Of a stretch of DNA of 64,000 nucleotides, positions 1-64,000 are shown one piece after another (within the stretch, counting starts at the first letter, position 1; each line of letters opens with the position of its first letter). Both the position numbers and the translations under genes were made by a program. The notes beneath the pieces are model-generated. The model made no database searches. It worked only from the letters and a program-made list of their open reading frames with translations, and had not been told where the DNA came from. Source of the DNA: Minisyncoccia bacterium (GTDB lineage Bacteria; Patescibacteriota; Minisyncoccia; Phycocordibacterales; DATDWN01); the NCBI GenBank assembly GCA_049297675.1, contig JBAQUS010000011.1, positions 101,184 to 165,183 of the forward strand. The letters are read 5' to 3'.

Positions 1-729
1 AGCGATGAAGATATGAAACATGTTTTAGTTTTTGGAAATCCGGAGTGGAAACCATCTCTACTTGGTTTGGTTGCAAATAGTTTTTCCGATGAACACAACC
101 GTCCAGTTTTTTTCTGGGGTAGAAATTCAACCATGGCTGGCGAGGAAGATGCTGAGGTTAGAAGACCGAATGCAGGAAGCCCTCTTATAAAAGGCTCATG
201 TAGGGCAGGAGGAGAAACCGACATAGTAAAGCTCATGGAGAAAGTCAAAGATATTTTTGTTGACTACGGTGGACACAAGGGGGCAGGCGGTTTTTCAATT
301 TTACAGGAAAACGTTCATCATTTAGAGGAGAGACTTAATATTGCCTATCTTGAACTTGTCAAAGAGCACAAGGTTATTTTGGACACACTTGTTGATAAAA
401 AACTTTCACTAGATGATGTAAATTGGGAAACATGGAAAGAAGTAGAGAAGTTTACACCTTTTGGTTTTGAGAATCCTAAACCACTTTTTCTTTTTGAAAA
501 TATTAAAATTTCTAACGTAAAACTATTTGGTAAAGAACAAAATCATTTAGAATTGAAATTTAAAAATAGTCATGGTAAGGATGTGACAGCAATTGTTTTT
601 TTTCAAAATGGCGACAAGTTTGAAACAGAAATAAAGGAGGGGAGTGTAATAAATCTTGTCGCAAACCTTGAGAAATCTGTTTTTAGAAACTATCCCGAAC
701 TTAGACTTCGTATCATTGACATTTATTAG
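1..729 (+). CDS. recJ: C-terminal part of a RecJ-like DHH/DHHA1 phosphoesterase (ssDNA exonuclease); gene begins upstream of the window
   Basis: ORF 13..729 is in frame with position 1; DHHA1-type glycine motif DYGGHKGAGGFS followed by an OB-like tail. Confidence 0.5.
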   Translation, partial: SDEDMKHVLVFGNPEWKPSLLGLVANSFSDEHNRPVFFWGRNSTMAGEEDAEVRRPNAGSPLIKGSCRAGGETDIVKLMEKVKDIFVDYGGHKGAGGFSILQENVHHLEERLNIAYLELVKEHKVILDTLVDKKLSLDDVNWETWKEVEKFTPFGFENPKPLFLFENIKISNVKLFGKEQNHLELKFKNSHGKDVTAIVFFQNGDKFETEIKEGSVINLVANLEKSVFRNYPELRLRIIDIY

Positions 730-782
730 ATTAGATGTTATCTTGAAATATAGAAAAATGCACTGAGGCTTATGCCAATATT

Positions 783-1028
783 GTGCGAGGTATTGATATG
801 GACACTTTCCTTCTCGGTTTTGGTTTGTTGTTGATGGTATTGTCCATCATGCTTCTCATTTATCTTTCGTTTACTGGACCGTACGACCGCTGGTTGGTCT
901 GGTATCTCAATGTTGTTTTTTTCGTCGGACTTGCATTTGCCTCATACGGGGCGTTCGGTCTCGACGTTCCACGCTCGGGGGTGCCATCTGGCGCCCTCGG
1001 GCTTTTCGTTTACACAAAAATCATCTGA
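783..1028 (+). CDS. small hydrophobic hypothetical protein; 3' half is locally GC-rich
   Basis: ORF track; two predicted TM helices; no recognisable family. Confidence 0.25.
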   Translation: MRGIDMDTFLLGFGLLLMVLSIMLLIYLSFTGPYDRWLVWYLNVVFFVGLAFASYGAFGLDVPRSGVPSGALGLFVYTKII

Positions 1029-1040
1029 TATACTTTATAT

Positions 1041-1733
1041 ATGTTAACTGTTTTTACTGATGGTAGTTCTCGTGGTAATCCTGGTCCAGGGGGTTGGGGG
1101 GCTATTTTAATTTCTGATGACTTGGTAAAGGAAATTGGTGGTAGAGAAAACAGTACAACAAATAACAGAATGGAACTGACCGCGGTGATTTCAAGTTTGG
1201 AGTTAAGTCCGTCTGGAGAGGAGATTATTATTTATACTGATTCAGCCTACGTTCTAAACGGTATTACGCGTTGGGTCAAGGGCTGGCAAAAAAACAATTG
1301 GAAAACGTCACAAAAAGAAGAAGTACTTAATCGTGATTTGTGGGAGAAACTTGTGAAGCTCACAGTTCACAGAGTGATAGATTGGAAGCTAATTAAAGGT
1401 CATAGTGGCACAGCAGGAAATGAAAGATGTGATGTTATCGCGACATCTTTTGCGGATGATAAACCAGTAATTCTATATAACGGCAGTCGAGAAAGATATG
1501 GTGTAAATATTTCTGTTTTCCCGAAGTCGGACTTAGGGGAAAGAAAAGGGGAGAGAAAATCAAAGAGTAAAAGCAAAGCATATTCATATGTCTCAGTGGT
1601 TAAGGGCGAAATTAAATTGCACAAAACATGGGATGATTGCAAAAAAAGAGTAAGTGGTATCTCTGGTGCTAAATACAAAAAATCAATATCTCCAATGAAT
1701 GAGGAAGAAATAATAAGAGAGTTTTCTGAGTAA
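1041..1733 (+). CDS. rnhA: ribonuclease HI with a C-terminal RNA/DNA hybrid-binding (HBD / Cauli_VI-like) domain
   Basis: N-terminus TDGSSRGNPGPGGWGAIL ... NNRMELTAVI ... HSGTAGNERCD is canonical RNase HI; C-terminal YSYVSVVKGEIKLHKTWDDCKKRVSGISGAKYKK matches the HBD pattern of eukaryotic RNase H1. Confidence 0.85.
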   Translation: MLTVFTDGSSRGNPGPGGWGAILISDDLVKEIGGRENSTTNNRMELTAVISSLELSPSGEEIIIYTDSAYVLNGITRWVKGWQKNNWKTSQKEEVLNRDLWEKLVKLTVHRVIDWKLIKGHSGTAGNERCDVIATSFADDKPVILYNGSRERYGVNISVFPKSDLGERKGERKSKSKSKAYSYVSVVKGEIKLHKTWDDCKKRVSGISGAKYKKSISPMNEEEIIREFSE

Positions 1734-1744
1734 AATCACAACAC

Positions 1745-1830
1745 AAATAATGAATGTTCACGAATGTACGAAGTGAAAACATTCTGCTATCTTATTTGTG
1801 TCATTCGTATGAATTCGTAAATTAGTGTGA
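1745..1830 (+). repeat. copy of the palindromic ACGAAT-triplet intergenic element (outside the ribosomal operons)
   Basis: aatgaatgttcacgaatgtacgaag ... tgtcattcgtatgaattcgtaaattag: two arms of inverted ACGAAT/ATTCGT repeats. Confidence 0.5.
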
Positions 1831-1939
1831 ATTACAAAACTCGACGAAAACACATGTTTTCTAGCGTATCTAGGAGTGCGTGAAGCACGAGAGTTAAGGA
1901 AAATTTTCAGTAGAAAATTATTCCGGCGCTAGAAAATAT

Positions 1940-3472
1940 GTGTTGAGTAAGAGTTTTGTAATTCACAATAAATTAGCATCCATCATCATGATTTTATCTT
2001 TTGTTTTCGGTTTCATATCTGGTATCGCAGTTTCATCTTTTTTTAATTTTCCGTTGTGGTCGGTTCTTACTGTTGGAGTAGTTTCAGCAACTCTTTTCCT
2101 TTATAGGTACGAATTGAGAGGTAAGAATCGGTTATTCACTACTATTTTAGCCTTATTTCTCCTAGCTTTTCTTATTGGCACGATAAGAATGTCTTATTCT
2201 GATCTTCATAGAACATCTATTATTCAAAACCTTATTAATAAAGAAATTATAGCCGAAGGTGTAATCGTCTCCGAGCCGGATGTCAGGGAAAATAACACAA
2301 AACTAACAATCGAAATTTCAAAAATTATTCATAAAGAAGTTTTGAGAGAGGAGAATTTTAACGAAAAAGTTTTAGTGACAGTTCCTATTTACCCGGAATA
2401 CAACTATGGTGACAAACTGAAATTAAATTTTACTTTTAAGGAACCAGAAAATTTTGATTCGGGAGAAGGAAGATTTTTTGATTACAAAGGATATCTCCGA
2501 GTCAGGGGAATTTGGTTTGTCTCAAGTTTTGCAAAAGTTGAACTTCTCTCCACTGGTAACGGCAACATAGTAAAAACTCAGTTATTCAAGGTAAAAAAAT
2601 TTTTCACAAGCTCAATAAATAATAGTTTGCCAGAACCGGAATCATCTCTTCTTTCGGGATTACTTTTAGGAAGTAAACAATCTCTCGGAAAAGACTTACT
2701 GACAGAGTTTCAAAGAACTGGAGTTTCACACGTTGTAGTTCTCTCTGGTTATAACATTGCTATCGTTGCAAAAAGTGTAATGTCTTTCATGAGATTTTTA
2801 CCACAAAATATTTCTTTTGGATTTGGAGCGGTCAGTGTAATTCTTTTCACCATTCTCTCTGGCGGTGGAGCATCAGCAGTTCGGGCGTCCATTATGGTAA
2901 TGGTTGCGCTTTTTGCAAAGCAATTTAACAGAGACTACAAAGCTGGAAGAGTTTTGGGACTGACTGTTATTTTGATGCTAGCTCCTAACCCACTTCTTTT
3001 AGTTTTTGATCCATCCTTTCAGCTTTCGGTTTTAGCAACTATCGGAATAATATTTGTCACTCCGATAGTGGAAACTTATTTCAAATGGGTTACGGAGAGA
3101 TTTGGCTTAAGAGAAGTATTGTCCACCACTATTGCAACACAACTGACCGTCCTACCTTTTCTCATTTACAACATTGGATTACTTTCCTTTGTCTCACTTC
3201 CAGCCAATGTCCTCATCTTGGGAACAATTCCAACCACAATGTTTCTCGGATTCGTTACTGGGTTTCTAGGTCTATTTTCGTATTATCTTTCCCTCATTCC
3301 TGCTTTATTTACGTATTCACTTTTGTGGTATCAGCTCAAGGTCGTACACGTTGGAGCCAGTCTTTCATATGGTGCAATAAATCTACCTATTTTCTCTCCA
3401 ATAATTTTGATAATAGTTTATCTAGCTATTTTTCTTGGTATTCATTTTCTTAAAACCAATAAAAATCGATAG
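1940..3472 (+). CDS. comEC: ComEC/Rec2 competence channel, N-terminal and membrane part (DUF4131 + Competence domain); true start may be the internal Met near 1988
   Basis: polytopic membrane protein with the characteristic LLSGLLLGSKQSL ... GVSHVVVLSGYNIAIV ... SGGGASAVRASIMVM Competence-domain motifs. Confidence 0.8.
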   Translation: MLSKSFVIHNKLASIIMILSFVFGFISGIAVSSFFNFPLWSVLTVGVVSATLFLYRYELRGKNRLFTTILALFLLAFLIGTIRMSYSDLHRTSIIQNLINKEIIAEGVIVSEPDVRENNTKLTIEISKIIHKEVLREENFNEKVLVTVPIYPEYNYGDKLKLNFTFKEPENFDSGEGRFFDYKGYLRVRGIWFVSSFAKVELLSTGNGNIVKTQLFKVKKFFTSSINNSLPEPESSLLSGLLLGSKQSLGKDLLTEFQRTGVSHVVVLSGYNIAIVAKSVMSFMRFLPQNISFGFGAVSVILFTILSGGGASAVRASIMVMVALFAKQFNRDYKAGRVLGLTVILMLAPNPLLLVFDPSFQLSVLATIGIIFVTPIVETYFKWVTERFGLREVLSTTIATQLTVLPFLIYNIGLLSFVSLPANVLILGTIPTTMFLGFVTGFLGLFSYYLSLIPALFTYSLLWYQLKVVHVGASLSYGAINLPIFSPIILIIVYLAIFLGIHFLKTNKNR

Positions 3473-4006
3473 TACTACTGAAAAATTAATTATAAAAATA
3501 TAAATTGGGTAGGATAATAAAATAATATTAGTAGAGCCAACCGCAATAGCTGCAAAAATTCCAGCAATTCCAGAGAGTACCCAAGTTATTGTAGTTTCAC
3601 TTTCCGGTTCTTTATATGATTTGATTACTGTGAGGATTCCACCAATTGCATCAATTACAATAACAATGAACAGTGCAATTGCTGGTTCATTAGTTATATA
3701 CCATAAAAACAATCCAACTCCGGCACCAATGAGTGAAAAAATATCTAGTTTATTTAATCCTCCATATCCAAATTTGATAGATAATAAAAAAACGATTAAG
3801 ACTCCAAATGTTTGAACTCCCGTTAACCATAGTGAATGATCAGCCCCTTTTGCAAACTGAGAAAAGAATGCGACTGATCCTAAAACAGACCAAATCAACC
3901 AAGAGGCTCTTTCCGGTTTAGTTTTTAGTTTCAGAATATCTCTGATATATGGAATATATGATATAGCACTAAGTATCCCAGAAATATAACCGGCTGTTTG
4001 TAACAT
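3422..4006 (-). CDS. polytopic membrane protein, possibly PQ-loop/SWEET-like (two internal repeats)
   Basis: ORF track; about 6 TM helices; weak PQ-loop-like repeat; low certainty. Confidence 0.3.
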   Translation of the reverse strand: MLQTAGYISGILSAISYIPYIRDILKLKTKPERASWLIWSVLGSVAFFSQFAKGADHSLWLTGVQTFGVLIVFLLSIKFGYGGLNKLDIFSLIGAGVGLFLWYITNEPAIALFIVIVIDAIGGILTVIKSYKEPESETTITWVLSGIAGIFAAIAVGSTNIILLSYPIYIFIINFSVVLSIFIGFKKMNTKKNS

Positions 4007-4009
4007 TTT

Positions 4010-4603
4010 CTATTTAACCTTAAGAAAATTCTCCTCAACCTTTTTCCAATTTAGATTTTCAAAAAAATCTTCAACGTATTGTTTCTTTCCACTTGGTTGA
4101 TAGTCGGCAACATAAGAGTGTTCCCACATGTCGAGTGCTAAAATAGGGGAGCATCCCTGGAGTTGTCCTAAGTGTTGTTCGTCAATCCACGCAGGAACAA
4201 GCTGATCACTTTGTTTGTCATAGTAGAGAATTGCCCAGCCAATGCCACGTGTCATAGCAAGAGTTTTGAAACCCATTATGGCTTGATCAAGCGTTGGTGC
4301 TTGCTTCTCGATCGCCTTTCTGAATTCTGAATTTTCCGGAAGTGGGTCGGATCCACTCGAAAGAGAATCAAAATAAATTTCATGATTTCTCATACCATTG
4401 AATTCAAAACCAGTCCTTCTGTGTAGCTCACCGATCAAATAAGCATTCTTTGTCGGATCTACCATTAACTCACTAATTTTTTCAAAAATTCCATTAAGGT
4501 TTTTTACATAACCAGTGTAAAGCTTTAAATGCTCCTCAATTGTTTTTTTGCTTATCCCTTTAAGCTCTCCAATATCAAACTTTTTCTCTTCAAATTGTTT
4601 CAT
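4010..4603 (-). CDS. sodA: Fe/Mn superoxide dismutase
   Basis: HxxxH metal-ligand spacing in the N-domain and C-terminal LALDMWEHSYVADY (the DxWEHAYY signature). Confidence 0.85.
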   Translation of the reverse strand: MKQFEEKKFDIGELKGISKKTIEEHLKLYTGYVKNLNGIFEKISELMVDPTKNAYLIGELHRRTGFEFNGMRNHEIYFDSLSSGSDPLPENSEFRKAIEKQAPTLDQAIMGFKTLAMTRGIGWAILYYDKQSDQLVPAWIDEQHLGQLQGCSPILALDMWEHSYVADYQPSGKKQYVEDFFENLNWKKVEENFLKVK

Positions 4604-4614
4604 AACTTATTAAT

Positions 4615-5595
4615 TTGACTTGTCCACGTGTGTGGCAAGAATTAGTAATCATAAATTCAGTGTGTATACTATACCACATGCCAATAACCTTTTCACACAT
4701 CCAGAAGCATTTGCGTTGGTACACTCTTTTACTTCTCGTAAACATTCTTTATCTTCTTTGGTTGGCAGTAATACATGAAAATAGGCAAGGCATTTTGAAG
4801 TTTGTTGTTCTAGATGTTGGCCAAGGGGACGCACTTTTTATAGAATCTCCGACAGGAAAACAGGTAATAGTTGATGGTGGTCCAAACAAAACTCTAATGC
4901 GAGAGATTGTAAAGGTTATGCCATGGTATGACAGGCATATAGATATGATAGTGGTGACAAATCCTGATAGAGACCACTACGAAGGGTTTATACCACTTTT
5001 GGACAAATACACAGTTGACTCACTACTTGAGCCTGGTACAGAAAATCCAAACCCAGTTTATAGTGTCTTTGAAAATAAAATAGCAGAGAAGGAAATCCCA
5101 AAATTTCTGGCGAGAAAGGGACAGACCATTGATCTGGGAGGTGGAGTATACCTTGAGATACTTTTTCCGGATAGAGATGTCTCAGAGCTTTCAGTGAACG
5201 ATGGGTCGATAGTTATGAAACTCGTTTATGGAGAGACTTCAATCATGCTTCAGGGAGATTCAACGGCAAAGATGGAACAATATTTAAGAAACTCTGTTTC
5301 AAGCACCACTTTGCAAAGTACTATATTAAAAGCAGGACATCATGGCTCCAGAACATCTAGTTCTGTAGGATATGTCAAAGCAGTTTCACCGAAGTGGGTG
5401 GTTATTTCCTCTGGAAAAAATAATTCTTACAGGCACCCACACGAAGAAACATTGGAGACTTTCAAAAAGTTAAATATTCCTGTCTTTGATACTTGTAATA
5501 ATGGTGCGATTCATTTTGAGTCAGACGGTAAAAATTTTGTTTTAAAAAATAAAAACCTTAAGATGGCGGTGAGTGGATGTAAATTGACCAACTAA
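4615..5595 (+). CDS. membrane-anchored metallo-beta-lactamase domain protein corresponding to the C-terminal domain of ComEC (ComEC is split into two genes)
   Basis: one TM helix then VLDVGQGDALFIESPTGKQVIVDGG ... TNPDRDHYEG ... KAGHHGSRTSSS, typical of the ComEC MBL domain. Confidence 0.75.
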   Translation: MTCPRVWQELVIINSVCILYHMPITFSHIQKHLRWYTLLLLVNILYLLWLAVIHENRQGILKFVVLDVGQGDALFIESPTGKQVIVDGGPNKTLMREIVKVMPWYDRHIDMIVVTNPDRDHYEGFIPLLDKYTVDSLLEPGTENPNPVYSVFENKIAEKEIPKFLARKGQTIDLGGGVYLEILFPDRDVSELSVNDGSIVMKLVYGETSIMLQGDSTAKMEQYLRNSVSSTTLQSTILKAGHHGSRTSSSVGYVKAVSPKWVVISSGKNNSYRHPHEETLETFKKLNIPVFDTCNNGAIHFESDGKNFVLKNKNLKMAVSGCKLTN

Positions 5596-5627
5596 TTAGC
5601 ATCTAGTATTGTGTAATAGGAGGTACA

Positions 5628-5864
5628 GTGAAAATATCAGACCCTACCTGCACTCTGCGCTGGAATAGAAATGAGAACGGAAGAGTCACAACTGGTGACA
5701 GGGAATTCTTCACCGATTTCCCTCAAGTACTGCAGTACGTGATCTCTCACACAACTGAACTGCGTCACTTGGGTGGCGAATGGGAGTTTACTCTTCAAGA
5801 CACAGGTGGAAGAGTTATCCCACTCGACCTTCCCACAGAGGTTAGACCTGAGGTGTGGCGATAG
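5628..5864 (+). CDS. hypothetical protein in a locally GC-rich patch
   Basis: ORF track only; GC content is clearly higher than the surroundings; no family recognised. Confidence 0.2.
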   Translation: MKISDPTCTLRWNRNENGRVTTGDREFFTDFPQVLQYVISHTTELRHLGGEWEFTLQDTGGRVIPLDLPTEVRPEVWR

Positions 5865-5865
5865 G

Positions 5866-5910
5866 GGTCGGACGGCCGGATTCCACTGTGGAGTTCGGCC
5901 GATTTTTATT
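5866..5910 (+). terminator. intrinsic terminator-like hairpin plus T-run
   Basis: ggccgg-attccactgtggagt-tcggcc followed by gatttttatt. Confidence 0.45.
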
Positions 5911-5923
5911 AAAATATAAGTAA

Positions 5924-6166
5924 CTATATAACCCCGGCTTTTTTGAGAGTTCTAAATGCTCCGTTTTTTTGAATAGTTTTGATAGCTTCTGTGGAGAGGG
6001 TTAAAGTCATGGACTTTTTGAGTTCAGGAATATAAATCTTCTTTTTCTGAAGATTCGCATATCGTCTTTTCATGCCAGTTGGGTTAAACTGTGTCGCACG
6101 AGTACGGTTTGAATACCCGCCACCCATTTGAGAAGACTTACCTGTTACTTCACACGCTTTTGCCAT
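5924..6166 (-). CDS. rpmB: 50S ribosomal protein L28
   Basis: MAKACEVTGKSSQMGGGYSNRTRATQFNPTGMKRRYANLQKK matches L28; the ORF-track start at 6205 is an upstream in-frame extension. Confidence 0.8.
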   Translation of the reverse strand: MAKACEVTGKSSQMGGGYSNRTRATQFNPTGMKRRYANLQKKKIYIPELKKSMTLTLSTEAIKTIQKNGAFRTLKKAGVI

Positions 6167-6288
6167 GACGAGTATGCTATCATAAGAAAGTATTGCAGGC
6201 AACATTTCGTTAGTTATAACTTAGAAAGTCTATAATGAAAGAATTAATACTTTACAAACTTTATAACTTTTAACTTTATAACTTATTC

Positions 6289-6894
6289 ATGCCAATTGAT
6301 ATAATATTTTCAGGAATAATATTTATCTTCTCGGTTATCATTCATGAAGTCTCTCATGGATTTATGGCGTATAAGCTGGGGGATAACACAGCCAAATTTG
6401 CTGGTAGGTTGACGCTAAATCCCATTCCACATATTGATCTTTTCGGTTCAATAATACTTCCCCTTTTTCTCGTTCTATCAGGGTCTTCAATGGTTGTTGG
6501 TTGGGCAAAGCCAGTACCATTCAATCCTTACAATCTTAAAAATCAAAGATGGGGAGAGGCAATGGTAGCCATTGCAGGACCACTTTCAAATATATTTCTC
6601 GCTGTTATTTTTGGAATCCTTATAAGGGTCGCTGTTTTTCCATCTCTTCTCAGTCCGTTCATATATATAGTATTGGTCAATCTTCTTCTAGCTACTTTTA
6701 ACCTAGTGCCAATTCCACCGCTCGATGGTTCCAAAATACTTTTCTCACTTTTTCCAAACAAGTTACATGAAGTCAGAGAATTTTTAGAGAGAAATGGGCT
6801 TTTTGTTTTGATTTTCTTTGTCTTTTTCCTTTGGCAATATGTTTATCCAATTGTTCTGGTTCAGTTTAATTTATTGACCGGTATGGCGATATAG
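6289..6894 (+). CDS. site-2 protease family zinc metalloprotease (peptidase M50)
   Basis: HEVSHGFMAYKLGD HExxH motif in a TM helix; polytopic membrane protein. Confidence 0.75.
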   Translation: MPIDIIFSGIIFIFSVIIHEVSHGFMAYKLGDNTAKFAGRLTLNPIPHIDLFGSIILPLFLVLSGSSMVVGWAKPVPFNPYNLKNQRWGEAMVAIAGPLSNIFLAVIFGILIRVAVFPSLLSPFIYIVLVNLLLATFNLVPIPPLDGSKILFSLFPNKLHEVREFLERNGLFVLIFFVFFLWQYVYPIVLVQFNLLTGMAI

Positions 6895-7026
6895 TTTCGT
6901 ATAAATCTGTGGAAAGAAATAGTGTAGTTTAGTGTGTTGGTGACGCACGGGTTTGGCTTTTCTCAAAGTGTAAGCCTTGCCTTTTTGGAAGAGATATATT
7001 AAAGTAGCCAAGCAAATACAAAAAAT

Positions 7027-7440
7027 ATGTCAACGATAAATCAGCTTGTCAGAAGAAAGAGATCAAAGCCCGGAGTAAAGTCAAAAGCCGTGGCTCTTAC
7101 TCGTGGATTTAACAATCTAACAAACAGACCAGTTTTTTATAACTCACCTTTTAAGAGAGGTGTTTGCACAAAAGTGACGACAAAGACTCCTAAGAAACCA
7201 AACTCTGCTATACGAAAATACGCAAGAGTTCGCCTTACAAACGGTATGGAGGTTTCAGCATACATCCCAGGAATGGGACATGCCCTTCAAGAGCACTCCG
7301 TTGTTTTGCTACGAGGTGGAAAGGTAAAGGATGTCGGCTTGCGTTATACAATAGTGCGAGGCAAGCTCGATGCTACTGGAGTTGAGAAGAGAATGAAGGG
7401 AAGAAGTCAGTACGGAGCAAAGAGACCGAAAAGCAAATAA
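7027..7440 (+). CDS. rpsL: 30S ribosomal protein S12
   Basis: [53 protein letters not shown]. Confidence 0.95.
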
Positions 7441-7546
7441 CGCGATACCAATTTACGAATACATGCGAATGATACGAATAAATACAAAACAGTTGCACCC
7501 ATTCGTTTTATTCGTATAATTCGTTGATTCGCATCGATATTATTAT
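7441..7546 (+). repeat. palindromic ACGAAT-triplet intergenic element (rpsL-rpsG spacer)
   Basis: gcgataccaatttacgaatacatgcgaatgatacgaataaa ... cattcgttttattcgtataattcgttgattcgcatcga; fills the entire spacer. Confidence 0.7.
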
Positions 7547-8017
7547 ATGAGAAGAAAAGTTACAAACAGAAACATAGTCAAGAAAGACAAAAAATACGAC
7601 TCCGATAAAATCGGCAAATTTATCAACTACATAATGGAGAGGGGGCAGAAAGAAACTGCCAGAGGAATTGTTTACGATGCCTTGGAAGAAGTGAAAGAGA
7701 GAACAAAGGTTGAAGATGTTATGGAAGTTTTTGATACAGCTCTGAAAAACACAGGACCTTTGACAGAAGTTCGTTCTCGAAGAGTTGGTGGTGCAAACTA
7801 TCAGATTCCCAGAGAAGTTAGACCGGAAAGAAGGTCTTTCTTGTCCATGAAATGGATAATTGAGGCTGCTCGAGGTGGAAAAGGAAAGAGTATGGCTTTA
7901 AAACTAGCAGATGAAATAATTCTAGCAAGTAAAAACGAAGGTAAGGCTGTCAAGAAGAGAGAAGATACTCATAAAATGGCTGAAGCCAATAAGGCATTTG
8001 CCCATTTTGCATGGTAA
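7547..8017 (+). CDS. rpsG: 30S ribosomal protein S7
   Basis: full-length S7 similarity (RGQKETARGIVYDALEEV ... SRRVGGANYQIPREV). Confidence 0.95.
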   Translation: MRRKVTNRNIVKKDKKYDSDKIGKFINYIMERGQKETARGIVYDALEEVKERTKVEDVMEVFDTALKNTGPLTEVRSRRVGGANYQIPREVRPERRSFLSMKWIIEAARGGKGKSMALKLADEIILASKNEGKAVKKREDTHKMAEANKAFAHFAW

Positions 8018-8050
8018 AAAAGGGCCGAAAGGCCTTTTTTACCATGCAAA
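8003..8050. terminator. roughly 46-bp near-perfect palindrome that can form a long hairpin with flanking A/T runs (bidirectional terminator) after rpsG
   Basis: ttttgcatggtaaaaaagggccgaaaggccttttttaccatgcaaaa. Confidence 0.6.
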
Positions 8051-8244
8051 ATAAATTAAACAGCGCATGGTCGAGAGGGAAAATAGTAGAAAGCTATTTT
8101 CCCTCCGGGTGAGTTTTTCAAAAATCCTCACAAAAACAGAAAAGATCTCAACACCAGGAGAAGCAAAAATAAAAATTTAATAATTAAGAATAATTAAAAC
8201 AAGTTGAGCTTTCTTGTTTTTAATGTATTATTTAGTAATTAACA

Positions 8245-8793
8245 TTGAAGCACATGAAAACTGAATCTTTAGAAGCTTTTCCACCACCATATCTAAGAAG
8301 TCTGGATGAGATCTTGGGTTTTTCGGAAATACCGGAGGATAATTTTCAAGAATTGAAGTCCAGGTATATAGAATTGTATAAAAATAGTTTTGTTAAGTCA
8401 GTAAGAGACAATGAAGAAATAGATATGGAGTTATCGGAGGAAGTTTTGGATGAAGGGGGGACTGACGGGCTATTTAATGAACTTGAGGATTATTATAAAA
8501 AAGAAATTTGGGATAAATTAGTTGACGAACTAGTAAGAGTCGCTCCAGATTTTAAAGGTTTAAAGGTTCCCTCACCACTTAGACCTGAAGATTCAAAAAT
8601 TGAATTTGATGAGGATTTAGTTGACGCAGGCTTGGATGAAAAAAATAGAGATGTGCTGGACGAATATAGAAAATTACAAAAAAGTGCTCTTGAAATGTGT
8701 CTTAAGTTTTCAAAAAGAATTTCTAGGGAGGTGTTAAGAGAAAGTGTAAAAATGGCACGTATAGAGTTAGGATTAAGAAATATTGTTAACTAA
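8245..8793 (+). CDS. hypothetical acidic protein
   Basis: ORF track; no family recognised. Confidence 0.35.
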   Translation: MKHMKTESLEAFPPPYLRSLDEILGFSEIPEDNFQELKSRYIELYKNSFVKSVRDNEEIDMELSEEVLDEGGTDGLFNELEDYYKKEIWDKLVDELVRVAPDFKGLKVPSPLRPEDSKIEFDEDLVDAGLDEKNRDVLDEYRKLQKSALEMCLKFSKRISREVLRESVKMARIELGLRNIVN

Positions 8794-8913
8794 TATTAGA
8801 TTGTAATAGAAAGGAATTTTTTTCAACATAGGAATTTCATTTTATGTGCGAACCAGCGAGGGGAGTCTTCGGTTACTCGCTTACCAATTGTGTTCTCTAT
8901 TTTTCCTAATAAA

Positions 8914-8949
8914 ATAAAGTATCATATACGCCATGGCGTATATGATACT
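8914..8949. promoter_or_regulatory. 36-bp perfect palindrome centred on CCATGG, about 80 bp upstream of the Cas2/VapD-like gene
   Basis: aaagtatcatatacgccatggcgtatatgatacttt is identical to its reverse complement. Confidence 0.5.
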
Positions 8950-9027
8950 TTTATGGTATTCTCAGGGCAGGGGAATGTTGTTATAGATTTGTAATATACT
9001 GATGCATTAAATATATAGAAATCTCAA

Positions 9028-9417
9028 ATGAAAAGAAAATACTTAAGATACAAAGGAATACGAGTCAACGCTTTTGGTATTCCTGTGTCAGGATATGTTG
9101 ATAAAAGTAAAGGCAAAAAACCTATTAAAAAGAGGGATATTTATCACACCTCTTTTCCATCAGTTTTCAAAGAGAATTCTCCTAAAAATCTTATTGTTAT
9201 GTATGATATTCCACATGAATTAAAAAAGGAAAGAGACTGGTTTCGGCGACATCTTATTAAGTTTGGATACAAAATGATACAAAAAAGTGTTTGGGTGGGA
9301 CCATCCCCACTACCAAAAGAATTCCTCAAGTATTTAGAGGAAATAAAAATTGGAAATAGGTTAAAAACCCTTAAATTAGCCAAAACATACAATCCTACTA
9401 TATCAGCCATGGCGTAA
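9028..9417 (+). CDS. Cas2/VapD-fold endoribonuclease-like protein with a basic N-terminal extension of about 55 aa; solitary (no cas1, no CRISPR array)
   Basis: NLIVMYDIPHELKKERDWFRRHLIKFGYKMIQKSVWVG ... NRLKTLKL follows the Cas2 pattern (LVxYDV ... RRLRKxLxxYGxRVQxSVF ... RIYRL). Confidence 0.4.
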   Translation: MKRKYLRYKGIRVNAFGIPVSGYVDKSKGKKPIKKRDIYHTSFPSVFKENSPKNLIVMYDIPHELKKERDWFRRHLIKFGYKMIQKSVWVGPSPLPKEFLKYLEEIKIGNRLKTLKLAKTYNPTISAMA

Positions 9418-9481
9418 ATGATGATATCTAGGATTTCATGGTTATAAAATGGTCAATTAAATATTAGCTTTTTTTGGGTAA

Positions 9482-9534
9482 CTTGCATTTTTAGTGGGGG
9501 GGTAAAATAATGGTATTAAAATTAGCTTAAAATT
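9482..9534 (+). promoter_or_regulatory. conserved promoter/leader module, copy a (TTGCAt, 7 G's, TAAAAT ... ttaaaattATG)
   Basis: cttgcatttttagtgggggggtaaaataatggtattaaaattagcttaaaatt followed by ATG at 9535. Confidence 0.45.
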
Positions 9535-10203
9535 ATGAATGAAGGAAAACTTGAAAATAGTGATGACTTATCTATTGCCCCTCAAGAAGGATTAGATGGG
9601 CAAGTTGAAGATTATGATGCAGAAAAAAATTGGCAAGAATATATAAGAGATGGACGTCGAGAGCCGATGTCTATGGATCGTATATACTATATAATCCAAC
9701 GAGAAGATGGTCGGGCAGCCAGAATGGCGTTAAGTCACGCAGTTAATAGTGAGAGAGAATTTAAAAATGGAAAAGCGTGGTCTCCTCGTTCAGGAATAGA
9801 TTTTCCAATAGATGTGTCAGGACTTAATGAAGAGGAAAAGGATAAAATAGATCTTAAAGTGGGTAGTCTTGTCAAAGCATGGATTTTAGAACACGAACAA
9901 CAACAAGAATTAATGTTAGCAAGAGAAGAAGCTTTACGTGGTAATACCACAAAACTTATGAGTCTTCTCGTGGCATCTATGAGAAACGTAATAAACTCAG
10001 AGAGTCCGGAAACAGCCTTCAAATATATTTGTGGAATATGGTCCAGGAGTGATGGGGAAGATTATGAAGCAAATGCAACAGATTCTCCTCGTGAACTGAT
10101 GGATCATCCACTTCGTTATTTACCGAGCGATGTACAAAAAAAATTTGAGGATGAGTATAAGAGAGAATTTAGGAGCATGTTGGATGAGGAAAATGAAAGG
10201 TAA
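9535..10203 (+). CDS. hypothetical acidic protein
   Basis: ORF track; no family recognised. Confidence 0.35.
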   Translation: MNEGKLENSDDLSIAPQEGLDGQVEDYDAEKNWQEYIRDGRREPMSMDRIYYIIQREDGRAARMALSHAVNSEREFKNGKAWSPRSGIDFPIDVSGLNEEEKDKIDLKVGSLVKAWILEHEQQQELMLAREEALRGNTTKLMSLLVASMRNVINSESPETAFKYICGIWSRSDGEDYEANATDSPRELMDHPLRYLPSDVQKKFEDEYKREFRSMLDEENER

Positions 10204-10290
10204 AACTAATGGATAAGCAAGGTAAGCTATTGCTTTAATCAATCCTGAAAATGTTTAAGCTAGGGGAGTCCTCGCTTAAACTCGATTTAC

Positions 10291-10566
10291 TTAAAAAAGT
10301 TCGGAATGGTTGCCAATGTCGATTAATATCAAAACGAGCTCTCTTTTTCGGATTTGATAAACTAGAAGCAGGTCACCTTTAATGTGACACTCACGGAGGT
10401 TGTGCATACTTCCATGTAAAGAATGGTCTTTGTATTTTAGTGGGAGTGTTTTTCCTGAAGCTAGTATTTCGACAGCTGTTTCGATTTCGACCCTTTTGAT
10501 CTTCCCAGAGTGCATGACTTTCTTAAGGGATTTCTCAAATCTCTTAGTGAATATTTTTTTATACAT
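10291..10566 (-). CDS. yafQ: YafQ/RelE-family mRNA interferase toxin
   Basis: TLPLKYKDHSLHGSMHNLRECHIKGDLLLVYQIRKRELVLILIDIGNHSELF matches the YafQ pattern (LPxxYKDHxLxG ... REcHI ... DxLLIY ... GTHSxLF). Confidence 0.7.
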   Translation of the reverse strand: MYKKIFTKRFEKSLKKVMHSGKIKRVEIETAVEILASGKTLPLKYKDHSLHGSMHNLRECHIKGDLLLVYQIRKRELVLILIDIGNHSELF

Positions 10567-10583
10567 TTATTTTCCACTAAAAT

Positions 10584-10859
10584 TTAGACCAAAATATCAT
10601 CAAACATTTCTCGGGTAGAAGAATATCTTTTGCCGTGCTTTAAAGCCTCCACAGCCTCCCTTTCATATTTCTCAATTATTTTAGGATTGTATTTGTGAGT
10701 AAAACCAAATGGGCAAACATAAGTAAGATTATTAGGGTCGCTTTCTCTGGCCAAAAGAAACTTTATTCCGGAAGACAAATCAAGCCCCATATTCTTAAAC
10801 ATTTTTATAGCTTTTGTTTTTGTTGCCTTGTCTATTCTAATTTGTAGTGTTGTGTCCAT
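10584..10859 (-). CDS. dinJ: DinJ/RelB-family antitoxin, partner of the YafQ toxin
   Basis: MDTTLQIRIDKATKTKAIKMFKNMGLDLSSGIKFLLARES matches DinJ; the ORF-track start at 10943 is an upstream extension. Confidence 0.65.
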   Translation of the reverse strand: MDTTLQIRIDKATKTKAIKMFKNMGLDLSSGIKFLLARESDPNNLTYVCPFGFTHKYNPKIIEKYEREAVEALKHGKRYSSTREMFDDILV

Positions 10860-10936
10860 TTGGACAGTATAAAAAAATGTAATGATAATGTCAATACATA
10901 CTTTGTTGTAAGTGAAGGTGTACTTACCTACAATGA

Positions 10937-10998
10937 CTTGCAATTTTTACGGGGGGTAAAATTGAGGTATTAAAGTTAATACTTAAAAGTATAAAATT
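10937..10998 (+). promoter_or_regulatory. conserved promoter/leader module, copy b (TTGCAA, 6 G's, TAAAAT)
   Basis: cttgcaatttttacggggggtaaaattgaggtattaaagttaatacttaaaagtataaaatt followed by ATG. Confidence 0.45.
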
Positions 10999-11409
10999 AT
11001 GGAAACATACCACGATAGTTCTGGTCAAGAAATAAGTAGGGAATCTTTTATTGAATCACAGGAGAAAGAACATGATATTGAAGAAAGACTTTTGAGAGAG
11101 TCAGGGTGGTCACCGCTAGATGTTGTTCGTACTTTCTATCTATATGATAAATATGATGAAGCTAATCGTGACCAAGCGATAGGTGTAAAAAGGACTGTCG
11201 TTGTAATTGACACAACCATTCCGTCATACGGGTTTGATCATTGGGAAATTAATGGTGATGTTTTGCCACCAGATAATTCTGCAAAAAGTATATCAGTATA
11301 TGAATGGGTGAAGAACGGTGATGAGTATAAATGGGTTGAGATCGAAAGATATAAATGTAGTTATGATGGTGGTAAGCAGGGTGAATGGAAAAGTCTAGAT
11401 CTGACATAA
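10999..11409 (+). CDS. hypothetical protein
   Basis: ORF track. Confidence 0.35.
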   Translation: METYHDSSGQEISRESFIESQEKEHDIEERLLRESGWSPLDVVRTFYLYDKYDEANRDQAIGVKRTVVVIDTTIPSYGFDHWEINGDVLPPDNSAKSISVYEWVKNGDEYKWVEIERYKCSYDGGKQGEWKSLDLT

Positions 11410-11476
11410 ATACACTAAAAGAAATCCATATAGCTCAATAATTGACTATAAGTTTATCTTAAGATAAACTTATAGT

Positions 11477-11728
11477 ATGACTAAAATCAAGGATAAAATA
11501 ATAGGGCTTAAAGAGCTTAGGGAGAATACTGAAACTTATATTTCCCAAGTGGAAAAAGGTAAGTCTTTTGTGGTTATGCGAAAGTCAAAGCCAGTTTTTA
11601 CTATTTCTCCAGTAGACGAATGGGGAGATGAGGGTACCTGGGAAACAGTCGTAGACTTTAATGAGATAAAAAAAGGTGGTGTTCCAATTGAAGATGTGAT
11701 AAGTAGTTTGAAAAGATTAAATAGATAG
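11477..11728 (+). CDS. Phd/YefM-like antitoxin
   Basis: KIIGLKELRENTETYISQVEKGKSFVVMRKSKPVFTISPVDEW fits the Phd/YefM pattern; immediately precedes a RelE/ParE toxin gene. Confidence 0.5.
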   Translation: MTKIKDKIIGLKELRENTETYISQVEKGKSFVVMRKSKPVFTISPVDEWGDEGTWETVVDFNEIKKGGVPIEDVISSLKRLNR

Positions 11729-11735
11729 CTTATTT

Positions 11736-11969
11736 ATGAATAAAATAGATAAGTTTCTGAAAAAACTAATAACAGGCGACAGAGTTTTTATTTTAAAAGT
11801 TTTGAATCAAATATATTCTGGAAATTTCGAAAATTTACACGTAAAGAAGCTAAAAGGATTTAAAAATAAATACAGAGTTAGGGTGGGTAGAATAAGGATA
11901 ATATTTACTAAAGAAAGAGAAGGAATCAGAATTGATAAATTAGATTTTAGGAGCGATAATACATATTAA
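11736..11969 (+). CDS. RelE/ParE-family toxin
   Basis: KKLKGFKNKYRVRVGRIRIIFTKEREGIRIDKLDFRSDNTY fits the LxGxxxxYRxRVGxYRIIY ... I ... HR motif. Confidence 0.6.
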   Translation: MNKIDKFLKKLITGDRVFILKVLNQIYSGNFENLHVKKLKGFKNKYRVRVGRIRIIFTKEREGIRIDKLDFRSDNTY

Positions 11970-11977
11970 CTAATCTA

Positions 11978-12172
11978 ATGGAGACATTCTGGGACTTATT
12001 AAAAGATCCGGCACATTGGTGGTTTGAGTTATTTCTCATTTTTATTTTCGACGTAGTTGTCGGACTTATTGTTTGGCCGTTTGTCCAAAAGGCACTTATT
12101 CACCATAAATCCGATCACGAAAGACTAGAGGATTTAGAGAGGGAGGTGGAAAAACTAAGAAATAAAATGTAA
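11978..12172 (+). CDS. small membrane protein, hypothetical
   Basis: ORF track; one TM helix plus a charged tail. Confidence 0.3.
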   Translation: METFWDLLKDPAHWWFELFLIFIFDVVVGLIVWPFVQKALIHHKSDHERLEDLEREVEKLRNKM

Positions 12173-12174
12173 TT

Positions 12175-12435
12175 TTATCTGTATCCATCATGGTCATCAA
12201 TTGCCAGTAAGTACACTTCGTTTTTTAGTCCATATTGAAATATTATTCTGTCTTTACGATTAATCCAAAAGGCATATTTATCGCTCAGTCTACCGTGCAG
12301 TTTATGAACTTTCAGTCGCTTGTGGTTAAGAGGGTTTTCAAACAGTTTTATTTTTTCCAAAACCTCCTCATAGAATTTATTATCCAACTTTTTTAACTGT
12401 TTAATAAATGTGTGCGTATATATAAGACTAATCAT
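12175..12435 (-). CDS. RelE/ParE-superfamily toxin
   Basis: FIKQLKKLDNKFYEEVLEKIKLFENPLNHKRLKVHKLHGRLSDKYAFWINRKDRIIFQY ... VYLLAIDDH. Confidence 0.5.
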   Translation of the reverse strand: MISLIYTHTFIKQLKKLDNKFYEEVLEKIKLFENPLNHKRLKVHKLHGRLSDKYAFWINRKDRIIFQYGLKNEVYLLAIDDHDGYR

Positions 12436-12437
12436 AT

Positions 12438-12662
12438 TTAGTCTTTAAATTTTCTAACTATTTCTCTCAGGTCTCCACTAAAGACCCTGCCATTTTTTAT
12501 ATCCTTCTCTGCTTCAAAGATATTTTTTAGCAGTTCTTCTTCTGCATATAAATCTAATGCTTGTCTGACGGCATGGGCCTTATTAGCTGCCTTACCGCTT
12601 TTTACAAGGGAAGATATAAACCTTTCATTTTTTGGTGATATGGGTACTGATATTGTAGTCAT
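12438..12662 (-). CDS. ribbon-helix-helix (CopG/ParD-like) antitoxin, partner of the 12175..12435 toxin
   Basis: MTTISVPISPKNERFISSLVKSGKAANKAHAVRQALDLYAEEE; 3-nt gap to the toxin gene. Confidence 0.5.
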   Translation of the reverse strand: MTTISVPISPKNERFISSLVKSGKAANKAHAVRQALDLYAEEELLKNIFEAEKDIKNGRVFSGDLREIVRKFKD

Positions 12663-12810
12663 ATGATAATATATTAATTTATATGATATTATCATATATT
12701 AATAAGTAACTAAATGTCAAATTTACTTACTGATATTGCTCAAAATAGTCTTTTAGTATATAGTTTTCTCGTATCCCGAGAGGGTATTTTATTTACCACA
12801 ATAAATGAAT

Positions 12811-12923
12811 CCCGTTAGAGGCCGCGGTCGCTTACGGGTTAAGGAAATTAAGTAATTAATTAAAATTATCAATATTAATAAATATGGTATGGTAACGGAA
12901 GACCGCGACCTGCCTCTAACGGG
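12811..12923 (+). promoter_or_regulatory. long imperfect inverted repeat CCCGTTAGAGGCCGCGGTCG ... CGACCGCGACCTGCCTCTAACGGG whose right arm abuts the fusA ATG
   Basis: arms at about 12811-12830 and 12900-12923 around a 69-nt AT-rich loop; ATG at 12924. Confidence 0.5.
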
Positions 12924-15065
12924 ATGAACCGCGATTACACACTAGACAAAGTTAGAAACTTCGGAATCATTGCTCATATTGATGCTGGAAAAACAACCAC
13001 ATCCGAGCGTGTGCTTTTTTATACTGGAATGACTCACAAAATAGGTGAGGTGCACGAGGGGGAGACGGTGACTGACTGGATGGAGCAGGAAAGAGAAAGA
13101 GGTATTACAATTACAGCTGCGGCTATTACCTGTTTTTGGAATCCGACATACAGAGAGAAGGGTAGCAAACCTGAGTATCGTTTTAATATTATAGATACTC
13201 CAGGGCATATTGATTTTACTGCGGAAGTAAAGAGGTCACTTAGAGTACTCGACGGGGCGGTTGTGGTTTTCGACGGAGTGGCGGGAGTAGAACCACAGTC
13301 CGAGACAAACTGGAGATATGCGGATGATGGAAATGTTCCGAGAATCTGTTTTATAAATAAACTCGATAGAACAGGAGCATCATTTGAAAGAAGTTATGCT
13401 TCTATTTTGGATAGACTAACAAAAAACGCTGTCAGGGTTCAGATTCCAATCGGTCTTGAGGACAAGTTTGAAGGAGTTATTGACCTTATGAAAATGAAAG
13501 CTTTTTACTTTGAGGGAAACATGGGTATGCAAATAAAGGAAGCTGAAATTCCTGCTGAGCTTCTAGATGAGGCCAAAAAATATAGAGCAGAGCTTGTCGA
13601 AAAAGTTGTTGGAGAAGATGACAATCTAATGTCTGCGTATCTTGATGGTAAAGAGCCAACTACCGAGGAGCTCAAATTAACCCTGAGAAAAGCTACCCTT
13701 GCTGTAAAACTTGTACCAGTTTTTGCTGGATCAGCACTGAAAAACAAGGGAGTTCAGCTAGTTTTGGATGGTGTTGTTGATTACCTACCATCACCTTTGG
13801 ATATTCCTCCTGTACACGGAACTGATCCTAAAACAGGTGAAGATATTTTCCGAAACGCATCTGACTCAGAGCCATTCTCAGCACTTGCTTTCAAGCTTCA
13901 AAACGATCCTTTCGTTGGACAATTAACTTTCTTTAGAGTTTACTCTGGGACTTTAGAGGCAGGCACTTATGTCTACAATTCGACTACCGGAGAGAAAGAG
14001 CGTCTGGGAAGAATTGTTCGCCTTCAGGCGGATAAGCGTGAGGAAGTTAAAAAAGTTTTTGCGGGGGAGATCGCTGCGGCAGTAGGTCTGAAGTCAGCTA
14101 AAACGTCTCATACGCTATGTGATGAAAATAATCCGATTGTTCTTGATCCTATCAAGTTTGTTGATCCAGTGGTGTCTTTGCGTGTTGAGCCGAAGACCAA
14201 AGCTGATCAGGAAAAAATGGGTATGGCACTTAAAAAACTTTCTGACGAAGATCCAACTTTTGTTATTTCATCAAACTCTGAAACAGGCGAGAGTATTATT
14301 TCTGGAATGGGAGAGCTCCACCTTGAGATCATGGTTGATCGTATGAAGAGAGAATTTGGTGTAGAGGTAAACGTCGGCAAGCCACAAGTGGCATACAGAG
14401 AAACTATATTAGGTTCTGCAGAGGCTGAACACAAATACATAAAACAAACTGGTGGTAAGGGTCAATACGGACACGTTAAATTGACCATCAAACCACTTGA
14501 GAAAATAGAGGAAGGGGCAAAAATCCCTAAAAATGTTAAGAGATACGATGACTTCGAATTTATAGATTCAATCAAAGGTGGTGTTATTCCGCAGGAATTC
14601 ATTCCAGCGGTTGAAAAGGGGGTTCATGAAGCAATGGATCGTGGAATAGTGGCGGGTTACAAAATGGTAAATATTTCTTGCGAACTGACATTTGGATCGT
14701 ACCACGACGTGGACTCATCCGAAATTGCATACAAGATCGCTGCCTCGCAAGCTTTTCAGGAGGCTGCTAGGAGAGCTAGACCAGTAATACTTGAGCCAAT
14801 CATGAAAGTTGAGGCTGTTATGCCTGAGCAGTTCATGGGAGACATTACAGGTTCGCTTTCAGGAAAGAGAGGACAAATAGAAGGTATGGACGAGAGAGGA
14901 ATGCTTCGAGTAATCCACGCCAAAGTTCCACTTTCTGAAATGTTTGGATATACAACTGACATACGTTCAATGACCCAAGGCCGTGGCTCAGTCCAAATGG
15001 AATTTGATCACTATGAAGTAGTACCACCAAACGTGGAGAAAACAATCATTGAATCGAGGAAATAA
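12924..15065 (+). CDS. fusA: elongation factor G
   Basis: [29 protein letters not shown]-domain motifs and full-length EF-G similarity. Confidence 0.95.
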
Positions 15066-15960
15066 AATTATTTTTATTGAATTGAGGTATAATGAAAGAA
15101 TGTCAGAATCATTAGATAACCCAGTAGTTGTCGCAGAACCAACTATAGACAATACTGAAGAAAGATCTAGATTGCTAACTGAATTGGCTGAGAAGCTCGA
15201 GGGCTTTTTTTATGATCCAGATCAGAATGTTCCAGGTATAGAAAGAGAGAATTATGTTGATAATTTGTTAATAAATAGAAAAGTTATTGACTTTATTGAA
15301 CATAATCCAGGCAGTTTTGACTTGTTTTTTATTTATTTAAGTCGTCAAGTTTACGATAAGGATCAGCTGGAGTCATTGCTAAAAAACATTATTCTAAGAG
15401 AAGCTGAGAAAACCAAAAATCAAGTAGAATTGGTTGAAAGACTATGGGTTAGTCCACTGGCTTCAGTAGAAGAATATGAGTTGGGTGTTTACAAAGAGCA
15501 AATAGAGAGTCAGGTCAGAGATGCTGTCTTGGAATTAAAAAGAAAGGGTTATAGACCATTTGGATCTGGTTTCGGAGACCTAGTATCCGGTACACAAGCA
15601 ATACTTTTGAATAAGGAAGGAGTTGAAATAAGTTTGATTACAGAGAATTTAAGAGGTGAGAATGTGGAAATAGTTGAAGAAGAAGATAGAATACAAATAA
15701 TATTTAAGCCGACAGACTCAGAAACATCTATGGAGGAATTAAAAAAAGTTTGGAATAGAATAGTTTCAAAAATTCCATCAGTAAAGGATAATTCAAAATT
15801 AAGGTTGTCAGATAATGGTAGGCAAGGCAGTGAGTTTAGAGAAACTCAAAACAAAATCAAAAAAGGACAGAATGCTTGGTTAAGAAACGGATTAGCTTTT
15901 GTTGATGGAAAAGTAGTTGAAATGTCGTATGAGGATTTTCAGATTTTAATGAATAAATGA
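15049..15960 (+). CDS. hypothetical protein (probable start at the internal Met near 15100)
   Basis: ORF track; no family recognised. Confidence 0.35.
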
Positions 15961-15985
15961 TTTGAGAGAAGAACTACAGGGATTC

Positions 15986-16085
15986 ATCCCGTTAGAGTTT
16001 TGCTTGTTAACAATGTATTTTAAGTAATAAACAGGTTATCCCATAATATTTTTATATATGTTTGATTATTAAACTCTAACGGGAT
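15986..16085 (+). promoter_or_regulatory. 15-bp perfect inverted repeat ATCCCGTTAGAGTTT / AAACTCTAACGGGAT enclosing a 70-nt AT-rich loop, ending 11 nt before the ATG at 16097
   Basis: arms at about 15986-16000 and 16071-16085. Confidence 0.5.
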
Positions 16086-16096
16086 AAAATTAGTCA

Positions 16097-17362
16097 ATGG
16101 TTACTACTACTGACTTAAAAAAACCTATACCCTCGCCTTTTGATATTTTGACTTCTCAAACTGAGAAAGTTGAAAAAAGTGAAACAAGTGATATTTATAA
16201 TATTCCTATAAAGAAGATATTTGACAGTGTTCCGAAGCCGACTGAACTAGAGCCTTTGATGGGAGCTGATGGTTCGCAAAAAATTCCAATAAACAAAAAA
16301 ACATCACCGAAAAAAAGTTTCTTTGTTCCACAAATTGCATTAGACTTTGTAGAGAGTCTAATAAGAAATAATAGACCGCTCAAATCTCTGAGGTTTGATT
16401 TGGAGGAGTCAAATTCAATCGAAGAAGCTTTGGAACACATTGATGATTCAAAACTTCTATTAATTTCTGAAAAACAAGATTTACTCAAGATTCTCGGTTT
16501 TGAAGATAAGAGTCCTGAGGCAGAAGTAATTTTGGACGAGGAGCTTGCAAAAGCAAGGAAAAATTATATTTCTTTACAAGGTCCTTACATAAGAAAAAAT
16601 CAGATTCACAAAGAGAGCTACGCAAAGATCATGGCTGATTTTGGAGTAGAAAAAGAGATGCCTAAGAGAGATGTACCGAAAGAAGTTATGGAAGCAAGAT
16701 TGGAATACGAAGATTTGAAATTGAGGAAGAAAGGTCTTCTAGGTGAAAACAGTACAGAGTTTATTGTCACGGAACAAGAATTTTTTTCCGACGAGTTGTT
16801 CAAGATCGTCAAACCAGAAGCTTCTCCATACATTAGTAAGCTTTCAAACATATGGAATCATTCGGAGAATGATAGTTCAATTGATTTTTTACTACTAGAC
16901 ATTGATTTTTTGAAAAAAACAGAGTCACAAGAGGCAGTCTTTGAGGGGTTGAGAACTGAAATAAATCTTACAACCACTGAAGTTTCACCTATTCTAGCGA
17001 ATAAAGTTGAAAACGATACGATACTTGCAAAAAGAGCTGAAAATGCTGAAAACCTGCCTGTGGAGAACTTCTCTGTACAAAAGGAGGTCTTTGAGCAAGA
17101 ATCGGCTAGTCCGAAAGAAGAGGTATTCCCCTCAGAATACGAGGGTAACCAGATAAAGGTAATAAAAGAGGGTATAGATGACACTTTTATTATTAGGGTA
17201 ACATTCAATGATAAGGACATTGCTCTAGGTGAAATCGTAAAAAATAACCTAAAAATAAAGTTAAAACCGGAGTTTAAGGCAGGATGGTTTTATGTAAAAA
17301 CACCAGAAGAGAGAGCTTTTAAGGAGAAAATATTGCCATTTCTTAAAACTCTCAAATCTTAA
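16097..17362 (+). CDS. hypothetical acidic protein
   Basis: ORF track. Confidence 0.35.
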   Translation: MVTTTDLKKPIPSPFDILTSQTEKVEKSETSDIYNIPIKKIFDSVPKPTELEPLMGADGSQKIPINKKTSPKKSFFVPQIALDFVESLIRNNRPLKSLRFDLEESNSIEEALEHIDDSKLLLISEKQDLLKILGFEDKSPEAEVILDEELAKARKNYISLQGPYIRKNQIHKESYAKIMADFGVEKEMPKRDVPKEVMEARLEYEDLKLRKKGLLGENSTEFIVTEQEFFSDELFKIVKPEASPYISKLSNIWNHSENDSSIDFLLLDIDFLKKTESQEAVFEGLRTEINLTTTEVSPILANKVENDTILAKRAENAENLPVENFSVQKEVFEQESASPKEEVFPSEYEGNQIKVIKEGIDDTFIIRVTFNDKDIALGEIVKNNLKIKLKPEFKAGWFYVKTPEERAFKEKILPFLKTLKS

Positions 17363-17365
17363 TAT

Positions 17366-17653
17366 TTGATGAATTTATCAAAAGATATAATAAATGAATG
17401 GGACCTTGGTACTTTGTCCAAGGAAAGAAAGACTGACGTAGTCAGTCGGATTAGCCGTGTATTGTTCCAGGCACTTATGGTTAGATCACTTGATATACTA
17501 TCTGATTCAGAGCAGTCAGAACTTGATGACTTGATGAGTCAGGATTCAACAACGTCTGAGGATGTTCTTATTTTTTTAAAATCTAAAATTCCAACATTTA
17601 GTGTTCTGGTGAAGGAAGAGAGAGAAAGTTTAAAAAGAAGTATGCAGATTTAG
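17366..17653 (+). CDS. hypothetical protein
   Basis: ORF track. Confidence 0.3.
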   Translation: MMNLSKDIINEWDLGTLSKERKTDVVSRISRVLFQALMVRSLDILSDSEQSELDDLMSQDSTTSEDVLIFLKSKIPTFSVLVKEERESLKRSMQI

Positions 17654-17954
17654 TTCGGGGGTTGACTATTGAATATTTTTTGTCTAGTATTATTGTGTCG
17701 CTTTTGCGACAGTTTTTTCTCTGCTAATTTTCGTAAGTTCCCAAAATTTAGATTTCTCGAACACTAAGTTTTTGGAGTTTCCAAAATGGCAAATTATTAG
17801 AAGATTAATTAAAACAAACACGACGCAAATTACGAATAAAAACGAACCCGTCCGAATGGATTCATCCGGGCGGATGACACGAATCAAATTCTAAATAATT
17901 GAATCTTATTCGTAAATTCGTACTCATTCGTGGATTGGTGTCGAGATAAATATT

Positions 17955-19157
<1,203 letters not shown>

Positions 19158-19330
19158 CAATTATCTTAGGTGACAGAACTTCCAAATTTGGTGAACTTCT
19201 CGTTCCGAATTTGAAAATGCTCGTCACCTTAGCACTAACTAAGGCTTCTCGCATTTTCAAATTCTCACGTCGAATTTCACTCAAATTTGAAAGTTCGTGG
19301 TGACTCTAGAATATAGTTTTCAAAATAAAA

Positions 19331-19368
19331 TCAAAAAACCATCCTGAGTTTATCGTGGGGTGGTTTTT
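19331..19368. terminator. A-run / hairpin / T-run terminator downstream of tuf
   Basis: aaaaaaccatcctgagtttatcgtggggtggtttttt. Confidence 0.45.
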
Positions 19369-19375
19369 TGGTACC

Positions 19376-19430
19376 CTTGCAATTTTTACGGGGGGGGTAA
19401 AATTAAGTGAATAATAATTAACTTAAAATT
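19376..19430 (+). promoter_or_regulatory. conserved promoter/leader module, copy c (TTGCAA, 8 G's, TAAAAT)
   Basis: cttgcaatttttacggggggggtaaaattaagtgaataataattaacttaaaatt followed by ATG. Confidence 0.45.
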
Positions 19431-19844
19431 ATGACAGAAGAAGGATACAAACCAAGTGAAGAAGAGATAGAATTAGCAAAATCTCATATGAGATCAGCGG
19501 AAGGTGTCATGTCTACAAGTAGAGAGTTACAATTTAATAATTTAGCCGAGATGGGCGTTAAGGGTTATTTGTATTTTAGTCATACTCTTGTTGGAGATCA
19601 CGTTGAATATGAATTTGAGGGTGAACTAAATGGTCATAGGGTTTTATTTAAAACTGAAGGTAAACAATTGTTTATTGATGGTGTAGAGGTAGATAAAAAT
19701 AGAGCCATGAGATTTAAGGAGAAATATTGTCCACTAGCAATAGATAAAAGTGCCGAAAATTCATATAATGATTATGCTAGGGTAGAAAGAGAAAAACCAA
19801 TTGAATTAATAAGAGCTGAAGAATTTTTGGACGAAATTCTTTAA
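19431..19844 (+). CDS. hypothetical protein
   Basis: ORF track. Confidence 0.35.
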   Translation: MTEEGYKPSEEEIELAKSHMRSAEGVMSTSRELQFNNLAEMGVKGYLYFSHTLVGDHVEYEFEGELNGHRVLFKTEGKQLFIDGVEVDKNRAMRFKEKYCPLAIDKSAENSYNDYARVEREKPIELIRAEEFLDEIL

Positions 19845-19865
19845 ATTTTAATATATAAATTATTA

Positions 19866-19935
19866 CCTACCACGGAGGCGTTGCCTCCGTGGTACCGCCA
19901 CAACCCCGAGTTAGTTTCTAGTTCGGTGGTTTTTT
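19866..19935 (+). terminator. GC-rich hairpin ccacggaggcGTTgcctccgtgg followed by a second stem and T-run
   Basis: the same hairpin core recurs at about 49835. Confidence 0.4.
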
Positions 19936-19941
19936 GTTTGA

Positions 19942-20184
19942 ATGAAAATGGGAAATATGATAATATGGCCTAATATGAAAAAAACTATTTCATTTAAGAT
20001 ATCAAAGGAGGGAAAACATTATACGGCTTCAGCTGTGGGTTTTTTCATTGTCACAGAGGGGAAAAGTTTAGACGAGCTTTCAAAAAATATAAGAGAAGCA
20101 ACGGAACTTTACTTTGAAGATCATAATAAAAAAAATAAAAATAATTTTAATTCTATTTCGCTAAATTTACCACTATACGTTTAA
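19942..20184 (+). CDS. hicB: HicB-like antitoxin
   Basis: ISFKISKEGKHYTASAVGFFIVTEGKSLDELSKNIREATELYFED fits the HicB RNase-H-fold antitoxin pattern; followed 3 nt later by hicA. Confidence 0.5.
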   Translation: MKMGNMIIWPNMKKTISFKISKEGKHYTASAVGFFIVTEGKSLDELSKNIREATELYFEDHNKKNKNNFNSISLNLPLYV

Positions 20185-20187
20185 TAT

Positions 20188-20427
20188 ATGCCTAGACTGA
20201 GGGATATTTCTGGTAAGCAAATGGTCAGAATCTTTCAAACCCTTGGTTTTGTTGTTTTAAGTCAAAAAGGTAGTCATATCAAGATGTCTAGAGTTCAAGG
20301 TGGAAAAGAGCAGACTTTGGTTATTCCAAACCATACTTCAATCTCAAAAGGAACACTTAAAACAATTTATATTCAGGCAGGTAACTACATTCCTGAAAAT
20401 CAGCTCAAAAAACTTTTTTATACATAG
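20188..20427 (+). CDS. hicA: HicA mRNA interferase toxin
   Basis: ISGKQMVRIFQTLGFVVLSQKGSHIKMSR ... LVIPNHTSISKGTLKTIYIQAG matches HicA (GKELIKLLEKxGFxxVRxKGSHxxxxH ... VPxHxxLxxGTLxSILKQAG). Confidence 0.65.
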   Translation: MPRLRDISGKQMVRIFQTLGFVVLSQKGSHIKMSRVQGGKEQTLVIPNHTSISKGTLKTIYIQAGNYIPENQLKKLFYT

Positions 20428-20500
20428 TTTTATTAAGCGAGGGGAATTGCGACTTATTTACATGCTATTTAGGGTATCATTGTATTGGACAAAACTCCTA

Positions 20501-20529
20501 TTGTACAAAAAACAATTATCTGATAGTAT
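20501..20529 (+). promoter_or_regulatory. sigma70-like promoter upstream of rpsJ: TTGTAC, 17 nt, TAGTAT
   Basis: ttgtacaaaaaacaattatctgatagtat, about 25 nt upstream of the rpsJ ATG. Confidence 0.4.
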
Positions 20530-20551
20530 CGTTCTATTGTAATTTATCAAA

Positions 20552-21022
20552 ATGACTGCCAAGGAAAGCCCAAAAAAACCTGTAGCCAAAAAAACTGCTA
20601 CAAAAAAACCCGCTAATGCAGGTGGGTCTGTTGCTAAACCTTCCGTACCAAAGTCTACAACGAAAGTGGCTAAGACAGTTTCTACTCCAGTCAAGTCTTC
20701 ACCTAAGACCGAGGCTATTTCTAAACTTCGTATACGGGTCAGAGCATACGAGTACAAGATTTTGGATGTTTCAGTAAAGCAGATAATAGATACAGCTCTT
20801 CGTTATGATGCTAAAGTCGAAGGACCTATACCTCTCCCTACTGAGATAAAAAAATACACTGTAAACAGATCATCTTTCGTTTTTAAAAATGCTAGAGAGC
20901 AGTTTGAAATGAGAGTACACAAGAGAGTTATAGACATTCTCAATCCTAGCCCGAAAATAATGGAGGCGTTGACAAACATGTCATTACCAAGTGGAGTTAA
21001 CATTGATGTGAAGATTATTTAG
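20552..21022 (+). CDS. rpsJ: 30S ribosomal protein S10 with an N-terminal K/A/P-rich (histone H1-like) extension of about 55 aa
   Basis: the C-terminal 100 aa (LRIRVRAYEYKILDVSV ... GPIPLPTEIKKYTVNRS) is S10; the N-terminus is KKPVAKKTATKKPANAGG-type low-complexity sequence. Confidence 0.9.
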   Translation: MTAKESPKKPVAKKTATKKPANAGGSVAKPSVPKSTTKVAKTVSTPVKSSPKTEAISKLRIRVRAYEYKILDVSVKQIIDTALRYDAKVEGPIPLPTEIKKYTVNRSSFVFKNAREQFEMRVHKRVIDILNPSPKIMEALTNMSLPSGVNIDVKII

Positions 21023-21230
21023 TGGAAAGTGTGACTAGAACAATTTTATTAAAAATTGTTCGTCCGACCGATTGTATTCAATTGGTTTAGGAAAGTGTGA
21101 AAGTACGACTCTTGAATTCCAAACACATATCTGCTATTGTACTCCAATCGCCTCTGGGCGTTTTTATACGCCTTATCTAGTATTCATTCGTATCATTCGC
21201 ATGAATTCGTAGATTGGTATCGCACTTACT

Positions 21231-21845
21231 ATGAAGTTTATCCTAGGTACAAAAATAAATATGACTCAAATCTTTGATGAAAAAGGTTTGGTCCATCCTG
21301 TAACTGCCATAAAGGCTGGTCCAGTTTTTGTTACTCAAGTCAAGACAGAAAAAACAGATGGCTATAATGCTATTCAAGTTGGTTTCGGTGAGAGAAATCC
21401 AAAAAATATAAACAAAGCTCTCAAGGGTCACATGAAGGACAAAAATTTCATCCATCTTAAAGAATTACGAGTTAAGGGAGAACCTACATACAAAGTTGGT
21501 GATTCAATAGATTTGTCAGCTTTTACAACAGGGGATAAAGTAGTTGTTTCTTCAACATCAAAAGGCAAGGGTTTTCAAGGTGTTGTTAAGAGGCATGGTT
21601 TCAAAGGTGGACCGAGATCTCATGGGCAAAAGCATTCCGAAAGAGAACCAGGTTCTATTGGAGGAGCTGGTCGTGATGGAGGGCGTGTTGCTAAAGGAAA
21701 GAGAATGGCAGGGAGAATGGGGGGTGATAGAATCACACTAAAGGGGCTGACTGTAGTTAGCATGGACACAAAATCAGGGGAGATGTTTATTCGTGGAGCT
21801 GTTCCAGGGAGGAGGGGGACGCTAGTTGAAATACATGGGAGTTAA
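21231..21845 (+). CDS. rplC: 50S ribosomal protein L3
   Basis: GTKINMTQIFDEKGLVHPVTAIKAGP ... GFKGGPRSHGQKHSEREPGSIG. Confidence 0.9.
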   Translation: MKFILGTKINMTQIFDEKGLVHPVTAIKAGPVFVTQVKTEKTDGYNAIQVGFGERNPKNINKALKGHMKDKNFIHLKELRVKGEPTYKVGDSIDLSAFTTGDKVVVSSTSKGKGFQGVVKRHGFKGGPRSHGQKHSEREPGSIGGAGRDGGRVAKGKRMAGRMGGDRITLKGLTVVSMDTKSGEMFIRGAVPGRRGTLVEIHGS

Positions 21846-21880
21846 AAGTGTGAAAGTAGAAAGTATAAAGTAAATTCAAA

Positions 21881-22627
21881 ATGGAAGAGAAAAAGTTAAA
21901 AAAGAATACGAAACCAAAAATGGAGTCTACAAAAGAGACAAAAGTCCCAGTCTCACTTGAAGCAGTCGTTTATGACACAAAAGGTAAAGAATCTGGCAAA
22001 GTTAGCCTACCAGAAGGAGTATTTGGTCAGAAATGGAATGCCGACCTGGTTCATCAGGTGGTTATGTCAATGGAGTCGACACAGAGAACAAATGTTGCTC
22101 ACACCAAAAACCGAGGTGAGGTCAGGGGTGGAGGTAAAAAACCTTGGCAACAAAAAGGTACCGGACGAGCAAGGCATGGTTCTATAAGGTCACCGCTTTG
22201 GGTTGGGGGAGGTGTGACGCATGGTCCTAGAAATGATAAAGATTATTCTAGGAAAATAAATAAAAAAATGAAGGCTAAGGCTCTTTATACTATTCTCTCA
22301 AAAAAATACAGAGACGGACAAGTTTTGTTTGTGGATGAAATCGCACTTAAAGCACCTAAGACAAAAGAAGCCAAAGTTATCCTATCGTCGCTCTCAAAGG
22401 TTTCAGGGTATAATGATTTACTATCAAAGAAAAAAAATTCCGCATACATAGCACTTTCAGCAAAGGACACAAACACAGAAAAAAGTTTTAACAATTTTGG
22501 TAATCTGATGGTGGACGAGATAAGAAACGTAAATCCTGTCAGTCTTTTGAAATATAAATACGTAGTTATATCAAATCCGGAGAGGGGACTATCATTGATT
22601 TCAGAGAAGTTATCAAGTAAAAAGTAG
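21881..22627 (+). CDS. rplD: 50S ribosomal protein L4
   Basis: KNRGEVRGGGKKPWQQKGTGRARHGSIRSPLWVGGGVTHGPR. Confidence 0.9.
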   Translation: MEEKKLKKNTKPKMESTKETKVPVSLEAVVYDTKGKESGKVSLPEGVFGQKWNADLVHQVVMSMESTQRTNVAHTKNRGEVRGGGKKPWQQKGTGRARHGSIRSPLWVGGGVTHGPRNDKDYSRKINKKMKAKALYTILSKKYRDGQVLFVDEIALKAPKTKEAKVILSSLSKVSGYNDLLSKKKNSAYIALSAKDTNTEKSFNNFGNLMVDEIRNVNPVSLLKYKYVVISNPERGLSLISEKLSSKK

Positions 22628-22645
22628 AAAGTATAAAGAAATATA

Positions 22646-22927
22646 ATGAAGAAAGATTTGAATTCAATTTTAATAAAGCCGAGAGTTACAGAAAAAGCTA
22701 CTTTTAAAGCAGAGTCTTCAGTTTATACTTTTGAAGTAACACCAAAGTCTACAAAGTCGCAAATTGAGAGAGCCTTTGAGGAAAAATATAAAATGAGTCC
22801 CGTCAAAATAAGTACAGTGACAATTCCTGCCAAATACGTTTTTGTTCGTGGAAAGAGAGGTAAAAAGTCAGGGTACAAAAAAGCTTATGTGTATTTGAAG
22901 AAGGGTGAGAAGATCGAAAATATTTAA
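22646..22927 (+). CDS. rplW: 50S ribosomal protein L23
   Basis: ILIKPRVTEKATFKAESSVYTFEVTPKSTKSQIERAFEEKY. Confidence 0.9.
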   Translation: MKKDLNSILIKPRVTEKATFKAESSVYTFEVTPKSTKSQIERAFEEKYKMSPVKISTVTIPAKYVFVRGKRGKKSGYKKAYVYLKKGEKIENI

Positions 22928-23032
22928 AGCGATACAAATATACGAATGACATGCGAATGATACGAATTAATAAAATACACTTGCACCCATTCGTTTTATT
23001 CGTATAATTCGTAGGTTCGCATCGATATTATT
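22928..23032 (+). repeat. palindromic ACGAAT-triplet intergenic element (rplW-rplB spacer)
   Basis: agcgatacaaatatacgaatgacatgcgaatgatacgaat ... cattcgttttattcgtataattcgtaggttcgcatcgat. Confidence 0.7.
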
Positions 23033-23875
23033 ATGAAACGCTACAGACCAACAACAAAATCAAGAAGACAAATGTCAACCATTTCTTTTGGTGATCATGT
23101 TACTGTAAAAGAACCATACAAACCTCTTACTCATGGTTTCAGAAGAAAAATGGGAAGAAATAGTTTCGGTGAGATAACTACTCGTCACAAAGGGGGAGGA
23201 GCAAAAAGACTTTTCCGAGAAATAGATTTTAAATATGACAAGATAAACGTTCCATATACTGTAAAAACAGTTGAATACGATCCAAACAGAACAAGTTTTA
23301 TCAGTTTGGTTCAATATTTAGATGGTGAGAGAAGATATGTTATTTTACCAGCTTCGCTTAAGGTTGGTGATGTTTGCATCACAAAAGAAGATGCAGAACA
23401 AAAACCAGGAAATAGATTGCCACTTAAAAATATTAATGTTGGTACTTTTGTGTATAACGTCGAGCTAAAGCCGGGAAGTGGAGCAAAGATAGCTCGTTCT
23501 GCTGGAAATTATGTGGAAGTTATTGCCAAAGACGCTGGATATGTTGACCTAAAAATGCCGTCATCAGAAGTCAGAAAAGTTCTTGAAACATCTTGGGCGT
23601 CAGTTGGGGAAGTTTCAAATAATGAAAATAGATTAGTAAACTTAGGAAAGGCAGGAAGAAGTAGATGGCTAGGTATAAGACCAACAGTCAGAGGTACCGC
23701 AATGAACCCAGTTGATCACCCATACGGAGGAGGAGAGCAGAGACAGGGAAGAGGAAGAAAGAGAGCTATTTCAGTTTACGGCAAACCAACAGGCAAGGGA
23801 CAGAAATCTAGAACGCCGAAGAAATATTCGAACAAGTGGATAGTTTCTCGCCGAAAAGTTGGCAAGAAGAAGTAA
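23033..23875 (+). CDS. rplB: 50S ribosomal protein L2
   Basis: GRNSFGEITTRHKGGGAKR ... MNPVDHPYGGGE. Confidence 0.95.
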   Translation: MKRYRPTTKSRRQMSTISFGDHVTVKEPYKPLTHGFRRKMGRNSFGEITTRHKGGGAKRLFREIDFKYDKINVPYTVKTVEYDPNRTSFISLVQYLDGERRYVILPASLKVGDVCITKEDAEQKPGNRLPLKNINVGTFVYNVELKPGSGAKIARSAGNYVEVIAKDAGYVDLKMPSSEVRKVLETSWASVGEVSNNENRLVNLGKAGRSRWLGIRPTVRGTAMNPVDHPYGGGEQRQGRGRKRAISVYGKPTGKGQKSRTPKKYSNKWIVSRRKVGKKK

Positions 23876-24096
23876 AACTTCCAAAACTGGCGAATTTCTT
23901 TGTTCTCGATTTTACTTCCTCCACGCGCAGTACTAAATGTACAGCTTGGTCGTAAGTAAAATCTGCGAACTTCAAAATTCACTCAGTTTATGAAAGTTTT
24001 ATGAATTCGAGTATAAATCCTAAAATTAGAAAACTTCCAATACTGACTGAGGAGTTTTATTTTTGACAAAGTATAATTTTTTTGTTATAAATTAGT

Positions 24097-24294
24097 TTGG
24101 AGGATGTTATGTCATTTTTCACAGAGGGTATGGTACGTCGGGAGCATGAACGGAGAGACGGGACGCTCACTCAGGTTCTGAGGATCATTGATTCAGAGAT
24201 TTCCAAATGCAATCCTGGGTCTGACCATGGAGCGCAACGTGTCTATGCTCTTCAAGAGCTTCGCAAAAGGATTGTTCGCGAGGTTGCGGAGTGA
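24097..24294 (+). CDS. hypothetical small protein in a GC-rich patch
   Basis: ORF track only; GC-rich relative to the flanks. Confidence 0.2.
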   Translation: MEDVMSFFTEGMVRREHERRDGTLTQVLRIIDSEISKCNPGSDHGAQRVYALQELRKRIVREVAE

Positions 24295-24346
24295 ACACAG
24301 TAGGACGACAAGGGATGCCGAGTCGTCCTTTGTCGTACTAGTGGGA

Positions 24347-24382
24347 TTGACATTTCATATCCAAAGTATATACTTTGGATAT
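24347..24382. promoter_or_regulatory. 34-bp perfect palindrome overlapping the start of the RelB/DinJ-like antitoxin gene (putative autoregulatory operator)
   Basis: tttcatatccaaagtatatactttggatatgaaa. Confidence 0.5.
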
Positions 24383-24656
24383 GAAAACGATGATAAATAT
24401 AAAAACAGATGTTGAGATAAAAAATCAGGCCAAGAAGGTGGCTAAAGAGCTTGGTATTCCACTCGGGACTGTGCTTAACGCATATTTAAGGGAGTTTATT
24501 CAAACTAAGACGGCTCACTTTTCATTGGTACCAAGAATGACAAAAACCTTGGAGCTACTTTTAGGGTCTGTTGAAAAAGATGTGAGGAAGAGAAAAAATC
24601 TTTCCCAAACTTTTTCTTCTGATAAAGAAGCCATTAGTTATCTAAATAATCTCTAA
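24375..24656 (+). CDS. RelB/DinJ-family antitoxin
   Basis: MINIKTDVEIKNQAKKVAKELGIPLGTVLNAYLREFIQTK matches DinJ/RelB. Confidence 0.6.
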   Translation: MDMKTMINIKTDVEIKNQAKKVAKELGIPLGTVLNAYLREFIQTKTAHFSLVPRMTKTLELLLGSVEKDVRKRKNLSQTFSSDKEAISYLNNL

Positions 24657-24661
24657 GTCTT

Positions 24662-24922
24662 ATGAGAGTCGTTTTTCATAAGAATTTTGAAAAGAAATAC
24701 AAAAGACTAAGGTCCTCCGAAAAAGATAGGTTTAAAAAAATTTTAAATACTTTTATTATTGATCCGTTTTATCCAACTTTGAACAACCACGTATTATCTG
24801 GTAAATACGGAGGTTTTAGAAGTATAAATATCGGTGGCGATTTAAGGGCTATTTACAAAATGTTAGATAATGATATGTACCTCTTTGTGACCATTGATTC
24901 ACACAGCAATTTGTATGAATAG
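24662..24922 (+). CDS. RelE/YafQ-family toxin
   Basis: FEKKYKRLRSSEKDRFKKILNTFIIDPFYPTLNNHVLSGKYGGFRSINIGGDLRAIYKM ... DSHSNLY. Confidence 0.6.
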   Translation: MRVVFHKNFEKKYKRLRSSEKDRFKKILNTFIIDPFYPTLNNHVLSGKYGGFRSINIGGDLRAIYKMLDNDMYLFVTIDSHSNLYE

Positions 24923-24981
24923 TATTTAGGTTTGACTAAGTTAGACAGGATCGAGAAGAGATTTGACAAAAAACCACAGTC

Positions 24982-25833
24982 ATGATATGCTTACGAGCAG
25001 AAATGCAGGAATCTCCTGCAACTGATCCAGCAGATCTCTGGAAAGTACGTTCACAGGGAGAAACTGTCATGACGACTCAAGTTGTCGCAGACGGCATTGC
25101 CAAGAGAAAACCGACGGTAGATGAGATGGAAACACTGCTCTTCAATCGCATTCCGGATCTGATTCGCCGCTACAAAGAGGGCGGTCTTGATCCAGCCGGA
25201 GTGAACACGACCCTGCAGATGGTGGCGGAAGGTTCAATCATCACTGAATCGAAAACAGTGGTGGTCGCTCCACCGAAGCCAAAGCAGGACAAGTTCGAAC
25301 TTCTCACGACGTTCGAAGTCACGGTCCCGGAAGGTTACAACCACGCAACTCACCTCGACACGTTCCGTGCACAGCATCAGAGTAAAGAGAACAAGGAGTT
25401 CTACTTCTACAACGATGCCATCACGGACGCGAACTACGCGGCGAAAGCGACGACCAAGTTGACCGCCGGCCGGAGGTTCTTGGTCAAGGCCTTCGGTATC
25501 AAGAAGACGGTGAGTTCACTCGACTGTCTCGCGAAGGTCAAGGCCGAAAACGCTGTTTTGACCGGGGCGCAGGGTGCATCCCTCGTTTACGAGGAGAGGA
25601 AGAACGAATTGCCGAAAGGCAAGTATTACGTCTCTTTCGATGAAAAGGATGCCCTCTGGCGGGATCCGTACGGCTACCACAGGGTGCCGCTCGTGTGCGC
25701 GTACTCCGATGACGACTTTCGCTTCGATCTCGGCCTCTTCGAGTTTGACTGGGTTTCCGTCTACGTCCTCCTCTGCTTCTGCGACTTGCCCAGTGACTCG
25801 TCTTCGGGCGAGGCACAGATCTTGGACGCTTAG
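24982..25833 (+). CDS. DGR target protein (GC-rich gene; the C-terminal ~45 aa are encoded by the variable repeat)
   Basis: its 3' end (about 25654-25786) matches the template repeat at 26200-26332 except at template adenines; the whole gene is about 55% GC. Confidence 0.6.
   Translation: MICLRAEMQESPATDPADLWKVRSQGETVMTTQVVADGIAKRKPTVDEMETLLFNRIPDLIRRYKEGGLDPAGVNTTLQMVAEGSIITESKTVVVAPPKPKQDKFELLTTFEVTVPEGYNHATHLDTFRAQHQSKENKEFYFYNDAITDANYAAKATTKLTAGRRFLVKAFGIKKTVSSLDCLAKVKAENAVLTGAQGASLVYEERKNELPKGKYYVSFDEKDALWRDPYGYHRVPLVCAYSDDDFRFDLGLFEFDWVSVYVLLCFCDLPSDSSSGEAQILDA
25654..25786 (+). repeat. DGR variable repeat (VR)
   Basis: 133-nt match to the TR; about 18 mismatches, all but one at TR adenines. 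Confidence 0.7.
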
Positions 25834-26199
25834 AACCTTAAACAAGTTCTTTGCTTTCTTTGATCCTTCCGTTTTTTCCAGGCCCCTGCTTTACCGCGGG
25901 GGTCCTTCTTTATATACTTTTCTTTTATTAATGTTTTCTATACAATAATCTTGGATATTCGATCGGGTGAGCGATCACGGTTTCTCACTATCGCTATCTT
26001 GTAAAAGGGATCAATGAGGATTCACCGAGCAATATTTTTTCTTAGCTTTGTGAATGAGAATTGCCTTTTATAAAAAAAACAAAATAAGTCGGTGTGATAG
26101 GTTATCGAGCGTATCAGTTATGACACATAAGGCTCGGAATGAAGTACAGAGGGTGACTGGTGTTGCTCTCGGTGATAATAGACGACCTATCATACATTG

Positions 26200-26332
26200 C
26201 TCTGGCAGGATCCGAACGGCAACCACAGGGTGCCGCTCGTGAACGCGAACTCCGATGACGACTTCAACTTCGATCTCGACAACTTCGAGAATGACTGGAA
26301 TTCCGACTACGTCCTCCTCTGCTTCTGCAACT
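26200..26332 (+). repeat. DGR template repeat (TR)
   Basis: non-coding copy of the VR carrying AAC codons (ALWQDPNGNHRVPLVNANSDDDFNFDLDNFENDWNSDY) where the VR encodes Y/C/R/L/F/V. Confidence 0.7.
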
Positions 26333-26373
26333 CATTTGTTTCTCCTCCATCTTTTAGGTGGGGGAGTTTCTTT

Positions 26374-26733
26374 TTACAATCTCTCCTGAATATCTTTCTT
26401 CCATCCTCCAAGCATTCGTCCGACTTCATCGAGATTGAGAATAAGAACTCCGTATTGTTTGTTATCTATGATTTTGTGTTCCCACGCTATTTGAAGGAAA
26501 AATTTAAGTAAATCATCTTTACCAATTGCTTGTGATACTAAAGAAAGCTTCTCAAATTTATCATATGCAAAACAGGCTCGAAATATTAATTCAAGTAGAG
26601 AAAGAAACAAATCGTCAATTTGTGTCCCGATAGTATTTCGATCAACACGATTAACTTTCTCTAAATAATCATGCCAAACTCTATATCCTTCTTTTGCACG
26701 GACTAAAACGAGGGGCGACGTTATCGGGGGGGT
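26374..26733 (-). CDS. avd: Avd-like accessory variability determinant (four-helix bundle, 23S-IVS protein family); the ORF-track start at 26610 is TTG and homology continues upstream to a stop at about 26734 with no canonical start codon
   Basis: LFLSLLELIFRACFA ... LLKFFLQIAWEHKIIDNKQYGVLILNLDEVGRMLGGWKK fits the Avd/IVS pattern (...VS ... LRFWLR ... IAEVGRILGxW). Confidence 0.5.
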   Translation of the reverse strand, partial: TPPITSPLVLVRAKEGYRVWHDYLEKVNRVDRNTIGTQIDDLFLSLLELIFRACFAYDKFEKLSLVSQAIGKDDLLKFFLQIAWEHKIIDNKQYGVLILNLDEVGRMLGGWKKDIQERL

Positions 26734-26776
26734 TCATCATAGTTTTATTATCTGTGTTGTAATTTTTTATGCTATA

Positions 26777-27769
26777 TTGAATTTCGTGTTCGCTCACAAA
26801 TATACAGACATAATAACCATAGAAAATATTTTGGCAACATGGGGTCATTTTGTTTGTGGTAAGCGCAAGAAAAGAGACGTCAGAACTTTTCAATTACTGC
26901 TTGCTGATAATCTCATTACGCTATACAAAGAACTTACTGAAAAAACATATGAACATGGTAATTATTCAGCTTTTAATATATCAGATCCTAAACCGAGAAA
27001 TATACATAAAGCATTGGTAAGAGATAGAGTCATTCATCATCTAATATATAAGGAGTTGTATTGGTATTTCCATGAAAGACTGATATTTGATTCGTATTCG
27101 TGCAGAAAATATAAGGGGACTCACAAAGCTCTTGATAGGTTTGAACTTTTTGCTGGAAAAGTCTCAAAAAATCATACGAGAACGTGTTATGTATTAAAAT
27201 GCGATATTAAAAAATTCTTTGCTTCAATTGATCAGAAGTCTCTGATGCAGGTTCTTGATCGGCATATTGAAGACGAAGATATTAAATGGTTGATTAATCA
27301 AGTGTTAAAAAGTTTTCATACAACTGATGTGGGTGTAGGTTTGCCACTAGGTAATCTTAGCTCTCAATTACTGGTAAATATCTATATGCATGAGTTCGAT
27401 ATGTATGTGAAACAGGAACTGAGAGTTAAATATTATATCCGTTACGCTGACGATTTTGTTTTTCTATCAGATGATAAAAAATATCTTGAAGATCTTTTAC
27501 CAAAAATAAGGTTGTTTTTACAAGATAAGCTTCATTTATCTCTCCACCCTAACAAAGTGTTTATACAAACGTCCAGTTTAGGAGTGGATTTTCTAGGCTG
27601 GATTCACTTTCCGCACCATCGCATTATTAGAACTACAACAAAACGTAAGATTATTAAAAACACAAAATGGTATCCACGTCATGAAACAGTCAATTCATAT
27701 CGAGGTCTACTGGGACACGGAAATACCCATGAATTACAAGAGAAAATTGGAATTATTAAACATGCGTAA
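26777..27769 (+). CDS. DGR-type reverse transcriptase
   Basis: RT motifs including GLPLGNLSSQLLVNIYM (the SQ signature of DGR RTs, cf. IGNLTSQ) and RYADDFVFL (YxDD box). Confidence 0.8.
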   Translation: MNFVFAHKYTDIITIENILATWGHFVCGKRKKRDVRTFQLLLADNLITLYKELTEKTYEHGNYSAFNISDPKPRNIHKALVRDRVIHHLIYKELYWYFHERLIFDSYSCRKYKGTHKALDRFELFAGKVSKNHTRTCYVLKCDIKKFFASIDQKSLMQVLDRHIEDEDIKWLINQVLKSFHTTDVGVGLPLGNLSSQLLVNIYMHEFDMYVKQELRVKYYIRYADDFVFLSDDKKYLEDLLPKIRLFLQDKLHLSLHPNKVFIQTSSLGVDFLGWIHFPHHRIIRTTTKRKIIKNTKWYPRHETVNSYRGLLGHGNTHELQEKIGIIKHA

Positions 27770-27959
27770 TTTTTTTACCTGCCATAAGTTAAAAAGTTGA
27801 CATTATAACCTATTTTGTATAGTATGTTTGGCACATAAGAGCCATTACCTCTTAGGTGAAGTTTTGTGTGGTATTCGCAAAATGCCTCTACAAAGAGCGC
27901 TTTTTCTTTTGAGTTTATTCGTTTCATTCGTATGAATTCGTATATTAGCATCGCTTAAT

Positions 27960-28298
27960 ATGACAAGATCATCCAAAAAAGGTCCATACGTAGACGAGAG
28001 AGTCCTCAAAAAGATTGAGGGTAGAAAGCCTCTGGAAACTGGAGTCATAAAGACATGGTCAAGAGCCTGTGTTATCTCTCCTGAGATGATCGGTTTTACT
28101 TTCGGAGTTCATAACGGTAAAACACATTTGGACGTGCTAGTATCAGAGGATATGATTGGTCACAGACTTGGAGAATTCTCACCTACAAAGAAGTTTATAA
28201 AACACGGAGGTAAGATGCAGAAAGAGCTTGAGATGAAGAAGAAGGAATCTGAAATTGCGGCAGCATCAGCGGCAAAGGCGGAGCCAGCCAAGAAGTAA
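27960..28298 (+). CDS. rpsS: 30S ribosomal protein S19 (with a K/A/E-rich C-terminal tail)
   Basis: [16 protein letters not shown] ... [29 protein letters not shown]. Confidence 0.9.
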
Positions 28299-28410
28299 AT
28301 TAACGCGATGCAAATATACGAATACATACGAATGAAATGAATAGATGTAGTCAATTACCCCGTTAATTTGTATCATTCGTAAAATTCGTAGATTAGTATC
28401 GACATCATAT
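28299..28410 (+). repeat. palindromic ACGAAT-triplet intergenic element (rpsS-rplV spacer)
   Basis: aacgcgatgcaaatatacgaatacatacgaatgaaatgaat ... gtatcattcgtaaaattcgtagattagtatcga. Confidence 0.7.
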
Positions 28411-28860
28411 ATGACAATGAAAACAGCTAAAGCAACATTGGGAAATTTCAGACAAGCTCCTCGTAAAATGAGGCTTATTGCTAATGCTGTCAGAGGCAAA
28501 AAAGTTTCAGATGCACTTGTTAACCTGGATTTTATCGCAAAGAGAGCATCTAGCCCGATAAAAACTCTCATTGCTTCTGCTTTGGCAAATGCCAAGACTC
28601 TTGATATCCCAACAGACAATCTTGTTGTTAAAACAATTCAAGTAAATGGAGGTTCTATAATGTACAGGAGACTGCCAGCCGCTCGTGGAAGTGCACATCC
28701 CATGAGAAAAAGAACCAGCTCTGTCTATGTTGAGCTCGGAGAGGCAGAAGTTAAAAGTAAAAAGTCGAAAGTAGAAAGAAATGCAGTTTCTTTGCCTGAA
28801 ATTAGTAAGGAAAAGTCTATCAAGAGTACAAAGACTGCAAAGGCTAAAACAAAGAATTAA
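28411..28860 (+). CDS. rplV: 50S ribosomal protein L22 (with a K-rich C-terminal tail)
   Basis: AKATLGNFRQAPRKMRLIANAVRGKKVSDALVNLDF. Confidence 0.9.
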   Translation: MTMKTAKATLGNFRQAPRKMRLIANAVRGKKVSDALVNLDFIAKRASSPIKTLIASALANAKTLDIPTDNLVVKTIQVNGGSIMYRRLPAARGSAHPMRKRTSSVYVELGEAEVKSKKSKVERNAVSLPEISKEKSIKSTKTAKAKTKN

Positions 28861-28898
28861 CTTTATGTACTTTTTACTTTAAACTTTATAACTAACAT

Positions 28899-29558
28899 AT
28901 GACTCATCAAGTTCACCCATATTCACATAGGCTAGGCATAATCAGGGATTGGAAATCTCGATGGTTTGGGGTAAAAAATAAATATAAGGAATTTCTTAAA
29001 AGTGATGTACTTCTTCGAAGCCATCTTGAGAAAAAAATGAGAGGTATGTATGTTTCTAATATCGAGATGGAAAGAGGTGAGAAAGTATTGAGGATAATAA
29101 TTGAGACATCAAGACCTGGAATGATTATTGGTAGAAGCGGAGACGGGGCTGTAAAACTCAAAAACGATATCGTATCTTTCCTAAATAAAAACAAACTTTC
29201 TTCAGGGGGTGAGGTAAAAGTAGATATTAAGGAGATTAAATCCCCTGAGTCTAATTCGACTATAGTTGCACAGATGATTGCTGATGGGCTGGAGAAAAGA
29301 TTACCCTTCAGACGAGTTGCTAAGCAAATGATAGAAAAAGTTGTAGCAAACAGAGACGTGCAAGGCGTAAAAATAGAGCTTTCTGGCAGGCTGGCTGGAG
29401 CAACAATGGCAAGAAAGGAGAAACTAAAGAAAGGAAGAATTCCTCTTCAGACTTTTCGAGCCGATGTTGATTTTGCTAGATACGAAGCTAGATTACCGTA
29501 CGGTGGCATTGGTATAAAGGTCTGGATTTATAAGGGAGAAATATTTGCCAAGAAATAA
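28899..29558 (+). CDS. rpsC: 30S ribosomal protein S3
   Basis: KH-domain region RPGMIIGRSGDGAVKLKNDI and full-length S3 similarity. Confidence 0.9.
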   Translation: MTHQVHPYSHRLGIIRDWKSRWFGVKNKYKEFLKSDVLLRSHLEKKMRGMYVSNIEMERGEKVLRIIIETSRPGMIIGRSGDGAVKLKNDIVSFLNKNKLSSGGEVKVDIKEIKSPESNSTIVAQMIADGLEKRLPFRRVAKQMIEKVVANRDVQGVKIELSGRLAGATMARKEKLKKGRIPLQTFRADVDFARYEARLPYGGIGIKVWIYKGEIFAKK

Positions 29559-29631
29559 ACATGACACCAATACACGAATGAAAACGAATGACACGAATAA
29601 AAGAATAGTTAGAGGTAATTAAAAATCTGCT

Positions 29632-30054
29632 ATGTTATTCCCAAAAAAAGTAAAATATAGAAAGTGGCATACATTTAGAAAGAACCCAGAAAAAGTTGGG
29701 GTTGCTTCTCGTGGAATAACAGTAGCTTTTGGATCTCATGGTCTAAAAGCTATGGAGGGAGCCAGAATAATGTCGAACCAGATTGAGTCTGCAAGAAAAG
29801 TTCTATCTCGAGAGATAGGAAAGACTGGAAAAATGTGGATCAGAATTTTTCCAGACATGCCACTTACAAAAAAGCCAGCCGAAGTAAAGCTCGGAAAAGG
29901 CAAAGGGGACTTATTCGGATATTGTGCTCCAGTCAAACCAGGAAGGGTTCTCTTTGAAGTTGATGGGGTGACTGAGTCAGTGGCCAAAGAGGCATTGAGA
30001 AAAGCTGGGACAAAATTACCACTTAAAACAAAGATAGTGGCGGCAATACATTAA
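29632..30054 (+). CDS. rplP: 50S ribosomal protein L16
   Basis: MLFPKKVKYRKWHTFRK ... RMGKGKG-type motif KLGKGKGD. Confidence 0.9.
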   Translation: MLFPKKVKYRKWHTFRKNPEKVGVASRGITVAFGSHGLKAMEGARIMSNQIESARKVLSREIGKTGKMWIRIFPDMPLTKKPAEVKLGKGKGDLFGYCAPVKPGRVLFEVDGVTESVAKEALRKAGTKLPLKTKIVAAIH

Positions 30055-30161
30055 AAGCGATGCAAATATACGAAAACATACGAATGATACGAAATATAAG
30101 AGAACATTTGCACCCATTCGTTCTATTAGTATAATTCGTTGATTCGTATCGATATCATAAT
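30055..30161 (+). repeat. palindromic ACGAAT-triplet intergenic element (rplP-rpmC spacer)
   Basis: aagcgatgcaaatatacgaaaacatacgaatgatacgaaat ... cattcgttctattagtataattcgttgattcgtatcgat. Confidence 0.7.
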
Positions 30162-30350
30162 ATGATAAAAGATTTGATAAAAAAAACAGAAAAGGAACTC
30201 AGAATACTTCTTACAGAAAAGAGGTTGGCATTGAGAAACTTTAGATTTTCTATTGCCGGAAGTAATGTTAGAAATGTAAAGGAGGGCTTAGTCTTGAAAA
30301 AAGATATAGCTAGAATTCTGACAATCTTGAATAAGAAGGAAAATAAATAA
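30162..30350 (+). CDS. rpmC: 50S ribosomal protein L29
   Basis: [29 protein letters not shown]; conserved position between rplP and rpsQ. Confidence 0.8.
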
Positions 30351-30358
30351 AAATAAAA

Positions 30359-30622
30359 ATGGAAACCAAAAGCCTAAAAATGGAAGTTTCAAAAAAGAAG
30401 ATCTTGACCGGGATTGTAATTTCAGACAAGATGAAAGAAACTGTTGTAGTAGAGGTGGTAAGGTTTGTTAAACACCCCAAATATGGCAAGTATTATAAGG
30501 TCAACAAGAAGTACAAAGCTCACGATGCTGGGAATACTAAGAAGATAGGGGATAGGGTTCTGATACAGGAATGCAGACCGATATCGAAAGATAAACATTT
30601 CGTCGTAATTCAAGGAGCGTAG
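30359..30622 (+). CDS. rpsQ: 30S ribosomal protein S17
   Basis: [41 protein letters not shown]. Confidence 0.85.
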
Positions 30623-30639
30623 TGACTATGAATTACACG

Positions 30640-30790
30640 ACCCAGCCCTAATTTTACGAAACAATTATGAATAAAATATTAAAAAACCACATATCTGGCA
30701 TTGAAAATAATTTCTTGTCTTGCAGACAAGAAATTGGAATGATACCTTTAGTAAAATTAGGGCTGGGTGGTGATTTTTATAATCGCTTCG
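30640..30790. repeat. roughly 150-bp element bounded by a perfect 17-bp inverted repeat (ACCCAGCCCTAATTTTA / TAAAATTAGGGCTGGGT) with an inner palindrome ttcttgtcttgcagacaagaa; rpsQ-rplN spacer
   Basis: read directly from the sequence; the minus-strand 70-aa ORF inside is probably spurious. Confidence 0.5.
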
Positions 30791-30809
30791 CTCGTTAAAA
30801 ATCAACCAA

Positions 30810-31181
30810 ATGATACAACCAAGATCAATAGTAAAAATAGCTGATAACTCTGGAGCAACTTTGGGCAGAATTTTCAAAGTACTCGGAAGTTCAAAAAAGA
30901 GATATGCCAGTATAGGTGAGAAAGTTGTGTTATCAATCCAGAAGGCTCAGCCAAGAAAGACAACAAAAAAGAAGGATGTTGTTTATGGGCTAGTTGTCAG
31001 ACAAAAGGCTCCGTTTAGAAGAAAGGACGGTTCATATATAAGGTTTGATGAAAATGCAGTGGTTATAGTTATGAAAGACAAACTTGAACCAGTTGCCGGT
31101 CGTGTTTTCGGTCCTATACCTAGGGAAATCGGTGAAGTAGGATATCAAAAGATTATTTCTTTAGCACCAGAAGTGGTTTAA
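30810..31181 (+). CDS. rplN: 50S ribosomal protein L14
   Basis: MIQPRSIVKIADNSGA ... full-length L14. Confidence 0.9.
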   Translation: MIQPRSIVKIADNSGATLGRIFKVLGSSKKRYASIGEKVVLSIQKAQPRKTTKKKDVVYGLVVRQKAPFRRKDGSYIRFDENAVVIVMKDKLEPVAGRVFGPIPREIGEVGYQKIISLAPEVV

Positions 31182-31288
31182 TGCGATGCAAATATACGAA
31201 TACATGCGAATTATACGAATAAAAAAAAGTGTGTGTTGCGTTTATTCGTTTCATTCGTATAATTCGTAGATTAGTATCGAAAACATTT
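31182..31288 (+). repeat. palindromic ACGAAT-triplet intergenic element (rplN-rplX spacer)
   Basis: tgcgatgcaaatatacgaatacatgcgaattatacgaat ... cgtttattcgtttcattcgtataattcgtagattagtatcga. Confidence 0.7.
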
Positions 31289-31507
31289 ATGTTTATAAAA
31301 AAAGACGACAAAGTAATAGTTTTGACTGGTAAGGATAAAGGAAAGTCTGGTACTGTGACAAAGGCTATGCCAAAAACTGGCAAAGTTATAGTATCAGGTA
31401 TAAATATTTCAAAGGTTCACCAAAAGCCAAGAAAAAGCGGTGAAAAGGGTCAAATAATAGACAAAGTCATGCCGATTGATGTATCCAACCTAAAGAAAGC
31501 AAAATAA
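31289..31507 (+). CDS. rplX: 50S ribosomal protein L24
   Basis: MFIKKDDKVIVLTGKDKGKSGTVTKAMPKTGKVIVSGINISKVHQKP (KOW motif); the ORF-track start at 31229 lies inside the repeat element. Confidence 0.85.
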   Translation: MFIKKDDKVIVLTGKDKGKSGTVTKAMPKTGKVIVSGINISKVHQKPRKSGEKGQIIDKVMPIDVSNLKKAK

Positions 31508-31618
31508 AAAAGCGATACAAATATACGAATGACATGCGAATTATACGAATTAATACCAAACATATCTTGCATTCATTCGTTTCATTCGTATAATTCGTAG
31601 ATTAGTATCGATATAAAC
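31508..31618 (+). repeat. palindromic ACGAAT-triplet intergenic element (rplX-rplE spacer)
   Basis: agcgatacaaatatacgaatgacatgcgaattatacgaat ... cattcgtttcattcgtataattcgtagattagtatcga. Confidence 0.7.
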
Positions 31619-32209
31619 ATGAAAACAATTAAAGAAAAAGTAAAAGAATCGTTTGAGATGCTGAAGACTGAATTCGGTTATAAAAACGCTATGCAAGCAC
31701 CAAAAATTCAAAAAGTTATTGTGTCTTCTGGCGTGGGATCAATAAAGGACAAGAAAAAGATAGATCTAGTTGAAGATAGATTGTCCAAAATTACTGGACA
31801 AAAACCTGCGAGAAAGGGAGCAAAAATCTCAATAGCTTCTTTCAAAGTTAGACAGGGAGATATTGTTGGTATGCAGATAACACTTCGGGGAGCCAGAATG
31901 TATGATTTTCTTGATAGACTTATAAATCTAGCTCTTCCTAGAACAAAGGATTTTAGAGGTATATCAAGTAACGGCATAGACGGAATGGGTAACTATTCTT
32001 TTGGTATAAAAGAAAACACCATTTTTCCAGAATGTAGCGATGAAGAACTAAAAGATGTTTTTGGCATGGCAGTAACTGTTGTAACAAATGTAAAAAATCC
32101 AAAGGAAACAAAAGCTTTTCTGACCCATCTAGGTTTTCCATTCAAAAAGGTTGAAACAAAAGAGATAAAGGAGAAACCGAAGCGAGAGAAGAAACCAAAA
32201 GCAGAGTAA
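31619..32209 (+). CDS. rplE: 50S ribosomal protein L5
   Basis: full-length L5 similarity (APKIQKVIVSSGVG ... ITLRGARMYDFLDRLINLALPR). Confidence 0.9.
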   Translation: MKTIKEKVKESFEMLKTEFGYKNAMQAPKIQKVIVSSGVGSIKDKKKIDLVEDRLSKITGQKPARKGAKISIASFKVRQGDIVGMQITLRGARMYDFLDRLINLALPRTKDFRGISSNGIDGMGNYSFGIKENTIFPECSDEELKDVFGMAVTVVTNVKNPKETKAFLTHLGFPFKKVETKEIKEKPKREKKPKAE

Positions 32210-32350
32210 AAAGTGTGACCAATTTCGCAAAGCTGAAACCAGAAAGCCTGAAAGTAAAAATAGCCTAAAATAAGGCTATTTTTCGAATAGAGTTGACTTT
32301 TGTGAAATCTGAACACATAATCAAGAGAGATTTGGCGTAACATTCCAGTT

Positions 32351-32785
32351 ATGTCAAAAGTGGTAGGAGGGTCCATGACCAATAAGAACCAGCGATACAA
32401 CCAACTCAAAAGTATTCTGGAGTCGAGGAGGGAGGAACTCCGAGAAGAGCTCAGGGGTGACATCGGTACCATCCAGTCGTCAGGGAATCAGACCGGCGGG
32501 GATCCTGTCGATCGCGGTGTAGCCGCGAACCAGGATGATCTAGAATTCGCTTTGATCCAGATGAAGTCTGAAACACTCAGTCGCATTGTGGGTGCACTCG
32601 TCCGTCTCGAACATGGCAAGTACGGCATCTGTTTAGATTGTGACGAAGAAATCGCCGAGAAGCGCTTGCGTGCGTTGCCGTTCGCAGATCGATGTACTGA
32701 CTGCGAGGGTGTCAAGGAGAATGAGGAGACCTTGAAACGTCGTCCATTTCAGGGTCAGCATGTCGGCCCACTTTTCGACCTCTAG
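32351..32785 (+). CDS. DksA/TraR-family C4 zinc-finger protein, GC-rich insertion between rplE and rpsZ
   Basis: C-terminal CLDCDEEIAEKRLRALPFADRCTDCEG is a C4 finger preceded by a coiled-coil region; GC content is far above the flanking ribosomal genes. Confidence 0.55.
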   Translation: MSKVVGGSMTNKNQRYNQLKSILESRREELREELRGDIGTIQSSGNQTGGDPVDRGVAANQDDLEFALIQMKSETLSRIVGALVRLEHGKYGICLDCDEEIAEKRLRALPFADRCTDCEGVKENEETLKRRPFQGQHVGPLFDL

Positions 32786-33020
32786 TTCCTTCTTCGTAGC
32801 CTGGCTCTTTCGGGAGCCAGGCATCGTCGTATACACGCGTTGACTTTGCTTGGACATTTTGATACTCTTAAGCCCAAGCGAATCTTCGCTTTTTTAATTA
32901 GTATTTTTAGAACTTTCACAATTTGGATGAAATCCGAGGCAGACGAGAAAAATGCGAGGAGCCTTATCGAGTATAAGGTGACGAGCATTTTTTGAAGTCT
33001 AACGAAGGAGTTCGCCAAAT

Positions 33021-33221
33021 TTGAAAGTTATAACCATGGCAAAGACATCAGTACTGGCACGAGCCGCAAAAAAGCCAAAGTTTTCTACACGGGCAACAAA
33101 CCGATGTTTTAAGTGTGGACGTGGAAGAGCATTTATGAGAGACTTTGGTCTCTGCAGGATATGCTTCCGCGAGCTTGCCAATGAAGGGAAGATACCAGGT
33201 GTGAAAAAGTCGTCTTGGTAA
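33021..33221 (+). CDS. rpsZ: 30S ribosomal protein S14, type Z (zinc-ribbon form)
   Basis: 61-aa protein with [23 protein letters not shown]. Confidence 0.85.
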
Positions 33222-33350
33222 GTCGAGGCTCACTAGAGCATAGATACTACTGAGATATTATAATATAAGTTGAAAGTTCATAAAGTAAATCCAAAATTCA
33301 CTTTACAAACTTTACAAACTTTAAGAACTTTATAACTTTAAAACTGATTT

Positions 33351-33740
33351 ATGGATCCAATTGCAGACATGATAATAAGAATAAAGAATGCTTCCGATTC
33401 AAAAAAAGAGTCTGTGGCCTTTCCTCACTCAAATATCAAGTTGGCTATTTTAGACGTCTTACTTAAAAATGGTTTTGTTAAGTCTTTTGGTAAGAAAGGG
33501 AAAAAGATAGTGAAGTTTATAGAAGTCGACTTGCAGTATTATCCTGACGGATCTCCGTTTGTTCATGGAGTAGAAAGAATTTCTAAAAATTCAAAGAGAA
33601 TATATTACAAATTTGGGGAAATAAGGAGTGTTAAAAACGGTTTCGGTTCCATGATTCTTTCTACCCCAAAAGGAATTATGACAGATAAAACGGCAAAAGA
33701 GGCAAAGGTCGGAGGAGAGGCCCTCTTCAAAATCTGGTAA
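33351..33740 (+). CDS. rpsH: 30S ribosomal protein S8
   Basis: DPIADMIIRIKNA ... full-length S8. Confidence 0.9.
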   Translation: MDPIADMIIRIKNASDSKKESVAFPHSNIKLAILDVLLKNGFVKSFGKKGKKIVKFIEVDLQYYPDGSPFVHGVERISKNSKRIYYKFGEIRSVKNGFGSMILSTPKGIMTDKTAKEAKVGGEALFKIW

Positions 33741-33772
33741 CCCACGAATGAATACCCGCGAATCTTAACGAA

Positions 33773-34315
33773 TTGAATACAATGTCACGAATAGGAAAAA
33801 AAATAATAATAATTCCAGAGAAGACAGAAGTAACTATTTCTGGTGGCGTAGTTTCTGTAAAGGGACCCCTCGGAACAATTTCTAAATCATTTAAAAGTAA
33901 TATAGAAATTGTGATTCAAGGTAAAGAAATAAAACTAAGTCCGAAAACCGAATCCCTAGAGAATAAGGCTTTGTGGGGGACATACGGATCTCACCTAAAC
34001 AATATGATTGCTGGGGTTAACACTCTATACATTAAGAAGCTAATATTAGAAGGAATAGGTTATAAGTCTGAAGTAAAGAGCAACAATCTAGTATTGGCAC
34101 TTGGTTTCTCACATCCTGTCATCGTTTCAATACCTGAGGGTATTAAAGTTACGGCAGAAAAAAATGTTATCTCTGTAACAGGCATAGACAAAGAGCTTGT
34201 GGGCGAGTTTACAGCATCTGTTAGAAGTTTAAAGAAGCCTGAGCCATATAAAGGTAAGGGTATGAGGTATGAGGGCGAAGTAATAAAGAGAAAACAAGGT
34301 AAGAAAACAGCCTAA
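33773..34315 (+). CDS. rplF: 50S ribosomal protein L6
   Basis: SRIGKKIIIIPEKTEVTISGGVVSVKGPLG ... full-length L6. Confidence 0.9.
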   Translation: MNTMSRIGKKIIIIPEKTEVTISGGVVSVKGPLGTISKSFKSNIEIVIQGKEIKLSPKTESLENKALWGTYGSHLNNMIAGVNTLYIKKLILEGIGYKSEVKSNNLVLALGFSHPVIVSIPEGIKVTAEKNVISVTGIDKELVGEFTASVRSLKKPEPYKGKGMRYEGEVIKRKQGKKTA

Positions 34316-34369
34316 AACAATCTTTTGGATTGGTCGGCCGACTCCGAAGGGGTTTAGGCACAAAATACA

Positions 34370-34720
34370 ATGAAAAGTCAAAATATTAAAAAAGAAAAAA
34401 GAGTGAGAAGACACAAAAGGATAAGAGCCAAGGTTTTTGGAACTACCGACAAGCCCAGACTCTCTGTTTTTAAATCAAACAAGCATATTTCTGCCCAGAT
34501 AATAGATGACTCAACTGGAAAAACTCTTGTCTCAGCGCATTCAAGAGAGTTTTCGGGGAAAAAGATGGTAGAAAAATCAAAAATGGTTGGAGAAAGTATA
34601 GCCACAAAAGCCGTTTCAAAAAAGATAGATAAAGTAGTTTTTGATAGAGGAGGATTTATTTATACAGGTAATATAAAAGCTCTAGCTGATGGAGCTAGAA
34701 GTAGTGGGCTTAAATTTTAG
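34370..34720 (+). CDS. rplR: 50S ribosomal protein L18
   Basis: [44 protein letters not shown]. Confidence 0.85.
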
Positions 34721-34730
34721 AACAACAACC

Positions 34731-35336
34731 ATGGAACCAGAAAAAATAAATGAAGAAATAAAAGTCAATGAGGTGGCTCAGGAGGTTACCCTTCCCCCAG
34801 ATGTTTCTCCTGTGCAAAGCAGGGTTCCAAGGGAGTTTAAGAAGAATCAGAGAAAGTCAGGGCCAAGACGTGAAGCTCGTATTAAACCTGAGTTTGATCA
34901 GAAGATTATTAGCATAAGAAGGGTGACTCGAGTTGTTACTGGGGGGAGAAGGTTCACTTTTTCTGTGGCAGTAGTTATAGGTGATGGAAAAGGAAAGGTT
35001 GGTGTTGGTTTGGGTAAGGCTGGAGATACTCCTCTAGCAATAGACAAGGCTGTTAGAGATGCTAAAAAAAACATGATAAAAGTAGCAACTACAAAATCTG
35101 GGAGTATTCAGCATGAAGTGTCAGCAAAGTATGGATCATCAAGAGTACATATAATGAGAGCTCCAGGCAAGGGAGTTTTGGCTGGATCATCAGTCAGGAC
35201 AGTCTTAGAGTTTGCTGGTCTTAAGGAGGTTTCGGCAAAGATTTTCTCGAGAAGCAAGAATAAAATAAACAATGCTAAAGTGGCCATAAAAGCACTAAGT
35301 CAACTAATCAGTAGACAAGCAGATCAAAATAACTAA
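34731..35336 (+). CDS. rpsE: 30S ribosomal protein S5 (start taken at the internal Met; the ORF track begins at 34689 overlapping rplR)
   Basis: ISIRRVTRVVTGGRRFTFSVAVVIGDGKGKVGVGLGKA. Confidence 0.85.
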   Translation: MEPEKINEEIKVNEVAQEVTLPPDVSPVQSRVPREFKKNQRKSGPRREARIKPEFDQKIISIRRVTRVVTGGRRFTFSVAVVIGDGKGKVGVGLGKAGDTPLAIDKAVRDAKKNMIKVATTKSGSIQHEVSAKYGSSRVHIMRAPGKGVLAGSSVRTVLEFAGLKEVSAKIFSRSKNKINNAKVAIKALSQLISRQADQNN

Positions 35337-35342
35337 AGTATT

Positions 35343-35786
35343 ATGCAAAAGCACAACTTAAAAAGAAATCATCCGAATAAGTCCAAAAGAATGGTTGGTC
35401 GTGGTGGCAAGCATGCCAAAACGTCAGGACGTGGAACTAAGGGACAAAACGCTCGTGCTGGTCATAAGAAAAGACCAGAAATAAGAGATTTTATAAAAAG
35501 AATACCAAAACTTCGTGGTAGGGGAAAAAATATAAACACAAGTATTCAGTCAAAGTATTCAGTCATTAGTCTAGGTCTCTTAAATGAGCTTTGTAAAGAT
35601 GGAGATATCATTTCACCTGCGACTTTGGTTAAGCACGGTCTTTTAAAGAAATCGGAGGGAACACTTCCTAGAGTCAAAATACTTGGAGGTGGTGACATAA
35701 AAAAGAAGCTTAATTTTGTTAGTTGCCAAGTTTCTCAATCCACAAGATTAGCAATTGAGAAAGCAGGTGGAAGTATAAAATATTAA
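35343..35786 (+). CDS. rplO: 50S ribosomal protein L15 (directly follows rpsE; no rpmD/L30 gene present)
   Basis: GRGGKHAKTSGRGTKGQNARAG ... full-length L15. Confidence 0.85.
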   Translation: MQKHNLKRNHPNKSKRMVGRGGKHAKTSGRGTKGQNARAGHKKRPEIRDFIKRIPKLRGRGKNINTSIQSKYSVISLGLLNELCKDGDIISPATLVKHGLLKKSEGTLPRVKILGGGDIKKKLNFVSCQVSQSTRLAIEKAGGSIKY

Positions 35787-35793
35787 AAAAGGT

Positions 35794-37065
35794 ATGTCAG
35801 AATTTTTTAAAAAATTTGGTTTAGTTTTTCAGGATAGCAGTCTGAGAAAGAAAATATTCTTCACTTTGATTATTCTTGTTGTTTTCAGGGTTTTGGCAAC
35901 AATACCTGTTCCAGGAATAGATCAGAGTAGATTAGCCCAGTTTTTGTCTGGTAATGAGTTGTTCGGTTTACTAAACATCTTTTCTGGTGGAGGACTTTCC
36001 CAGCTTTCCATAGTCATGCTAGGTGTAGGCCCATATATAACTGGGTCAATCATAATGCAACTTTCTACAATCATCTTTCCTAAGCTTAAGGAAATGTATC
36101 AAGAGGAGGGTGAAGCTGGAAGGAGAAAATTTACACAATACGGCAGGATAATAACTGTTCCTCTAGCTCTACTCCAGTCATTTAGTTTTATTAAGATTTT
36201 GGAGAGTCAACAAGTTATATCACATTTACCTTTATTCCCACTTGTCACCAATCTTCTAGTTATTACAGCAGGCTCTATGCTTCTTATGTGGATTGGTGAA
36301 CTCATCTCTGAATACGGTATAGGAAATGGTGTTTCCCTCATAATTTTTGCTGGAATAGTAGCAACTTTACCTACTGAACTTGCCCAACTAATATTTACCT
36401 TTGATCCTTCACAGATTCCAGTTTATTTGGCTTTCATAGTGGTTGCTGCCATAGTTATTTATGCAGTTGTGGTTATTACTGAAGCTGAAAGACCAATACC
36501 AATAACTTATGCTAAACAAGTCAGGGGCAACAGGATTTACGGTGGGACTTCAACATACCTCCCACTTCGTATAAATCAAGCGGGGGTTATTCCTATAATT
36601 TTTGCCTTGTCTATCCTCCTATTTCCTCAAATGATTTTAAATTACTTACAAAACTCTAGTCAGGAAATCTTGAAGACGGTTTCAAGCACACTTTTGACTA
36701 TTCTAAATAACAGTTGGTTCTACGCTATAGCATACTTTTTGCTTGTTTTTGTATTTACCTATTTCTACACAGCGGTTACTTTTGATCCTGATCAAATCTC
36801 AACAAACTTACAAAAAAATGGAGCATTTATTCCAGGTGTTCGTCCAGGGAAATCAACCTCAGATCATATTTCTAGAATCCTAACACGATTGACTCTTGTT
36901 GGGGCACTTTTTCTAGGATTTATTGCTATATTACCTCTTATAATAAGTGGAGTAACCGGTATTACTGCTGTTTCTGTTGGGGGAACTGCTCTACTCATTG
37001 TTGTTTCTGTGGTTATTGATCTTATTAAAAAAGTTGAAGCACAAGCATCGATAAGGGAATACTAA
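35794..37065 (+). CDS. secY: preprotein translocase subunit SecY
   Basis: 10-TM protein with RKKIFFTLIILVVFRVLATIPVPGID and conserved spc-operon position. Confidence 0.9.
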   Translation: MSEFFKKFGLVFQDSSLRKKIFFTLIILVVFRVLATIPVPGIDQSRLAQFLSGNELFGLLNIFSGGGLSQLSIVMLGVGPYITGSIIMQLSTIIFPKLKEMYQEEGEAGRRKFTQYGRIITVPLALLQSFSFIKILESQQVISHLPLFPLVTNLLVITAGSMLLMWIGELISEYGIGNGVSLIIFAGIVATLPTELAQLIFTFDPSQIPVYLAFIVVAAIVIYAVVVITEAERPIPITYAKQVRGNRIYGGTSTYLPLRINQAGVIPIIFALSILLFPQMILNYLQNSSQEILKTVSSTLLTILNNSWFYAIAYFLLVFVFTYFYTAVTFDPDQISTNLQKNGAFIPGVRPGKSTSDHISRILTRLTLVGALFLGFIAILPLIISGVTGITAVSVGGTALLIVVSVVIDLIKKVEAQASIREY

Positions 37066-37164
37066 GGGAGTTCATAAAGTTACCAAGTTTCTAAAGTTAT
37101 AAAGTTCACGAATTCAACTTTGTAAACTTTTTACTTTACAAACTTTATAAACTATAATGCTTTC

Positions 37165-37755
37165 ATGCCTCTTCAAACTATAATATTTTTTGGCCCATCT
37201 GGTTCAGGAAAGGGCACACAAGCTAAACTTCTAATTGAAAAGATTAAGGAAAGTGATATGAGAGAAGTTCTCTATGTTGAAACAGGACAGAGGTTTAGAG
37301 ATTTTTCTTCAGAGGCTTCTTTTACCGCCTTAAAAACGAAGGAAATAATGAAAAGTGGTGGACTCTTGCCAGAGTTTTTGCCAATCTGGATTTGGACGGA
37401 GTATTTTATTAGACATATATCTGGAGATGAGCATCTTATTTTGGATGGTCTTTCGAGACGAGTACATGAAGCGCCTATACTGGACTCAGCAATGAAATTT
37501 TACGGAAGAGAAAATCCATCAGTCGTTTCCTTAGAGGTTAGCAGGGCTTGGGCAAAAGATAGGATGATCAATCGTGGTAGAGTAGATGATAATATTAAAG
37601 ATATAGAAAAAAGAATAGACTGGTATTTCGAAAATGTTTTACCTGCAATGGAATTTTTCAAAAATAACTCATACTATAATTTTATTTCCATAAACGGAGA
37701 ACAAAGCATTGAAAATGTTCACAAAGAAATAACCTCTGCTCTCGATCTAAAATAA
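37165..37755 (+). CDS. adk: adenylate kinase
   Basis: IIFFGPSGSGKGTQA P-loop; conserved position after secY. Confidence 0.8.
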   Translation: MPLQTIIFFGPSGSGKGTQAKLLIEKIKESDMREVLYVETGQRFRDFSSEASFTALKTKEIMKSGGLLPEFLPIWIWTEYFIRHISGDEHLILDGLSRRVHEAPILDSAMKFYGRENPSVVSLEVSRAWAKDRMINRGRVDDNIKDIEKRIDWYFENVLPAMEFFKNNSYYNFISINGEQSIENVHKEITSALDLK

Positions 37756-38525
37756 TGCCAATAAAAATAAAAACAAAAGAAGAAATTGAGATTTTAAGAG
37801 AAGGTGGCAGAAGACACTCTTTTATACTTTCAGAAGTTGCAAAGAAAGTTAAACCTGGAGTTTCTACACAGCATTTGGAAGACTATGTGAGGGACTTGAT
37901 AAAAGAAGGAGGTGATACACCTGCGTTTTTAAACTACACACCAAAAGGCGCAAAAAGACCTTACCCAGCTTCACTTTGTGTTTCTGTAAATAACGAGATA
38001 GTTCACGGTATTCCAAACGAAAAGCCAACTATATTGCAAGAGGGAGATGTGGTTTCGCTTGATCTCGGGCTTATACATAACGGACTTATCACCGACAGTG
38101 CCATTACAGTCCCTGTAGGCAAGGTAAGTAAAGAGAACAAAAGACTGATTGAAGATTGCAAGGAAGCTTTGTACCTAGGTATAAAGCAGGCCAGAGGCGG
38201 TGGCTTTGTGGGCGATATTAGTGAAGCCATAGGCACTTTTGCCAGAGGTAAGGGCTATGGAATATGCCAGGGCTTAGCAGGACATGGAGTAGGATACAAG
38301 GTTCATGAGGAGCCTTATGTGCCTAACGAGGGTAGAAAGGGTGGAGGTGAGAAACTTCGAGCAGGCATGGTTATTGCCATAGAGCCAATGCTGACCCTAG
38401 GTACAGATAAAATCGTGCTTTCCAAAGACGGCTACACATACAAAACCGCCGATGGCTCAAACTCTGCTCATTTTGAACATACAGTTGCAATCACAGATGG
38501 TGACCCTGTAATTTTGACAAAATAG
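37755..38525 (+). CDS. map: type I methionine aminopeptidase
   Basis: pita-bread fold motifs VHGIPNEK ... DVVSLDLG ... HFEHTVAIT. Confidence 0.9.
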   Translation: MPIKIKTKEEIEILREGGRRHSFILSEVAKKVKPGVSTQHLEDYVRDLIKEGGDTPAFLNYTPKGAKRPYPASLCVSVNNEIVHGIPNEKPTILQEGDVVSLDLGLIHNGLITDSAITVPVGKVSKENKRLIEDCKEALYLGIKQARGGGFVGDISEAIGTFARGKGYGICQGLAGHGVGYKVHEEPYVPNEGRKGGGEKLRAGMVIAIEPMLTLGTDKIVLSKDGYTYKTADGSNSAHFEHTVAITDGDPVILTK

Positions 38526-38664
38526 TTATTCAGATATCTAATACAAAGTATACTTATGTGTAAATTCTAGGGTGAAATGCAACTTTGGAAAAATTCTTCC
38601 AGGTCATATTTTTTTTATGAAAATATTGCTTATTCTAAATAAACATGTGCTTATGCTAAATATT

Positions 38665-38693
38665 TTGACATTCAAAAATCTAAATTATAGTAT
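38665..38693 (+). promoter_or_regulatory. textbook sigma70-like promoter (TTGACA, 17 nt, TAGTAT) upstream of the large surface-protein gene
   Basis: ttgacattcaaaaatctaaattatagtat. Confidence 0.45.
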
Positions 38694-38725
38694 TTTAGAA
38701 ATACTAGAGTTATCAAAATATAATT

Positions 38726-41700
38726 ATGCTACGAATAAAAAATTCAATTATACTGTCGCTAGTTTTACTAGCTTTTTTTGTTGCCAAAGATGTAGAAGCT
38801 GTTCCATCTAATTTTGTAAACGAAACAGTTATTAATAGTGGCATAAATCTACCAACAATGTTGGAGTTTCTTCCTGACGGGAGAATGTTAATAGGAGAAT
38901 TTAATGGCAGGATTATTGTGGCACAGCCAGGAGCTAATACTGTTGATCCAACTCCTGTTCTAACTATCACTAACATATTCGGTGATGACATAATCTCTGG
39001 AGGTGAACGAGGTCTAGTTGGAATTACAATAGACCCAAATTTCTCTTCTAATCAATATATATATGTATTTTACACTTCTAATATTCCTCAGAGAGATAGG
39101 GTTTCTAGATTTACTATGGTAGGTAATTCAGCTAACCCATCAAGCGAAGTTATAATTTGGCAGGCAGTTGCAGATTCAACACATACAGATCATCACGGGG
39201 GAGGACTGGGATTTGGACCCGATGGTAAACTTTACATTACTACTGGCGACAATGGTGATCCATCAAGTTCTCAATCCTTGAGTTCAGATCATGGTAAAAT
39301 TTTGCGAGTTAATGCTGATGGTACAGTTCCTACTGATGGTCCGTTTTTTGATGGTGCTGGTCCAAATATTGATTCAATATACGCTCGCGGATTACGCAAT
39401 CCTTATAGAATATTTTTTGATATCGACGGCAAGCTATATATAGGAGATGTAGGGCAGCTTACTTGGGAGGAAATAGATATTGGAGTTTCAGGTGCAAATT
39501 ACGGTTGGCCAATTTGTGAAGGAACGTGTGGTACTTCTGGTATGACTAACCCTATATTGGCTTATCCTCATTTTAATGGTGAGGCTTCAGTCACTGGAGG
39601 TTTAATATATCGAGGCACTCAATTTCCTGTTCAATACCGTGGTGCTTATTTTTATGGTGATTACGCTCTGAACTGGATTAAATATCTAACCTTTGATGCA
39701 AGCGGATCATTAACAAGTAATGTTAACTTTGAACCAATCGATGGTTCAAACAATGGTCCTTATGGAGATCCTGTAGATTTTGCTGTTGGACCAGATGGCT
39801 CTCTGTATTATGTGGATTTTGGCTTTGGAGTACCTAATCCAGCAAGTATTAAAAGAATTAGATATGTGGCATCTAATCTGCCACCTTTGGTGGTAGCTAG
39901 CTCTACCCCAACAGAAGGTTTACCTCCTTTGGCTGTGAACTTCTCATCTATTGGTTCATCTGACCCAGAAAATAATCCTCTAACCTACCTTTGGAATTTT
40001 GGAGATAATGCCACTTCAAGTCAAAGTAATCCAACTCATGTTTACGGATCACAAGGATTATACACAGCTACTTTAACCTTGTCAGATGGAAACAGTTCTA
40101 GTGTTTCTAATCCAATAATAATTTCTGTCGGTAACAAACCTGTTGGAGAAATTACATCACCTTCAAATAATGCATTATTTAGGGCTGGGGATGTTATAAA
40201 CTTCTCAGGTACTGCTTCAGATGTTGAGGATGGAACAAACCTTCCAAGCAGTGCTTATTCATGGACTGTACTTTTCCATCATGAGAGCCATGTTCATCCA
40301 GCTCATGGCCCAGTTTCTGGACCTTCTGGAACATTCACTATATCAAACTCTGGGCATGATTTCTCTGGAAATACTAGTTACGAATTTATTTTGACTGTAA
40401 CTGATTCTTCAGGATTAAAACACGTAAGCTCCACAACAATCTTCCCAGAAAAAGTTGATCTAACATTTAATTCTAATCCTTCTGGACTCACGTTGATAAT
40501 CGATGGGATCCCCCAAATAACACCATTGGTAAAAAACTCTTTAATAGGATTCCAGTATACAGTCGATGCAATTAATCAGTCTTCTGTTTCTAATAATTAT
40601 ACTTTCCAATCTTGGTCAGATAATGGTGCACAATCACATATTATCACTACCCCTATAACAAATCAGACGTATACAGCAACCTTCAATACTTCACCAACGG
40701 CAAACATATCTTTTGATACATCCGTAAATTCAGGAGATCTAAGCAATTTAACTTCTGCTTCATGGACACACACAACAAGTGGCTTAAATCGATATTTAAT
40801 TGTTGGCTTAGCTGGATGGGATAACAATTCTTCTTTATCCGGTGTTACTGTAAGTTATGCAGGAGTGACCATGACTAAACTTGGTGGCCAACAAACTGTA
40901 GCTAACAATAATGCCGTACTATGGGGATTGGCCAATCCCACTCTTGGATCAAACCTAGTTTCAGTTACCAACATTCCTGCATCATTTTTAGAACTAGGAG
41001 GAGGATCCTTGTCATTCACAAATGTTGATCAAGCTAGTTCAACAGGATTGCTGGTTACAGGTATAACAAATACAGCTAATATAAATTTGTCTAATGTCGA
41101 CATGGGAGTAGATATTCTATACGATGGACAAAACGGATCGACAATCAATTACCCGACTCCTGGTGCTAATGAAACAATGAGAGTCAACACAACCTTTAGT
41201 AAGGATGGGGGGAATAATCGAGACTATATGATGATGGGAATTGAAACTGGAACAGGAACTATTCAGATGGATTGGTTGGGCCACGGAGATTACGCTATTG
41301 CTGCAGTTCCTATTAAGGCCATTTCTGGTTCATCTACTCCAGATACAACAGCCCCAGTTCTCTCCAACGGAACACCAAATGGGATTCTACCTGATGGTAC
41401 AACCCAAACAACAATATCTCTGATATCAAATGAGAATGCAACTTGTCGATATAGCACTACAGCAAACACAACTTATATTTCAATGACTGGTAATTTCACC
41501 AATACTGGTACAACTACTCATTCTACTGTTGTCAGCGGATTATCAAATGGAAATAACTATACTTACAACGTTCGTTGCATAGATAGTTCAAATAATGCTA
41601 ACCAAACAGACTTTCCTATAAGCTTTTCAATAAATAATCCTCCACCACCTGACACAATTGCTCCTACAGTAAACATTACAGCTCCAACCACCAACTCAAC

Positions 41701-42568
41701 TATTTCCGGTACTGTTTTTGTAAATGCTAATGCATCAGATAATATAGGTGTTGTTGGTGTCCAGTTTTTACTAGATGGGAATAATTTGGGAACTGAAGAT
41801 ACCAGTTCGCCTTACAGTACATCTTGGAATACTGCCACAACTACTCAAGGAGCTCACATTTTGACTGCTCGTGCTCGTGATGTGGCTGGCAATGTTTCTA
41901 CTAGCAGTCCAATAAACATTAACGTAAATAATTCAATTCCAGGTCTTGTAGCCGCATATAGCTTCAATGAAGGATTTGGAACAAGTCTCTATGACGTCTC
42001 AGGTAATCTTAATCTTGGAACGATCGACGGAGCAACTTGGACTCTAACAGGTAAATACGGTAATGCCCTGATTTTTGATGGATCAAATGATTGGGTGACA
42101 GTTGCCGATTCAAATTCTTTGGATCTTACAAATTCAATTACTATAGAAGCTTGGGTAAATCCATCAATATTACCTAAAGGTTGGAGAACTATCGTAGCAA
42201 AAGAACAAAATGACGGTCTAATGTATTACTTATATGCTTCAAGTCGTAGTGCTAATCAACCTGCTCAAGGAGTTTTTGTAAATAACGCAGAAAGAAATCT
42301 AGTTGGAGGTACACGTCTTGCTATAAACACATGGACCCATGTTGCAATGACATATAATGGTTCTATTCAGAGGTTATATATAAATGGTGTACAAGTTGCA
42401 ACTCGTAATCAAACCGGATCGATGACAAATAGTACTGGTGTATTGAGAATTGGTGGTAATAATCAGTTCGGAGAATTCTTCAATGGTATGGTTGATGAAG
42501 TTAGGATTTGGAACACAGTTAGAACTCAAACCCAAATCCAAACAGACATGAATACACCAATTCCATAA
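38726..42568 (+). CDS. very large secreted multidomain protein: signal peptide, PQQ-dependent sugar dehydrogenase-like beta-propeller, PKD/Ig-like and fibronectin-like repeats, C-terminal LamG/concanavalin-like lectin domain
   Basis: N-terminal hydrophobic signal; GLVGITIDPNF ... YIYVFYT and DGKLYITTGDNGD (SGDH-type propeller); LTYLWNFGDNATSSQSNPTHVYGSQGLYTATLTLSDG (PKD); the C-terminal GNALIFDGSNDWVTV ... NTWTHVAMTYNG ... LRIGG ... FNGMVDEVRIWN is a laminin-G-like fold. Confidence 0.6.
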   Translation: MLRIKNSIILSLVLLAFFVAKDVEAVPSNFVNETVINSGINLPTMLEFLPDGRMLIGEFNGRIIVAQPGANTVDPTPVLTITNIFGDDIISGGERGLVGITIDPNFSSNQYIYVFYTSNIPQRDRVSRFTMVGNSANPSSEVIIWQAVADSTHTDHHGGGLGFGPDGKLYITTGDNGDPSSSQSLSSDHGKILRVNADGTVPTDGPFFDGAGPNIDSIYARGLRNPYRIFFDIDGKLYIGDVGQLTWEEIDIGVSGANYGWPICEGTCGTSGMTNPILAYPHFNGEASVTGGLIYRGTQFPVQYRGAYFYGDYALNWIKYLTFDASGSLTSNVNFEPIDGSNNGPYGDPVDFAVGPDGSLYYVDFGFGVPNPASIKRIRYVASNLPPLVVASSTPTEGLPPLAVNFSSIGSSDPENNPLTYLWNFGDNATSSQSNPTHVYGSQGLYTATLTLSDGNSSSVSNPIIISVGNKPVGEITSPSNNALFRAGDVINFSGTASDVEDGTNLPSSAYSWTVLFHHESHVHPAHGPVSGPSGTFTISNSGHDFSGNTSYEFILTVTDSSGLKHVSSTTIFPEKVDLTFNSNPSGLTLIIDGIPQITPLVKNSLIGFQYTVDAINQSSVSNNYTFQSWSDNGAQSHIITTPITNQTYTATFNTSPTANISFDTSVNSGDLSNLTSASWTHTTSGLNRYLIVGLAGWDNNSSLSGVTVSYAGVTMTKLGGQQTVANNNAVLWGLANPTLGSNLVSVTNIPASFLELGGGSLSFTNVDQASSTGLLVTGITNTANINLSNVDMGVDILYDGQNGSTINYPTPGANETMRVNTTFSKDGGNNRDYMMMGIETGTGTIQMDWLGHGDYAIAAVPIKAISGSSTPDTTAPVLSNGTPNGILPDGTTQTTISLISNENATCRYSTTANTTYISMTGNFTNTGTTTHSTVVSGLSNGNNYTYNVRCIDSSNNANQTDFPISFSINNPPPPDTIAPTVNITAPTTNSTISGTVFVNANASDNIGVVGVQFLLDGNNLGTEDTSSPYSTSWNTATTTQGAHILTARARDVAGNVSTSSPININVNNSIPGLVAAYSFNEGFGTSLYDVSGNLNLGTIDGATWTLTGKYGNALIFDGSNDWVTVADSNSLDLTNSITIEAWVNPSILPKGWRTIVAKEQNDGLMYYLYASSRSANQPAQGVFVNNAERNLVGGTRLAINTWTHVAMTYNGSIQRLYINGVQVATRNQTGSMTNSTGVLRIGGNNQFGEFFNGMVDEVRIWNTVRTQTQIQTDMNTPIP

Positions 42569-42694
42569 TTAATTTTGGTTTTGAATTATACATTTTCACT
42601 AAGCGCTTTGATGCTTGGCGGATTTCGTTTTTTAGACTAAAATGGGTGTAATAAATTTATTTTACTTTATAAACTTTAAGAACTTTATAACTTT

Positions 42695-43312
42695 ATGAAC
42701 TCGTCTACGACCCATTCAAAAAAAGAAAGAACACTTGTAATTATTAAACCTGATGCGATTCAGAGAACTTTAACAGGCGAAGTGGTTTCTCGTTTAGAGA
42801 GAGTTGGTTTAAAACTTATTGCAATGAAGTTGATTGTGGCTACTGCCGATCATATCGAAAAGCATTACACCCTAGACCCAGATTGGCGGCGAGTAACAGG
42901 AGAAAAAACTATCTCAAGTTATAAAAAGAAAGGTCTACCCCCTCCATCTGAAGATCCCTTTGAAATAACCACCAAGCTTCTTATAAAGCTTAAAAAATAT
43001 ATGGTTAGTGGCCCGATTATTCCGATGGTTTGGGAAGGAGCACATGCAGTAGAAATTGTAAGAAAGTTAATTGGAGGTACAGAACCTCTGACGTCTGACG
43101 TGGGTACTATACGTGGGGATTATATGCTCGATTCGTATTCTATGTCAGACGAAGATAATAGATCTTTAAGAAATATTGCTCATGCGTCTGGTTCAGTAAC
43201 AGAAGCTAACATGGAAATTGCTCATTGGTTTAAAGACGAAGAAATTGTTAATTATCGTCTTGTTCAAGACGAGATATTGTATGACGTAAATTTGGACGGG
43301 ATACTAGAGTAA
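42695..43312 (+). CDS. ndk: nucleoside diphosphate kinase (with an internal insertion)
   Basis: ERTLVIIKPDAIQRTLTGEVVSRLERVGLKLIAMKL. Confidence 0.85.
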   Translation: MNSSTTHSKKERTLVIIKPDAIQRTLTGEVVSRLERVGLKLIAMKLIVATADHIEKHYTLDPDWRRVTGEKTISSYKKKGLPPPSEDPFEITTKLLIKLKKYMVSGPIIPMVWEGAHAVEIVRKLIGGTEPLTSDVGTIRGDYMLDSYSMSDEDNRSLRNIAHASGSVTEANMEIAHWFKDEEIVNYRLVQDEILYDVNLDGILE

Positions 43313-43320
43313 AATCTCGA

Positions 43321-43425
43321 CAAACCAAAACCTTTTTAGAGACTCTCGGAGGCTGACGAGCCGAGAGTGAGCAAATTTCTAGCCCAGAAATTATGTGTGC
43401 TCTAAAAAGGTTTTGGTTAGTAAGA
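43321..43425 (+). repeat. copy 1 of an ~85-bp direct repeat containing a nested inverted repeat
   Basis: ttttagagactctcggaggctgacgagccgagagtgagcaaatttctagcccagaaattatgtgtgctctaaaaag. Confidence 0.55.
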
Positions 43426-43717
43426 GATTTTTTACAACCTATCTCAGATTTTTTTCAAGTTGTGTCAGGTCTAGTGAAAGGTATAATTATATGGGGTTAC
43501 ATTAGATATTTTCTACCTAAAATTTTTTTAGGGAGCCCGAATCTTTGTGTCGCGATGAGCGTTTACTCGTTCTGACTTACACATATGAGGGCACCCACCT
43601 GCGGTAAAACGTAGGGGAATATCTATGTGACCCCACTAAAGGCCCCGCCCCTGAAGTATTGGCGGAGTTTTTAGTAAGAGAAGTTTGTTGTACAATGTAT
43701 TAACCGTGAATTAAAAA

Positions 43718-43842
43718 ACTCGTCGAAAACATAATTTTTTAGAGACTCTCGGAGGCTGACGAGCCGAGAGTGAGCAAATTTCTAGCTCAGAAATTATGTG
43801 TGCTCTAAAAAGTTATGTTGAGTAAGAGTTTTGTAATCAACA
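43718..43842 (+). repeat. copy 2 of the same direct repeat, flanked by the conserved gene-proximal module ...gttgagtaagagttttgtaatcaacaATG
   Basis: near-identical to copy 1 (one C/T difference in the core); the same upstream module is found before comEC at 1836-1975. Confidence 0.55.
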
Positions 43843-44250
43843 ATGTCAATGCTTAAATCTAAACTTCTCAGACAAACTGTTGCTTTACTTGCGATCATAG
43901 GAGTTCTATATTTTTTTGCAGAGATTTTTTATCTTCACTGGACTGTTTGGTGGTATGATGTAATGCTCCATTCTCTCTCTGGTGTATGTGCCGGTATGGC
44001 TTATGTTTTCTTTTCTTCCCAATATTTCTGGTCTTTGACAGAAGACAATAATAAAACAATTTTTCTTGGTTTAGTTTTTGTTTTTGTTGTGGGCGTATTA
44101 TGGGAGGTGTATGAGATAAAGTTTGACCATACTTCTTTCAAAGATGGTATTTATTACATCAGAGACACAATTTCTGATTTAATTGCAGATGTTTCCGGGG
44201 GATTTTTTGGCATAACCTACGGTCTAAGGTTTCTTAAAGTTAAGAAATAA
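43843..44250 (+). CDS. hypothetical integral membrane protein
   Basis: ORF track; 4 predicted TM helices. Confidence 0.4.
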   Translation: MSMLKSKLLRQTVALLAIIGVLYFFAEIFYLHWTVWWYDVMLHSLSGVCAGMAYVFFSSQYFWSLTEDNNKTIFLGLVFVFVVGVLWEVYEIKFDHTSFKDGIYYIRDTISDLIADVSGGFFGITYGLRFLKVKK

Positions 44251-44260
44251 AATTATCAAC

Positions 44261-45682
44261 ATGAAAGATAAAAAAGAACTGAACCTGACGTTTTATTCTG
44301 GAGTTGGTACAGTAACAGGAGCAAACTTTATGCTTGAAAGCAAAAACACGAGACTCCTGGTTGACTGTGGACTGGTTCAAGGAGATCCTAATGCTTATGA
44401 ATTAAACAGAAAACCATTTCAATATGATGCAAAGACAGTTGATTATCTTTTTATTACTCATGCACATCTGGATCATATAGGAAGGGTTTGCAAACTTGTC
44501 AGAGAAGGCTTCAGGGGTGTTATTTTCTCGACTCCCGAAACAAAAGAGATCGCAGAAGCAATGTTTTTTGATGCCTTAAAGGTTATGACCATGAAGGAAA
44601 AAGAGATTCAGGACGGCATACACCAAGCTCCGCTTTATGATGCTCAAGATGTCGAAAAAGCTTTGTCTCTGTGGAGGACGATTCCATATCACAAAGAGAC
44701 AAAAATAAATGACGAACTTTCCGTTACTCTCAAAGACGCTGGACACATTCTCGGCTCCTCCATGTACGAGTTTACAGTTTCCCCGAAGTCAGACTTAGGG
44801 GTCGACATAGGAGAGAAAAAGGTAAAAGTGGTATTTACAGGGGACACGGGAAATTCTCCGGCACCACTTTTGAGGGATACTGACAAGATAACTCAAGCTG
44901 ATTATCTAATAGTAGATAGTGTCTACGGTGACAGAAACCACGAACCAAAAGAGGAAAGGGATGAGAGATTCAAGCAGATAGTTTTAGAGACTATAAAAAA
45001 AGGTGGGGCTTTAGTTCTCCCTGCATTTTCAATAGAGAGAACACAGGTTATTCTTTATGAGCTAAACAATATGATAGAAGACAAGATTATTCCTACTGTA
45101 CCTGTATATCTAGACTCTCCGTTGGGGAGAAAAGTAACAGATATATATTCTCGTTCGAATAAGTATTTTAATTCCGGTGTGCAAAAAGAAATAAAAGCCG
45201 GGGATGATATTTTCAACTTTCCCAAACTTTCCATCACTCATGGCTCCTATGATTCAAAAAAGATAGAAGAAATGCCAAACCCGAAAATCATTGTATCTGG
45301 TTCGGGCATGTCATCAGGCGGACGGGTGATATGGCATGAAATGGCTTATTTGCCTGACCCAAAAAGTACAGTGCTTCTCATGGGGTATCAGGCTGTAGGG
45401 ACTTTGGGGAGGAAAATACAAGACAGACCAGCCTCTGTCATGATAAACGGTCAAATGGTGCCGATTAGAGCTAGGATAGAGATGATTTCAGGCTATTCTT
45501 CACATAAGGACTCTGATAACTTAGTTAAACTTGTCGAAGGTACAGCCAATACTGTCAAAAAAGTTTTCGTTGTTATGGGTGAGCCAAAATCCTCCACCTT
45601 TTTAGCCCAACGCTTGCGAGACGAGTTAGATGTTGAGGCTATCTGTCCCGAGAAGGGTAAAATCTATAAGTTAGATGTATAA
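44261..45682 (+). CDS. MBL-fold beta-CASP family ribonuclease (CPSF/RNase J-like)
   Basis: HAHLDHIG (HxHxDH) motif and downstream beta-CASP region (VVFTGDTGN ... LVLPAFSIERTQ ... SGYSSHKD). Confidence 0.7.
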   Translation: MKDKKELNLTFYSGVGTVTGANFMLESKNTRLLVDCGLVQGDPNAYELNRKPFQYDAKTVDYLFITHAHLDHIGRVCKLVREGFRGVIFSTPETKEIAEAMFFDALKVMTMKEKEIQDGIHQAPLYDAQDVEKALSLWRTIPYHKETKINDELSVTLKDAGHILGSSMYEFTVSPKSDLGVDIGEKKVKVVFTGDTGNSPAPLLRDTDKITQADYLIVDSVYGDRNHEPKEERDERFKQIVLETIKKGGALVLPAFSIERTQVILYELNNMIEDKIIPTVPVYLDSPLGRKVTDIYSRSNKYFNSGVQKEIKAGDDIFNFPKLSITHGSYDSKKIEEMPNPKIIVSGSGMSSGGRVIWHEMAYLPDPKSTVLLMGYQAVGTLGRKIQDRPASVMINGQMVPIRARIEMISGYSSHKDSDNLVKLVEGTANTVKKVFVVMGEPKSSTFLAQRLRDELDVEAICPEKGKIYKLDV

Positions 45683-45992
45683 TGTATTAATTAATATTAA
45701 CTATAAAAACATGGGTCTAGAAGGACAGCCAAAAATGACATGGGATGAGATGGTAACAAGTATAGAAGTTGGTCCGATATTAGATAGAAAAGTTATGGAG
45801 TTTTTAAGCAAACACAACAAGGAATATATAACTGCTGAGTTCAGTGAAGTACTATTTGAAGGTGAAATAATAAAATCGAGTAGGACCGGAGAACTTATAC
45901 GTCCATCTGCTATGATAACTGATCCAAACGAAAAGGCAAAAATACTTGAAGCTGTTTATGAGGAATTAGAAAAAAGTCAAACAGACGAATAA
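45675..45992 (+). CDS. hypothetical protein
   Basis: ORF track. Confidence 0.3.
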   Translation: MYNVLININYKNMGLEGQPKMTWDEMVTSIEVGPILDRKVMEFLSKHNKEYITAEFSEVLFEGEIIKSSRTGELIRPSAMITDPNEKAKILEAVYEELEKSQTDE

Positions 45993-46583
45993 ATGGACCC
46001 AAATATTCCAATTCAAATCCAAAACCCTCTTCCGCCAGTACCACAAAAACACCACTATTTTGTCATAGTTTTGGTTCTGATTTGTGTTCTTCTCCTTATG
46101 TCAGGATACTTGGTTTTCCAGAATGTCAGAGAGGAGCAAAAAGAAGTAGTGGTAGTTTCAGAAAGTGTCACAGTTCCCCAAGATGACATTTCGACTTGGA
46201 AAACATACAGAAATGAAGAGTATGGGTTTGAGTTTAAGTATCCATCCGATTGGGAAATTATAAACAATGGTTTAATAAAGCCTAATGGTAGAGAGGAAGA
46301 ATCTGAAAAAATATATTTCTTTCCAGACTTCAATAATGATAATTTAGAAATTGAAGCTTGGTTTGTGCAGCTCAATGGATACTCTGACTCACATTCTCTG
46401 GTTGAGATCGATGGAGTCAGAGCTATTAGATCAAAGGAAAGTCATGATATTTCAGGTATTGTCACTTATATACTCCTAAAAACAATACCAAATAGGGCGG
46501 TTCTAAATTTTCAAATTCGGGGGTCTTCTCCTGAAGGATTGAAAATATATGACCAAATTCTCTCAACTTTTAAGTTTATTTAG
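45993..46583 (+). CDS. hypothetical membrane-anchored protein
   Basis: ORF track; one N-terminal TM helix. Confidence 0.35.
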   Translation: MDPNIPIQIQNPLPPVPQKHHYFVIVLVLICVLLLMSGYLVFQNVREEQKEVVVVSESVTVPQDDISTWKTYRNEEYGFEFKYPSDWEIINNGLIKPNGREEESEKIYFFPDFNNDNLEIEAWFVQLNGYSDSHSLVEIDGVRAIRSKESHDISGIVTYILLKTIPNRAVLNFQIRGSSPEGLKIYDQILSTFKFI

Positions 46584-46920
46584 CTAACTCAACCACTTTC
46601 TTAAACGTCTCGGGATTTTGTTCCACCAAACCAGCTAGGATTTTTCGATCCAAAAGTACACCTTTCTTTTTCAGTCCGCCCATAAGTTTCGAGTACGATG
46701 TGCCGAGCTCTTTTGCACCATAAGAAATGCGAATATTCCACATCTTTCGAGCGTCGCCCTTCTTATCTCTCCTATGAGCAAAAGCGTAAGCTCCAGCGTG
46801 GTAGAGGGCTTCCCAAGCTTCTCTTTCCTTGGATTTTCTTCCATGTCTAAAACCCTTTGTTTTTCTCAAAACATTCTTTCTTCCCTTCAGTGCATTGACC
46901 CCCTTTTTTACTCTAGTCAT
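46576..46920 (-). CDS. rplT: 50S ribosomal protein L20
   Basis: MTRVKKGVNALKGRKNVLRKTKGFRHGRKSKEREA ... AHRRDKKGDARKMWNIRISYGAK. Confidence 0.9.
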   Translation of the reverse strand: MTRVKKGVNALKGRKNVLRKTKGFRHGRKSKEREAWEALYHAGAYAFAHRRDKKGDARKMWNIRISYGAKELGTSYSKLMGGLKKKGVLLDRKILAGLVEQNPETFKKVVELAK

Positions 46921-47066
46921 GTTTTTGGTGTCGATACTAATCTACGAATGAAACGAAGTTAGATACCCTTGACGAATAGGGCATACGAATTTATTTGTAA
47001 TATTCGTATGCAATTCGTATATTGGTATCGCTTCATATTCGCATGTATTCGTATATTTGTATCGCG
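46921..47066 (-). repeat. long (~140 nt) copy of the palindromic ACGAAT element in the rplT-rpmI spacer
   Basis: differs at a single position from the copy at 47256-47399. Confidence 0.7.
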
Positions 47067-47255
47067 TTACTTTTTAATATAAAACGCTCTATCTTTATTA
47101 CTAATTTGAAAAGCCACTGATCTCTTCTTGGCTAACTGTGATCTTCGGCTCTCTTTGGCATTGAAATGGTTTTGACCAGTTTTTCTGGCAGTTATCTTTC
47201 CATTCTTGCTGACCTTCAGCCTTTTGGTAAATGATTTGTTTGTTTTTGTTGACAT
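47067..47255 (-). CDS. rpmI: 50S ribosomal protein L35
   Basis: 62-aa basic protein KRLKVSKNGKITARKTGQNHFNAKESRRSQLAKKR in the conserved infC-rpmI-rplT order. Confidence 0.75.
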   Translation of the reverse strand: MSTKTNKSFTKRLKVSKNGKITARKTGQNHFNAKESRRSQLAKKRSVAFQISNKDRAFYIKK

Positions 47256-47399
47256 AAATGGTGTCGATACTAATCTACGAATGAAACGAAGTTAGATACC
47301 CTTAACGAATAGGGCATACGAATTTATTTGTAATATTCGTATGCAATTCGTATATTGGTATCGCTTCATATTCGCATGTATTCGTATATTTGTATCGCG
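47256..47399 (-). repeat. second long copy of the palindromic ACGAAT element (rpmI-infC spacer)
   Basis: about 99% identical to 46921-47062. Confidence 0.7.
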
Positions 47400-47909
47400 T
47401 TACGCTTTCTCTATTATAACACTGAGGCCCTTCGGGCTTCTCTTGGCTGGATCTGCCACTTTGTATTCCTCTGTTATGAGCTTTAAAACTCTATCCATAC
47501 GCTCACGTAGGAACCCTTCATTCATAAACTTAGTCCTTCCGGGTAGAAATAGATCTATTTTTATGCGATTGCCTTCCTTTAGCCACTCTGAAGCCTTCTT
47601 AGCTTTTAGCTCCAGGTCGTGCTCTCCAGTACCGACTTTGATCTGAATGATCTTTATCTCAACCGTATGAGCCTTGGTTTTAGCAGTTTTAAGCTTCTTG
47701 TTTTCGGCGTATTGAAATTTACCATAATCCATGATTTTTGCAACTGGAGGTACGGCTTTTGGAGATATTTCAATGAGATCTAACCCAGTCTCTCTGGCCT
47801 TATCAATAGCTTCTTTAAACGAGATCACCCCGAGGTTTGTGCCATCGTCCAAAATCACACGTAGTTCCTGTGCTTGAATCTGGTTATTTATTCTAACGTT
47901 TGTTGACAA
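47400..47909 (-). CDS. infC: translation initiation factor IF-3 (apparently a non-ATG start)
   Basis: INNQIQAQELRVILDDGTNLGVISFKEAIDKARETGLDLIEISPKAVPPVAKIMDYGKFQYE. Confidence 0.85.
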   Translation of the reverse strand: MSTNVRINNQIQAQELRVILDDGTNLGVISFKEAIDKARETGLDLIEISPKAVPPVAKIMDYGKFQYAENKKLKTAKTKAHTVEIKIIQIKVGTGEHDLELKAKKASEWLKEGNRIKIDLFLPGRTKFMNEGFLRERMDRVLKLITEEYKVADPAKRSPKGLSVIIEKA

Positions 47910-48037
47910 ATATTATTTATAAACTGATAAATATGCTAAAACAATAGAAAATGTATCACTTTCTAGCTTTATTATCAAGCCGTTCCTTTTATGATAAACT
48001 TAGATAGCCCTAGGTTTTATAAGACTATTTAAATTAA

Positions 48038-48601
48038 ATGAAAAATATACTAGTAATTTCGATTATTTTTGTTTTAGTTGGTTTGGGTTTTTGGATATCA
48101 AAATCTGGTAAGAAAAATGCTGAGATAGTTGCAGAAAATATGGTTCCTGTTAGCGCTGAAACTTCATCAGTCCAAAAACCCTCTTCAAACACTGGTCTAT
48201 CTGTAAAAAACACAGTTAGTACAGAAGTATTTACAAATATTCTGCCTCACAAAGGAAATTATGAATGCGAATACGAGGAGGTAACTCAAAGTTCAAGGAG
48301 TTCACATAATATATATCTCTCTGATGGTAAAATGAGAGGGGAGTTTAGAACATACTCTGTTTCTGGTGGAATTTCAAACATTATGGTTTACGACGGTTCA
48401 CGTCTTTATACTTGGATAGAGGGTCAAACAGTCGGGACGAGTATGGTGCCAAAGTCTCTTTCAGATTTTCCATCCATCATTCCAAAGGATATACTTCAGT
48501 CTAAAATTCTTGGATCAGGTCTAAACAGCGCTAGTTGGAATTGTCACGCCTGGAGTAGGGTACCGTCGCTACTCGCCAAACCATCCTACGTGAAATTCTA
48601 A
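48038..48601 (+). CDS. hypothetical secreted/membrane-anchored protein
   Basis: ORF track; N-terminal hydrophobic segment. Confidence 0.35.
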   Translation: MKNILVISIIFVLVGLGFWISKSGKKNAEIVAENMVPVSAETSSVQKPSSNTGLSVKNTVSTEVFTNILPHKGNYECEYEEVTQSSRSSHNIYLSDGKMRGEFRTYSVSGGISNIMVYDGSRLYTWIEGQTVGTSMVPKSLSDFPSIIPKDILQSKILGSGLNSASWNCHAWSRVPSLLAKPSYVKF

Positions 48602-49776
48602 TCACTTAAATAACCGGTTACGCGTAGTGCCTCCTCTATCGTTGTCACCCCCATCACCACTTTTTCGAAAGCCGAAGTTTTTAGACTTTTAACATTTTTT
48701 CTCTTTAGAAGGTCGAGTATGATAGAACTTGGTTGAGAGTCAAAAATTGCTGATCTTACTTCTGAATCAATATTAATTATTTCAAATATCCCAGTTCTAC
48801 CAACAAAACCTAGGCTTTGGCAAACATTACAACCTTCACCGAAGTAGAATTTAGACCCTCTAAATTCTGGAGGTATAATCTCCATTTGTCTTTCTGTTGG
48901 AGCTGTTTCCTTTTTACAATTGTCACATATTCTTCTAACTAACCTTATTGCAACCACTCCTCGTATTGACTGTGCCACGATAGATCTATCCACGTTCATT
49001 TCAACCAATCTGTTAACTAGTGCTGGCAGGTCAAATGTGTGGAAAGTTGAGAGTAGAAGTATTCCGGCAAGGGATGCTTGTACAGCCATGATAGCAGTCT
49101 CGGGATCACGGATTTCCCCGAGCATTATGACATCTGGGTCTTGGCGGAGGATCGATCTTATAGCGGCCGCAAAAGTTAATCCTATCTCACTATTTATGCT
49201 TGTTTGTCTGACGTTTTCTATCTGGTACTCAACTGGATCTTCTATAGTTACTATATTTTTCTCAGGAGTATTGAGATAATTTATTATTGAGTAAAGGAGA
49301 TTGGTTTTTCCTGAACCAGTTGGCCCAGTGACTAAGATAAGTCCGTTCGGGCTTCGGATAAGATTTTGCAAAAGCTCAAGCTGATCTTGATCAAGTCCAA
49401 GGTCTTCCATCTTTAGTATGACATCTTGTTCTCCATGTAGACGAAAGACTATACTCTCACCGTAAATATCTGGCATGGTTGAAACACGAATACTGTAAAC
49501 TTTATTTTTGTAGGCAAATTCAAAATGTCCGTCTTTTGGAATACGATGCTCAACAATATCCATTTGCGAAAGTATTTTTATTCTCGAAACGAGTTGTTCT
49601 TCCATACTTAGATTGAGCGACTGAATGGGATGAAGGATACCATCAATCCTAAAACGCACATTAAAGCCTTCTCTTGTCGGCTCAAAGTGGATGTCACTGG
49701 CGCGATTTTCGATGGCCATACCAATAAGGTTGTCGAGGACTTGGGCTGTGTTCAAACTATCCTTTGGATTATTCAT
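48598..49776 (-). CDS. pilB: type II secretion / type IV pilus assembly ATPase (GspE/PilB family)
   Basis: Walker A LVTGPTGSGKTNLLYSII, the GspE-type Asp/His boxes and a C-terminal CxxC...CxxC zinc motif. Confidence 0.8.
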   Translation of the reverse strand: MNNPKDSLNTAQVLDNLIGMAIENRASDIHFEPTREGFNVRFRIDGILHPIQSLNLSMEEQLVSRIKILSQMDIVEHRIPKDGHFEFAYKNKVYSIRVSTMPDIYGESIVFRLHGEQDVILKMEDLGLDQDQLELLQNLIRSPNGLILVTGPTGSGKTNLLYSIINYLNTPEKNIVTIEDPVEYQIENVRQTSINSEIGLTFAAAIRSILRQDPDVIMLGEIRDPETAIMAVQASLAGILLLSTFHTFDLPALVNRLVEMNVDRSIVAQSIRGVVAIRLVRRICDNCKKETAPTERQMEIIPPEFRGSKFYFGEGCNVCQSLGFVGRTGIFEIINIDSEVRSAIFDSQPSSIILDLLKRKNVKSLKTSAFEKVVMGVTTIEEALRVTGYLSD

Positions 49777-49918
49777 ACCAAAAGTATATCAAGACAAATT
49801 GCTAATTGGTAGTAACACAGAGGCAACGATATACGGAGGCGTTGCCTCCGTATACGTTGCCTCCGTATATAGGTTTCTCCTCGTAATCTAAAATCATAGT
49901 AATTTTTTAGGGGTAGTT

Positions 49919-49985
49919 GTTTGAATAAAAAGAAAGACCCCGTGCAGAGGTCGTGCGTTTGCACGGGGTCTCTCACGGGGTCGGA
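49919..49985 (-). terminator. two consecutive GC-rich hairpins followed (on the minus strand) by a U-run, immediately after the stop of the GC-rich gene
   Basis: agaccccgtgca-gaggtcgtgcgtt-tgcacggggtct and gactagcaagga-cgg-tccttgctagtc, preceded on the plus strand by aaaaagaaag. Confidence 0.5.
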
Positions 49986-50696
49986 CTAGCAAGGACGGTC
50001 CTTGCTAGTCAGAGCGTCGCGATCTTTCTCGATTTCCTTCTCGAAGTCACTCTTTGGACCGAGTGGATCCTGTGGCTGAAACATGTCTCCGAGGTACTGG
50101 CCGTAAGTGATCCAGTTGTCCTCGCAGTACGCCTCGACCATGGTTTCCTGAACGACCTCGGGATCGGGGAGATAGTATCTTCCTCTCCATTCCTCCTGGC
50201 CGATGAGAGTCACGAGTTTGACGAACTTCTGCATCGCGGTGTGAGTGAAACCCTCACCGTTACGCAGGTTGAGTCTCAGGTTTGCCGTCAAGGCAGACCC
50301 GTTGGCCCAGACTGGACTGACACCACCATCGTCGTCGGTGTAATCCCAATCAGCACCAAGCTCGTTTCCGATTACTTCCGAGAGTGCTCGGCGGAAGTGC
50401 TGGCGGATCACCTGCTGGTGAACCTCGCGAGCAGTCTTCTCGGCTTCGAACTCAACCCTGAGAGTGGCCTTACCACGAAACATCGTGGCGGTCACTTGAA
50501 CCAGAACAGCTTCACACACCTTAGTAGGCATGTGCTTCTGATGAGCCGGCGCCATCGGGTTAACGAAACGCCAGGTCATCGTCGTGCGCTGGAGCTTCTT
50601 CATGGCTGTCTCCTTGCTGTCATAAACTCTGGGTCTACCAGAGGCCCAGCATAATACCGGGACAAATAACAGCAATCTAAGCACAATTATAAACAA
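49986..50696 (-). CDS. hypothetical protein encoded by a strongly GC-rich gene (foreign-looking); the plus-strand ORF 49953..50654 is its antisense shadow
   Basis: ORF track; the minus-strand protein has an ordinary composition while the plus-strand ORF is L/R/S-rich junk. Confidence 0.35.
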   Translation of the reverse strand: MFIIVLRLLLFVPVLCWASGRPRVYDSKETAMKKLQRTTMTWRFVNPMAPAHQKHMPTKVCEAVLVQVTATMFRGKATLRVEFEAEKTAREVHQQVIRQHFRRALSEVIGNELGADWDYTDDDGGVSPVWANGSALTANLRLNLRNGEGFTHTAMQKFVKLVTLIGQEEWRGRYYLPDPEVVQETMVEAYCEDNWITYGQYLGDMFQPQDPLGPKSDFEKEIEKDRDALTSKDRPC

Positions 50697-51220
50697 TTTA
50701 TAACTCTATGTCAAGGGGTAGTTTGGGCGCCGAAAGGGTGGCTAAGATGTTGAGACTTTTATGAAGAAAGGGCAGTTGGTTAGGAATGATTTTAGTTTCG
50801 TTAATACAAGAATCACTTCATTGCTCAATAGTTTTTTATTAGACGAGGTGTCTTTTACTGAAAGCGTGTCCTGAGCCATGTTTTAAGTATTTTTCAAATT
50901 TTAGTGCCTTATTTTTATTTGGAAATGCGCAAAACCAGATTAATGAGAATGGAAGTTTAGTTTTTGAGTATCTAGACTCCCCGTTATTGTGTTCTTTTAG
51001 TCTATTCTTGATGTTTTCTGTGCTTCCGAAATATAGACTACCATCCTTCTGACTTTTTTAGAATGTAAACATAGTGCATATAAAGAATATATATCCTGCG
51101 TCGCTTGATTACAAGCTATGCAGGATCCACTGCTTCGCTAACAAAAAACCTCACAGGTTGTGTGAAGTTTCTTGTGCTAAAGGTATTTAGTGCCTGCACT
51201 GCGTAGCTTTAGCGAAGCAG

Positions 51221-51617
51221 TGGAGATGCCGATAGTTGAAATCGGGTCCATAAAGTGAATCGAGACAGATCTACAATACTTAGTTTACTTAAAGTTTTAA
51301 TCCGTGTTGCTTAGAGTAAACCAAACACAACACGGACGATCTTCTATTTTCTGGTTTCACTCGAAGAAAGTGAAACTATAACCTTAGTTTATATCAATCA
51401 TCTCCTCCTTAAAGGTTCAAGAGGAGAGACCGTCGTTTAGGTGTTGAGTTTAAGCAACTGCGTAAGCGAAAGCAAAATCGTTTGCTCCAAAATATGGAGA
51501 AGCGGATGCTTTTTTAGATAAGTTTTTTACACTTAATCTTTCCAGACTTTTTAAGAGTTTCTGGAGCTCTGTATTGCCTGAATCAATATCGTCTTTATGT
51601 CAAAACCTGTCATCCCC
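51221..51617 (-). ncRNA. ssrA: tmRNA (ssrA), about 397 nt, predicted tag peptide (A)ANDFAFAYAVA
   Basis: minus-strand 5' end GGGGATGACAGGTTTTGACA resembles GGGGCTGATTCTGGATTCGAC; the 3' end CCGAT-TTCAACT-ATCGG-CATCTCC-A forms a T-arm and a 7-bp acceptor stem with the 5' end, including a G3:U70 wobble pair; internal ORF GCA AAC GAT TTT GCT TTC GCT TAC GCA GTT GCT TAA at about 51450-51485; smpB lies immediately upstream. Confidence 0.6.
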
Positions 51618-51729
51618 GAGGAATAGATGTTTGAAGTATGAAGTTAGATGTACGATAAACTTCTACTTTTCGGGAATTTTTGGTTTATCTTTTCAAAGTG
51701 CTTGCCTAGCTCTTTATAAAGGGCTGTGG

Positions 51730-52173
51730 CTATTTACCTTTCAAGTCTCTCTCGATATCACGTTCTGTGTCTCTCTTCTTGATCGACTCTCTTTTGTCGA
51801 ATTTTTTCTTGCCCCTAGCGACTGCGATATCGAGCTTTATTAGACCCCCCTTATTATACACCGAAATTGGGACAATTGTCAATCCTTTAGCGTTTTCAGT
51901 GCCAGATAGAGCCATAATCTCCTTTTTGCTAAGCAAAAGTCGTCGGTTTCTGTACGGATCATAGTCTTTTGGAGTGTTTCCAGCTTGATATGGCGGGATG
52001 AACATGCCAATTAAATAGGCTTCCGCACCACGAATGGTTACATAAGTACCCTCTAAAGACCCCTGACTTTTCCTTAATGACTTTACCTCAAACCCAAAAA
52101 GCTCTATACCGGCAGTATATTTTTCCAAAATCTCGTAATCGAACCCTGCTTTTCTGTTTGTGATAAGAGACAT
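51730..52173 (-). CDS. smpB: SsrA-binding protein SmpB
   Basis: ITNRKAGFDYEILEKYTAGIELFGFEVKSLR ... GLTIVPISVYNKGGLIKLDIAVARGKK. Confidence 0.9.
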   Translation of the reverse strand: MSLITNRKAGFDYEILEKYTAGIELFGFEVKSLRKSQGSLEGTYVTIRGAEAYLIGMFIPPYQAGNTPKDYDPYRNRRLLLSKKEIMALSGTENAKGLTIVPISVYNKGGLIKLDIAVARGKKKFDKRESIKKRDTERDIERDLKGK

Positions 52174-52208
52174 GGTGAAATTCTAGCATATAAATTGATT
52201 TTTTCTTT

Positions 52209-52502
52209 TTGTTTATGTATAGTAAAAGCAGAGGAGGTGACCCTATGGCAAGACCATACGGTGTAAACACCGATTTGCTGTGTCCAGATTGTGCAAGTTC
52301 CGAGAAGGATTTTCCGAAATATCCTCGTGACCAGGTGGGCCAGGTCAGGTGTTCGGAGTGCCAGAGGTTTCTTGTCCATCTGGGGACTCTTAGTGTCGGA
52401 GAGTTGGATGAACTCTCTGCCAGATGGCCGGAGCTGGGCGATGTCAAGTTCAGCACCATCTGTGCAGACTACGATAGGAGGGGAATAAGCTTGCCACAAT
52501 GA
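52209..52502 (+). CDS. small GC-rich CxxC...CxxC zinc-ribbon protein (likely start at MARPYGV near 52245)
   Basis: LCPDCASSEK ... VRCSECQRF; GC content far above the neighbourhood. Confidence 0.3.
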   Translation: MFMYSKSRGGDPMARPYGVNTDLLCPDCASSEKDFPKYPRDQVGQVRCSECQRFLVHLGTLSVGELDELSARWPELGDVKFSTICADYDRRGISLPQ

Positions 52503-52727
52503 TTTTTGACGGCAAGTTTTTCACGGGGCGACGAGAGTCGTCCCGTCTTAGTTTTCTATTTGCTAAAACACTAACGGGATGTATATTTCTCCAAAATTTT
52601 TGAACAGTCTATATACATTAACTTGATGCTATAGCATTAGATTAGTGTATGTATTGATGTAGGTTAAAACAAACTTTTTTGCTTTGAATTTTTTGATATT
52701 AATGTATACTGTGGCTACTTCTAAAAG

Positions 52728-54659
52728 ATGCCTGAAAATCAGGAAAAAAAGAAAATAATAATAAAAAGGTCGGGAAAGGGGGGCAAAGACCCTGAAGATA
52801 GCTCTATACTAAACTACGTAATATACGTCATTGTTATTTTTATTGTGCTTTCTTCAATTTACTCTCTTGTTTCTGATTCTGGTTCAAATAAAGTCGAAGA
52901 AATTTCCATATCACAGCTTTCAGCAGATGTTCAAGCAGGTTTAGTTGATTCAATAACAGTAAACGGCGATAGCTTAGATCTTTTATATAAGAAAGGTGAA
53001 AAAAAGATTTCCAAAAAAGAGGAGTCTGTGGCACTTTCTCAAACTCTAGTAAATTATGGAGTAACAAAAGAGGAGATTGGTTCTGTTAAAGTAGATATTC
53101 AAAACCAGAAAGGTTTTAGTTTTTGGTTTATAAATCTTTCACCAATTATTTTTCCCATTCTTTTCATTGTTATCTTCATTTGGTTTCTGACCAGACAAGT
53201 CAAAGGTGCTGGCATTCAAGCTCTAACTTTCGGGCAGTCAAAAGCCAGGATGATAGATCCAAACGACAAGTCGCAGAGAGTGACTTTCAAAGACGTGGCT
53301 GGATGTAAGGAAGCAAAAGAGGAGCTTTCAGAAATAGTTGATTTTTTGAAAAATCCTCAAAAATTTCTAGATATTGGGGCTAGGATTCCAAAGGGTATTT
53401 TGCTTATGGGGGCACCTGGCACAGGAAAAACCATGCTTGCTAGAGCTGTCAGTGGTGAGGCTCGAGTTGCTTTTTTCTCGATTTCAGGTTCGGAGTTTGT
53501 GGAAATGTTTGTCGGTGTTGGAGCTTCGCGCGTGAGGGACTTGTTTATGATGGCCAAGAAAAACTCTCCATCAATTATTTTTGTAGACGAGATAGATGCA
53601 GTGGGTAGAGTGCGTGGAGCCGGTCTTGGTGGCGGTAATGACGAGAGGGAACAAACACTCAACCAAATTCTAGTTGAGATGGATGGCTTCGAGCCAAATG
53701 AAAAAGTGATAGTCATGGCCGCAACAAACAGGCCTGACGTTTTGGACCCAGCACTTCTTCGACCGGGGAGATTTGATAGGCGAGTCACTCTTGATTTACC
53801 AGACAGAAAAGATAGGGAGGAAATACTGAAAGTTCATAGTACAAAAAAACCTTTTGCAGAGGATGTAAACTTAACTGTCATTGCCGAGAGGACGCCAGGG
53901 TTTTCTGGTGCTGATCTATACTCTCTTATGAACGAGGGAGCCATCTTAGCTGCTCGTGAAAATCGTACAAAAGTTTCTCAATTTGATCTTATTCGCTCGA
54001 TCGAGAAAGTCATGCTCGGTCCAGAGAGACGAAGTCATCTACTTTCAAAGAAAGAAAAGGAAATCACAGCATATCATGAGGCGGGTCACGCTGTTTTGGC
54101 CTCCATACTTCCTTACGCTGACCCAGTACACAAGATCTCCATTATTTCACGTGGCCGAGCGGCAGGTTATGTTTTCAAGCTCGCACTAGAAGAGAGAAAG
54201 TTACAATCCAAAAAAGAATTTCTTGACGATATTGCAGTTTCTCTCGGTGGATATATTACAGAGAAAATGCTTTTCGATGACCTAACAACTGGTCCATCAA
54301 ATGACTTACAAGTTTCAACAGCTTTGGCACGGGATATGGTTACCAAATATGGGATGTCGGATAGTATTGGTCCTGTAGCTCTTGAAGGCCACGAAGGTAA
54401 AGCACTTTTTGGTAGGGGGGTTGATGAAAAGGAATTCTCGGAGAGAGTGTCAGCGGACATTGACTCTGAAGTTTCCAGAATAATGAAAGAAGCTTTAGAG
54501 AAGGCAAGAGTAGTAATAACAGAGAATAGAAAGCTACTTGATGCGATTGCGGTGAGACTTATAGAGGTTGAAACAATAGAGAGAGCAGAGTTCGAGTCGA
54601 TTTTAGTTGCAAATGGTGTCACTCCAAAAAAGAAGCTTGATATTGAACATCAGGGATAG
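52728..54659 (+). CDS. ftsH: ATP-dependent zinc metalloprotease FtsH
   Basis: TM helices then GAPGTGKT Walker A, DEIDAVGR, second region of homology, HEAGHAV zinc site. Confidence 0.95.
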
Positions 54660-54687
54660 TGTTTATTTTACCAATTTATGATAATGT

Positions 54688-54933
54688 TTGGATAGAAATG
54701 AGGAGGGGCTCATGAGAAATGAAGGGCAAATTTCGGTTGAGTTGTTTGATGAGGAATATGATCGAATCAAGATTATTGATACTATTTTTTCAAGACTAGG
54801 TGAGCTCTACCAGCTAGAACAGGCTGGTGGAAAAGATACTGATTTTCTTGAAGGAATTATTGAGGATTTGCTTCAAAGACAACTTTCTTTGGATGAGGCG
54901 ACTTGTGCTCTCTGTGAGTACCTCAATGTCTGA
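54688..54933 (+). CDS. hypothetical small acidic protein
   Basis: ORF track. Confidence 0.3.
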   Translation: MDRNEEGLMRNEGQISVELFDEEYDRIKIIDTIFSRLGELYQLEQAGGKDTDFLEGIIEDLLQRQLSLDEATCALCEYLNV

Positions 54934-55006
54934 AGGCCTCATGCGGTGTTCTATCTACCGCCTGGGGCCTTTCTCGTGTCAAAGAGTCTCTTTGACTCTA
55001 CTTACC

Positions 55007-55264
55007 CTATCTCCATCTCGGTCTCTTGCCTTTTGCGTAGCAGATAATAATAAGAAAAATTGTGTTGATGATAAAAGGCAGGGATAAATTTATTAGAGTA
55101 TCACTTGCTGAATGAGAAAATTTATCTATGTTTAAGAAGTTGAGAGTTATTGCTACTATGTAAAGCAAAAGAACAAACCACCCCTCCCAACTTGTTGGTG
55201 TCCATCCCCATCCATATTTTTTAGATTCAAACCACAGTTTATTATCTTTGTTTTTATTTTCCAT
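55007..55264 (-). CDS. hypothetical small membrane protein
   Basis: ORF track; two TM helices. Confidence 0.3.
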   Translation of the reverse strand: MENKNKDNKLWFESKKYGWGWTPTSWEGWFVLLLYIVAITLNFLNIDKFSHSASDTLINLSLPFIINTIFLIIICYAKGKRPRWR

Positions 55265-55294
55265 AAAATGTGTTAGTTTATTATATATGATTTT

Positions 55295-55368
55295 GCGCGT
55301 ATAGCTCAGTTGGTTAGAGCATCGAGCTTATACCTCGAGGGTCCCACGTTCGAGTCGTGGTACGCGCA
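55295..55368 (+). tRNA. tRNA-Ile with anticodon UAU (reads AUA directly)
   Basis: gcgcgta / tagctcagttggttagagc / a / tcgag-cTTATAc-ctcga / gggtc / ccacg-ttcgagt-cgtgg / tacgcgc-a gives a clean cloverleaf with U33 and anticodon TAT; CCA not encoded. Confidence 0.8.
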
Positions 55369-55373
55369 CATCT

Positions 55374-57530
55374 TTATTCAAAATGGATTTTGTGATTCTG
55401 AGATTCTAATCGTTCTTTGAGGAGTGGATAGTTCGTTAGCTCCGGGTCTTCCTCGACTAGTTTTTGTGCTTCGGTTCGTGAAGCCTCAACCATTTTAATG
55501 TTTTTTATAGCTTCCATGGCTAAATCCGAAATGCCCCATTGTTTTCTACCATAAAGTTCGCCGGCTCCTCTCTGAGCTAGGTCAAATTCTGAGAGCTCGA
55601 AGCCATTTTTAGCAGTAGTAAGAGCCTTAAGTCTATCTCGAGTTTTCTGTCCTGAACTTTCAGGAAAAACATAACAATAGGCTTGGTGGTTTGAGCGTAT
55701 GACTCTTCCACGGAGCTGATGAAGCTGGGACAGTCCGAACCTTTCAGCACCCTCAATAATTATCATTGTAGCATTTGGTACGTTTACACCCACTTCCACC
55801 ACAGAAGTTGCCACCAAAATTTTTGTTACCCCTTTAGAGAATTTTTCCATAACCTTCTCTTTTTCCAAGGGTGTCATCTTTGAATGCAAAATATCAACGG
55901 TAAATTCGGAAAAAACTTCCTTCTTTAGTCTCTCAGCTTCGAGTTTTACTGATTTGGCAATAACCGACAGCTCCTTTGTTGGATCTGGCTCTTCTATTCT
56001 CGGACAAATAACATAAAGTTGTCTTCCATTATTTAATTCTTTTCTAATTTCGTTGTAACAATTATTTCTTTCGCTTGGCAAGACAATTTTAGTAATAATA
56101 GGAAGTCTGCCATGTGGCATTTCATCGAGTAAAGTCAAATCAAGATCTCCGTAGATAGTAAGTGCTAGTGTTCGTGGGATGGGTGTTGCCGTCATGGATA
56201 ATAGGTGGGGAGTCAATCCATCTTTTATCATTAGCTTTTGTCTCTGAAGTGTTCCAAACCTGTGTTGTTCATCAATGACCACATATGCTAAATGTTTAAA
56301 TGTTACAGATTTTTGGATTAAAGCATGTGTGCCAATAAGGATTGGCACTTCGCCGTTCGCTACCCATTTGAGGAGTTGGGTTCTAGAGATTTTCGTTGGC
56401 TTTGTAGGATCACTTTTGCTTGGAAATATTTTACATTCACTTCCGGTAATTAACCCTATTTTAATAGGTAGATGCTCAAAATATCTTATAAAATTTTCAT
56501 AGTGTTGTTTTGCTAAAATTTCTGTTGGACACATATAAGCGGTTTGCAAATTCCCAAAGGTGTCACCTTTGGGAAAGGTTTGAGTGACAGCGTATATGGT
56601 AGTGGCAGCTACTGCTGTTTTGCCAGAACCCACATCTCCCTCGAGAAGTCGAGACATGGGATAGCCTCTTTTGAAATCTAGAGAAATAGAATTTATAGCT
56701 TTCATCTGGGAATCAGTAGCTTTGAAAGGAAAACGGAGGATGAATTCTCTAATGTCTTTTTGGCTTGTTGTAATATTGAAACTACTTTTTTCTCTCCAAA
56801 ATCTTTTCTCCCTTTGTTTTTCTAGTTGTATAAAGAAGATTTCCTCAAAGGCAAATCTCTTCCTAGCGGACTCGGCATCAGACTTTTTTCTCGGAGCATG
56901 GATCCAAATAAGGGCAGTTTTCAGTCCGGGTAGGTTATATTTTTTAAGAATCTCCTCCGGTATTGGGTCCTCCAAAGTGTCAAGGGTGCCCCTTGACATG
57001 ATTTTCTGGAGGGCGTGGTAGAACCAGTTTGAGGTAATACCTCTGCTTTCTGGATAAACGGGGTAGAGAGAATGATTTTCACCGCCTTCTCCGAAAAGGG
57101 ATTTTCCAACTAAGACAGGAGTATTGTTTGCAACTTCTATTTTAGGGTTGCTTAGATATTGCACACCCTTTCTTTCTGAAACTTTCCCCTCTACTCTAAC
57201 TGACTGTCCATCGTGAATCATCTTGGCAATGTAAGGCTGGTTAAACCATACAAGCTTGATTTTTCCGGTTTCATCCTCGAGCATACCATCTGACATAGGG
57301 ATTTTTTTGTAAAAAGCCTTACTGGTTTTAAGCCCTGATATTTTTCCAAAAATGACTGCATTCTGACCAGTGTTCAAATTCAGAACACTGACTATTTCAG
57401 CAGTGTCCCCATACCTGACAGGGAAGTGATAGAGTAAGTCGCTAATAGTAGCGATTCCCATTTTCTCCAAAGCTTTCTTTTGTGAATTTGTCAAACGTAT
57501 CTCCTCTATCAGTATGGAGTTAAGTTTCAT
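55374..57530 (-). CDS. recG: ATP-dependent DNA helicase RecG
   Basis: wedge domain then helicase motifs GDVGSGKT, DEQHRFG, arginine finger region. Confidence 0.9.
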   Translation of the reverse strand: MKLNSILIEEIRLTNSQKKALEKMGIATISDLLYHFPVRYGDTAEIVSVLNLNTGQNAVIFGKISGLKTSKAFYKKIPMSDGMLEDETGKIKLVWFNQPYIAKMIHDGQSVRVEGKVSERKGVQYLSNPKIEVANNTPVLVGKSLFGEGGENHSLYPVYPESRGITSNWFYHALQKIMSRGTLDTLEDPIPEEILKKYNLPGLKTALIWIHAPRKKSDAESARKRFAFEEIFFIQLEKQREKRFWREKSSFNITTSQKDIREFILRFPFKATDSQMKAINSISLDFKRGYPMSRLLEGDVGSGKTAVAATTIYAVTQTFPKGDTFGNLQTAYMCPTEILAKQHYENFIRYFEHLPIKIGLITGSECKIFPSKSDPTKPTKISRTQLLKWVANGEVPILIGTHALIQKSVTFKHLAYVVIDEQHRFGTLQRQKLMIKDGLTPHLLSMTATPIPRTLALTIYGDLDLTLLDEMPHGRLPIITKIVLPSERNNCYNEIRKELNNGRQLYVICPRIEEPDPTKELSVIAKSVKLEAERLKKEVFSEFTVDILHSKMTPLEKEKVMEKFSKGVTKILVATSVVEVGVNVPNATMIIIEGAERFGLSQLHQLRGRVIRSNHQAYCYVFPESSGQKTRDRLKALTTAKNGFELSEFDLAQRGAGELYGRKQWGISDLAMEAIKNIKMVEASRTEAQKLVEEDPELTNYPLLKERLESQNHKIHFE

Positions 57531-57962
57531 GGCATTAGTCTATCACGACTATAAAATATTAATTGTAAAATTATGAAAATTTTTTCTAGAACACATGGTT
57601 AATTATTGACGCAAGATCTGGTTTTGTCCTTGAGTTTCACTACCCACAGCTTATACAAGCTTTTCCACAGGAATTCCACATATTACGACACAAAGTTTAT
57701 TCTTTGTTTATTGTGCCAAAATTTTCCTGTGCTAGTATCGTACTTGTTCTGAAAAAGTCAGAGCATGTAAATTATAAGCAAGCATGAGAATACTTTTTCC
57801 AAGTACAAAATGCAAGCAGTTAAAAGAGTTGTTTTTTGGTGTTTAAAAGACGCTAAAAAACAGCTCTTTTTTTGTACGCAATTGTATGAAGAAGAGCATG
57901 GTCGGTGAATGCAAAATACTATATAGAATTGGGTTTATTAAAAAAATTTAACAATTAATAAA

Positions 57963-58251
57963 ACCCCCGAACTAATTAGGACTTTGAATTATGTTCTATG
58001 TGTATATATTAAAAAGTGAAAAGGACAACAATCTTTACACTGGGTATACAAATGATCTTAAAAGGAGACTCATAGAACATAATTCAGGTAAAAGTAAGTC
58101 AACTAAATCGAGAAAACCATTTGAGTTGATATATTACGAAGCAAGGATGACGCTACGCATAGGGAACAAATGTTAAAGGAATACGGTAGATCTCTAGGTG
58201 GCTTAAAAAGACGAATAAGCATGAGTCTTAAGTCCTAATTAGTTCGGGGGT
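57963..58251. mobile_element. 289-bp cassette bounded by perfect 22-bp terminal inverted repeats (ACCCCCGAACTAATTAGGACTT) that encloses only a GIY-YIG nuclease ORF
   Basis: left arm about 57963-57984, right arm about 58230-58251 (exact reverse complement). Confidence 0.5.
57991..58176 (+). CDS. GIY-YIG nuclease (UPF0213-like), interrupted by an apparent +1 frameshift near 58140-58150; the downstream frame continues ...DDATHREQMLKEYGRSLGGLKRRISMSLKS to 58238
   Basis: YVYILKSEKDNNLYTGYTNDLKRRLIEHNSGKS is the GIY-YIG motif; the C-terminal homology resumes in the +2 frame. Confidence 0.55.
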   Translation: MFYVYILKSEKDNNLYTGYTNDLKRRLIEHNSGKSKSTKSRKPFELIYYEARMTLRIGNKC

Positions 58252-58262
58252 AAAAAATAAAA

Positions 58263-59429
58263 ATGAATAGAAAGATACTAATGAGTTTGGGTGCCATAGT
58301 TTTTGTTGTGGCACTTTCAATCACAGCAACAGGTGCATTCTTCTCTGATAGTGAAACATCTACAGGGAACACTTTAACAGCAGGTTCAATCGACTTAAAG
58401 ATTGACAACACAAGTTATGTTACAAGTACTTCTACAGGACAGCTTATAGCAAGCCCTTGGACTACTTGGACAATAAGGGATTTGACAGTCGAGAAGTTTT
58501 TTGACTTTATCGATCTAAAACCAGGAGATATGGGAGAGGATACTATTTCTCTTCACGTTGACAACAACGATTCATATCTCTGTGCCGATATTACTCTGAC
58601 TTCAAACAATGAAAACACATTAGTTGAGCCAGAAATGGAGGATGGCGACGTTTCATCAACAACTGGCGAACTTGCTCAGCAAGTAAACTTCCTATGGTGG
58701 CCAGACGATGGAGATAACGTTCTAGAAGTTGGAGAGACAGTTCTTCCTGGAGGACCTCTAGGAGCTGCTGGAGTTGGAGCAACTACAACAGTCACTCTAG
58801 CTGACTCAGTCTTTAACATTTGGACAGGAGTAGGAGGTCCAGTTCCAGGTGCTTCGACAAGATACATCGGAAAAGCATGGTGCTTTGGAGCAATCACACC
58901 TGCACCACTTGCTCAGGATAACGCCACAACTAGCGGTCCTCTAGTAAGAGGCCCTGGTCTAACTTGTGACGGATCCCAAGCAGACAATACTGCCCAAACA
59001 GATAGTTTAACAGCAGACATAGCTTTCAGAGCTGTTCAGTCAAGAAATAACGGTGATTTCCAGTGTGTGGTTAGACAAACACCACCACCTCCACCACCAG
59101 CACCAGCAACAGTTACAATTGACAAGGAAGTTTCATTTACAAATATAGCTGTTGTGGGGGTTGATGTAAGCGACTTTGAACTTCACTTATTTGGTCCAGG
59201 TGGCGATCATATCTTAACTGATAATGTTCCATTCCCAGGACTTACTCCAGGAGTTTACACAGTATCTGAGATTTATTCAGGTGTTCCAGCTAATGCAACA
59301 TCTACAGCTGTATTCGGTGGAAGTTGCGTAGAAATAGGAACTACTGATACAGCAACGATGAACGTGGTCTCTGGTGTTAACCCAACGTGTACGATCACAA
59401 ACTCTGTTTCAACAACAACACCAAATTAG
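58263..59429 (+). CDS. TasA/camelysin (peptidase M73)-like secreted protein with a SipW-cognate-type signal peptide, paralogue 1
   Basis: signal peptide then GAFFSDSETSTGNTLTAGSIDLKIDN, DLKPGDMGEDTISLHVDNNDSYLCADITLT, YIGKAWCFG, ADIAFRAVQSRN; compare TasA NLKPGDKLTKDFQF and QFSFEATQWNG. Confidence 0.6.
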   Translation: MNRKILMSLGAIVFVVALSITATGAFFSDSETSTGNTLTAGSIDLKIDNTSYVTSTSTGQLIASPWTTWTIRDLTVEKFFDFIDLKPGDMGEDTISLHVDNNDSYLCADITLTSNNENTLVEPEMEDGDVSSTTGELAQQVNFLWWPDDGDNVLEVGETVLPGGPLGAAGVGATTTVTLADSVFNIWTGVGGPVPGASTRYIGKAWCFGAITPAPLAQDNATTSGPLVRGPGLTCDGSQADNTAQTDSLTADIAFRAVQSRNNGDFQCVVRQTPPPPPPAPATVTIDKEVSFTNIAVVGVDVSDFELHLFGPGGDHILTDNVPFPGLTPGVYTVSEIYSGVPANATSTAVFGGSCVEIGTTDTATMNVVSGVNPTCTITNSVSTTTPN

Positions 59430-59598
59430 TAGATAATTAATAAGGATACTTTAACTCATTAGTATCTTTGTAGGTGGCAGTTCATAACAAAAAAGTAGTT
59501 GTGGACTGCAACCGAACAGAGATACGAGATGAAATACAAGGGAGTTAAAAGTGTGAAAGTAGAAATTGTGAAAGTAAGAAATTAAAGATTAAAGATTA

Positions 59599-60897
59599 AT
59601 GAAAAAAATTTTCCTATCGATCTCAAGTATCATATTCGCTGGAGCAATCCTTGCCGGAGGGACGGGGGCTTTTTTCAACAGCCAAAACACTTCAACTGGC
59701 AATACTTTTGCTACAGGCATTATTGATTTGAAGATTGATAATGAAAGTTATGTTACGGACGAAAACGGAAAACTGGTTTTCAGTCCTAGCACATCTTGGG
59801 CACTATCGACTTTGATAGGGAAACTTTTCTTTAATTTTCCAGACATAAAACCGGGAGACATTGGAGAAGACACCATATCGCTTCATGTAAGCAACAACAA
59901 CGCTTGGGCATGTATGAATATAACTCTGACAGGTACGCCAGAGAATGGTCAGAGCGAACCAGAAGCTCTAGTGGACACAACTACTGGAGTGAATGACGGT
60001 GAGCTTCAATACGAGCTCTATTTTGCATTCTGGGCAGATGATGGAGACAATGTCTACGAGTCCAACGAAAAAATCTTTAAGCAAGGACTTGCTAAAGATA
60101 TTTTCAATGGTGAGAGCTGGCCACTTTCTGATTCCAAATCAAACATTTGGAGTCCTCCACCTTGGCCAATCCAAGCTGGAGCCACAAAGTATATTGCAAA
60201 GGCCTGGTGTTTCGGTGTTATGGGTAAGACTCCTGTAACACAGGATGGTCTTGGTAAAACTGGCTCAAACGGACCACTAGCGAGGGGTACTGGTTTTACT
60301 TGCGATGGAGAGCCACTAGGAAATATTTTGCAGTCAGATGGTATTACTGCGGATGTTTCTTTCACGGCAGTTCAGTCACGTAATTATCCAGAGTTTGTTT
60401 GCGGACAAGGAGAGCCAGCACCAATACCACAAACTTCGACACTTTTCTTCGACAACTTCGAAAGCTATGAGGTTAACACCAATGTTGATCCATTAAATCT
60501 AAAGTGGGTACAAGTTGGTGGTGTGCAAGCAATATGGGGTCTGGATGGGAAAGTAGCTGATTTAGATACTGGTGATGGATCTGAAACCATAACTTCGAAA
60601 AGTTTGGATCTTTCGATTTATCACGACATCACTCTAAAATACAGCAGAAAAAGTGACGATACGGCTGGCACTGTAGATCCACAAACACTAAAGGTGGAGT
60701 ATAGCGTAGACGGCGGTGGAAATTGGACTACGCTTGAAACCATAAACGGGGAGACAGTGTGGACAACAAAGACGTTCAGTCTTTCTCCATCCGCAAATAA
60801 CAAGTCGGATGTCAAAATACGATTTGTTTTGACTGGTACAAATAGCACAAATCATGTTTACATAGACAACGTTTCTCTGACAGGAGTGACACCATAA
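59599..60897 (+). CDS. TasA/camelysin-like secreted protein, paralogue 2, with an additional C-terminal beta-rich domain
   Basis: shares the N-terminal module (GTGAFFNSQNTSTGNTFATGIIDLKIDNESY ... ISLHVSNNNAWACMNITLT ... ADVSFTAVQSRN); the C-terminal domain ending YIDNVSLTGVTP is shared with paralogue 3. Confidence 0.6.
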   Translation: MKKIFLSISSIIFAGAILAGGTGAFFNSQNTSTGNTFATGIIDLKIDNESYVTDENGKLVFSPSTSWALSTLIGKLFFNFPDIKPGDIGEDTISLHVSNNNAWACMNITLTGTPENGQSEPEALVDTTTGVNDGELQYELYFAFWADDGDNVYESNEKIFKQGLAKDIFNGESWPLSDSKSNIWSPPPWPIQAGATKYIAKAWCFGVMGKTPVTQDGLGKTGSNGPLARGTGFTCDGEPLGNILQSDGITADVSFTAVQSRNYPEFVCGQGEPAPIPQTSTLFFDNFESYEVNTNVDPLNLKWVQVGGVQAIWGLDGKVADLDTGDGSETITSKSLDLSIYHDITLKYSRKSDDTAGTVDPQTLKVEYSVDGGGNWTTLETINGETVWTTKTFSLSPSANNKSDVKIRFVLTGTNSTNHVYIDNVSLTGVTP

Positions 60898-60975
60898 AAA
60901 ATAAAGAAAGACCGTATACAAAATTAACAGAATTATTGTGACAGTAACGAAGGATCGTGATCTGTCTCTAACGGG

Positions 60976-63741
60976 ATGAAAAAAATACTACTTAGCACTG
61001 CGATTGTAATGTTTGTGGGTGGGGCGCTCGCCATGGGAGGGACAGGGGCTTTTTTCTCTGACAGAGAATTGTCAGGGGGGAATATTTTCACTGCCGGAGC
61101 CATTGACCTCAAGATAGACAACGAGAGTTATTACAACGGCAAAGTTTCCACCACAACCAGCTGGACACTCTCAGATCTGACGATTGAAAAGTTTTTTAAT
61201 TTTCTAGATCTTAAACCAGATGATTATGGAGAAGACACAGTCAGTATTCATGTTGATACGAACGACGCCTACCTTTGTGCCAATATCACTCTGACATCGG
61301 ATGATGATAACGGAATAAACGAACCGGAATCAGCTTCAGATCAAACAGATGGACCTGGAGCGGGTGAACTTGGAGACAATGTCAACTTTATGTGGTGGGC
61401 AGACGATGGTGATAATGTTCTAGAAGACGGTGAGAATGTCATCTCACAAGGTCCTATAGGAGATTTGACTCTAAACGTTCCTTACTATTTCACTTTGGCT
61501 GACTCTGACCAGAACATTTGGACTGGCTCGGGTGGTCCTGTACCAGGCGAGAAGACTTTGTATATTGGAAAGGCATGGTGTTTCGGTAGTATTTCACCAA
61601 GCCCTCTTTCACAAAGTTCAACTGGTTCTAGGTCTACTACTACGCCAGCAGGTGATGGAAACAACAATCTAGTTTTAGGTGAACCTGAGGATGGTGGTTA
61701 CTTGTGTGACGGAACAGGCTTAAATAACTCGACTCAAACAGACAGTTTAACGGCCGATGTGTCCTTTAGTGCTATTCAATCAAGAAATAACAGGGATTTC
61801 CAGTGTCAGGGCCCAAGTGAACCAGAGGTAACATCTCTAACACTCATAAAACAGGTTATAGGTATTCCAGATGTGGGACCAAACGAATCAGCATCTAGCT
61901 GGACACTTTCTGCAAGTGGCGGTCCAACACCATTCTCTGGTCCAGGTCCATCTGTTAACTCACCTGTAAATTTTCAACCAGGAGCATATACACTTTCTGA
62001 AAATGTAGTGCCCGGATATACTTCTGGTAATTGGAATTGCGATGCGGGAGTTCTAGTTGGTGATGAGTTAACTCTTGCAGAGGGTCAATCGGCAACTTGT
62101 ACAATTATAAATACAGAGGAGGCTATTGCGTGCAATGCCAGAATTGATCTTATGATAGTTATGGATAACTCATCTTCTATAAATGATACAGAGGAAGCTA
62201 TGATGAAATCTGGTGCGGTAGCTTTCGTCAATGCTCTGACAATAACTACTCCTGGTAATCATGGTGGTCTTACAAGTTTTGATGACGGAGCAGTTTTGAG
62301 TCAAGCATTAACCGATAACCAAGCTACTTTGCTAGCTGCAGTCAATGCACCGTTTGGTAGCGGACTGACAAATCTTGAGGCTGGAATACTGGGAGCTACA
62401 ACAGAGCTCGGTGGACCAAATGACAGGACACCAGACACAGACTCAGATTTTCCTGATGTTATGGTAGTCATAACTGACGGTAATCCTACAGCTTCAAATG
62501 GACCAGATACAGACGAGATAGATGCCTTTAATGCGGCAACGGCGGCAAAATCTGCAGGTATTGAGGTTTATGTAGTTGGTGTTGGAGCCGATGTCAATGC
62601 TGGTTATCTAGCTACCATTGCCAGTCCCGGTAAATATTATTCAGCCGAAAATTTTTCAGATCTTGAATCGGCACTTCTGACAATTGCTAATTGCGGACAA
62701 GTCCCAACTGGAACACTTACTGTAACTAAAGTTGTAGTTTCTGGGAATGATCCTACCCCAGCTTCCATAGGAGATTTTCCACTTTTTGTTGATGGTCTTT
62801 CAGTTGTATCAGGAGTTTCTACAACCACAATTGCAGGATCTCATGTCGTAAGTGAGACAAACAACGATCCAGACTACACTTCTGTTATAGGAGGACCTGA
62901 TTGTGATGCAAATGGTAATGTCACAGTCCCAATTGGTGGAGTAGCAAGTTGCACCATTACAAATACATGGAATGAACCGCATGGAACACTAACAGTAAAC
63001 AAAGTTAGAGTTGGTGGTTTTGGACTTCAAGCAACTTCAACATTTCAGTTTGTTGTAAATGGTGGAGCTCCAACAAATTTTGAATCAGACGGTTCAAATC
63101 AAATCTCTGTGCCAGTCGGTCCATACACTGTTGCAGAGGTTGCAACGACAAGTTACAGTATTCTTTATAGTGCTGGTTGTAGTGGAGTAATGAGTCCTGG
63201 TGGAAATGAGACTTGTACAATTACAAATACGGCAGAAATTGTTAATTTTGCCCTAGCAAATGGAAATTTCGGTACAGGAGCTACAACCACTGACATAAAT
63301 AGTTGGGATGAGGAAGGAACTGACAGCGACGCAACAACACAATCTATTCCAGCTGGAAGCGGTCAAAATATTGGAAGTCCTGATGGAGACAAATTTGCTA
63401 TAATCGGAAATGACGAATGGATTTGTAAAGCGGTTTCAACTTCCGGTTTCAGTTCACTCTCCGTTAGTTACTATTGGAAAGGAGATCCTGATGCAGAAGA
63501 CGGCGAAAGTGGTGTCTTGGAGCATAGATCAAATGGAACCTGTAACTCTGGTGGCGGATGGACAACGGTAGCCACACACGAGTTGGATGATGCTAACAAT
63601 AACCTCGACGAGGGATGGAGTTCTCTTCAAGGAGTAGGTTTGCCAAACGACATAACCCTATTTAGGTTTAGGAATGGGTCAAATAGCAGTGGAGAAGACT
63701 TTAGGGTTGATGGTGTCAGTCTGACCGGAATACCAAATTAA
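60976..63741 (+). CDS. TasA/camelysin-like secreted protein, paralogue 3 (921 aa), with an internal von Willebrand factor A domain and the shared C-terminal domain
   Basis: the N-terminal module as above; vWA MIDAS DLMIVMDNSSSIND ... MVVITDGNPT ... VYVVGVG; the C-terminus ends FRVDGVSLTGIPN. Confidence 0.6.
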   Translation: MKKILLSTAIVMFVGGALAMGGTGAFFSDRELSGGNIFTAGAIDLKIDNESYYNGKVSTTTSWTLSDLTIEKFFNFLDLKPDDYGEDTVSIHVDTNDAYLCANITLTSDDDNGINEPESASDQTDGPGAGELGDNVNFMWWADDGDNVLEDGENVISQGPIGDLTLNVPYYFTLADSDQNIWTGSGGPVPGEKTLYIGKAWCFGSISPSPLSQSSTGSRSTTTPAGDGNNNLVLGEPEDGGYLCDGTGLNNSTQTDSLTADVSFSAIQSRNNRDFQCQGPSEPEVTSLTLIKQVIGIPDVGPNESASSWTLSASGGPTPFSGPGPSVNSPVNFQPGAYTLSENVVPGYTSGNWNCDAGVLVGDELTLAEGQSATCTIINTEEAIACNARIDLMIVMDNSSSINDTEEAMMKSGAVAFVNALTITTPGNHGGLTSFDDGAVLSQALTDNQATLLAAVNAPFGSGLTNLEAGILGATTELGGPNDRTPDTDSDFPDVMVVITDGNPTASNGPDTDEIDAFNAATAAKSAGIEVYVVGVGADVNAGYLATIASPGKYYSAENFSDLESALLTIANCGQVPTGTLTVTKVVVSGNDPTPASIGDFPLFVDGLSVVSGVSTTTIAGSHVVSETNNDPDYTSVIGGPDCDANGNVTVPIGGVASCTITNTWNEPHGTLTVNKVRVGGFGLQATSTFQFVVNGGAPTNFESDGSNQISVPVGPYTVAEVATTSYSILYSAGCSGVMSPGGNETCTITNTAEIVNFALANGNFGTGATTTDINSWDEEGTDSDATTQSIPAGSGQNIGSPDGDKFAIIGNDEWICKAVSTSGFSSLSVSYYWKGDPDAEDGESGVLEHRSNGTCNSGGGWTTVATHELDDANNNLDEGWSSLQGVGLPNDITLFRFRNGSNSSGEDFRVDGVSLTGIPN

Positions 63742-63759
63742 TTTATTAGTTAGAAAAAC

Positions 63760-64000
63760 ATGAAAAAAATATTATTAAGTTCAGCTCTGATATTGTTTGT
63801 TAGCGGAGCCTTGGGCTTAGGAGGCACTGGAGCTTTTTTCTCTGACAAAGAGATTTCCAGATTGAACAGCTTCACTGCCGGAGCCATTGATCTAAAGATA
63901 GACAACGAGAGTTACTACAACGGTGTGGTTTCAACTACAACCAGCTGGACACTTGCAGATCTAACCATTCAAAAATTTTTTGATTTTCCTGATCTGAAGC
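63760..64000 (+). CDS. TasA/camelysin-like secreted protein, paralogue 4 (5' partial, runs off the window)
   Basis: MKKILLSSALILFVSGALGLGGTGAFFSDKEISRLNSFTAGAIDLKIDNESYYNG ... is the same N-terminal module. Confidence 0.55.
   Translation, partial: MKKILLSSALILFVSGALGLGGTGAFFSDKEISRLNSFTAGAIDLKIDNESYYNGVVSTTTSWTLADLTIQKFFDFPDLK

Follow-up and report, generated by a model that had tools for sequence, protein, structure and literature searches.

Why a single gene in the AT-rich chromosome of a bacterium of the candidate phyla radiation (CPR) should carry a base composition so far from that of its surroundings, and from where it could have been obtained, is the question raised by this locus. The genomes of CPR bacteria are tiny, and very little is understood of the accessory genes in them and of how CPR genes are regulated. 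The window, which is the whole stretch of 64,000 nucleotides of a Minisyncoccia contig that was analysed, averages 38.2% GC, and the GC3 of its ORFs has a median of 0.32 (sd 0.095, n = 87 ORFs). Its GC peak lies at 49826-50700 (52.5% GC), with sharp GC transitions at the edges of the patch. The gene inside it is, as initially claimed, far GC-richer than its surroundings (55.5% against 38% GC; GC3 of 0.67 against the median of 0.32), with GC1/2/3 values of 0.61/0.39/0.67, and its dinucleotide signature departs from the background as well (p ~0.013).

The reading frame had to be corrected before the composition could be interpreted. The initial annotation described a minus-strand ORF of 236 aa (49986..50696), and such an ORF exists, but its length is an artefact of a TTG start that falls in the spacer separating the -35 box from the -10 box of a promoter, from which the first 31 codons run. 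The start codon is the ATG at 50603, where the peptide quoted in the initial annotation (MKKLQ...) also begins, leading to a product of 205 aa which is identical to the record MFZ2521890.1, "hypothetical protein [Minisyncoccia bacterium]." The 51 differences from an 87% identical copy at locus L009 are distributed over codon positions 1, 2 and 3 as 9/5/37, and this excess at the third position, together with an amino-acid identity of 96% against 87% for nucleotides, indicates a coding gene. The antisense shadow ORF that had also been noticed is indeed present (49953..50654, plus strand, 233 aa); it was rejected as a coding frame, as the identity between homologues is 44% in the antisense and 65% in the sense frame. 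The predicted structure of the protein is confident (pLDDT 89). No match to the protein was detected in Pfam, NCBIfam, PHROG, PADLOC or the PDB. All features discussed below are collected in Table 1.

Table 1. Positions of the gene, its accompanying signals, its neighbours and the other GC-rich patches in the 64-kb window.
Feature	Position	Strand	Evidence or remarks
CDS, 205-aa orphan alpha+beta protein (MKKLQRTTMTWRF...)	49986..50603	minus	55.5% GC, GC3 0.67
Sigma-70-type promoter, TTGACA-17 nt-TATAAT	50686..50714	minus	12/12 consensus matches; motif match
Three-way-junction leader RNA, 67 nt, ending in the ribosome-binding site AAGGAG	50610..50676	minus	Covariance model R1, 84.7 bits
Perfect 13-bp palindrome with 1-nt spacer, over the stop codon	49984..50010	minus	Arms 49984-49996 / 49998-50010
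Intrinsic terminator, perfect 12-bp stem AGACCCCGUGCA / UGCACGGGGUCU, then UUUCUUUUU	49926..49971	minus	-30.6 kcal/mol, z -5.9
Third hairpin, ~24 bp, tandem 15-nt repeat TATACGGAGGCAACG (two copies) plus inverted copy	49817..49879	minus	-41.6 kcal/mol, z -7.7
Upstream edge of the conserved unit	50724..50752	minus	blastn homology to L009 reaches 50752
Frameshifted GIY-YIG nuclease gene	50839..51079	minus	Between tmRNA 3' end and cassette; assigned by motif reading
tmRNA gene	51218..51617	minus	112 bits; cassette begins ~0.5 kb past the tmRNA 3' end
smpB	51730..52173		Neighbour of the tmRNA gene
CxxC zinc-ribbon ORF	52209-52502		Beside smpB
DGR target	24982-26340		Variable repeat 25654-25786, template repeat 26200-26332
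DksA/TraR-like gene	32351-32785		Between rplE and rpsN
Small orphans	5628-5864, 24097-24294, 783-1028
ORF-less patch	43491-43680		Folds with z -6.5; weak 6S match

Read along the minus strand, the unit is ordered as promoter, leader, AAGGAG, ATG, CDS, palindrome and terminator. Near-consensus promoters were also found at the equivalent position in L009, L003, L001 and L006. In the window, L009, L003 and L001 some 10 nt separate the -10 box from P1, one of the leader helices, which follows it, and the promoter is located 45-70 nt farther upstream in L015 and L029. Judged from these motifs, transcription would start 2-6 nt ahead of the leader RNA, near 50678-50682, and the 3' end of the transcript is predicted near 49926-49934. 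At the other end, two perfect 12-bp hairpins and a U-run had been described; both perfect hairpins are there and a T-run follows the 12-bp one, while the hairpin over the stop codon measures 13 bp. The arms of the terminator (49935-49946 and 49960-49971) enclose a small inner hairpin and the stem is followed by the T-run TTTCTTTTT. The arm sequences of both perfect hairpins are unique within the window. The stop-codon palindrome codes for a C-terminal tail specific to the window (...LTSKDRPC, then the stop), and homology with the L001 copy ceases at 50012, exactly where this palindrome starts. The third hairpin has no T-run and precedes the downstream neighbour, a pilB/gspE-type ATPase gene. 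The hairpins 3' of the gene are unlike in sequence between copies. At the upstream edge, 50724..50752 appears, when compared by eye, as a degenerate version of a perfect 12-bp hairpin found ahead of the L009 promoter.

The family to which the protein belongs is very rare. Only 8 homologues were retrieved among 5.8 billion sequences, a profile search of 1.84 billion representatives recovered 17 clusters, and the gene is present in a single GTDB species genome; a GTDB genome scan and a JGI metagenome scan gave one locus each, both repeating known loci. All labelled carriers are CPR (Minisyncoccia, Doudnabacteria, Parcubacteria and Saccharibacteria), and among 15 billion proteins there was no homologue outside a CPR context. 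This small family is spread over at least six unrelated neighbourhoods. L029, a Parcubacteria contig of 52% GC, has the gene between tpiA and pgk; in L003 and L006 it stands beside a rhodanese gene, with MacB/FtsX on the other side in L003, while the L006 contig stops just past the gene. In L012 it is adjoined by Fic and a DEAD helicase, and in the Doudnabacteria contig L016 an HTH_36 protein is encoded nearby and a large serine recombinase about 3 kb away. In L001 and L009 the gene heads a run of GC-rich orphan genes. The GC-rich neighbours in L001, L002, L009 and L016 had no Pfam or PADLOC match, and no significant homology was found between them and the other GC-rich ORFs of the window.

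Comparison of pairs of loci revealed both transfer and inheritance. The L009 copy, for all its similarity, shares only 50752..50041 with the window and has unrelated flanks, which suggests that the promoter-to-CDS unit was transferred or relocated recently. A foreign composition and past mobility of the gene are supported by the minimum of six neighbourhoods and the unrelated flanks of L009, by the serine recombinase near it in L016, by its place next to the tmRNA gene in the window and L002, and by its deviant dinucleotide signature. The opposite was observed for L003 and L006, which are 75% identical in nucleotides over their shared locus: the target protein is 70% identical and the products of the flanking genes 68-90%, a divergence like that of the flanks which points to a long vertical residence. 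Of the signs of an ancestral gene named in the initial annotation, close homologues of the same composition at the same locus in related genomes occur in L003 and L006. The window and L002 have the same L20-IF3 ... tmRNA-smpB neighbourhood and in both the gene lies 0.5-2 kb from the tmRNA 3' end, but in L002 it is inverted and its neighbours differ, a PemK toxin gene being among these poorly conserved companions. The target is 46% identical between the two, against 37-52% for the flanking housekeeping genes. Polarised substitutions from GC to AT and from AT to GC amount to 32 and 8, respectively, in L006, 16 and 12 in L003, and 7 and 2 in the lineage of the window.

These data keep alive the strongest competing explanation, that we are dealing with an ancient native CPR gene whose high GC is actively maintained, for instance through GC-biased repair or through selection acting on the structure or the stability of the mRNA. 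The pair L003/L006 would fit it, having the same locus, the same composition and a divergence like that of the flanks, and so would the common IF3 ... tmRNA neighbourhood of the window and L002, where the target has diverged like the housekeeping genes. The balanced changes in L003 fit as well, and a GC3 that stays at 0.63-0.75 across identities of 23-96%, and is uniform even among members of only 23-45% identity, is also what continued selection for GC would predict. Against this, the distribution is extremely patchy (17 clusters and one GTDB species, as given above), the unrelated loci number at least six, the L009 copy is 87% identical yet its flanks are unrelated, and the gene is inverted among different neighbours between the window and L002. 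Moreover, L006 drifts clearly toward AT, and native genes of high expression in this genome do without a high GC3 (tuf 0.35, ribosomal proteins 0.25-0.42). We regard a native origin as unlikely.

If the gene was acquired, the donor has to be considered. Where the host has 33-47% GC, the GC content of the homologues is 48-59% and their GC3 0.56-0.75, a comparison from which the 1-kb contig L014 was left out, its only other sequence being another GC-rich orphan. In L029 the GC3 of the gene (0.67) is matched by that of its neighbours (0.55-0.65), making GC-richer CPR bacteria the plausible reservoir. By dinucleotide signature, the gene is no nearer to a genome of the L029 type than to its own host. 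The initial annotation had proposed a host or a phage as the donor, and the second alternative to be weighed is an acquisition from a phage, from a plasmid or from the CPR cell's own GC-rich bacterial host. It could draw on the promoter and terminator that the gene brings along and on its odd composition, both moron-like, on the adjoining tmRNA gene, a classic integration site, and on the serine recombinase and HTH_36 protein near the gene in L016. However, the recombinase element of L016 is AT-rich and the gene is not, tblastn gave no match to the protein among 50,697 phage records (INPHARED) and 72,556 plasmids (PLSDB), a protein-pattern scan of IMG/VR and a fold search of BFVD were likewise negative, and the proteins outside CPR yielded no homologue. 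The leader was not encountered in viruses either: a pattern scan of IMG/VR returned 12 loci, all of which score 15-18 bits with the covariance model described below, a chance level indicating that they match by construction of the pattern. A donor of this kind is thus improbable, and with all labelled carriers being CPR the claim could not be upheld.

The window itself was searched for traces of an insertion. When up to 3 mismatches are allowed, the last 24 nt of the tmRNA gene are found a single time in the 64 kb, giving no att duplication; no integrase is encoded between 47.9 and 51.2 kb, no phage genes flank the unit, and no recombinase, att repeat or target-site duplication marking an insertion was detected in the window. 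A 10-nt direct repeat bracketing the cassette (AACTACCCCT) was considered as a target-site duplication, but was rejected, since chance alone should yield about one pair of this kind in 1.6 kb and the homology to L009 continues beyond it. The GIY-YIG nuclease gene that separates the cassette from the tmRNA 3' end is degraded; its three-frame translation reads MHYVYILKKSEGW and a stop in one frame, and then ...GSLYFGSTENIKNRLKEHNNGESRY...SGHAFSKRHLV and a stop in another.

Apart from the protein, the copies have a leader in common. Conservation of the roughly 75 nt ahead of the start codon extends to copies whose proteins have no more than 23-40% identity, and in 12 of the 12 family loci with available DNA the leader lies directly 5' of the ribosome-binding site; all the evidence on it comes from these 12 sequences. 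Each of the ten leaders folded alone gave the same three-way junction, which is also the minimum-energy fold in 11 of 12 after the addition of 45 nt of downstream sequence. RNAalifold arrived independently at the same junction. The helices are P1 (UUGCUGUUA/UGACAGCAA; UGCUGUUA/UGACAGCA as the P1 of the junction), P2 (CCCGGUA-UUA-UGCUGGG in the window), which closes a top of conserved sequence, GGUAU.AUGCC, and P3 (CUCUGG-UAGAC-CCAGAG in the window), which is variable in sequence and frequently capped by GNRA-type loops. The covariance model R1 was built on ten leader sequences with two loci held out. It found exactly one match per family locus, always directly 5' of the family gene and at 42-88 bits (55-88 bits for the ten building loci), and it recovered the held-out loci at 58.7 and 42.1 bits; no second copy of the leader was found in the 64-kb window. 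L029 is one of the two held-out loci, and its P1 has fully covaried (GUCGCUA/UAGCGAC), while P1 is otherwise almost invariant, its sequence differing in this way in 1 of the 12 loci only. In the alignment of 12 sequences, compensatory changes were counted in 12 of 22 pairs, in P1, P2 and P3 alike, and 91.5% of the cells are paired, against 24-62% when the partners were slid as a control.

No Rfam 15 family matched the leader at gathering thresholds; under a permissive scan the sole match was nhaA-II with 19 bits (E-value 3.7), where the gathering score is 70.4. A description of the gene family or of the leader motif was not found in the literature. With its compensatory changes and its fixed 5' position, the leader would represent a previously undescribed structured cis-regulatory RNA. 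The ribosome-binding site adjoins the end of P1 and is not sequestered by the junction, its predicted accessibility ranging from 0.12 to 0.99, and from folding no expression platform or anti-ribosome-binding-site sequence was evident. The binding of a factor beside the site, or a protection of the 5' end, seems likelier than a simple masking switch. An ATG within P1 was rejected as a functional upstream ORF, as its frame shifts between loci and L029 has no ATG yet keeps the pairing.

One could also suppose that the leader works not as RNA but as a DNA site, for recombination, nicking or insertion, as it accompanies the gene at every locus and as the near-invariance of P1 would suit sequence-specific recognition by a protein. 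This is very improbable. The promoter precedes the element, whose 3' end is formed by the ribosome-binding site, homology between copies runs beyond it on both sides, and the conserved G-U pairs (U9-G and U24-G) would become C-A mismatches if the other strand folded. The R1 scores on the reverse strand are 12-20 bits, where there are any, against 42-88 on the sense strand, and together with the G-U pairs they assign the fold to the sense strand. Least credible of all is that a chimera of assembly or binning produced the patch, or that it is a GC-rich non-coding RNA instead of a protein gene: the sharp GC transitions, the long antisense ORF and the frequent formation of GC-rich islands by structured RNAs in AT-rich genomes (43491-43680 resembles one) are outweighed by the codon-position split and the amino-acid conservation reported above, by the confident structure model, by the recurrence of the same GC-rich gene, set in AT-rich flanks, among independent assemblies from NCBI, ENA, JGI and Logan, and by the identical protein in four separate NCBI assemblies (MFZ2521890, MFZ2569461, MFZ2716297 and MFZ2728231), the accession of which is in each exactly 2 from that of SmpB, a spacing that argues against a chimera and leaves assembly chimerism unlikely.

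The gene is accompanied in the window by other GC-rich islets, which the initial annotation had grouped with it. The listed patches are real outliers in GC or GC3. They do not, however, form a single class, for they differ in kind: one is a DGR target with its template repeat, beside which the reverse transcriptase gene is AT-rich, and the ORF-less patch is probably a non-coding RNA. A hammerhead ribozyme was considered for the repeats at 43326-43412 and 43731-43815 and rejected by eye, the core motifs being absent from the junction. The target gene, the DGR target and the DksA-like gene are each off the dinucleotide signature of the host (p about 0.003-0.03) and resemble one another beyond random background pairs, though weakly (p 0.03-0.14), which is suggestive of a possible shared source. 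A promoter-like site of its own and, after the gene, a GC-rich hairpin were found for each of the islet genes.

Taken together, the account that we favor, and consider reasonably probable, is that of a self-contained cassette exchanged horizontally among CPR bacteria from GC-richer CPR donors and carrying a regulatory leader RNA. The unit of about 0.85 kb would comprise the sigma-70 promoter, the structured leader, the ribosome-binding site, the 205-aa protein and the intrinsic terminator. As a very rare, CPR-confined family, it would have passed horizontally among lineages and, once inserted, could also be inherited vertically. Its GC-richness would stem from an origin in CPR genomes of ~50-55% GC, with a slow and incomplete drift toward the composition of the host. 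In the mRNA the junction is expected most likely at or near the 5' end, where it may regulate in cis through the binding of a trans factor, be it a small ligand or a protein, the encoded one for example; the bound factor could set translation initiation, shield the 5' end of the mRNA, or both.

If this account is accepted, a single-gene GC spike in a CPR genome can be a real and transcriptionally independent unit common to distant CPR lineages, and the cassette offers a concrete marker for tracing gene exchange inside CPR, with a source that points to CPR and not to hosts or phages. The leader is a compact, covariation-supported RNA outside Rfam and a candidate for a new class of regulatory RNA. 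A more speculative extension, which we put forward only tentatively and hold to be doubtful, is that the three-way junction represents a new CPR-only class of ligand- or protein-responsive riboregulator that moves with its orphan effector gene as a plug-in module complete with promoter, sensor RNA, effector and terminator, and that the GC-rich orphans dispersed over AT-rich CPR genomes are the visible part of a hitherto unrecognised CPR gene-exchange pool. The equally GC-rich orphan neighbours in L001, L002, L009 and L016 would belong to this proposed pool.

Concerning known systems, the cassette resembles several without coinciding with any of them. Like integron gene cassettes it is a single-ORF mobile unit, an orphan of odd composition with hairpin-forming bounds; unlike them it has its own consensus promoter, no attC-type site is apparent and no integron integrase lies nearby, and its 3' hairpins vary between copies and behave as terminators. 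With the islands at tmRNA (ssrA) 3' ends it shares the position of the gene in the window and L002, 0.5-2 kb from the tmRNA 3' end, as well as the degraded or poorly conserved company (the GIY-YIG pseudogene and the PemK toxin gene, respectively), whereas it lacks an integrase and a directly repeated tmRNA 3' end, and most family members are established elsewhere. The leader is reminiscent of orphan riboswitch candidates and of the purine riboswitch, being a three-way junction of 60-70 nt in the 5' UTR with covarying helices and with conserved junction and loop nucleotides. As in riboswitches and in protein-binding autoregulatory leaders such as those of ribosomal proteins, it is attached to one gene family and its P1 abuts the ribosome-binding site. 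Its J2/3, however, has 2-3 nt, against 8 nt in the purine riboswitch, and in contrast to known riboswitches it has neither an Rfam match nor an obvious expression platform. Morons, in the sense of Hendrix and colleagues, are autonomous genes added to the genomes of prophages, lambdoid and others, each with its own promoter and factor-independent terminator and with a composition unlike that of its neighbours. The cassette agrees with them as a single gene with a near-consensus sigma-70 promoter, an intrinsic terminator and a composition unlike that of the genome, inserted between otherwise conserved neighbours (tpiA-pgk in L029, rhodanese-MacB in L003) and having unrelated neighbours in different genomes. 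It departs from phage morons in not residing in a prophage, with no phage genes nearby and no match in phage collections, in its restriction to CPR chromosomes, and in the conserved structured leader RNA. By analogy, the closest known concept would therefore be a moron-like autonomous expression cassette, here chromosomal and equipped with a new conserved leader RNA.

At several loci or contigs that carry the family gene (L001, L002, L009, L014 and L016), further GC-rich orphan genes were located beside it. Their GC content ranges from 0.48 to 0.61, most of them encode fewer than 210 aa, they are spaced about 100-230 nt from one another, and none has a match in Pfam or PADLOC. Twin hairpins 3' of the family gene are common to L001 and L009, with a different gene following in each.

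Other segments at the cassette (the family gene with its promoter, leader RNA and terminator) were also identified. Upstream of the junction RNA, the 67-nt leader of the family gene, a subfamily of loci (L002, L016 and L030) has an extra conserved segment in common; a short hairpin is part of it, as is the perfect palindrome GGCAGCTGCC, which may serve as an operator. In the window, two copies of a 10-nt repeat enclose the cassette, one just before the -35 box and one a little past the terminator; chance alone would give about one such pair in the 1.6 kb around the cassette.

Location of the features described in the text; L numbers denote other loci or contigs carrying the family gene
Feature	Location	Strand	Remark
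GC-rich orphan genes	L001 8736-10709; L002 5342-7722; L009 1632-1937; L016 5274-5771; L014 714-1043		beside family gene
Extra conserved segment	L002 7866-7920; L016 5868-5920; L030 around 190-245		upstream of junction RNA
10-nt direct repeat AACTACCCCT	window 50714-50723 and 49909-49918		minus-strand reading
GIY-YIG-type gene	window 50839-51079	-	between tmRNA and cassette
GIY-YIG-type gene	window 57991-58176	+	
Perfect 16-nt inverted repeat	window 51126-51141 and 51209-51224		last bases of tmRNA gene pair with sequence 67 nt downstream
GC-rich stretch without ORF	window 43491-43680		strong fold, z -6.5
Direct repeats, ~90 nt, 93% identical	window 43326-43412 and 43731-43815		either side of the ORF-less stretch
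Long imperfect hairpin, copy 1	window 32907-33032	+	between DksA-like gene and rpsN start
Long imperfect hairpin, copy 2	window 19177-19295	-	directly after tuf
Long imperfect hairpin, related copies	L003 4934-5060; L006 7622-7748		3' of target's homologue
DksA/TraR-type gene	window 32351-32785		
Diversity-generating retroelement	window 24982-27769		
Reverse transcriptase gene	window 26777-27769		

Both small GIY-YIG-type nuclease genes look degraded: the minus-strand one has a frameshift close to an A run, and the other meets stop codons after about 60 codons. The inverted repeat at the tmRNA 3' end may form a stem for precursor processing or termination.

The ORF-less stretch gave a weak match to 6S RNA (21 bits, E 0.036), and by eye the repeats around it seem able to adopt a three-way-junction fold.

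Concerning the imperfect hairpin element, it spans about 125 nt, has two copies in the window and folds with z of -5 to -12; it recurs in L003 and L006 at 73-85% identity. It has no match in Rfam and might represent either an unknown RNA or a small mobile repeat that forms a hairpin. The neighboring zinc-finger gene of DksA/TraR type is GC-rich (GC3 0.59), lies within the ribosomal-protein gene cluster between rplE and rpsN, and bears its own promoter-like site and terminator.

Finally, the diversity-generating retroelement combines a GC-rich target gene and template repeat (GC3 ~0.67) with a reverse transcriptase gene of genome-like, AT-rich composition (GC 0.33).

Follow-up and report, generated by a model that had tools for sequence, protein, structure and literature searches.

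The window analysed here, a 64-kb stretch of DNA from a Minisyncoccia bacterium (Paceibacteria, Patescibacteria/CPR), carries on its minus strand a one-piece tmRNA gene (ssrA), which runs from G1 at 51617 to the discriminator A73 at 51221 and is located directly downstream of smpB. ARAGORN called a single tmRNA in the whole window (51220-51617, minus strand) and no second one. The Rfam family RF00023, whose gathering score is 47 bits, matched 51218-51617 on the same strand with 112.2 bits and an E value of 5.2e-43, and the match covers model positions 1-374, i.e., the full length of the model. Homologous tmRNAs in relatives (see below) support the identification. The first-pass annotation, which was made from the letters of the sequence, had predicted a tmRNA at 51221-51617 on this strand and had proposed ARAGORN or Infernal as the check; both programs agree with it, and the strong covariance-model match extends over the entire predicted gene.

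The two ends of the RNA form a tRNA-Ala-like domain. The 7-bp acceptor stem is formed by the 5′ strand GGGGAUG (51611-51617), which contributes G3 of the G3:U70 pair, and by the 3′ strand CAUCUCC (51222-51228), in which U70 is at 51224; the discriminator A is at 51221, the T-arm CCGAU-UUCAACU-AUCGG with its 7-nt loop is at 51229-51245, and there is no anticodon arm. The acceptor stem, the wobble pair, the discriminator and the T-arm had all been pointed out in the first-pass annotation, and each of them is found in the sequence as well as in the Rfam alignment. The 3′ terminal CCA is not encoded; the letters directly after A73 are CUG. An independent Logan assembly contains an identical 1650-bp segment across the ssrA locus.

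The neighboring smpB gene (51730-52173, minus strand) encodes 147 amino acids and lies 112 nt upstream of ssrA. The assignment is based on Pfam PF01668 (171.2 bits), confirming the adjacency that had been claimed before, and NCBI holds an identical protein under the name SmpB [Minisyncoccia bacterium]. Next to smpB and divergent from it is ftsH (52728-54659, plus strand), which encodes an AAA+ membrane protease with the Pfam domains FtsH_ext, AAA, and Peptidase_M41. For comparison we used the 80 loci that encode the closest SmpB relatives (62-76% identity); their titles name Paceibacterota, Parcubacteria, Minisyncoccia, and similar groups, and some are labelled Saccharibacteria. The context is conserved among them: ftsH is immediately upstream of smpB and divergent in 70/80 relatives, and the order recG, tRNA-Ile(UAU), ftsH, and then smpB-ssrA on the opposite strand is likewise found in 70 of the 80. 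This adjacency is suggestive of a role of FtsH, but it may be plain synteny.

On the 3′ side, the tmRNA runs straight into a strongly structured region. A repeat search found an inverted repeat with 16-nt arms (TCCACTGCTTCGCTAA and TTAGCGAAGCAGTGGA) that are 100% complementary and have 67 nt between them. At the RNA level the 5′ arm, UCCACUGCUUCGCUAA (51209-51224, minus strand), begins within the tmRNA at U70-C71-C72-A73, and the 3′ arm is UUAGCGAAGCAGUGGA (51126-51141); the repeat search is joined by the fold for the 5′ arm. Inverted repeats beyond the tmRNA 3′ end had been noticed in the first-pass annotation; they are real, and the perfect 16-nt arms are longer than was described there. Enclosed in this outer stem is an intrinsic-terminator-like hairpin, CAAGAAACUUCACA-CAACC-UGUGAGGUUUUUUG (51142-51174, minus strand), which is seen in the sequence and in both the MFE and centroid folds and is accompanied by an A-tract and a U-tract (the latter at 51148-51143); a simple terminator scan did not list it. 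A second hairpin, AUCCUGC...GCAGGAU (51093-51126, minus strand), was found in the fold between the outer stem and the start of a small GIY-YIG gene, and a hairpin at the same position is also present in six relatives (L074, L032, L062, L002, L016, and L012). The whole 3′ structure has a folding energy of -58.6 kcal/mol (z = -7.1).

Most relatives also have a strong stem and a U-tract hairpin directly 3′ of the tmRNA. The stem extends back to UCCA(C) in about 12 (strict) to 20 of 44 loci, so that the outer stem is not universal, and the arm sequences vary by locus; in L044, L065, L048, L038, and L020 the arms are perfect over 23-25 bp. Because the arms differ between loci and yet still pair with UCCA(C), what is maintained is the pairing of the 3′ stem and not its sequence. 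We infer that the 16-bp stem, the hairpin, and the U-tract together serve as the ssrA terminator and 3′ trailer. A MITE or other repeated element was considered and rejected within the window, where the 14-nt arm motif occurs at this site only in 64 kb. A structured element of ~200 nt is located 3′ of the tmRNA in relatives; a profile search of the window gave no match to it at E values up to 10, and it corresponds to no Rfam family at gathering score.

The ~1-kb region downstream of smpB was previously described as gene-free. It is not: besides the tmRNA, it contains a small GIY-YIG nuclease gene (50839-51079, minus strand) whose frame is broken by a +1 shift within an A6 run (51054-51059). 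The frameshift was identified by alignment with intact homologues, and the frame-repaired protein matches PF01541 with 67.9 bits. The NCBI contig and the independent Logan assembly have the same A6 run.

The position of this gene raises the question of whether the inverted repeat and the hairpin belong to it rather than to ssrA, i.e., whether they are part of a GIY-YIG minigene cassette that was inserted at the ssrA 3′ end. An outer stem, the second hairpin, and a GIY-YIG ORF 125-155 nt past the tmRNA recur together in L074, L032, L062, L030, L016, and L012, and a perfect 22-nt inverted repeat flanks another GIY-YIG minigene of the window (57992-58176); both observations fit with such a cassette. 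However, the five relatives with 23-25-bp hairpins starting from UCCA (L044, L065, L048, L038, and L020) have the stem and U-tract inside them and have no GIY-YIG gene; in addition, the repeat in question lies wholly upstream of the GIY-YIG ORF with no flanking of it, and no further copy of the repeat is present in the window. We consider the cassette origin doubtful and keep the reading of these structures as the terminator and 3′ trailer of ssrA.

From ssrA to infC, the segment varies among the relatives and carries accessory and orphan genes, the GIY-YIG gene being one of them, as is typical of ssrA as an integration hot spot. None of the 80 related loci has a counterpart of the high-GC ORF at 49986-50603 or of the T2SSE/PilB-like ATPase in this segment, and the ssrA-infC interval is clearly accessory. 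Only 8 homologues of the high-GC orphan ORF were found among 5.8 billion proteins; one of them is again located in an ssrA-infC interval, on the Patescibacteria contig L085, where the tmRNA tag reads ANSLVSKVKNAFAFQPAFAVA. Pfam searches of the high-GC ORFs gave no matches except for a DksA/TraR zinc finger. A classical ssrA genomic island was also considered and was rejected: Pfam searches of the ORFs from ssrA to infC detected no integrase, and the tmRNA 3′ end occurs only once in the window. In this the segment differs from ssrA genomic islands, which have an integrase and carry the 3′ end of ssrA again, as a direct repeat, at their far boundary.

Homologous tmRNAs were found downstream of smpB in 69/80 relatives. 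Please note that ARAGORN made no tmRNA call in the closest relatives (L001, L002, and L004-L006) and gave a wrong tag for L079; the missed tmRNAs were recovered by nhmmer and by alignment to the window. Related tags are already present in public genomes, e.g., CP011215.1. The tag alignment comprises the 67 matches that start at the tmRNA 5′ end plus the window, i.e., 68 sequences, of which only the 5′ parts were used.

Pseudoknot 1 (PK1; 51541-51570, minus strand) is formed by the stems AGAG/CUCU and UCCAGA/UCUGGA, corresponding to tmRNA nucleotides 48-51/61-64 and 53-58/72-77, respectively. It is placed by the Rfam alignment and supported by compensatory changes: the stems covary in the 68-sequence alignment, in which pair 55-75, for example, is CG in 25, AT in 14, TA in 10, and GC in 7. 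The 3′ strand of the second stem, UCUGGA, is located at 51546-51541, and the triplet GUA follows 10 nt further on. From this GUA (51530-51528) an open frame of 26 codons, VKNLSKKASASPYFGANDFAFAYAVA, runs to a UAA at 51452-51450 (tag frame 51450-51530, minus strand). ARAGORN reports exactly this tag (VKNLSKKASASPYFGANDFAFAYAVA*), and the RF00023 alignment sets the consensus resume codon on the same GUA, as does the comparison with relatives.

The context of the resume codon in the window is UUAAGU|GUA, and it is conserved to a high degree. Across the 68 aligned sequences, A(-4) is found in 68/68, U(-5) in 63/68, and U(-1) in 67/68, and the first position of the resume codon, G(+1), is again invariant (68/68). 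The codon aligned to GUA is GCA in 32, GCU in 25, GUA in 8, GCC in 2, and GGC in 1 sequence. The pattern agrees with the determinant at -6 to +1 that has been described in E. coli (PMC3985003). All 68 sequences have an open frame of 18-29 codons from the aligned resume codon, which ends with UAA in 67 of them. The first-pass annotation had made its prediction depend on pseudoknots and a resume-codon context preceding the reading frame, and both the covarying PK1 and the conserved context are indeed located there.

The tags share the consensus (A/V)-K-N-x-x-x-K-A-K-x-x-V-S-P-Y-F-G-x-N-D-F-A-F-A-Y-A-x-A. The motif S-P-[Y/F] is present in 64/66 distinct tag sequences, with four codons in use for S and four for P. 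For the 30 tags that are spaced like that of the window, the entropy is 1.15 bits at third codon positions vs 0.52 and 0.57 bits at the other two, and frame 0 is open in 30/30, whereas stops occur in the other two frames in 14 and 20 of them. This pattern shows peptide-level selection on the whole tag frame in the clade. Because of the aligned resume context, the upstream S-P-[Y/F] conservation, the codon periodicity, and the covarying PK1, we read the tag as having 26 codons; once the alanine carried by the tmRNA is counted, the peptide has 27 residues, A-VKNLSKKASASPYFGANDFAFAYAVA.

A tag of ANDFAFAYAVA followed by TAA had been proposed previously. The frame and the stop codon (51452-51450) were right, while the length of 11 residues was not: this peptide represents the last 11 of the 26 codons. 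It would be the complete tag if translation resumed at GCA 51485-51483. This short version looks attractive at first glance: ANDFAFAYAVA is similar in length to ANDENYALAA of E. coli and likewise starts with A-N-D, and GCA is the commonest resume codon among the relatives. However, this GCA sits 56 nt past PK1, where ~10 nt is expected, and it is preceded by UUUGGA, which has neither A(-4) nor U(-5). The S-P-Y-F codons at 51500-51489, which would be outside the tag as they are upstream of this GCA, show amino-acid conservation with synonymous changes (64/66), and ARAGORN and the Rfam alignment both place the resume codon at GUA 51530. Resumption at GCA 51485 is thus very improbable, and the 26-codon tag is used in what follows.

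Could the gene be a decaying or non-functional copy? The frameshift in the neighboring GIY-YIG gene may be taken as a hint of local decay, and PK2-PK4 align at lower posterior probabilities in the Rfam alignment. But the RF00023 match is full-length; the acceptor stem, T-arm, PK1, resume context, tag, stop codon, and smpB are all intact; and the window has no second tmRNA. We give almost no credence to decay. As far as features of tmRNA can be tested in a sequence, every defining one is present at 51221-51617, and the sequence elements required for trans-translation are all intact. Our estimate of the probability that 51221-51617 on the minus strand is a genuine tmRNA whose tag has 26 codons is about 0.9. 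Alanine charging, tagging, and degradation via this ssrA would then be expected. The gene itself, tmRNA plus SmpB, is routine annotation and within reach of any standard pipeline.

The C-terminal end of the tag is where it departs from the familiar picture. The window tag ends with A-V-A and lacks the ClpX-type (L/V)-A-A-COOH. Among 61 distinct peptides of the clade, only 2 end with AA; the last residue is A in 51/61 and V in 8/61, the antepenultimate residue is A in 52/61, and the penultimate residue is R in 12, L in 11, Y in 10, and F in 7, followed by N, I, T, S, V, A, and P. The conserved positions lie farther inside. Counted from the C-terminus, the 30 same-spacing tags all have S(-16), P(-15), F(-13), and F(-6), and they show a strong preference for N(-10), D(-9), F(-8), A(-7), and Y(-4). 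The conserved parts of the tag are thus internal (S-P-Y/F-F ... N-D-F-A-F-A-Y-A), with the last two residues variable. The end of the tag had been called unusual earlier; it does depart from ...ALAA, but in this lineage that is the rule. Since the non-ALAA ending is common to the relatives, it is best seen as a clade trait, typical of the lineage and no peculiarity of the window gene. A literature search found no paper on the tmRNA tags of the Minisyncoccia lineage.

Which protease would read such a tag? According to a review, ALAA is conserved among bacteria with the exception of Mycoplasma, which lacks ClpXP, ClpAP, and Tsp and whose tag ends with AFA (PMC3985003). The long tag of M. pneumoniae is a Lon substrate in vivo (PMC8403727); mutations at its C-terminus stabilise substrates (PMC8403727), and terminal residues can therefore matter for Lon too. 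The tag of M. florum, mf-ssrA, is AANKNEENTNEVPTFMLNAGQANYAFA, 27 residues in length (PMC9097571, PMC10659297). A widely used variant of mf-ssrA with a ...QANRRRV end remains a substrate of mf-Lon (PMC10873288), and mf-Lon therefore reads internal residues; what is said here on the residues read by Lon is based on secondary sources (PMC9382460, PMC10873288).

An ungapped comparison of A+VKNLSKKASASPYFGANDFAFAYAVA with mf-ssrA gives 7/27 identities, at A1, P13, F15, N18, Y24, A25, and A27 (shuffle p ~0.009); this likeness could be due to chance plus a shared compositional bias. The resemblance to the Lon tags of Mollicutes (M. florum, above, and M. pneumoniae, 27 residues) includes the length of 27 residues and a host with a reduced genome, and with the M. 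florum tag in particular the window tag shares a P-x-F that lies 15 residues from the C-terminal end and, after it, a tail of aromatic residues and Ala (Y-A-x-A). In the Mollicutes, internal residues carry the recognition, the RRRV-ended PDT still being a Lon substrate; in the clade of the window, it is likewise the internal motif that is conserved while the end is variable. Unlike the acidic Mollicutes tag, the window tag has a basic, K-rich N-terminal half. Because the phyla are unrelated and have only short motifs in common, convergence is the more economical reading of the likeness, and common descent is unlikely.

Since its conserved determinants are aromatic and lie inside the peptide, and since it has no ...LAA-COOH of the ClpX type, the tag may be read by a protease other than ClpX, i.e., by Lon if the lineage has Lon, or by the adjacent FtsH; by analogy with the Mollicutes, we would give this about even odds. 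Internal aromatic motifs, we infer, suit recognition of the Lon or FtsH type more readily than the ClpX mode, in which a terminal LAA-COOH is recognised. A more specific version, in which an extended bipartite SsrA degron (S-P-Y/F-F ... N-D-F-A-F-A-Y-A-x-A, without AA at the end) evolved independently in Minisyncoccia/Paceibacteria, came to resemble the Mollicutes Lon tag in its length and the spacing of its motifs, and switched to Lon or the syntenic FtsH, is put forward tentatively and with somewhat less confidence.

The conventional explanation is that the tag is an ordinary degron for ClpXP (or ClpAP), with the A-x-A/V end as tolerated drift and the N-terminal part as an adaptor-binding or spacer segment. 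The end is, after all, still small and non-polar, with a last A in 51/61 and an antepenultimate A in 52/61. Against this stands the penultimate residue, which is often R, N, S, or T, as do the differing end registers (FAFAYA, FAFAYAxA, FAFALV, and ...SALA), which contrast with the invariant internal motif, and the tie between loss of ALAA and loss of ClpXP (PMC3985003). We regard the ordinary ClpXP degron as possible but rather unlikely. Neither Clp nor Lon was found among the screened ORFs of the window or the Pfam-annotated genes within 10 kb outside it, which is a small fraction of the genome and hence uninformative, and a literature search that included the description of Minisyncoccus found nothing on Clp/Lon in Patescibacteria or Parcubacteria.

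Taken side by side with the canonical E. coli-type tmRNA/SmpB system, the window gene is alike in its tRNA-Ala-like domain with G3:U70, in its further pseudoknots, and in the adjacent smpB. It is also alike in the ~10-nt spacing from PK1 to a resume codon that begins with G and has U-A at -5/-4, and in a short ORF that ends with UAA and has a non-polar end. It differs in that the tag has 26 codons vs 10, the resume codon is GUA (Val), the C-terminus is ...AYAVA vs ...ALAA, and CCA is not encoded in the window.

Based on these features, the following working of the tmRNA is proposed. Stalled nascent chains would receive A-VKNLSKKASASPYFGANDFAFAYAVA (27 residues), with resumption at GUA. The tag would then act as a degron that is recognised mainly through its internal aromatic motifs. 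At the 3′ end, the 16-bp outer stem, the inner hairpin, and the U-tract right after A73 would serve as the ssrA terminator and 3′ trailer, and because CCA is not encoded, it would be added after 3′ trimming.

The corrected tag length matters for searches of Patescibacteria metaproteomes for tagged peptides. If resumption at GUA is right, tagged chains would end with ...SPYFGANDFAFAYAVA, joined to the truncated proteins via Ala-Val; as a reporter-fusion sequence the tag is AVKNLSKKASASPYFGANDFAFAYAVA. The Minisyncoccia tags could serve as orthogonal degradation tags, like mf-ssrA/mf-Lon in synthetic biology. If the switch of protease is true, the protease specificity of tmRNA tags would have changed naturally for a second time in a lineage with reduced genomes, and the loss or rewiring of ClpXP would be predicted in Minisyncoccia/Paceibacteria. 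A large uncultivated radiation of reduced genomes that uniformly has tags of 19-30 residues, with the invariant S-P-Y/F-F motif inside, an aromatic FAFAYA block, and a variable end other than AA, would then be, if true, a second natural case of degron-protease co-evolution.

The divergently transcribed neighbor ftsH (window 52728-54659, plus strand) adjoins the smpB-ssrA pair in 70 of the 80 loci of the closest SmpB relatives, and the wider conserved order reads recG, tRNA-Ile(UAU), ftsH | smpB, ssrA, a variable segment, and infC-rpmI-rplT. The usual bacterial way of decoding AUA relies on a CAU tRNA carrying a lysidine modification, and a tRNA-Ile with a UAU anticodon is rare among bacteria. 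Such a tRNA gene is located at window 55295-55369 (plus strand), and most of the 80 relatives have one, on one strand or the other, in the approximately 4 kb that precede smpB; therefore, tRNA-Ile(UAU) is a trait of the clade.

Two sigma-70 promoters matching the consensus perfectly (12/12) were predicted, both on the minus strand. The first, TTGACA-18-TATAAT (51882-51853), sits within the coding region of smpB, roughly 235 nt before ssrA, and may serve ssrA as an internal promoter; the other, TTGACA-17-TATAAT (50714-50686), is upstream of a high-GC orphan ORF in the ssrA-infC interval.

Directly 3' of ssrA is a small GIY-YIG nuclease gene (50839-51079, minus strand) that is split by a +1 frameshift at an A6 run (51054-51059), and intact homologues occupy the equivalent position in four relatives (L074, L032, L062, and L030). 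The NCBI contig and an independent Logan assembly carry the same frameshift, so an assembly error is unlikely and the gene is probably a true pseudogene. A second GIY-YIG minigene, called at 61 amino acids and seemingly truncated, starts with the ATG at 57992 and lies between the perfectly matching 22-nt arms of an inverted repeat (ACCCCCGAACTAATTAGGACTT / AAGTCCTAATTAGTTCGGGGGT), which are 245 nt apart; the whole unit (57963-58251, plus strand) resembles a miniature cassette. Farther along the contig there is at least one additional GIY-YIG gene (L086 18178-18876).

Four ORFs have a GC content of 50 to 54%, against about 37% for the genome around them. The orphan ORF (49986-50603, minus strand) has just eight homologues in 5.8 billion proteins, and a Pfam search with it returned no match. 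Between smpB and ftsH, the ORF at 52245-52502 (plus strand), preceded by the strong Shine-Dalgarno sequence GAGGAGG, encodes a CxxC...CxxC zinc-ribbon protein and was found in none of the 80 relatives. The third is at 24982-25833 (plus strand), and the fourth (32351-32785, plus strand), inserted between rplE and rpsH, encodes a DksA/TraR zinc-finger protein. Small toxin-antitoxin-like gene pairs (10291-12695 and 24375-24922, the latter assigned from ORF translations alone) are scattered among ribosomal-protein and EF-G/EF-Tu genes; precomputed Pfam matches of the corresponding genes on a related contig (L087) are to YafQ/ParE-type toxins and Phd/YefM-type antitoxins.

A conserved element of about 150 to 230 nt with a high degree of structure, absent from the window, lies 3' of the tmRNA terminator in at least 14 relatives (among others, L065 4946-5154, L020 5025-5251, L042 5188-5407, L055 2714-2931, L073 5002-5220, and L067 4885-5086). 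Its termini, GGAGAUG...CAUCUCCA(C), copy the tmRNA acceptor-stem sequences and base-pair with each other; within it, one hairpin shows covariation, and GGGAAUCGA and UCGAUUCCC form a helix. Additional copies adjoin tRNA-Ile(UAU) (L067 1398-1213 and L003 1122-1044), and comparison with Rfam gave no family at the gathering score. Candidate explanations for it are a mobile element and a new tRNA-gene-associated RNA.

Follow-up and report, generated by a model that had tools for sequence, protein, structure and literature searches.

A conserved tRNA-Ile gene with an encoded UAU anticodon near ftsH in Minisyncoccia and related Patescibacteria

Nowhere else in the bacterial code than at AUA and AUG does the choice between two amino acids hang on one wobble base. 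The textbook bacterial solution is lysidine, formed by TilS, an enzyme that has been pursued as an antibacterial target and that also serves as a GTDB bac120 marker. To our knowledge, only a handful of cultured bacteria have been documented to live without TilS.

A different arrangement, in which the UAU anticodon is encoded in the gene itself, is known among bacteria in Mycoplasma mobile and a few other Mollicutes, in Bifidobacterium, in Neorickettsia, and in Lactobacillus plantarum and L. casei (PMC3575796, PMC4013482). Nine species without tilS (PMC3575796) and 19 species with TAT genes (PMC4013482) are on record, and the preliminary description of the locus reported here was right to call an encoded tRNA-Ile(UAU) uncommon in bacteria. 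Metagenomes have yielded 371 unique TAT tDNAs of unknown origin (PMC3575796, PMC4013482). A mechanistic precedent is that of M. mobile: the IleRS of Escherichia coli rejects U34, which is accepted by an enzyme with arginine at the Trp905 position or by a type-2 IleRS, and U34 is unmodified, the ribosome itself discriminating against AUG with the help of competition from tRNA-Met (PMC3575796).

The locus considered here lies in a 64-kb window (the whole stretch of DNA that was analysed) from a member of the Minisyncoccia, the class formerly called Parcubacteria or Paceibacteria, inside the ultra-small bacteria of the Patescibacteria or CPR. The window bears CPR hallmarks, with ~38% GC, small genes and L30 missing between S5 and L15. 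We consider it very likely that this is a working gene, transcribed on its own, that encodes a minor tRNA-Ile with a UAU anticodon, and that this tRNA is the standard AUA decoder of its lineage.

The tRNA-Ile(UAU) gene, its surroundings and its conservation

The gene comprises 74 nt at positions 55295–55368 of the plus strand. Read 5' to 3', it consists of the acceptor strand GCGCGTA, the dinucleotide TA, the D arm GCTC-AGTTGGTTA-GAGC, a single A, the anticodon arm TCGAG-CTTATAC-CTCGA, the variable loop GGGTC, the T arm CCACG-TTCGAGT-CGTGG, the acceptor strand TACGCGC and the discriminator A73 at 55368. The anticodon TAT (U34 A35 U36; 55329–55331, plus strand) sits within the loop C32-U33-U34-A35-U36-A37-C38 (CTTATAC; 55327–55333, plus strand). 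There is no intron, and the 3' CCA is absent from the gene, the next bases being CATC. ARAGORN calls a tRNA-Ile with anticodon tat at 55295–55369, and Rfam RF00005 covers 55295–55368 over positions 1–71 of its 71-position model with 70.3 bits (E = 2.6e-13; gathering score 29) and posterior probabilities that are all maximal. A canonical full-cloverleaf tRNA with an encoded UAU anticodon is thereby confirmed. The coordinates and the cTTATAc loop given in the preliminary description agree with the sequence and with both programs, whose calls hold, and no different anticodon or isotype was assigned.

This tRNA and one tmRNA are the only RNA genes that ARAGORN and Rfam detect in the 64-kb window, and no other tRNA was found in the window and ~10 kb on each side of it. 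The local gene order begins on the minus strand with the tmRNA (51218–51617; Rfam RF00023, 112 bits; also called by ARAGORN) and smpB (51730–52173; Pfam SmpB), continues on the plus strand with ftsH (52728–54659; 643 aa; Pfam FtsH_ext, AAA, AAA_lid_3 and Peptidase_M41), and after two small ORFs reaches the tRNA, which starts 636 nt beyond the end of ftsH. The first of these ORFs is on the plus strand, with its start at 54712 or 54688 and its end at 54933 in the ORF list. The second (55007–55264, minus strand), an 85-aa hypothetical ORF recognized from the ORF list and its translation and also annotated by NCBI, has no Pfam match; it is divergent from the tRNA and, being hydrophobic, probably encodes a membrane protein. 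Downstream, recG (55374–57530, minus strand; 718 aa; Pfam RecG_wedge, DEAD, Helicase_C and RecG_dom3_C) is convergent with the tRNA, its stop lying 5 nt past the tRNA 3' end. The same RecG is also encoded on assembly GCA_049296815.1 (contig JBAQTD010000011.1), which carries the NCBI label 'Minisyncoccia bacterium'. The small hypothetical genes and recG had been correctly named as neighbours; ftsH, the conserved synteny partner, had gone unmentioned. Nearby, the window holds mobile elements, namely GIY-YIG ORFs, toxin-antitoxin pairs and a DGR.

We compared the 80 species-representative genomes with the best-matching FtsH proteins, whose ftsH loci add up to 1.26 Mb. All 80 are Patescibacteria of the Zambryski-, Taylor- and Kaiserbacteria type. 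ARAGORN finds a tRNA-Ile(tat) near ftsH in 67 of them, and in every one of the 13 other loci the contig terminates no more than 2030 nt after ftsH, so that the gene is missing from no assessable species (67/67). The distance from the end of ftsH to the tRNA has a median of 621 nt (range 16–4788), and the tRNA shares the strand of ftsH in 37 species and lies opposite in 30. Most of the related loci also have a tmRNA upstream of ftsH, and tmRNA-smpB-ftsH-tRNA-Ile(UAU) is a conserved block.

The tRNA itself is conserved as well. Its anticodon loop reads CTTATAC in 65 of 68 genes and CTTATAT in the other three. When 61 distinct sequences were aligned to the cloverleaf, 99.7% of stem cells were paired and compensatory double changes occurred in 16 of the 21 stem pairs; the covariation score was 0.70, against 0.17 for shuffles (none of 500 reached 0.70) and at most 0.14 for slid controls. 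Nor does this alignment show any variation at U8-A14, at U33-A37, in the T loop or at A73. The tRNA-Ile(UAU) gene is therefore a clade-wide, syntenic and strongly conserved trait, and not a peculiarity of one genome.

Transcription appears to be independent of the neighbouring genes. Inspection by eye of the AT-rich stretch immediately 5' of the tRNA (55270–55294, plus strand; …TTAGTTTATTATATATGATTTT) revealed -10-like TATATA/TATGAT sequences, and this stretch might possibly serve the gene as a promoter, in which case the leader would be very short, although a promoter/terminator consensus scan of the window copy gave no full sigma-70 match and no convincing signal on the tRNA strand. Most relatives have a -10-like box (TATAAT/TATATT/TAGTAT-like) about 6–15 nt upstream of the tRNA. 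Together with the free flips in orientation, these boxes suggest that the gene is a self-contained transcription unit.

AUA decoding and the lysidine system

AUA is a frequent codon in this lineage. Of the 1205 Ile codons in 58 ORFs of the window, 467 (38.8%) are AUA, which amounts to 29.2 per 1000 codons; within the cluster of ribosomal-protein and elongation-factor genes, 41% of Ile codons are AUA. In 66 related loci the AUA frequency has a median of 18.7 per 1000 (range 7.1–56.4) and tracks GC content (r = -0.73). Thus AUA is not rare, as it might have been had the preliminary description misjudged the gene. The corresponding value in E. coli is 4.9 per 1000 and in Borrelia, which has TilS, 39 per 1000 (PMC12514573); high AUA use alone does not separate TilS-less from TilS-bearing AT-rich bacteria.

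The neighbourhood of ftsH is the classical position of tilS, and many bacteria have tilS-hpt upstream of ftsH. Here, the tmRNA-smpB block occupies that place. The sequence of the source genome that was examined amounts to ~84 kb, namely the 64-kb window and ~10 kb on each side, the upstream flank being taken from the sibling assembly GCA_049296155.1. The flanks were reached through identical protein records, of which the first ORF of the window had none. The six frames of the window contain no SGGxDS PP-loop motif. TilS was found neither in the window and its ~10-kb flanks (SGGxDS, phmmer with E. coli TilS, precomputed Pfam PF01171) nor in the 1.26 Mb of ftsH neighbourhoods of the 80 relatives (SGGxDS, phmmer, Pfam). 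The sole SGGxDS match in the latter (L054) belongs to oligopeptidase F and was rejected. A CAT-anticodon tRNA is likewise absent from the ~84 kb and from the 105 tRNAs of the related loci. We also found no IleRS in the ~84 kb or the 1.26 Mb by phmmer with the E. coli enzyme or by Pfam, a weak phmmer match (L076) being rejected as a minimal MetRS of 479 aa, and no mnmA, mnmE or mnmG in the window and its ~10-kb flanks, which represent less than 10% of a genome.

As ~84 kb covers only part of the genome, and MAGs are incomplete in any case, what the source genome lacks has to be inferred. We think it likely that it has neither tilS nor tRNA-Ile2(CAU), in which case tRNA-Ile(UAU) would be its sole reader of AUA. 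The preliminary description had proposed that the gene marks loss of the tilS pathway in a reduced genome. That proposal is supported in so far as this is a CPR genome with common AUA codons and neither tilS nor tRNA(CAU) appears in the ~84 kb or the 1.26 Mb; loss in the source MAG itself is deduced rather than observed.

Complete genomes offer a broader view. Table S2 of PMC13011429 lists tRNA counts for 95 complete Patescibacteria genomes per amino acid and without anticodons, and the main text of that paper does not mention UAU, AUA, TilS or lysidine. Ile and CAT tRNA counts sum to 4 in the 95 complete genomes (PMC13011429 Table S2). ARAGORN labels all CAT anticodons 'Met', and a genome with Ile = 2 and Met = 2 would accordingly hold GAU, a second Ile anticodon, fMet and Met, and one with Ile = 1 and Met = 3 would hold GAU, fMet, Met and Ile2-CAU. 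At least two Ile with at most two CAT tRNAs thus leave no Ile2 substrate for TilS. This pattern is found in 14 of 20 Paceibacteria, all 12 Microgenomatia, all seven Dojkabacteria, the single genomes of Doudnabacteria, UBA1384 and WWE3, two of four ABY1 and two of five Gracilibacteria (PMC13011429 Table S2). The lysidine-type set of one Ile and three CAT tRNAs occurs in five of the 20 Paceibacteria, in three of the five Gracilibacteria and in Kazan-3B-28, and all seven JAEDAM01 have 1 + 3 or more; the remaining Paceibacteria genome and the other two ABY1 have two Ile and three CAT, and all 36 Saccharimonadia have at least three CAT (PMC13011429 Table S2). GCA_016699085.1 and GCA_017134395.1 exemplify the 2 + 2 pattern, GCA_016699385.1 and GCA_016699975.1 the 1 + 3 pattern. 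Paceibacteria are therefore not uniform, a quarter of their complete genomes having a lysidine-type tRNA set. The patterns are complementary, as predicted if tRNA-Ile(UAU) replaced tRNA-Ile2(CAU); the second Ile tRNA of the table is read here as TAT by inference, backed by the 67 species described above. On balance we lean towards the view that UAU without TilS and lysidine is the rule in much of the CPR (most Paceibacteria, Microgenomatia, Dojkabacteria, WWE3 and part of ABY1 and Gracilibacteria), with Saccharimonadia and JAEDAM01 retaining lysidine.

It could be argued that tilS and tRNA-Ile2(CAU) are encoded elsewhere in the source genome, and that the UAU tRNA is a supplementary reader of AUA. 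Only ~84 kb of that genome is in view, L. plantarum and L. casei are reported to carry both tRNA-Ile(TAT) and tilS (PMC3575796), the five Paceibacteria genomes with three CAT tRNAs and the one with two Ile and three CAT point to lysidine-type tRNAs within the class, and AUA is also used heavily in TilS-bearing bacteria such as Borrelia. Yet retention by all 67 assessable species under strong purifying selection exceeds what would be expected of a dispensable duplicate, the complementary counts (2 + 2 or 1 + 3) indicate that the two systems almost never coexist in the CPR, and there is no tilS in any ftsH neighbourhood of the 80 relatives. Redundancy is therefore unlikely, and we retain the reading of tRNA-Ile(UAU) as the standard AUA decoder.

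Isoleucine identity, origin and mode of decoding

Because the isotype that ARAGORN reports depends solely on the anticodon, we looked for independent marks of isoleucine identity. C3-G70 is typical of Met and fMet tRNAs and G3 or A3 with C70 or U70 of tRNA-Ile; tRNA-Ile(CAT) in addition often has C4-G69 and C5-G68 (Silva et al. 2006, PMC1635315). Among the 61 distinct sequences, pair 3-70 is G-C in 46 and A-U in 15, and never C-G; pair 4-69 is C-G in 58 and U-A in three; C5-G68 is present in 37, and U12-A23 and A73 in all. The window gene carries G3-C70 and C4-G69, and with A73 and U12-A23 its body is of the Ile type, which together with the agreement of ARAGORN and Rfam upholds the original assignment as a tRNA-Ile with an encoded UAU anticodon.

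The match to E. coli is not complete. Nureki et al. (1994) reportedly defined the identity set of the E. coli IleRS as A73, U12-A23, C29-G41 and A38, a set that is not universal. Where the E. coli set has A38, 58 of the 61 sequences have C and three have U, and pair 29-41 varies within the family, being G-C in the window gene as against C29-G41. With these two elements departing from the E. coli set, the case for charging by IleRS rests on evidence at the level of the codon. In an alignment of 81 FtsH orthologues, where a column has AUA in some sequence, the remaining sequences show Ile at 64.6%, Val at 14.9%, Leu at 9.3% and Met at 3.4%, a profile indistinguishable from that of AUU columns (63.2% Ile, 2.1% Met); such profiles tell the meaning of the codon and not which tRNA reads it. 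The likeness of the two profiles argues that AUA means isoleucine and has not been reassigned.

The same evidence bears on the idea that the UAU tRNA has another identity, being charged with Met for example, or that it decodes beyond AUA. The isotype call is based on the anticodon, C38 and pair 29-41 deviate from the E. coli set, and AUA means Met in many mitochondria; nonetheless, the AUA and AUU columns are alike in both Ile and Met content, the acceptor stem is of the Ile type and never has C3-G70, and MetRS depends on C34, which is absent here (cited in PMC12514573), making this idea very improbable. That the gene has decayed to a pseudogene, resembles a tRNA by chance or was recently brought in by a phage or mobile element is hardly credible, for although tRNAs are common cargo of phages and islands and the GIY-YIG ORFs, toxin-antitoxin pairs and DGR lie nearby, the 70-bit Rfam match to a perfect cloverleaf, the recurrence in synteny in 67 species and the compensatory substitutions in the stems speak of vertical inheritance under selection and rule out chance, decay and recent transfer.

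As to where the gene came from, metagenomes were scanned for tRNAs that share its D-arm and C38 loop but have CAT as anticodon, which gave at least 120 matches, 74 of them analysed. By the acceptor-stem rule, 56 of the 74 CAT tRNAs are Met-type and 17 Ile2-type. Nine metagenome loci, from Omnitrophota or other non-CPR bacteria, show a tRNA(CAU)-tilS(-ftsH) arrangement, and all nine tilS-linked tRNAs have C3-G70, which makes them elongator tRNA-Met. Conversion in situ of an ftsH-linked tRNA-Ile2/tilS module from CAU to UAU was accordingly rejected, the tRNAs being Met-type in nine of nine cases and the hosts non-CPR. The 17 Ile2-type CAT genes show that this type can have a C38 loop, and an origin by change of C34 to T would be compatible with them. 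A protein search with Omnitrophota TilS returned Omnitrophota TilS only, among the 120 matches listed, and so carries no information on the CPR.

If tRNA-Ile(UAU) is the AUA decoder, its U34 would pair in Watson-Crick fashion with the third-position A of AUA, and direct reading of this kind makes the conversion of cytidine to lysidine by TilS unnecessary. By analogy with characterized systems, the IleRS would have to accept U34, either as a type-1 enzyme changed at the position of Trp905 (E. coli) or Arg865 (M. mobile) or as a type-2 enzyme, and A37 would be expected to bear t6A. Misreading of AUG might be limited by competition from tRNA-Met combined with an unmodified U34 on an adapted ribosome, as in the M. 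mobile model, or by a restrictive modification of U34. We speculate that the near-invariant context of C32 and a pyrimidine at 38 may matter for recognition by IleRS or for tuning in the A site.

Significance and comparison with known systems

We found no description of UAU, TilS or lysidine in CPR, Patescibacteria or Parcubacteria in the open-access literature, and an earlier description elsewhere is possible. The kind of gene is itself known; its breadth in the Paceibacteria clade and several CPR classes, of which it is probably typical, appears to be undescribed. Given the M. mobile precedent and the genome reduction of the CPR, such a gene is unsurprising in principle, and what deserves note is the apparent CPR-wide scale. 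If this is correct, a considerable share of bacterial diversity would lack TilS, an enzyme held to be near-universal and essential, and in the lineages concerned IleRS and the decoding centre would have to be co-adapted. These lineages would offer many independent natural experiments in the handling of U34 by IleRS and the ribosome and in the avoidance of Ile-for-Met errors, and would give a taxonomic home to part of the orphan metagenomic tDNA-Ile(TAT) seen in 2013. The absence of TilS in CPR genomes would then reflect biology and not incompleteness, which affects annotation as well as the scoring of markers and completeness. For the locus itself the practical consequence is modest: 55295–55368 should be annotated as tRNA-Ile(UAU), the AUA decoder.

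The closest counterpart is that of M. mobile (Taniguchi et al. 2013, PMC3575796), which likewise combines an encoded UAU anticodon, AUA as a frequent isoleucine codon, A37 after U36 (a t6A context) and a reduced genome. There, tilS and tRNA-Ile(CAU) are absent, an absence that is predicted here, and the Arg865-type change in IleRS, the unmodified U34 and the ribosomal discrimination against AUG have been demonstrated, whereas in the present system comparable features may be expected by analogy. M. mobile belongs to the Mollicutes, where one or a few species are involved; the CPR family comprises 67 species, probably of several classes, and differs from M. mobile in its C38 loop and in C1-G72, present in about half of its members. 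Bifidobacterium and Neorickettsia also have tRNA-Ile(TAT) without tilS, and independent losses of lysidine have been inferred for them, with recognition of UAU credited to a horizontally acquired IleRS2 of eukaryote/archaeal type (PMC3575796); ileS, like the rRNA operon, lies outside the sequence examined here. L. plantarum and L. casei share the encoded tRNA-Ile(TAT), but TilS is present in both and their decoders are redundant (PMC3575796), a routine coexistence against which the counts of 2 Ile + 2 CAT or 1 Ile + 3 CAT in complete CPR genomes argue.

The canonical pair of tRNA-Ile2(CAU) and TilS resembles the present tRNA in its AUA-specific decoding of isoleucine and in its Ile-type acceptor (G3 or A3, C4-G69 and frequent C5-G68). 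It needs lysidine, whereas here T34 is written in the gene and IleRS must accept U34; and lysidine excludes AUG, whereas U34 permits U-G wobble with that codon. Eukaryotic cytoplasmic tRNA-Ile(UAU) is similar in that an encoded UAU is dedicated to AUA, but its gene has an intron and the tRNA carries Pus1-dependent pseudouridines at 34 and 36, while the gene described here is intronless. Finally, a suppressor of tilS deletion in Bacillus subtilis, in which G34 of tRNA-Ile1 was changed to U, sustains AUA decoding without TilS (PMC3919564). That suppressor arose in the laboratory from tRNA-Ile1(GAU) (PMC3919564); the gene of the Patescibacteria is natural, ancient and conserved.

A diversity-generating retroelement in the S10 operon

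The S10 ribosomal-protein operon contains a diversity-generating retroelement (DGR; window 24375-27769), which lies between rplB (23033-23875) and rpsS (27960-28298). Its variable repeat (25654-25786) is situated at the 3' end of an ORF of 283 aa (24982-25833), and the template repeat (26200-26332) shares 86% identity with it, the mismatches falling nearly all at template adenines. A bAvd gene on the reverse strand (~26374-26610) and an RVT_1 reverse transcriptase on the forward strand (26777-27769) complete the region, together with a YafQ/ParE-type toxin pair (24375-24922). DGRs are common in CPR bacteria; the placement of one within a core ribosomal operon is unusual.

Toxin-antitoxin modules, surface proteins and the tmRNA tag

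Elsewhere in the window, core translation genes are interspersed with several toxin-antitoxin modules and small GIY-YIG ORFs. HicA is located between tuf and rpsJ (19942-20542), YafQ/ParE and PhdYeFM-like pairs occur at 10291-11728, and the GIY-YIG ORFs are scattered (~50.9 kb and 57.97-58.16 kb). We also observed three or four tandem paralogues of secreted proteins (window 58263-63741, forward strand, and fetched locus L086, 12785-14149). These have in common an N-terminal signal and a TasA/camelysin-like motif (…TGAFFSD…TGNTFTAG.IDLKIDN…), and SpaA-like and VWA domains are present in addition in the largest, of 921 aa. They are probably cell-surface or pilus-associated proteins. Among the 58 window ORFs of 100 aa or more, TGA is near-absent as a stop codon (TAA 39, TAG 18, TGA 1), and no recoding of TGA was apparent.

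ARAGORN placed a tmRNA on the reverse strand (window 51218-51617) and predicted a tag peptide with Val as its first residue (VKNLSKKASASPYFGANDFAFAYAVA). A Val-first tag was predicted in another fetched locus, L044, too, and most relatives have an Ala-first tag (AKN…/ANK…). The Val-first window tag could reflect a genuine change of resume codon or a wrongly set frame.

tRNA genes in relatives and metagenomes

Six related genomes possess a class-II tRNA with the anticodon ACU (A34), at L004:14396-14485, L008:18328-18415, L012:10729-10816, L020:17366-17455, L053:14871-14960 and L076:17231-17320, for which the 64-kb window has no equivalent. All six have a Ser-type body, that is, a long variable arm and G73, with the anticodon loop UUACUAA, and an ordinary tRNA-Ser(GCU) is found nearby. 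Bacterial A34 tRNAs beyond Arg(ACG) are very rare, with a count of three for Ser (PMC4013482).

Nine unrelated metagenome contigs repeat the gene order elongator tRNA-Met(CAU, C3-G70) - tilS - (hpt) - ftsH, as in an Omnitrophota locus (L148:2007-4827) and two bacterial metagenome loci (L129:3701-6929 and L125:936-4783). A tRNA that TilS must not modify is thus encoded directly upstream of tilS.

tRNA-Ile across the CPR

Counts of Ile and CAT tRNAs in 95 complete Patescibacteria genomes (PMC13011429 Table S2) separate two complementary groups of CPR classes, a split on which PMC13011429 itself does not remark. One group, with two Ile and two CAT tRNAs, comprises Microgenomatia, Dojkabacteria, WWE3 and the majority of Paceibacteria; the other, with one Ile and three CAT tRNAs, comprises Saccharimonadia, JAEDAM01 and some of the Gracilibacteria and Paceibacteria.

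In our alignment of 61 distinct tRNA-Ile(UAU) sequences, C1-G72 replaces the usual G1-C72 in 28; the window gene has G1-C72 (55295/55367). Position 38 is a pyrimidine in every member (C in 58, U in 3), whereas E. coli tRNA-Ile has A38.
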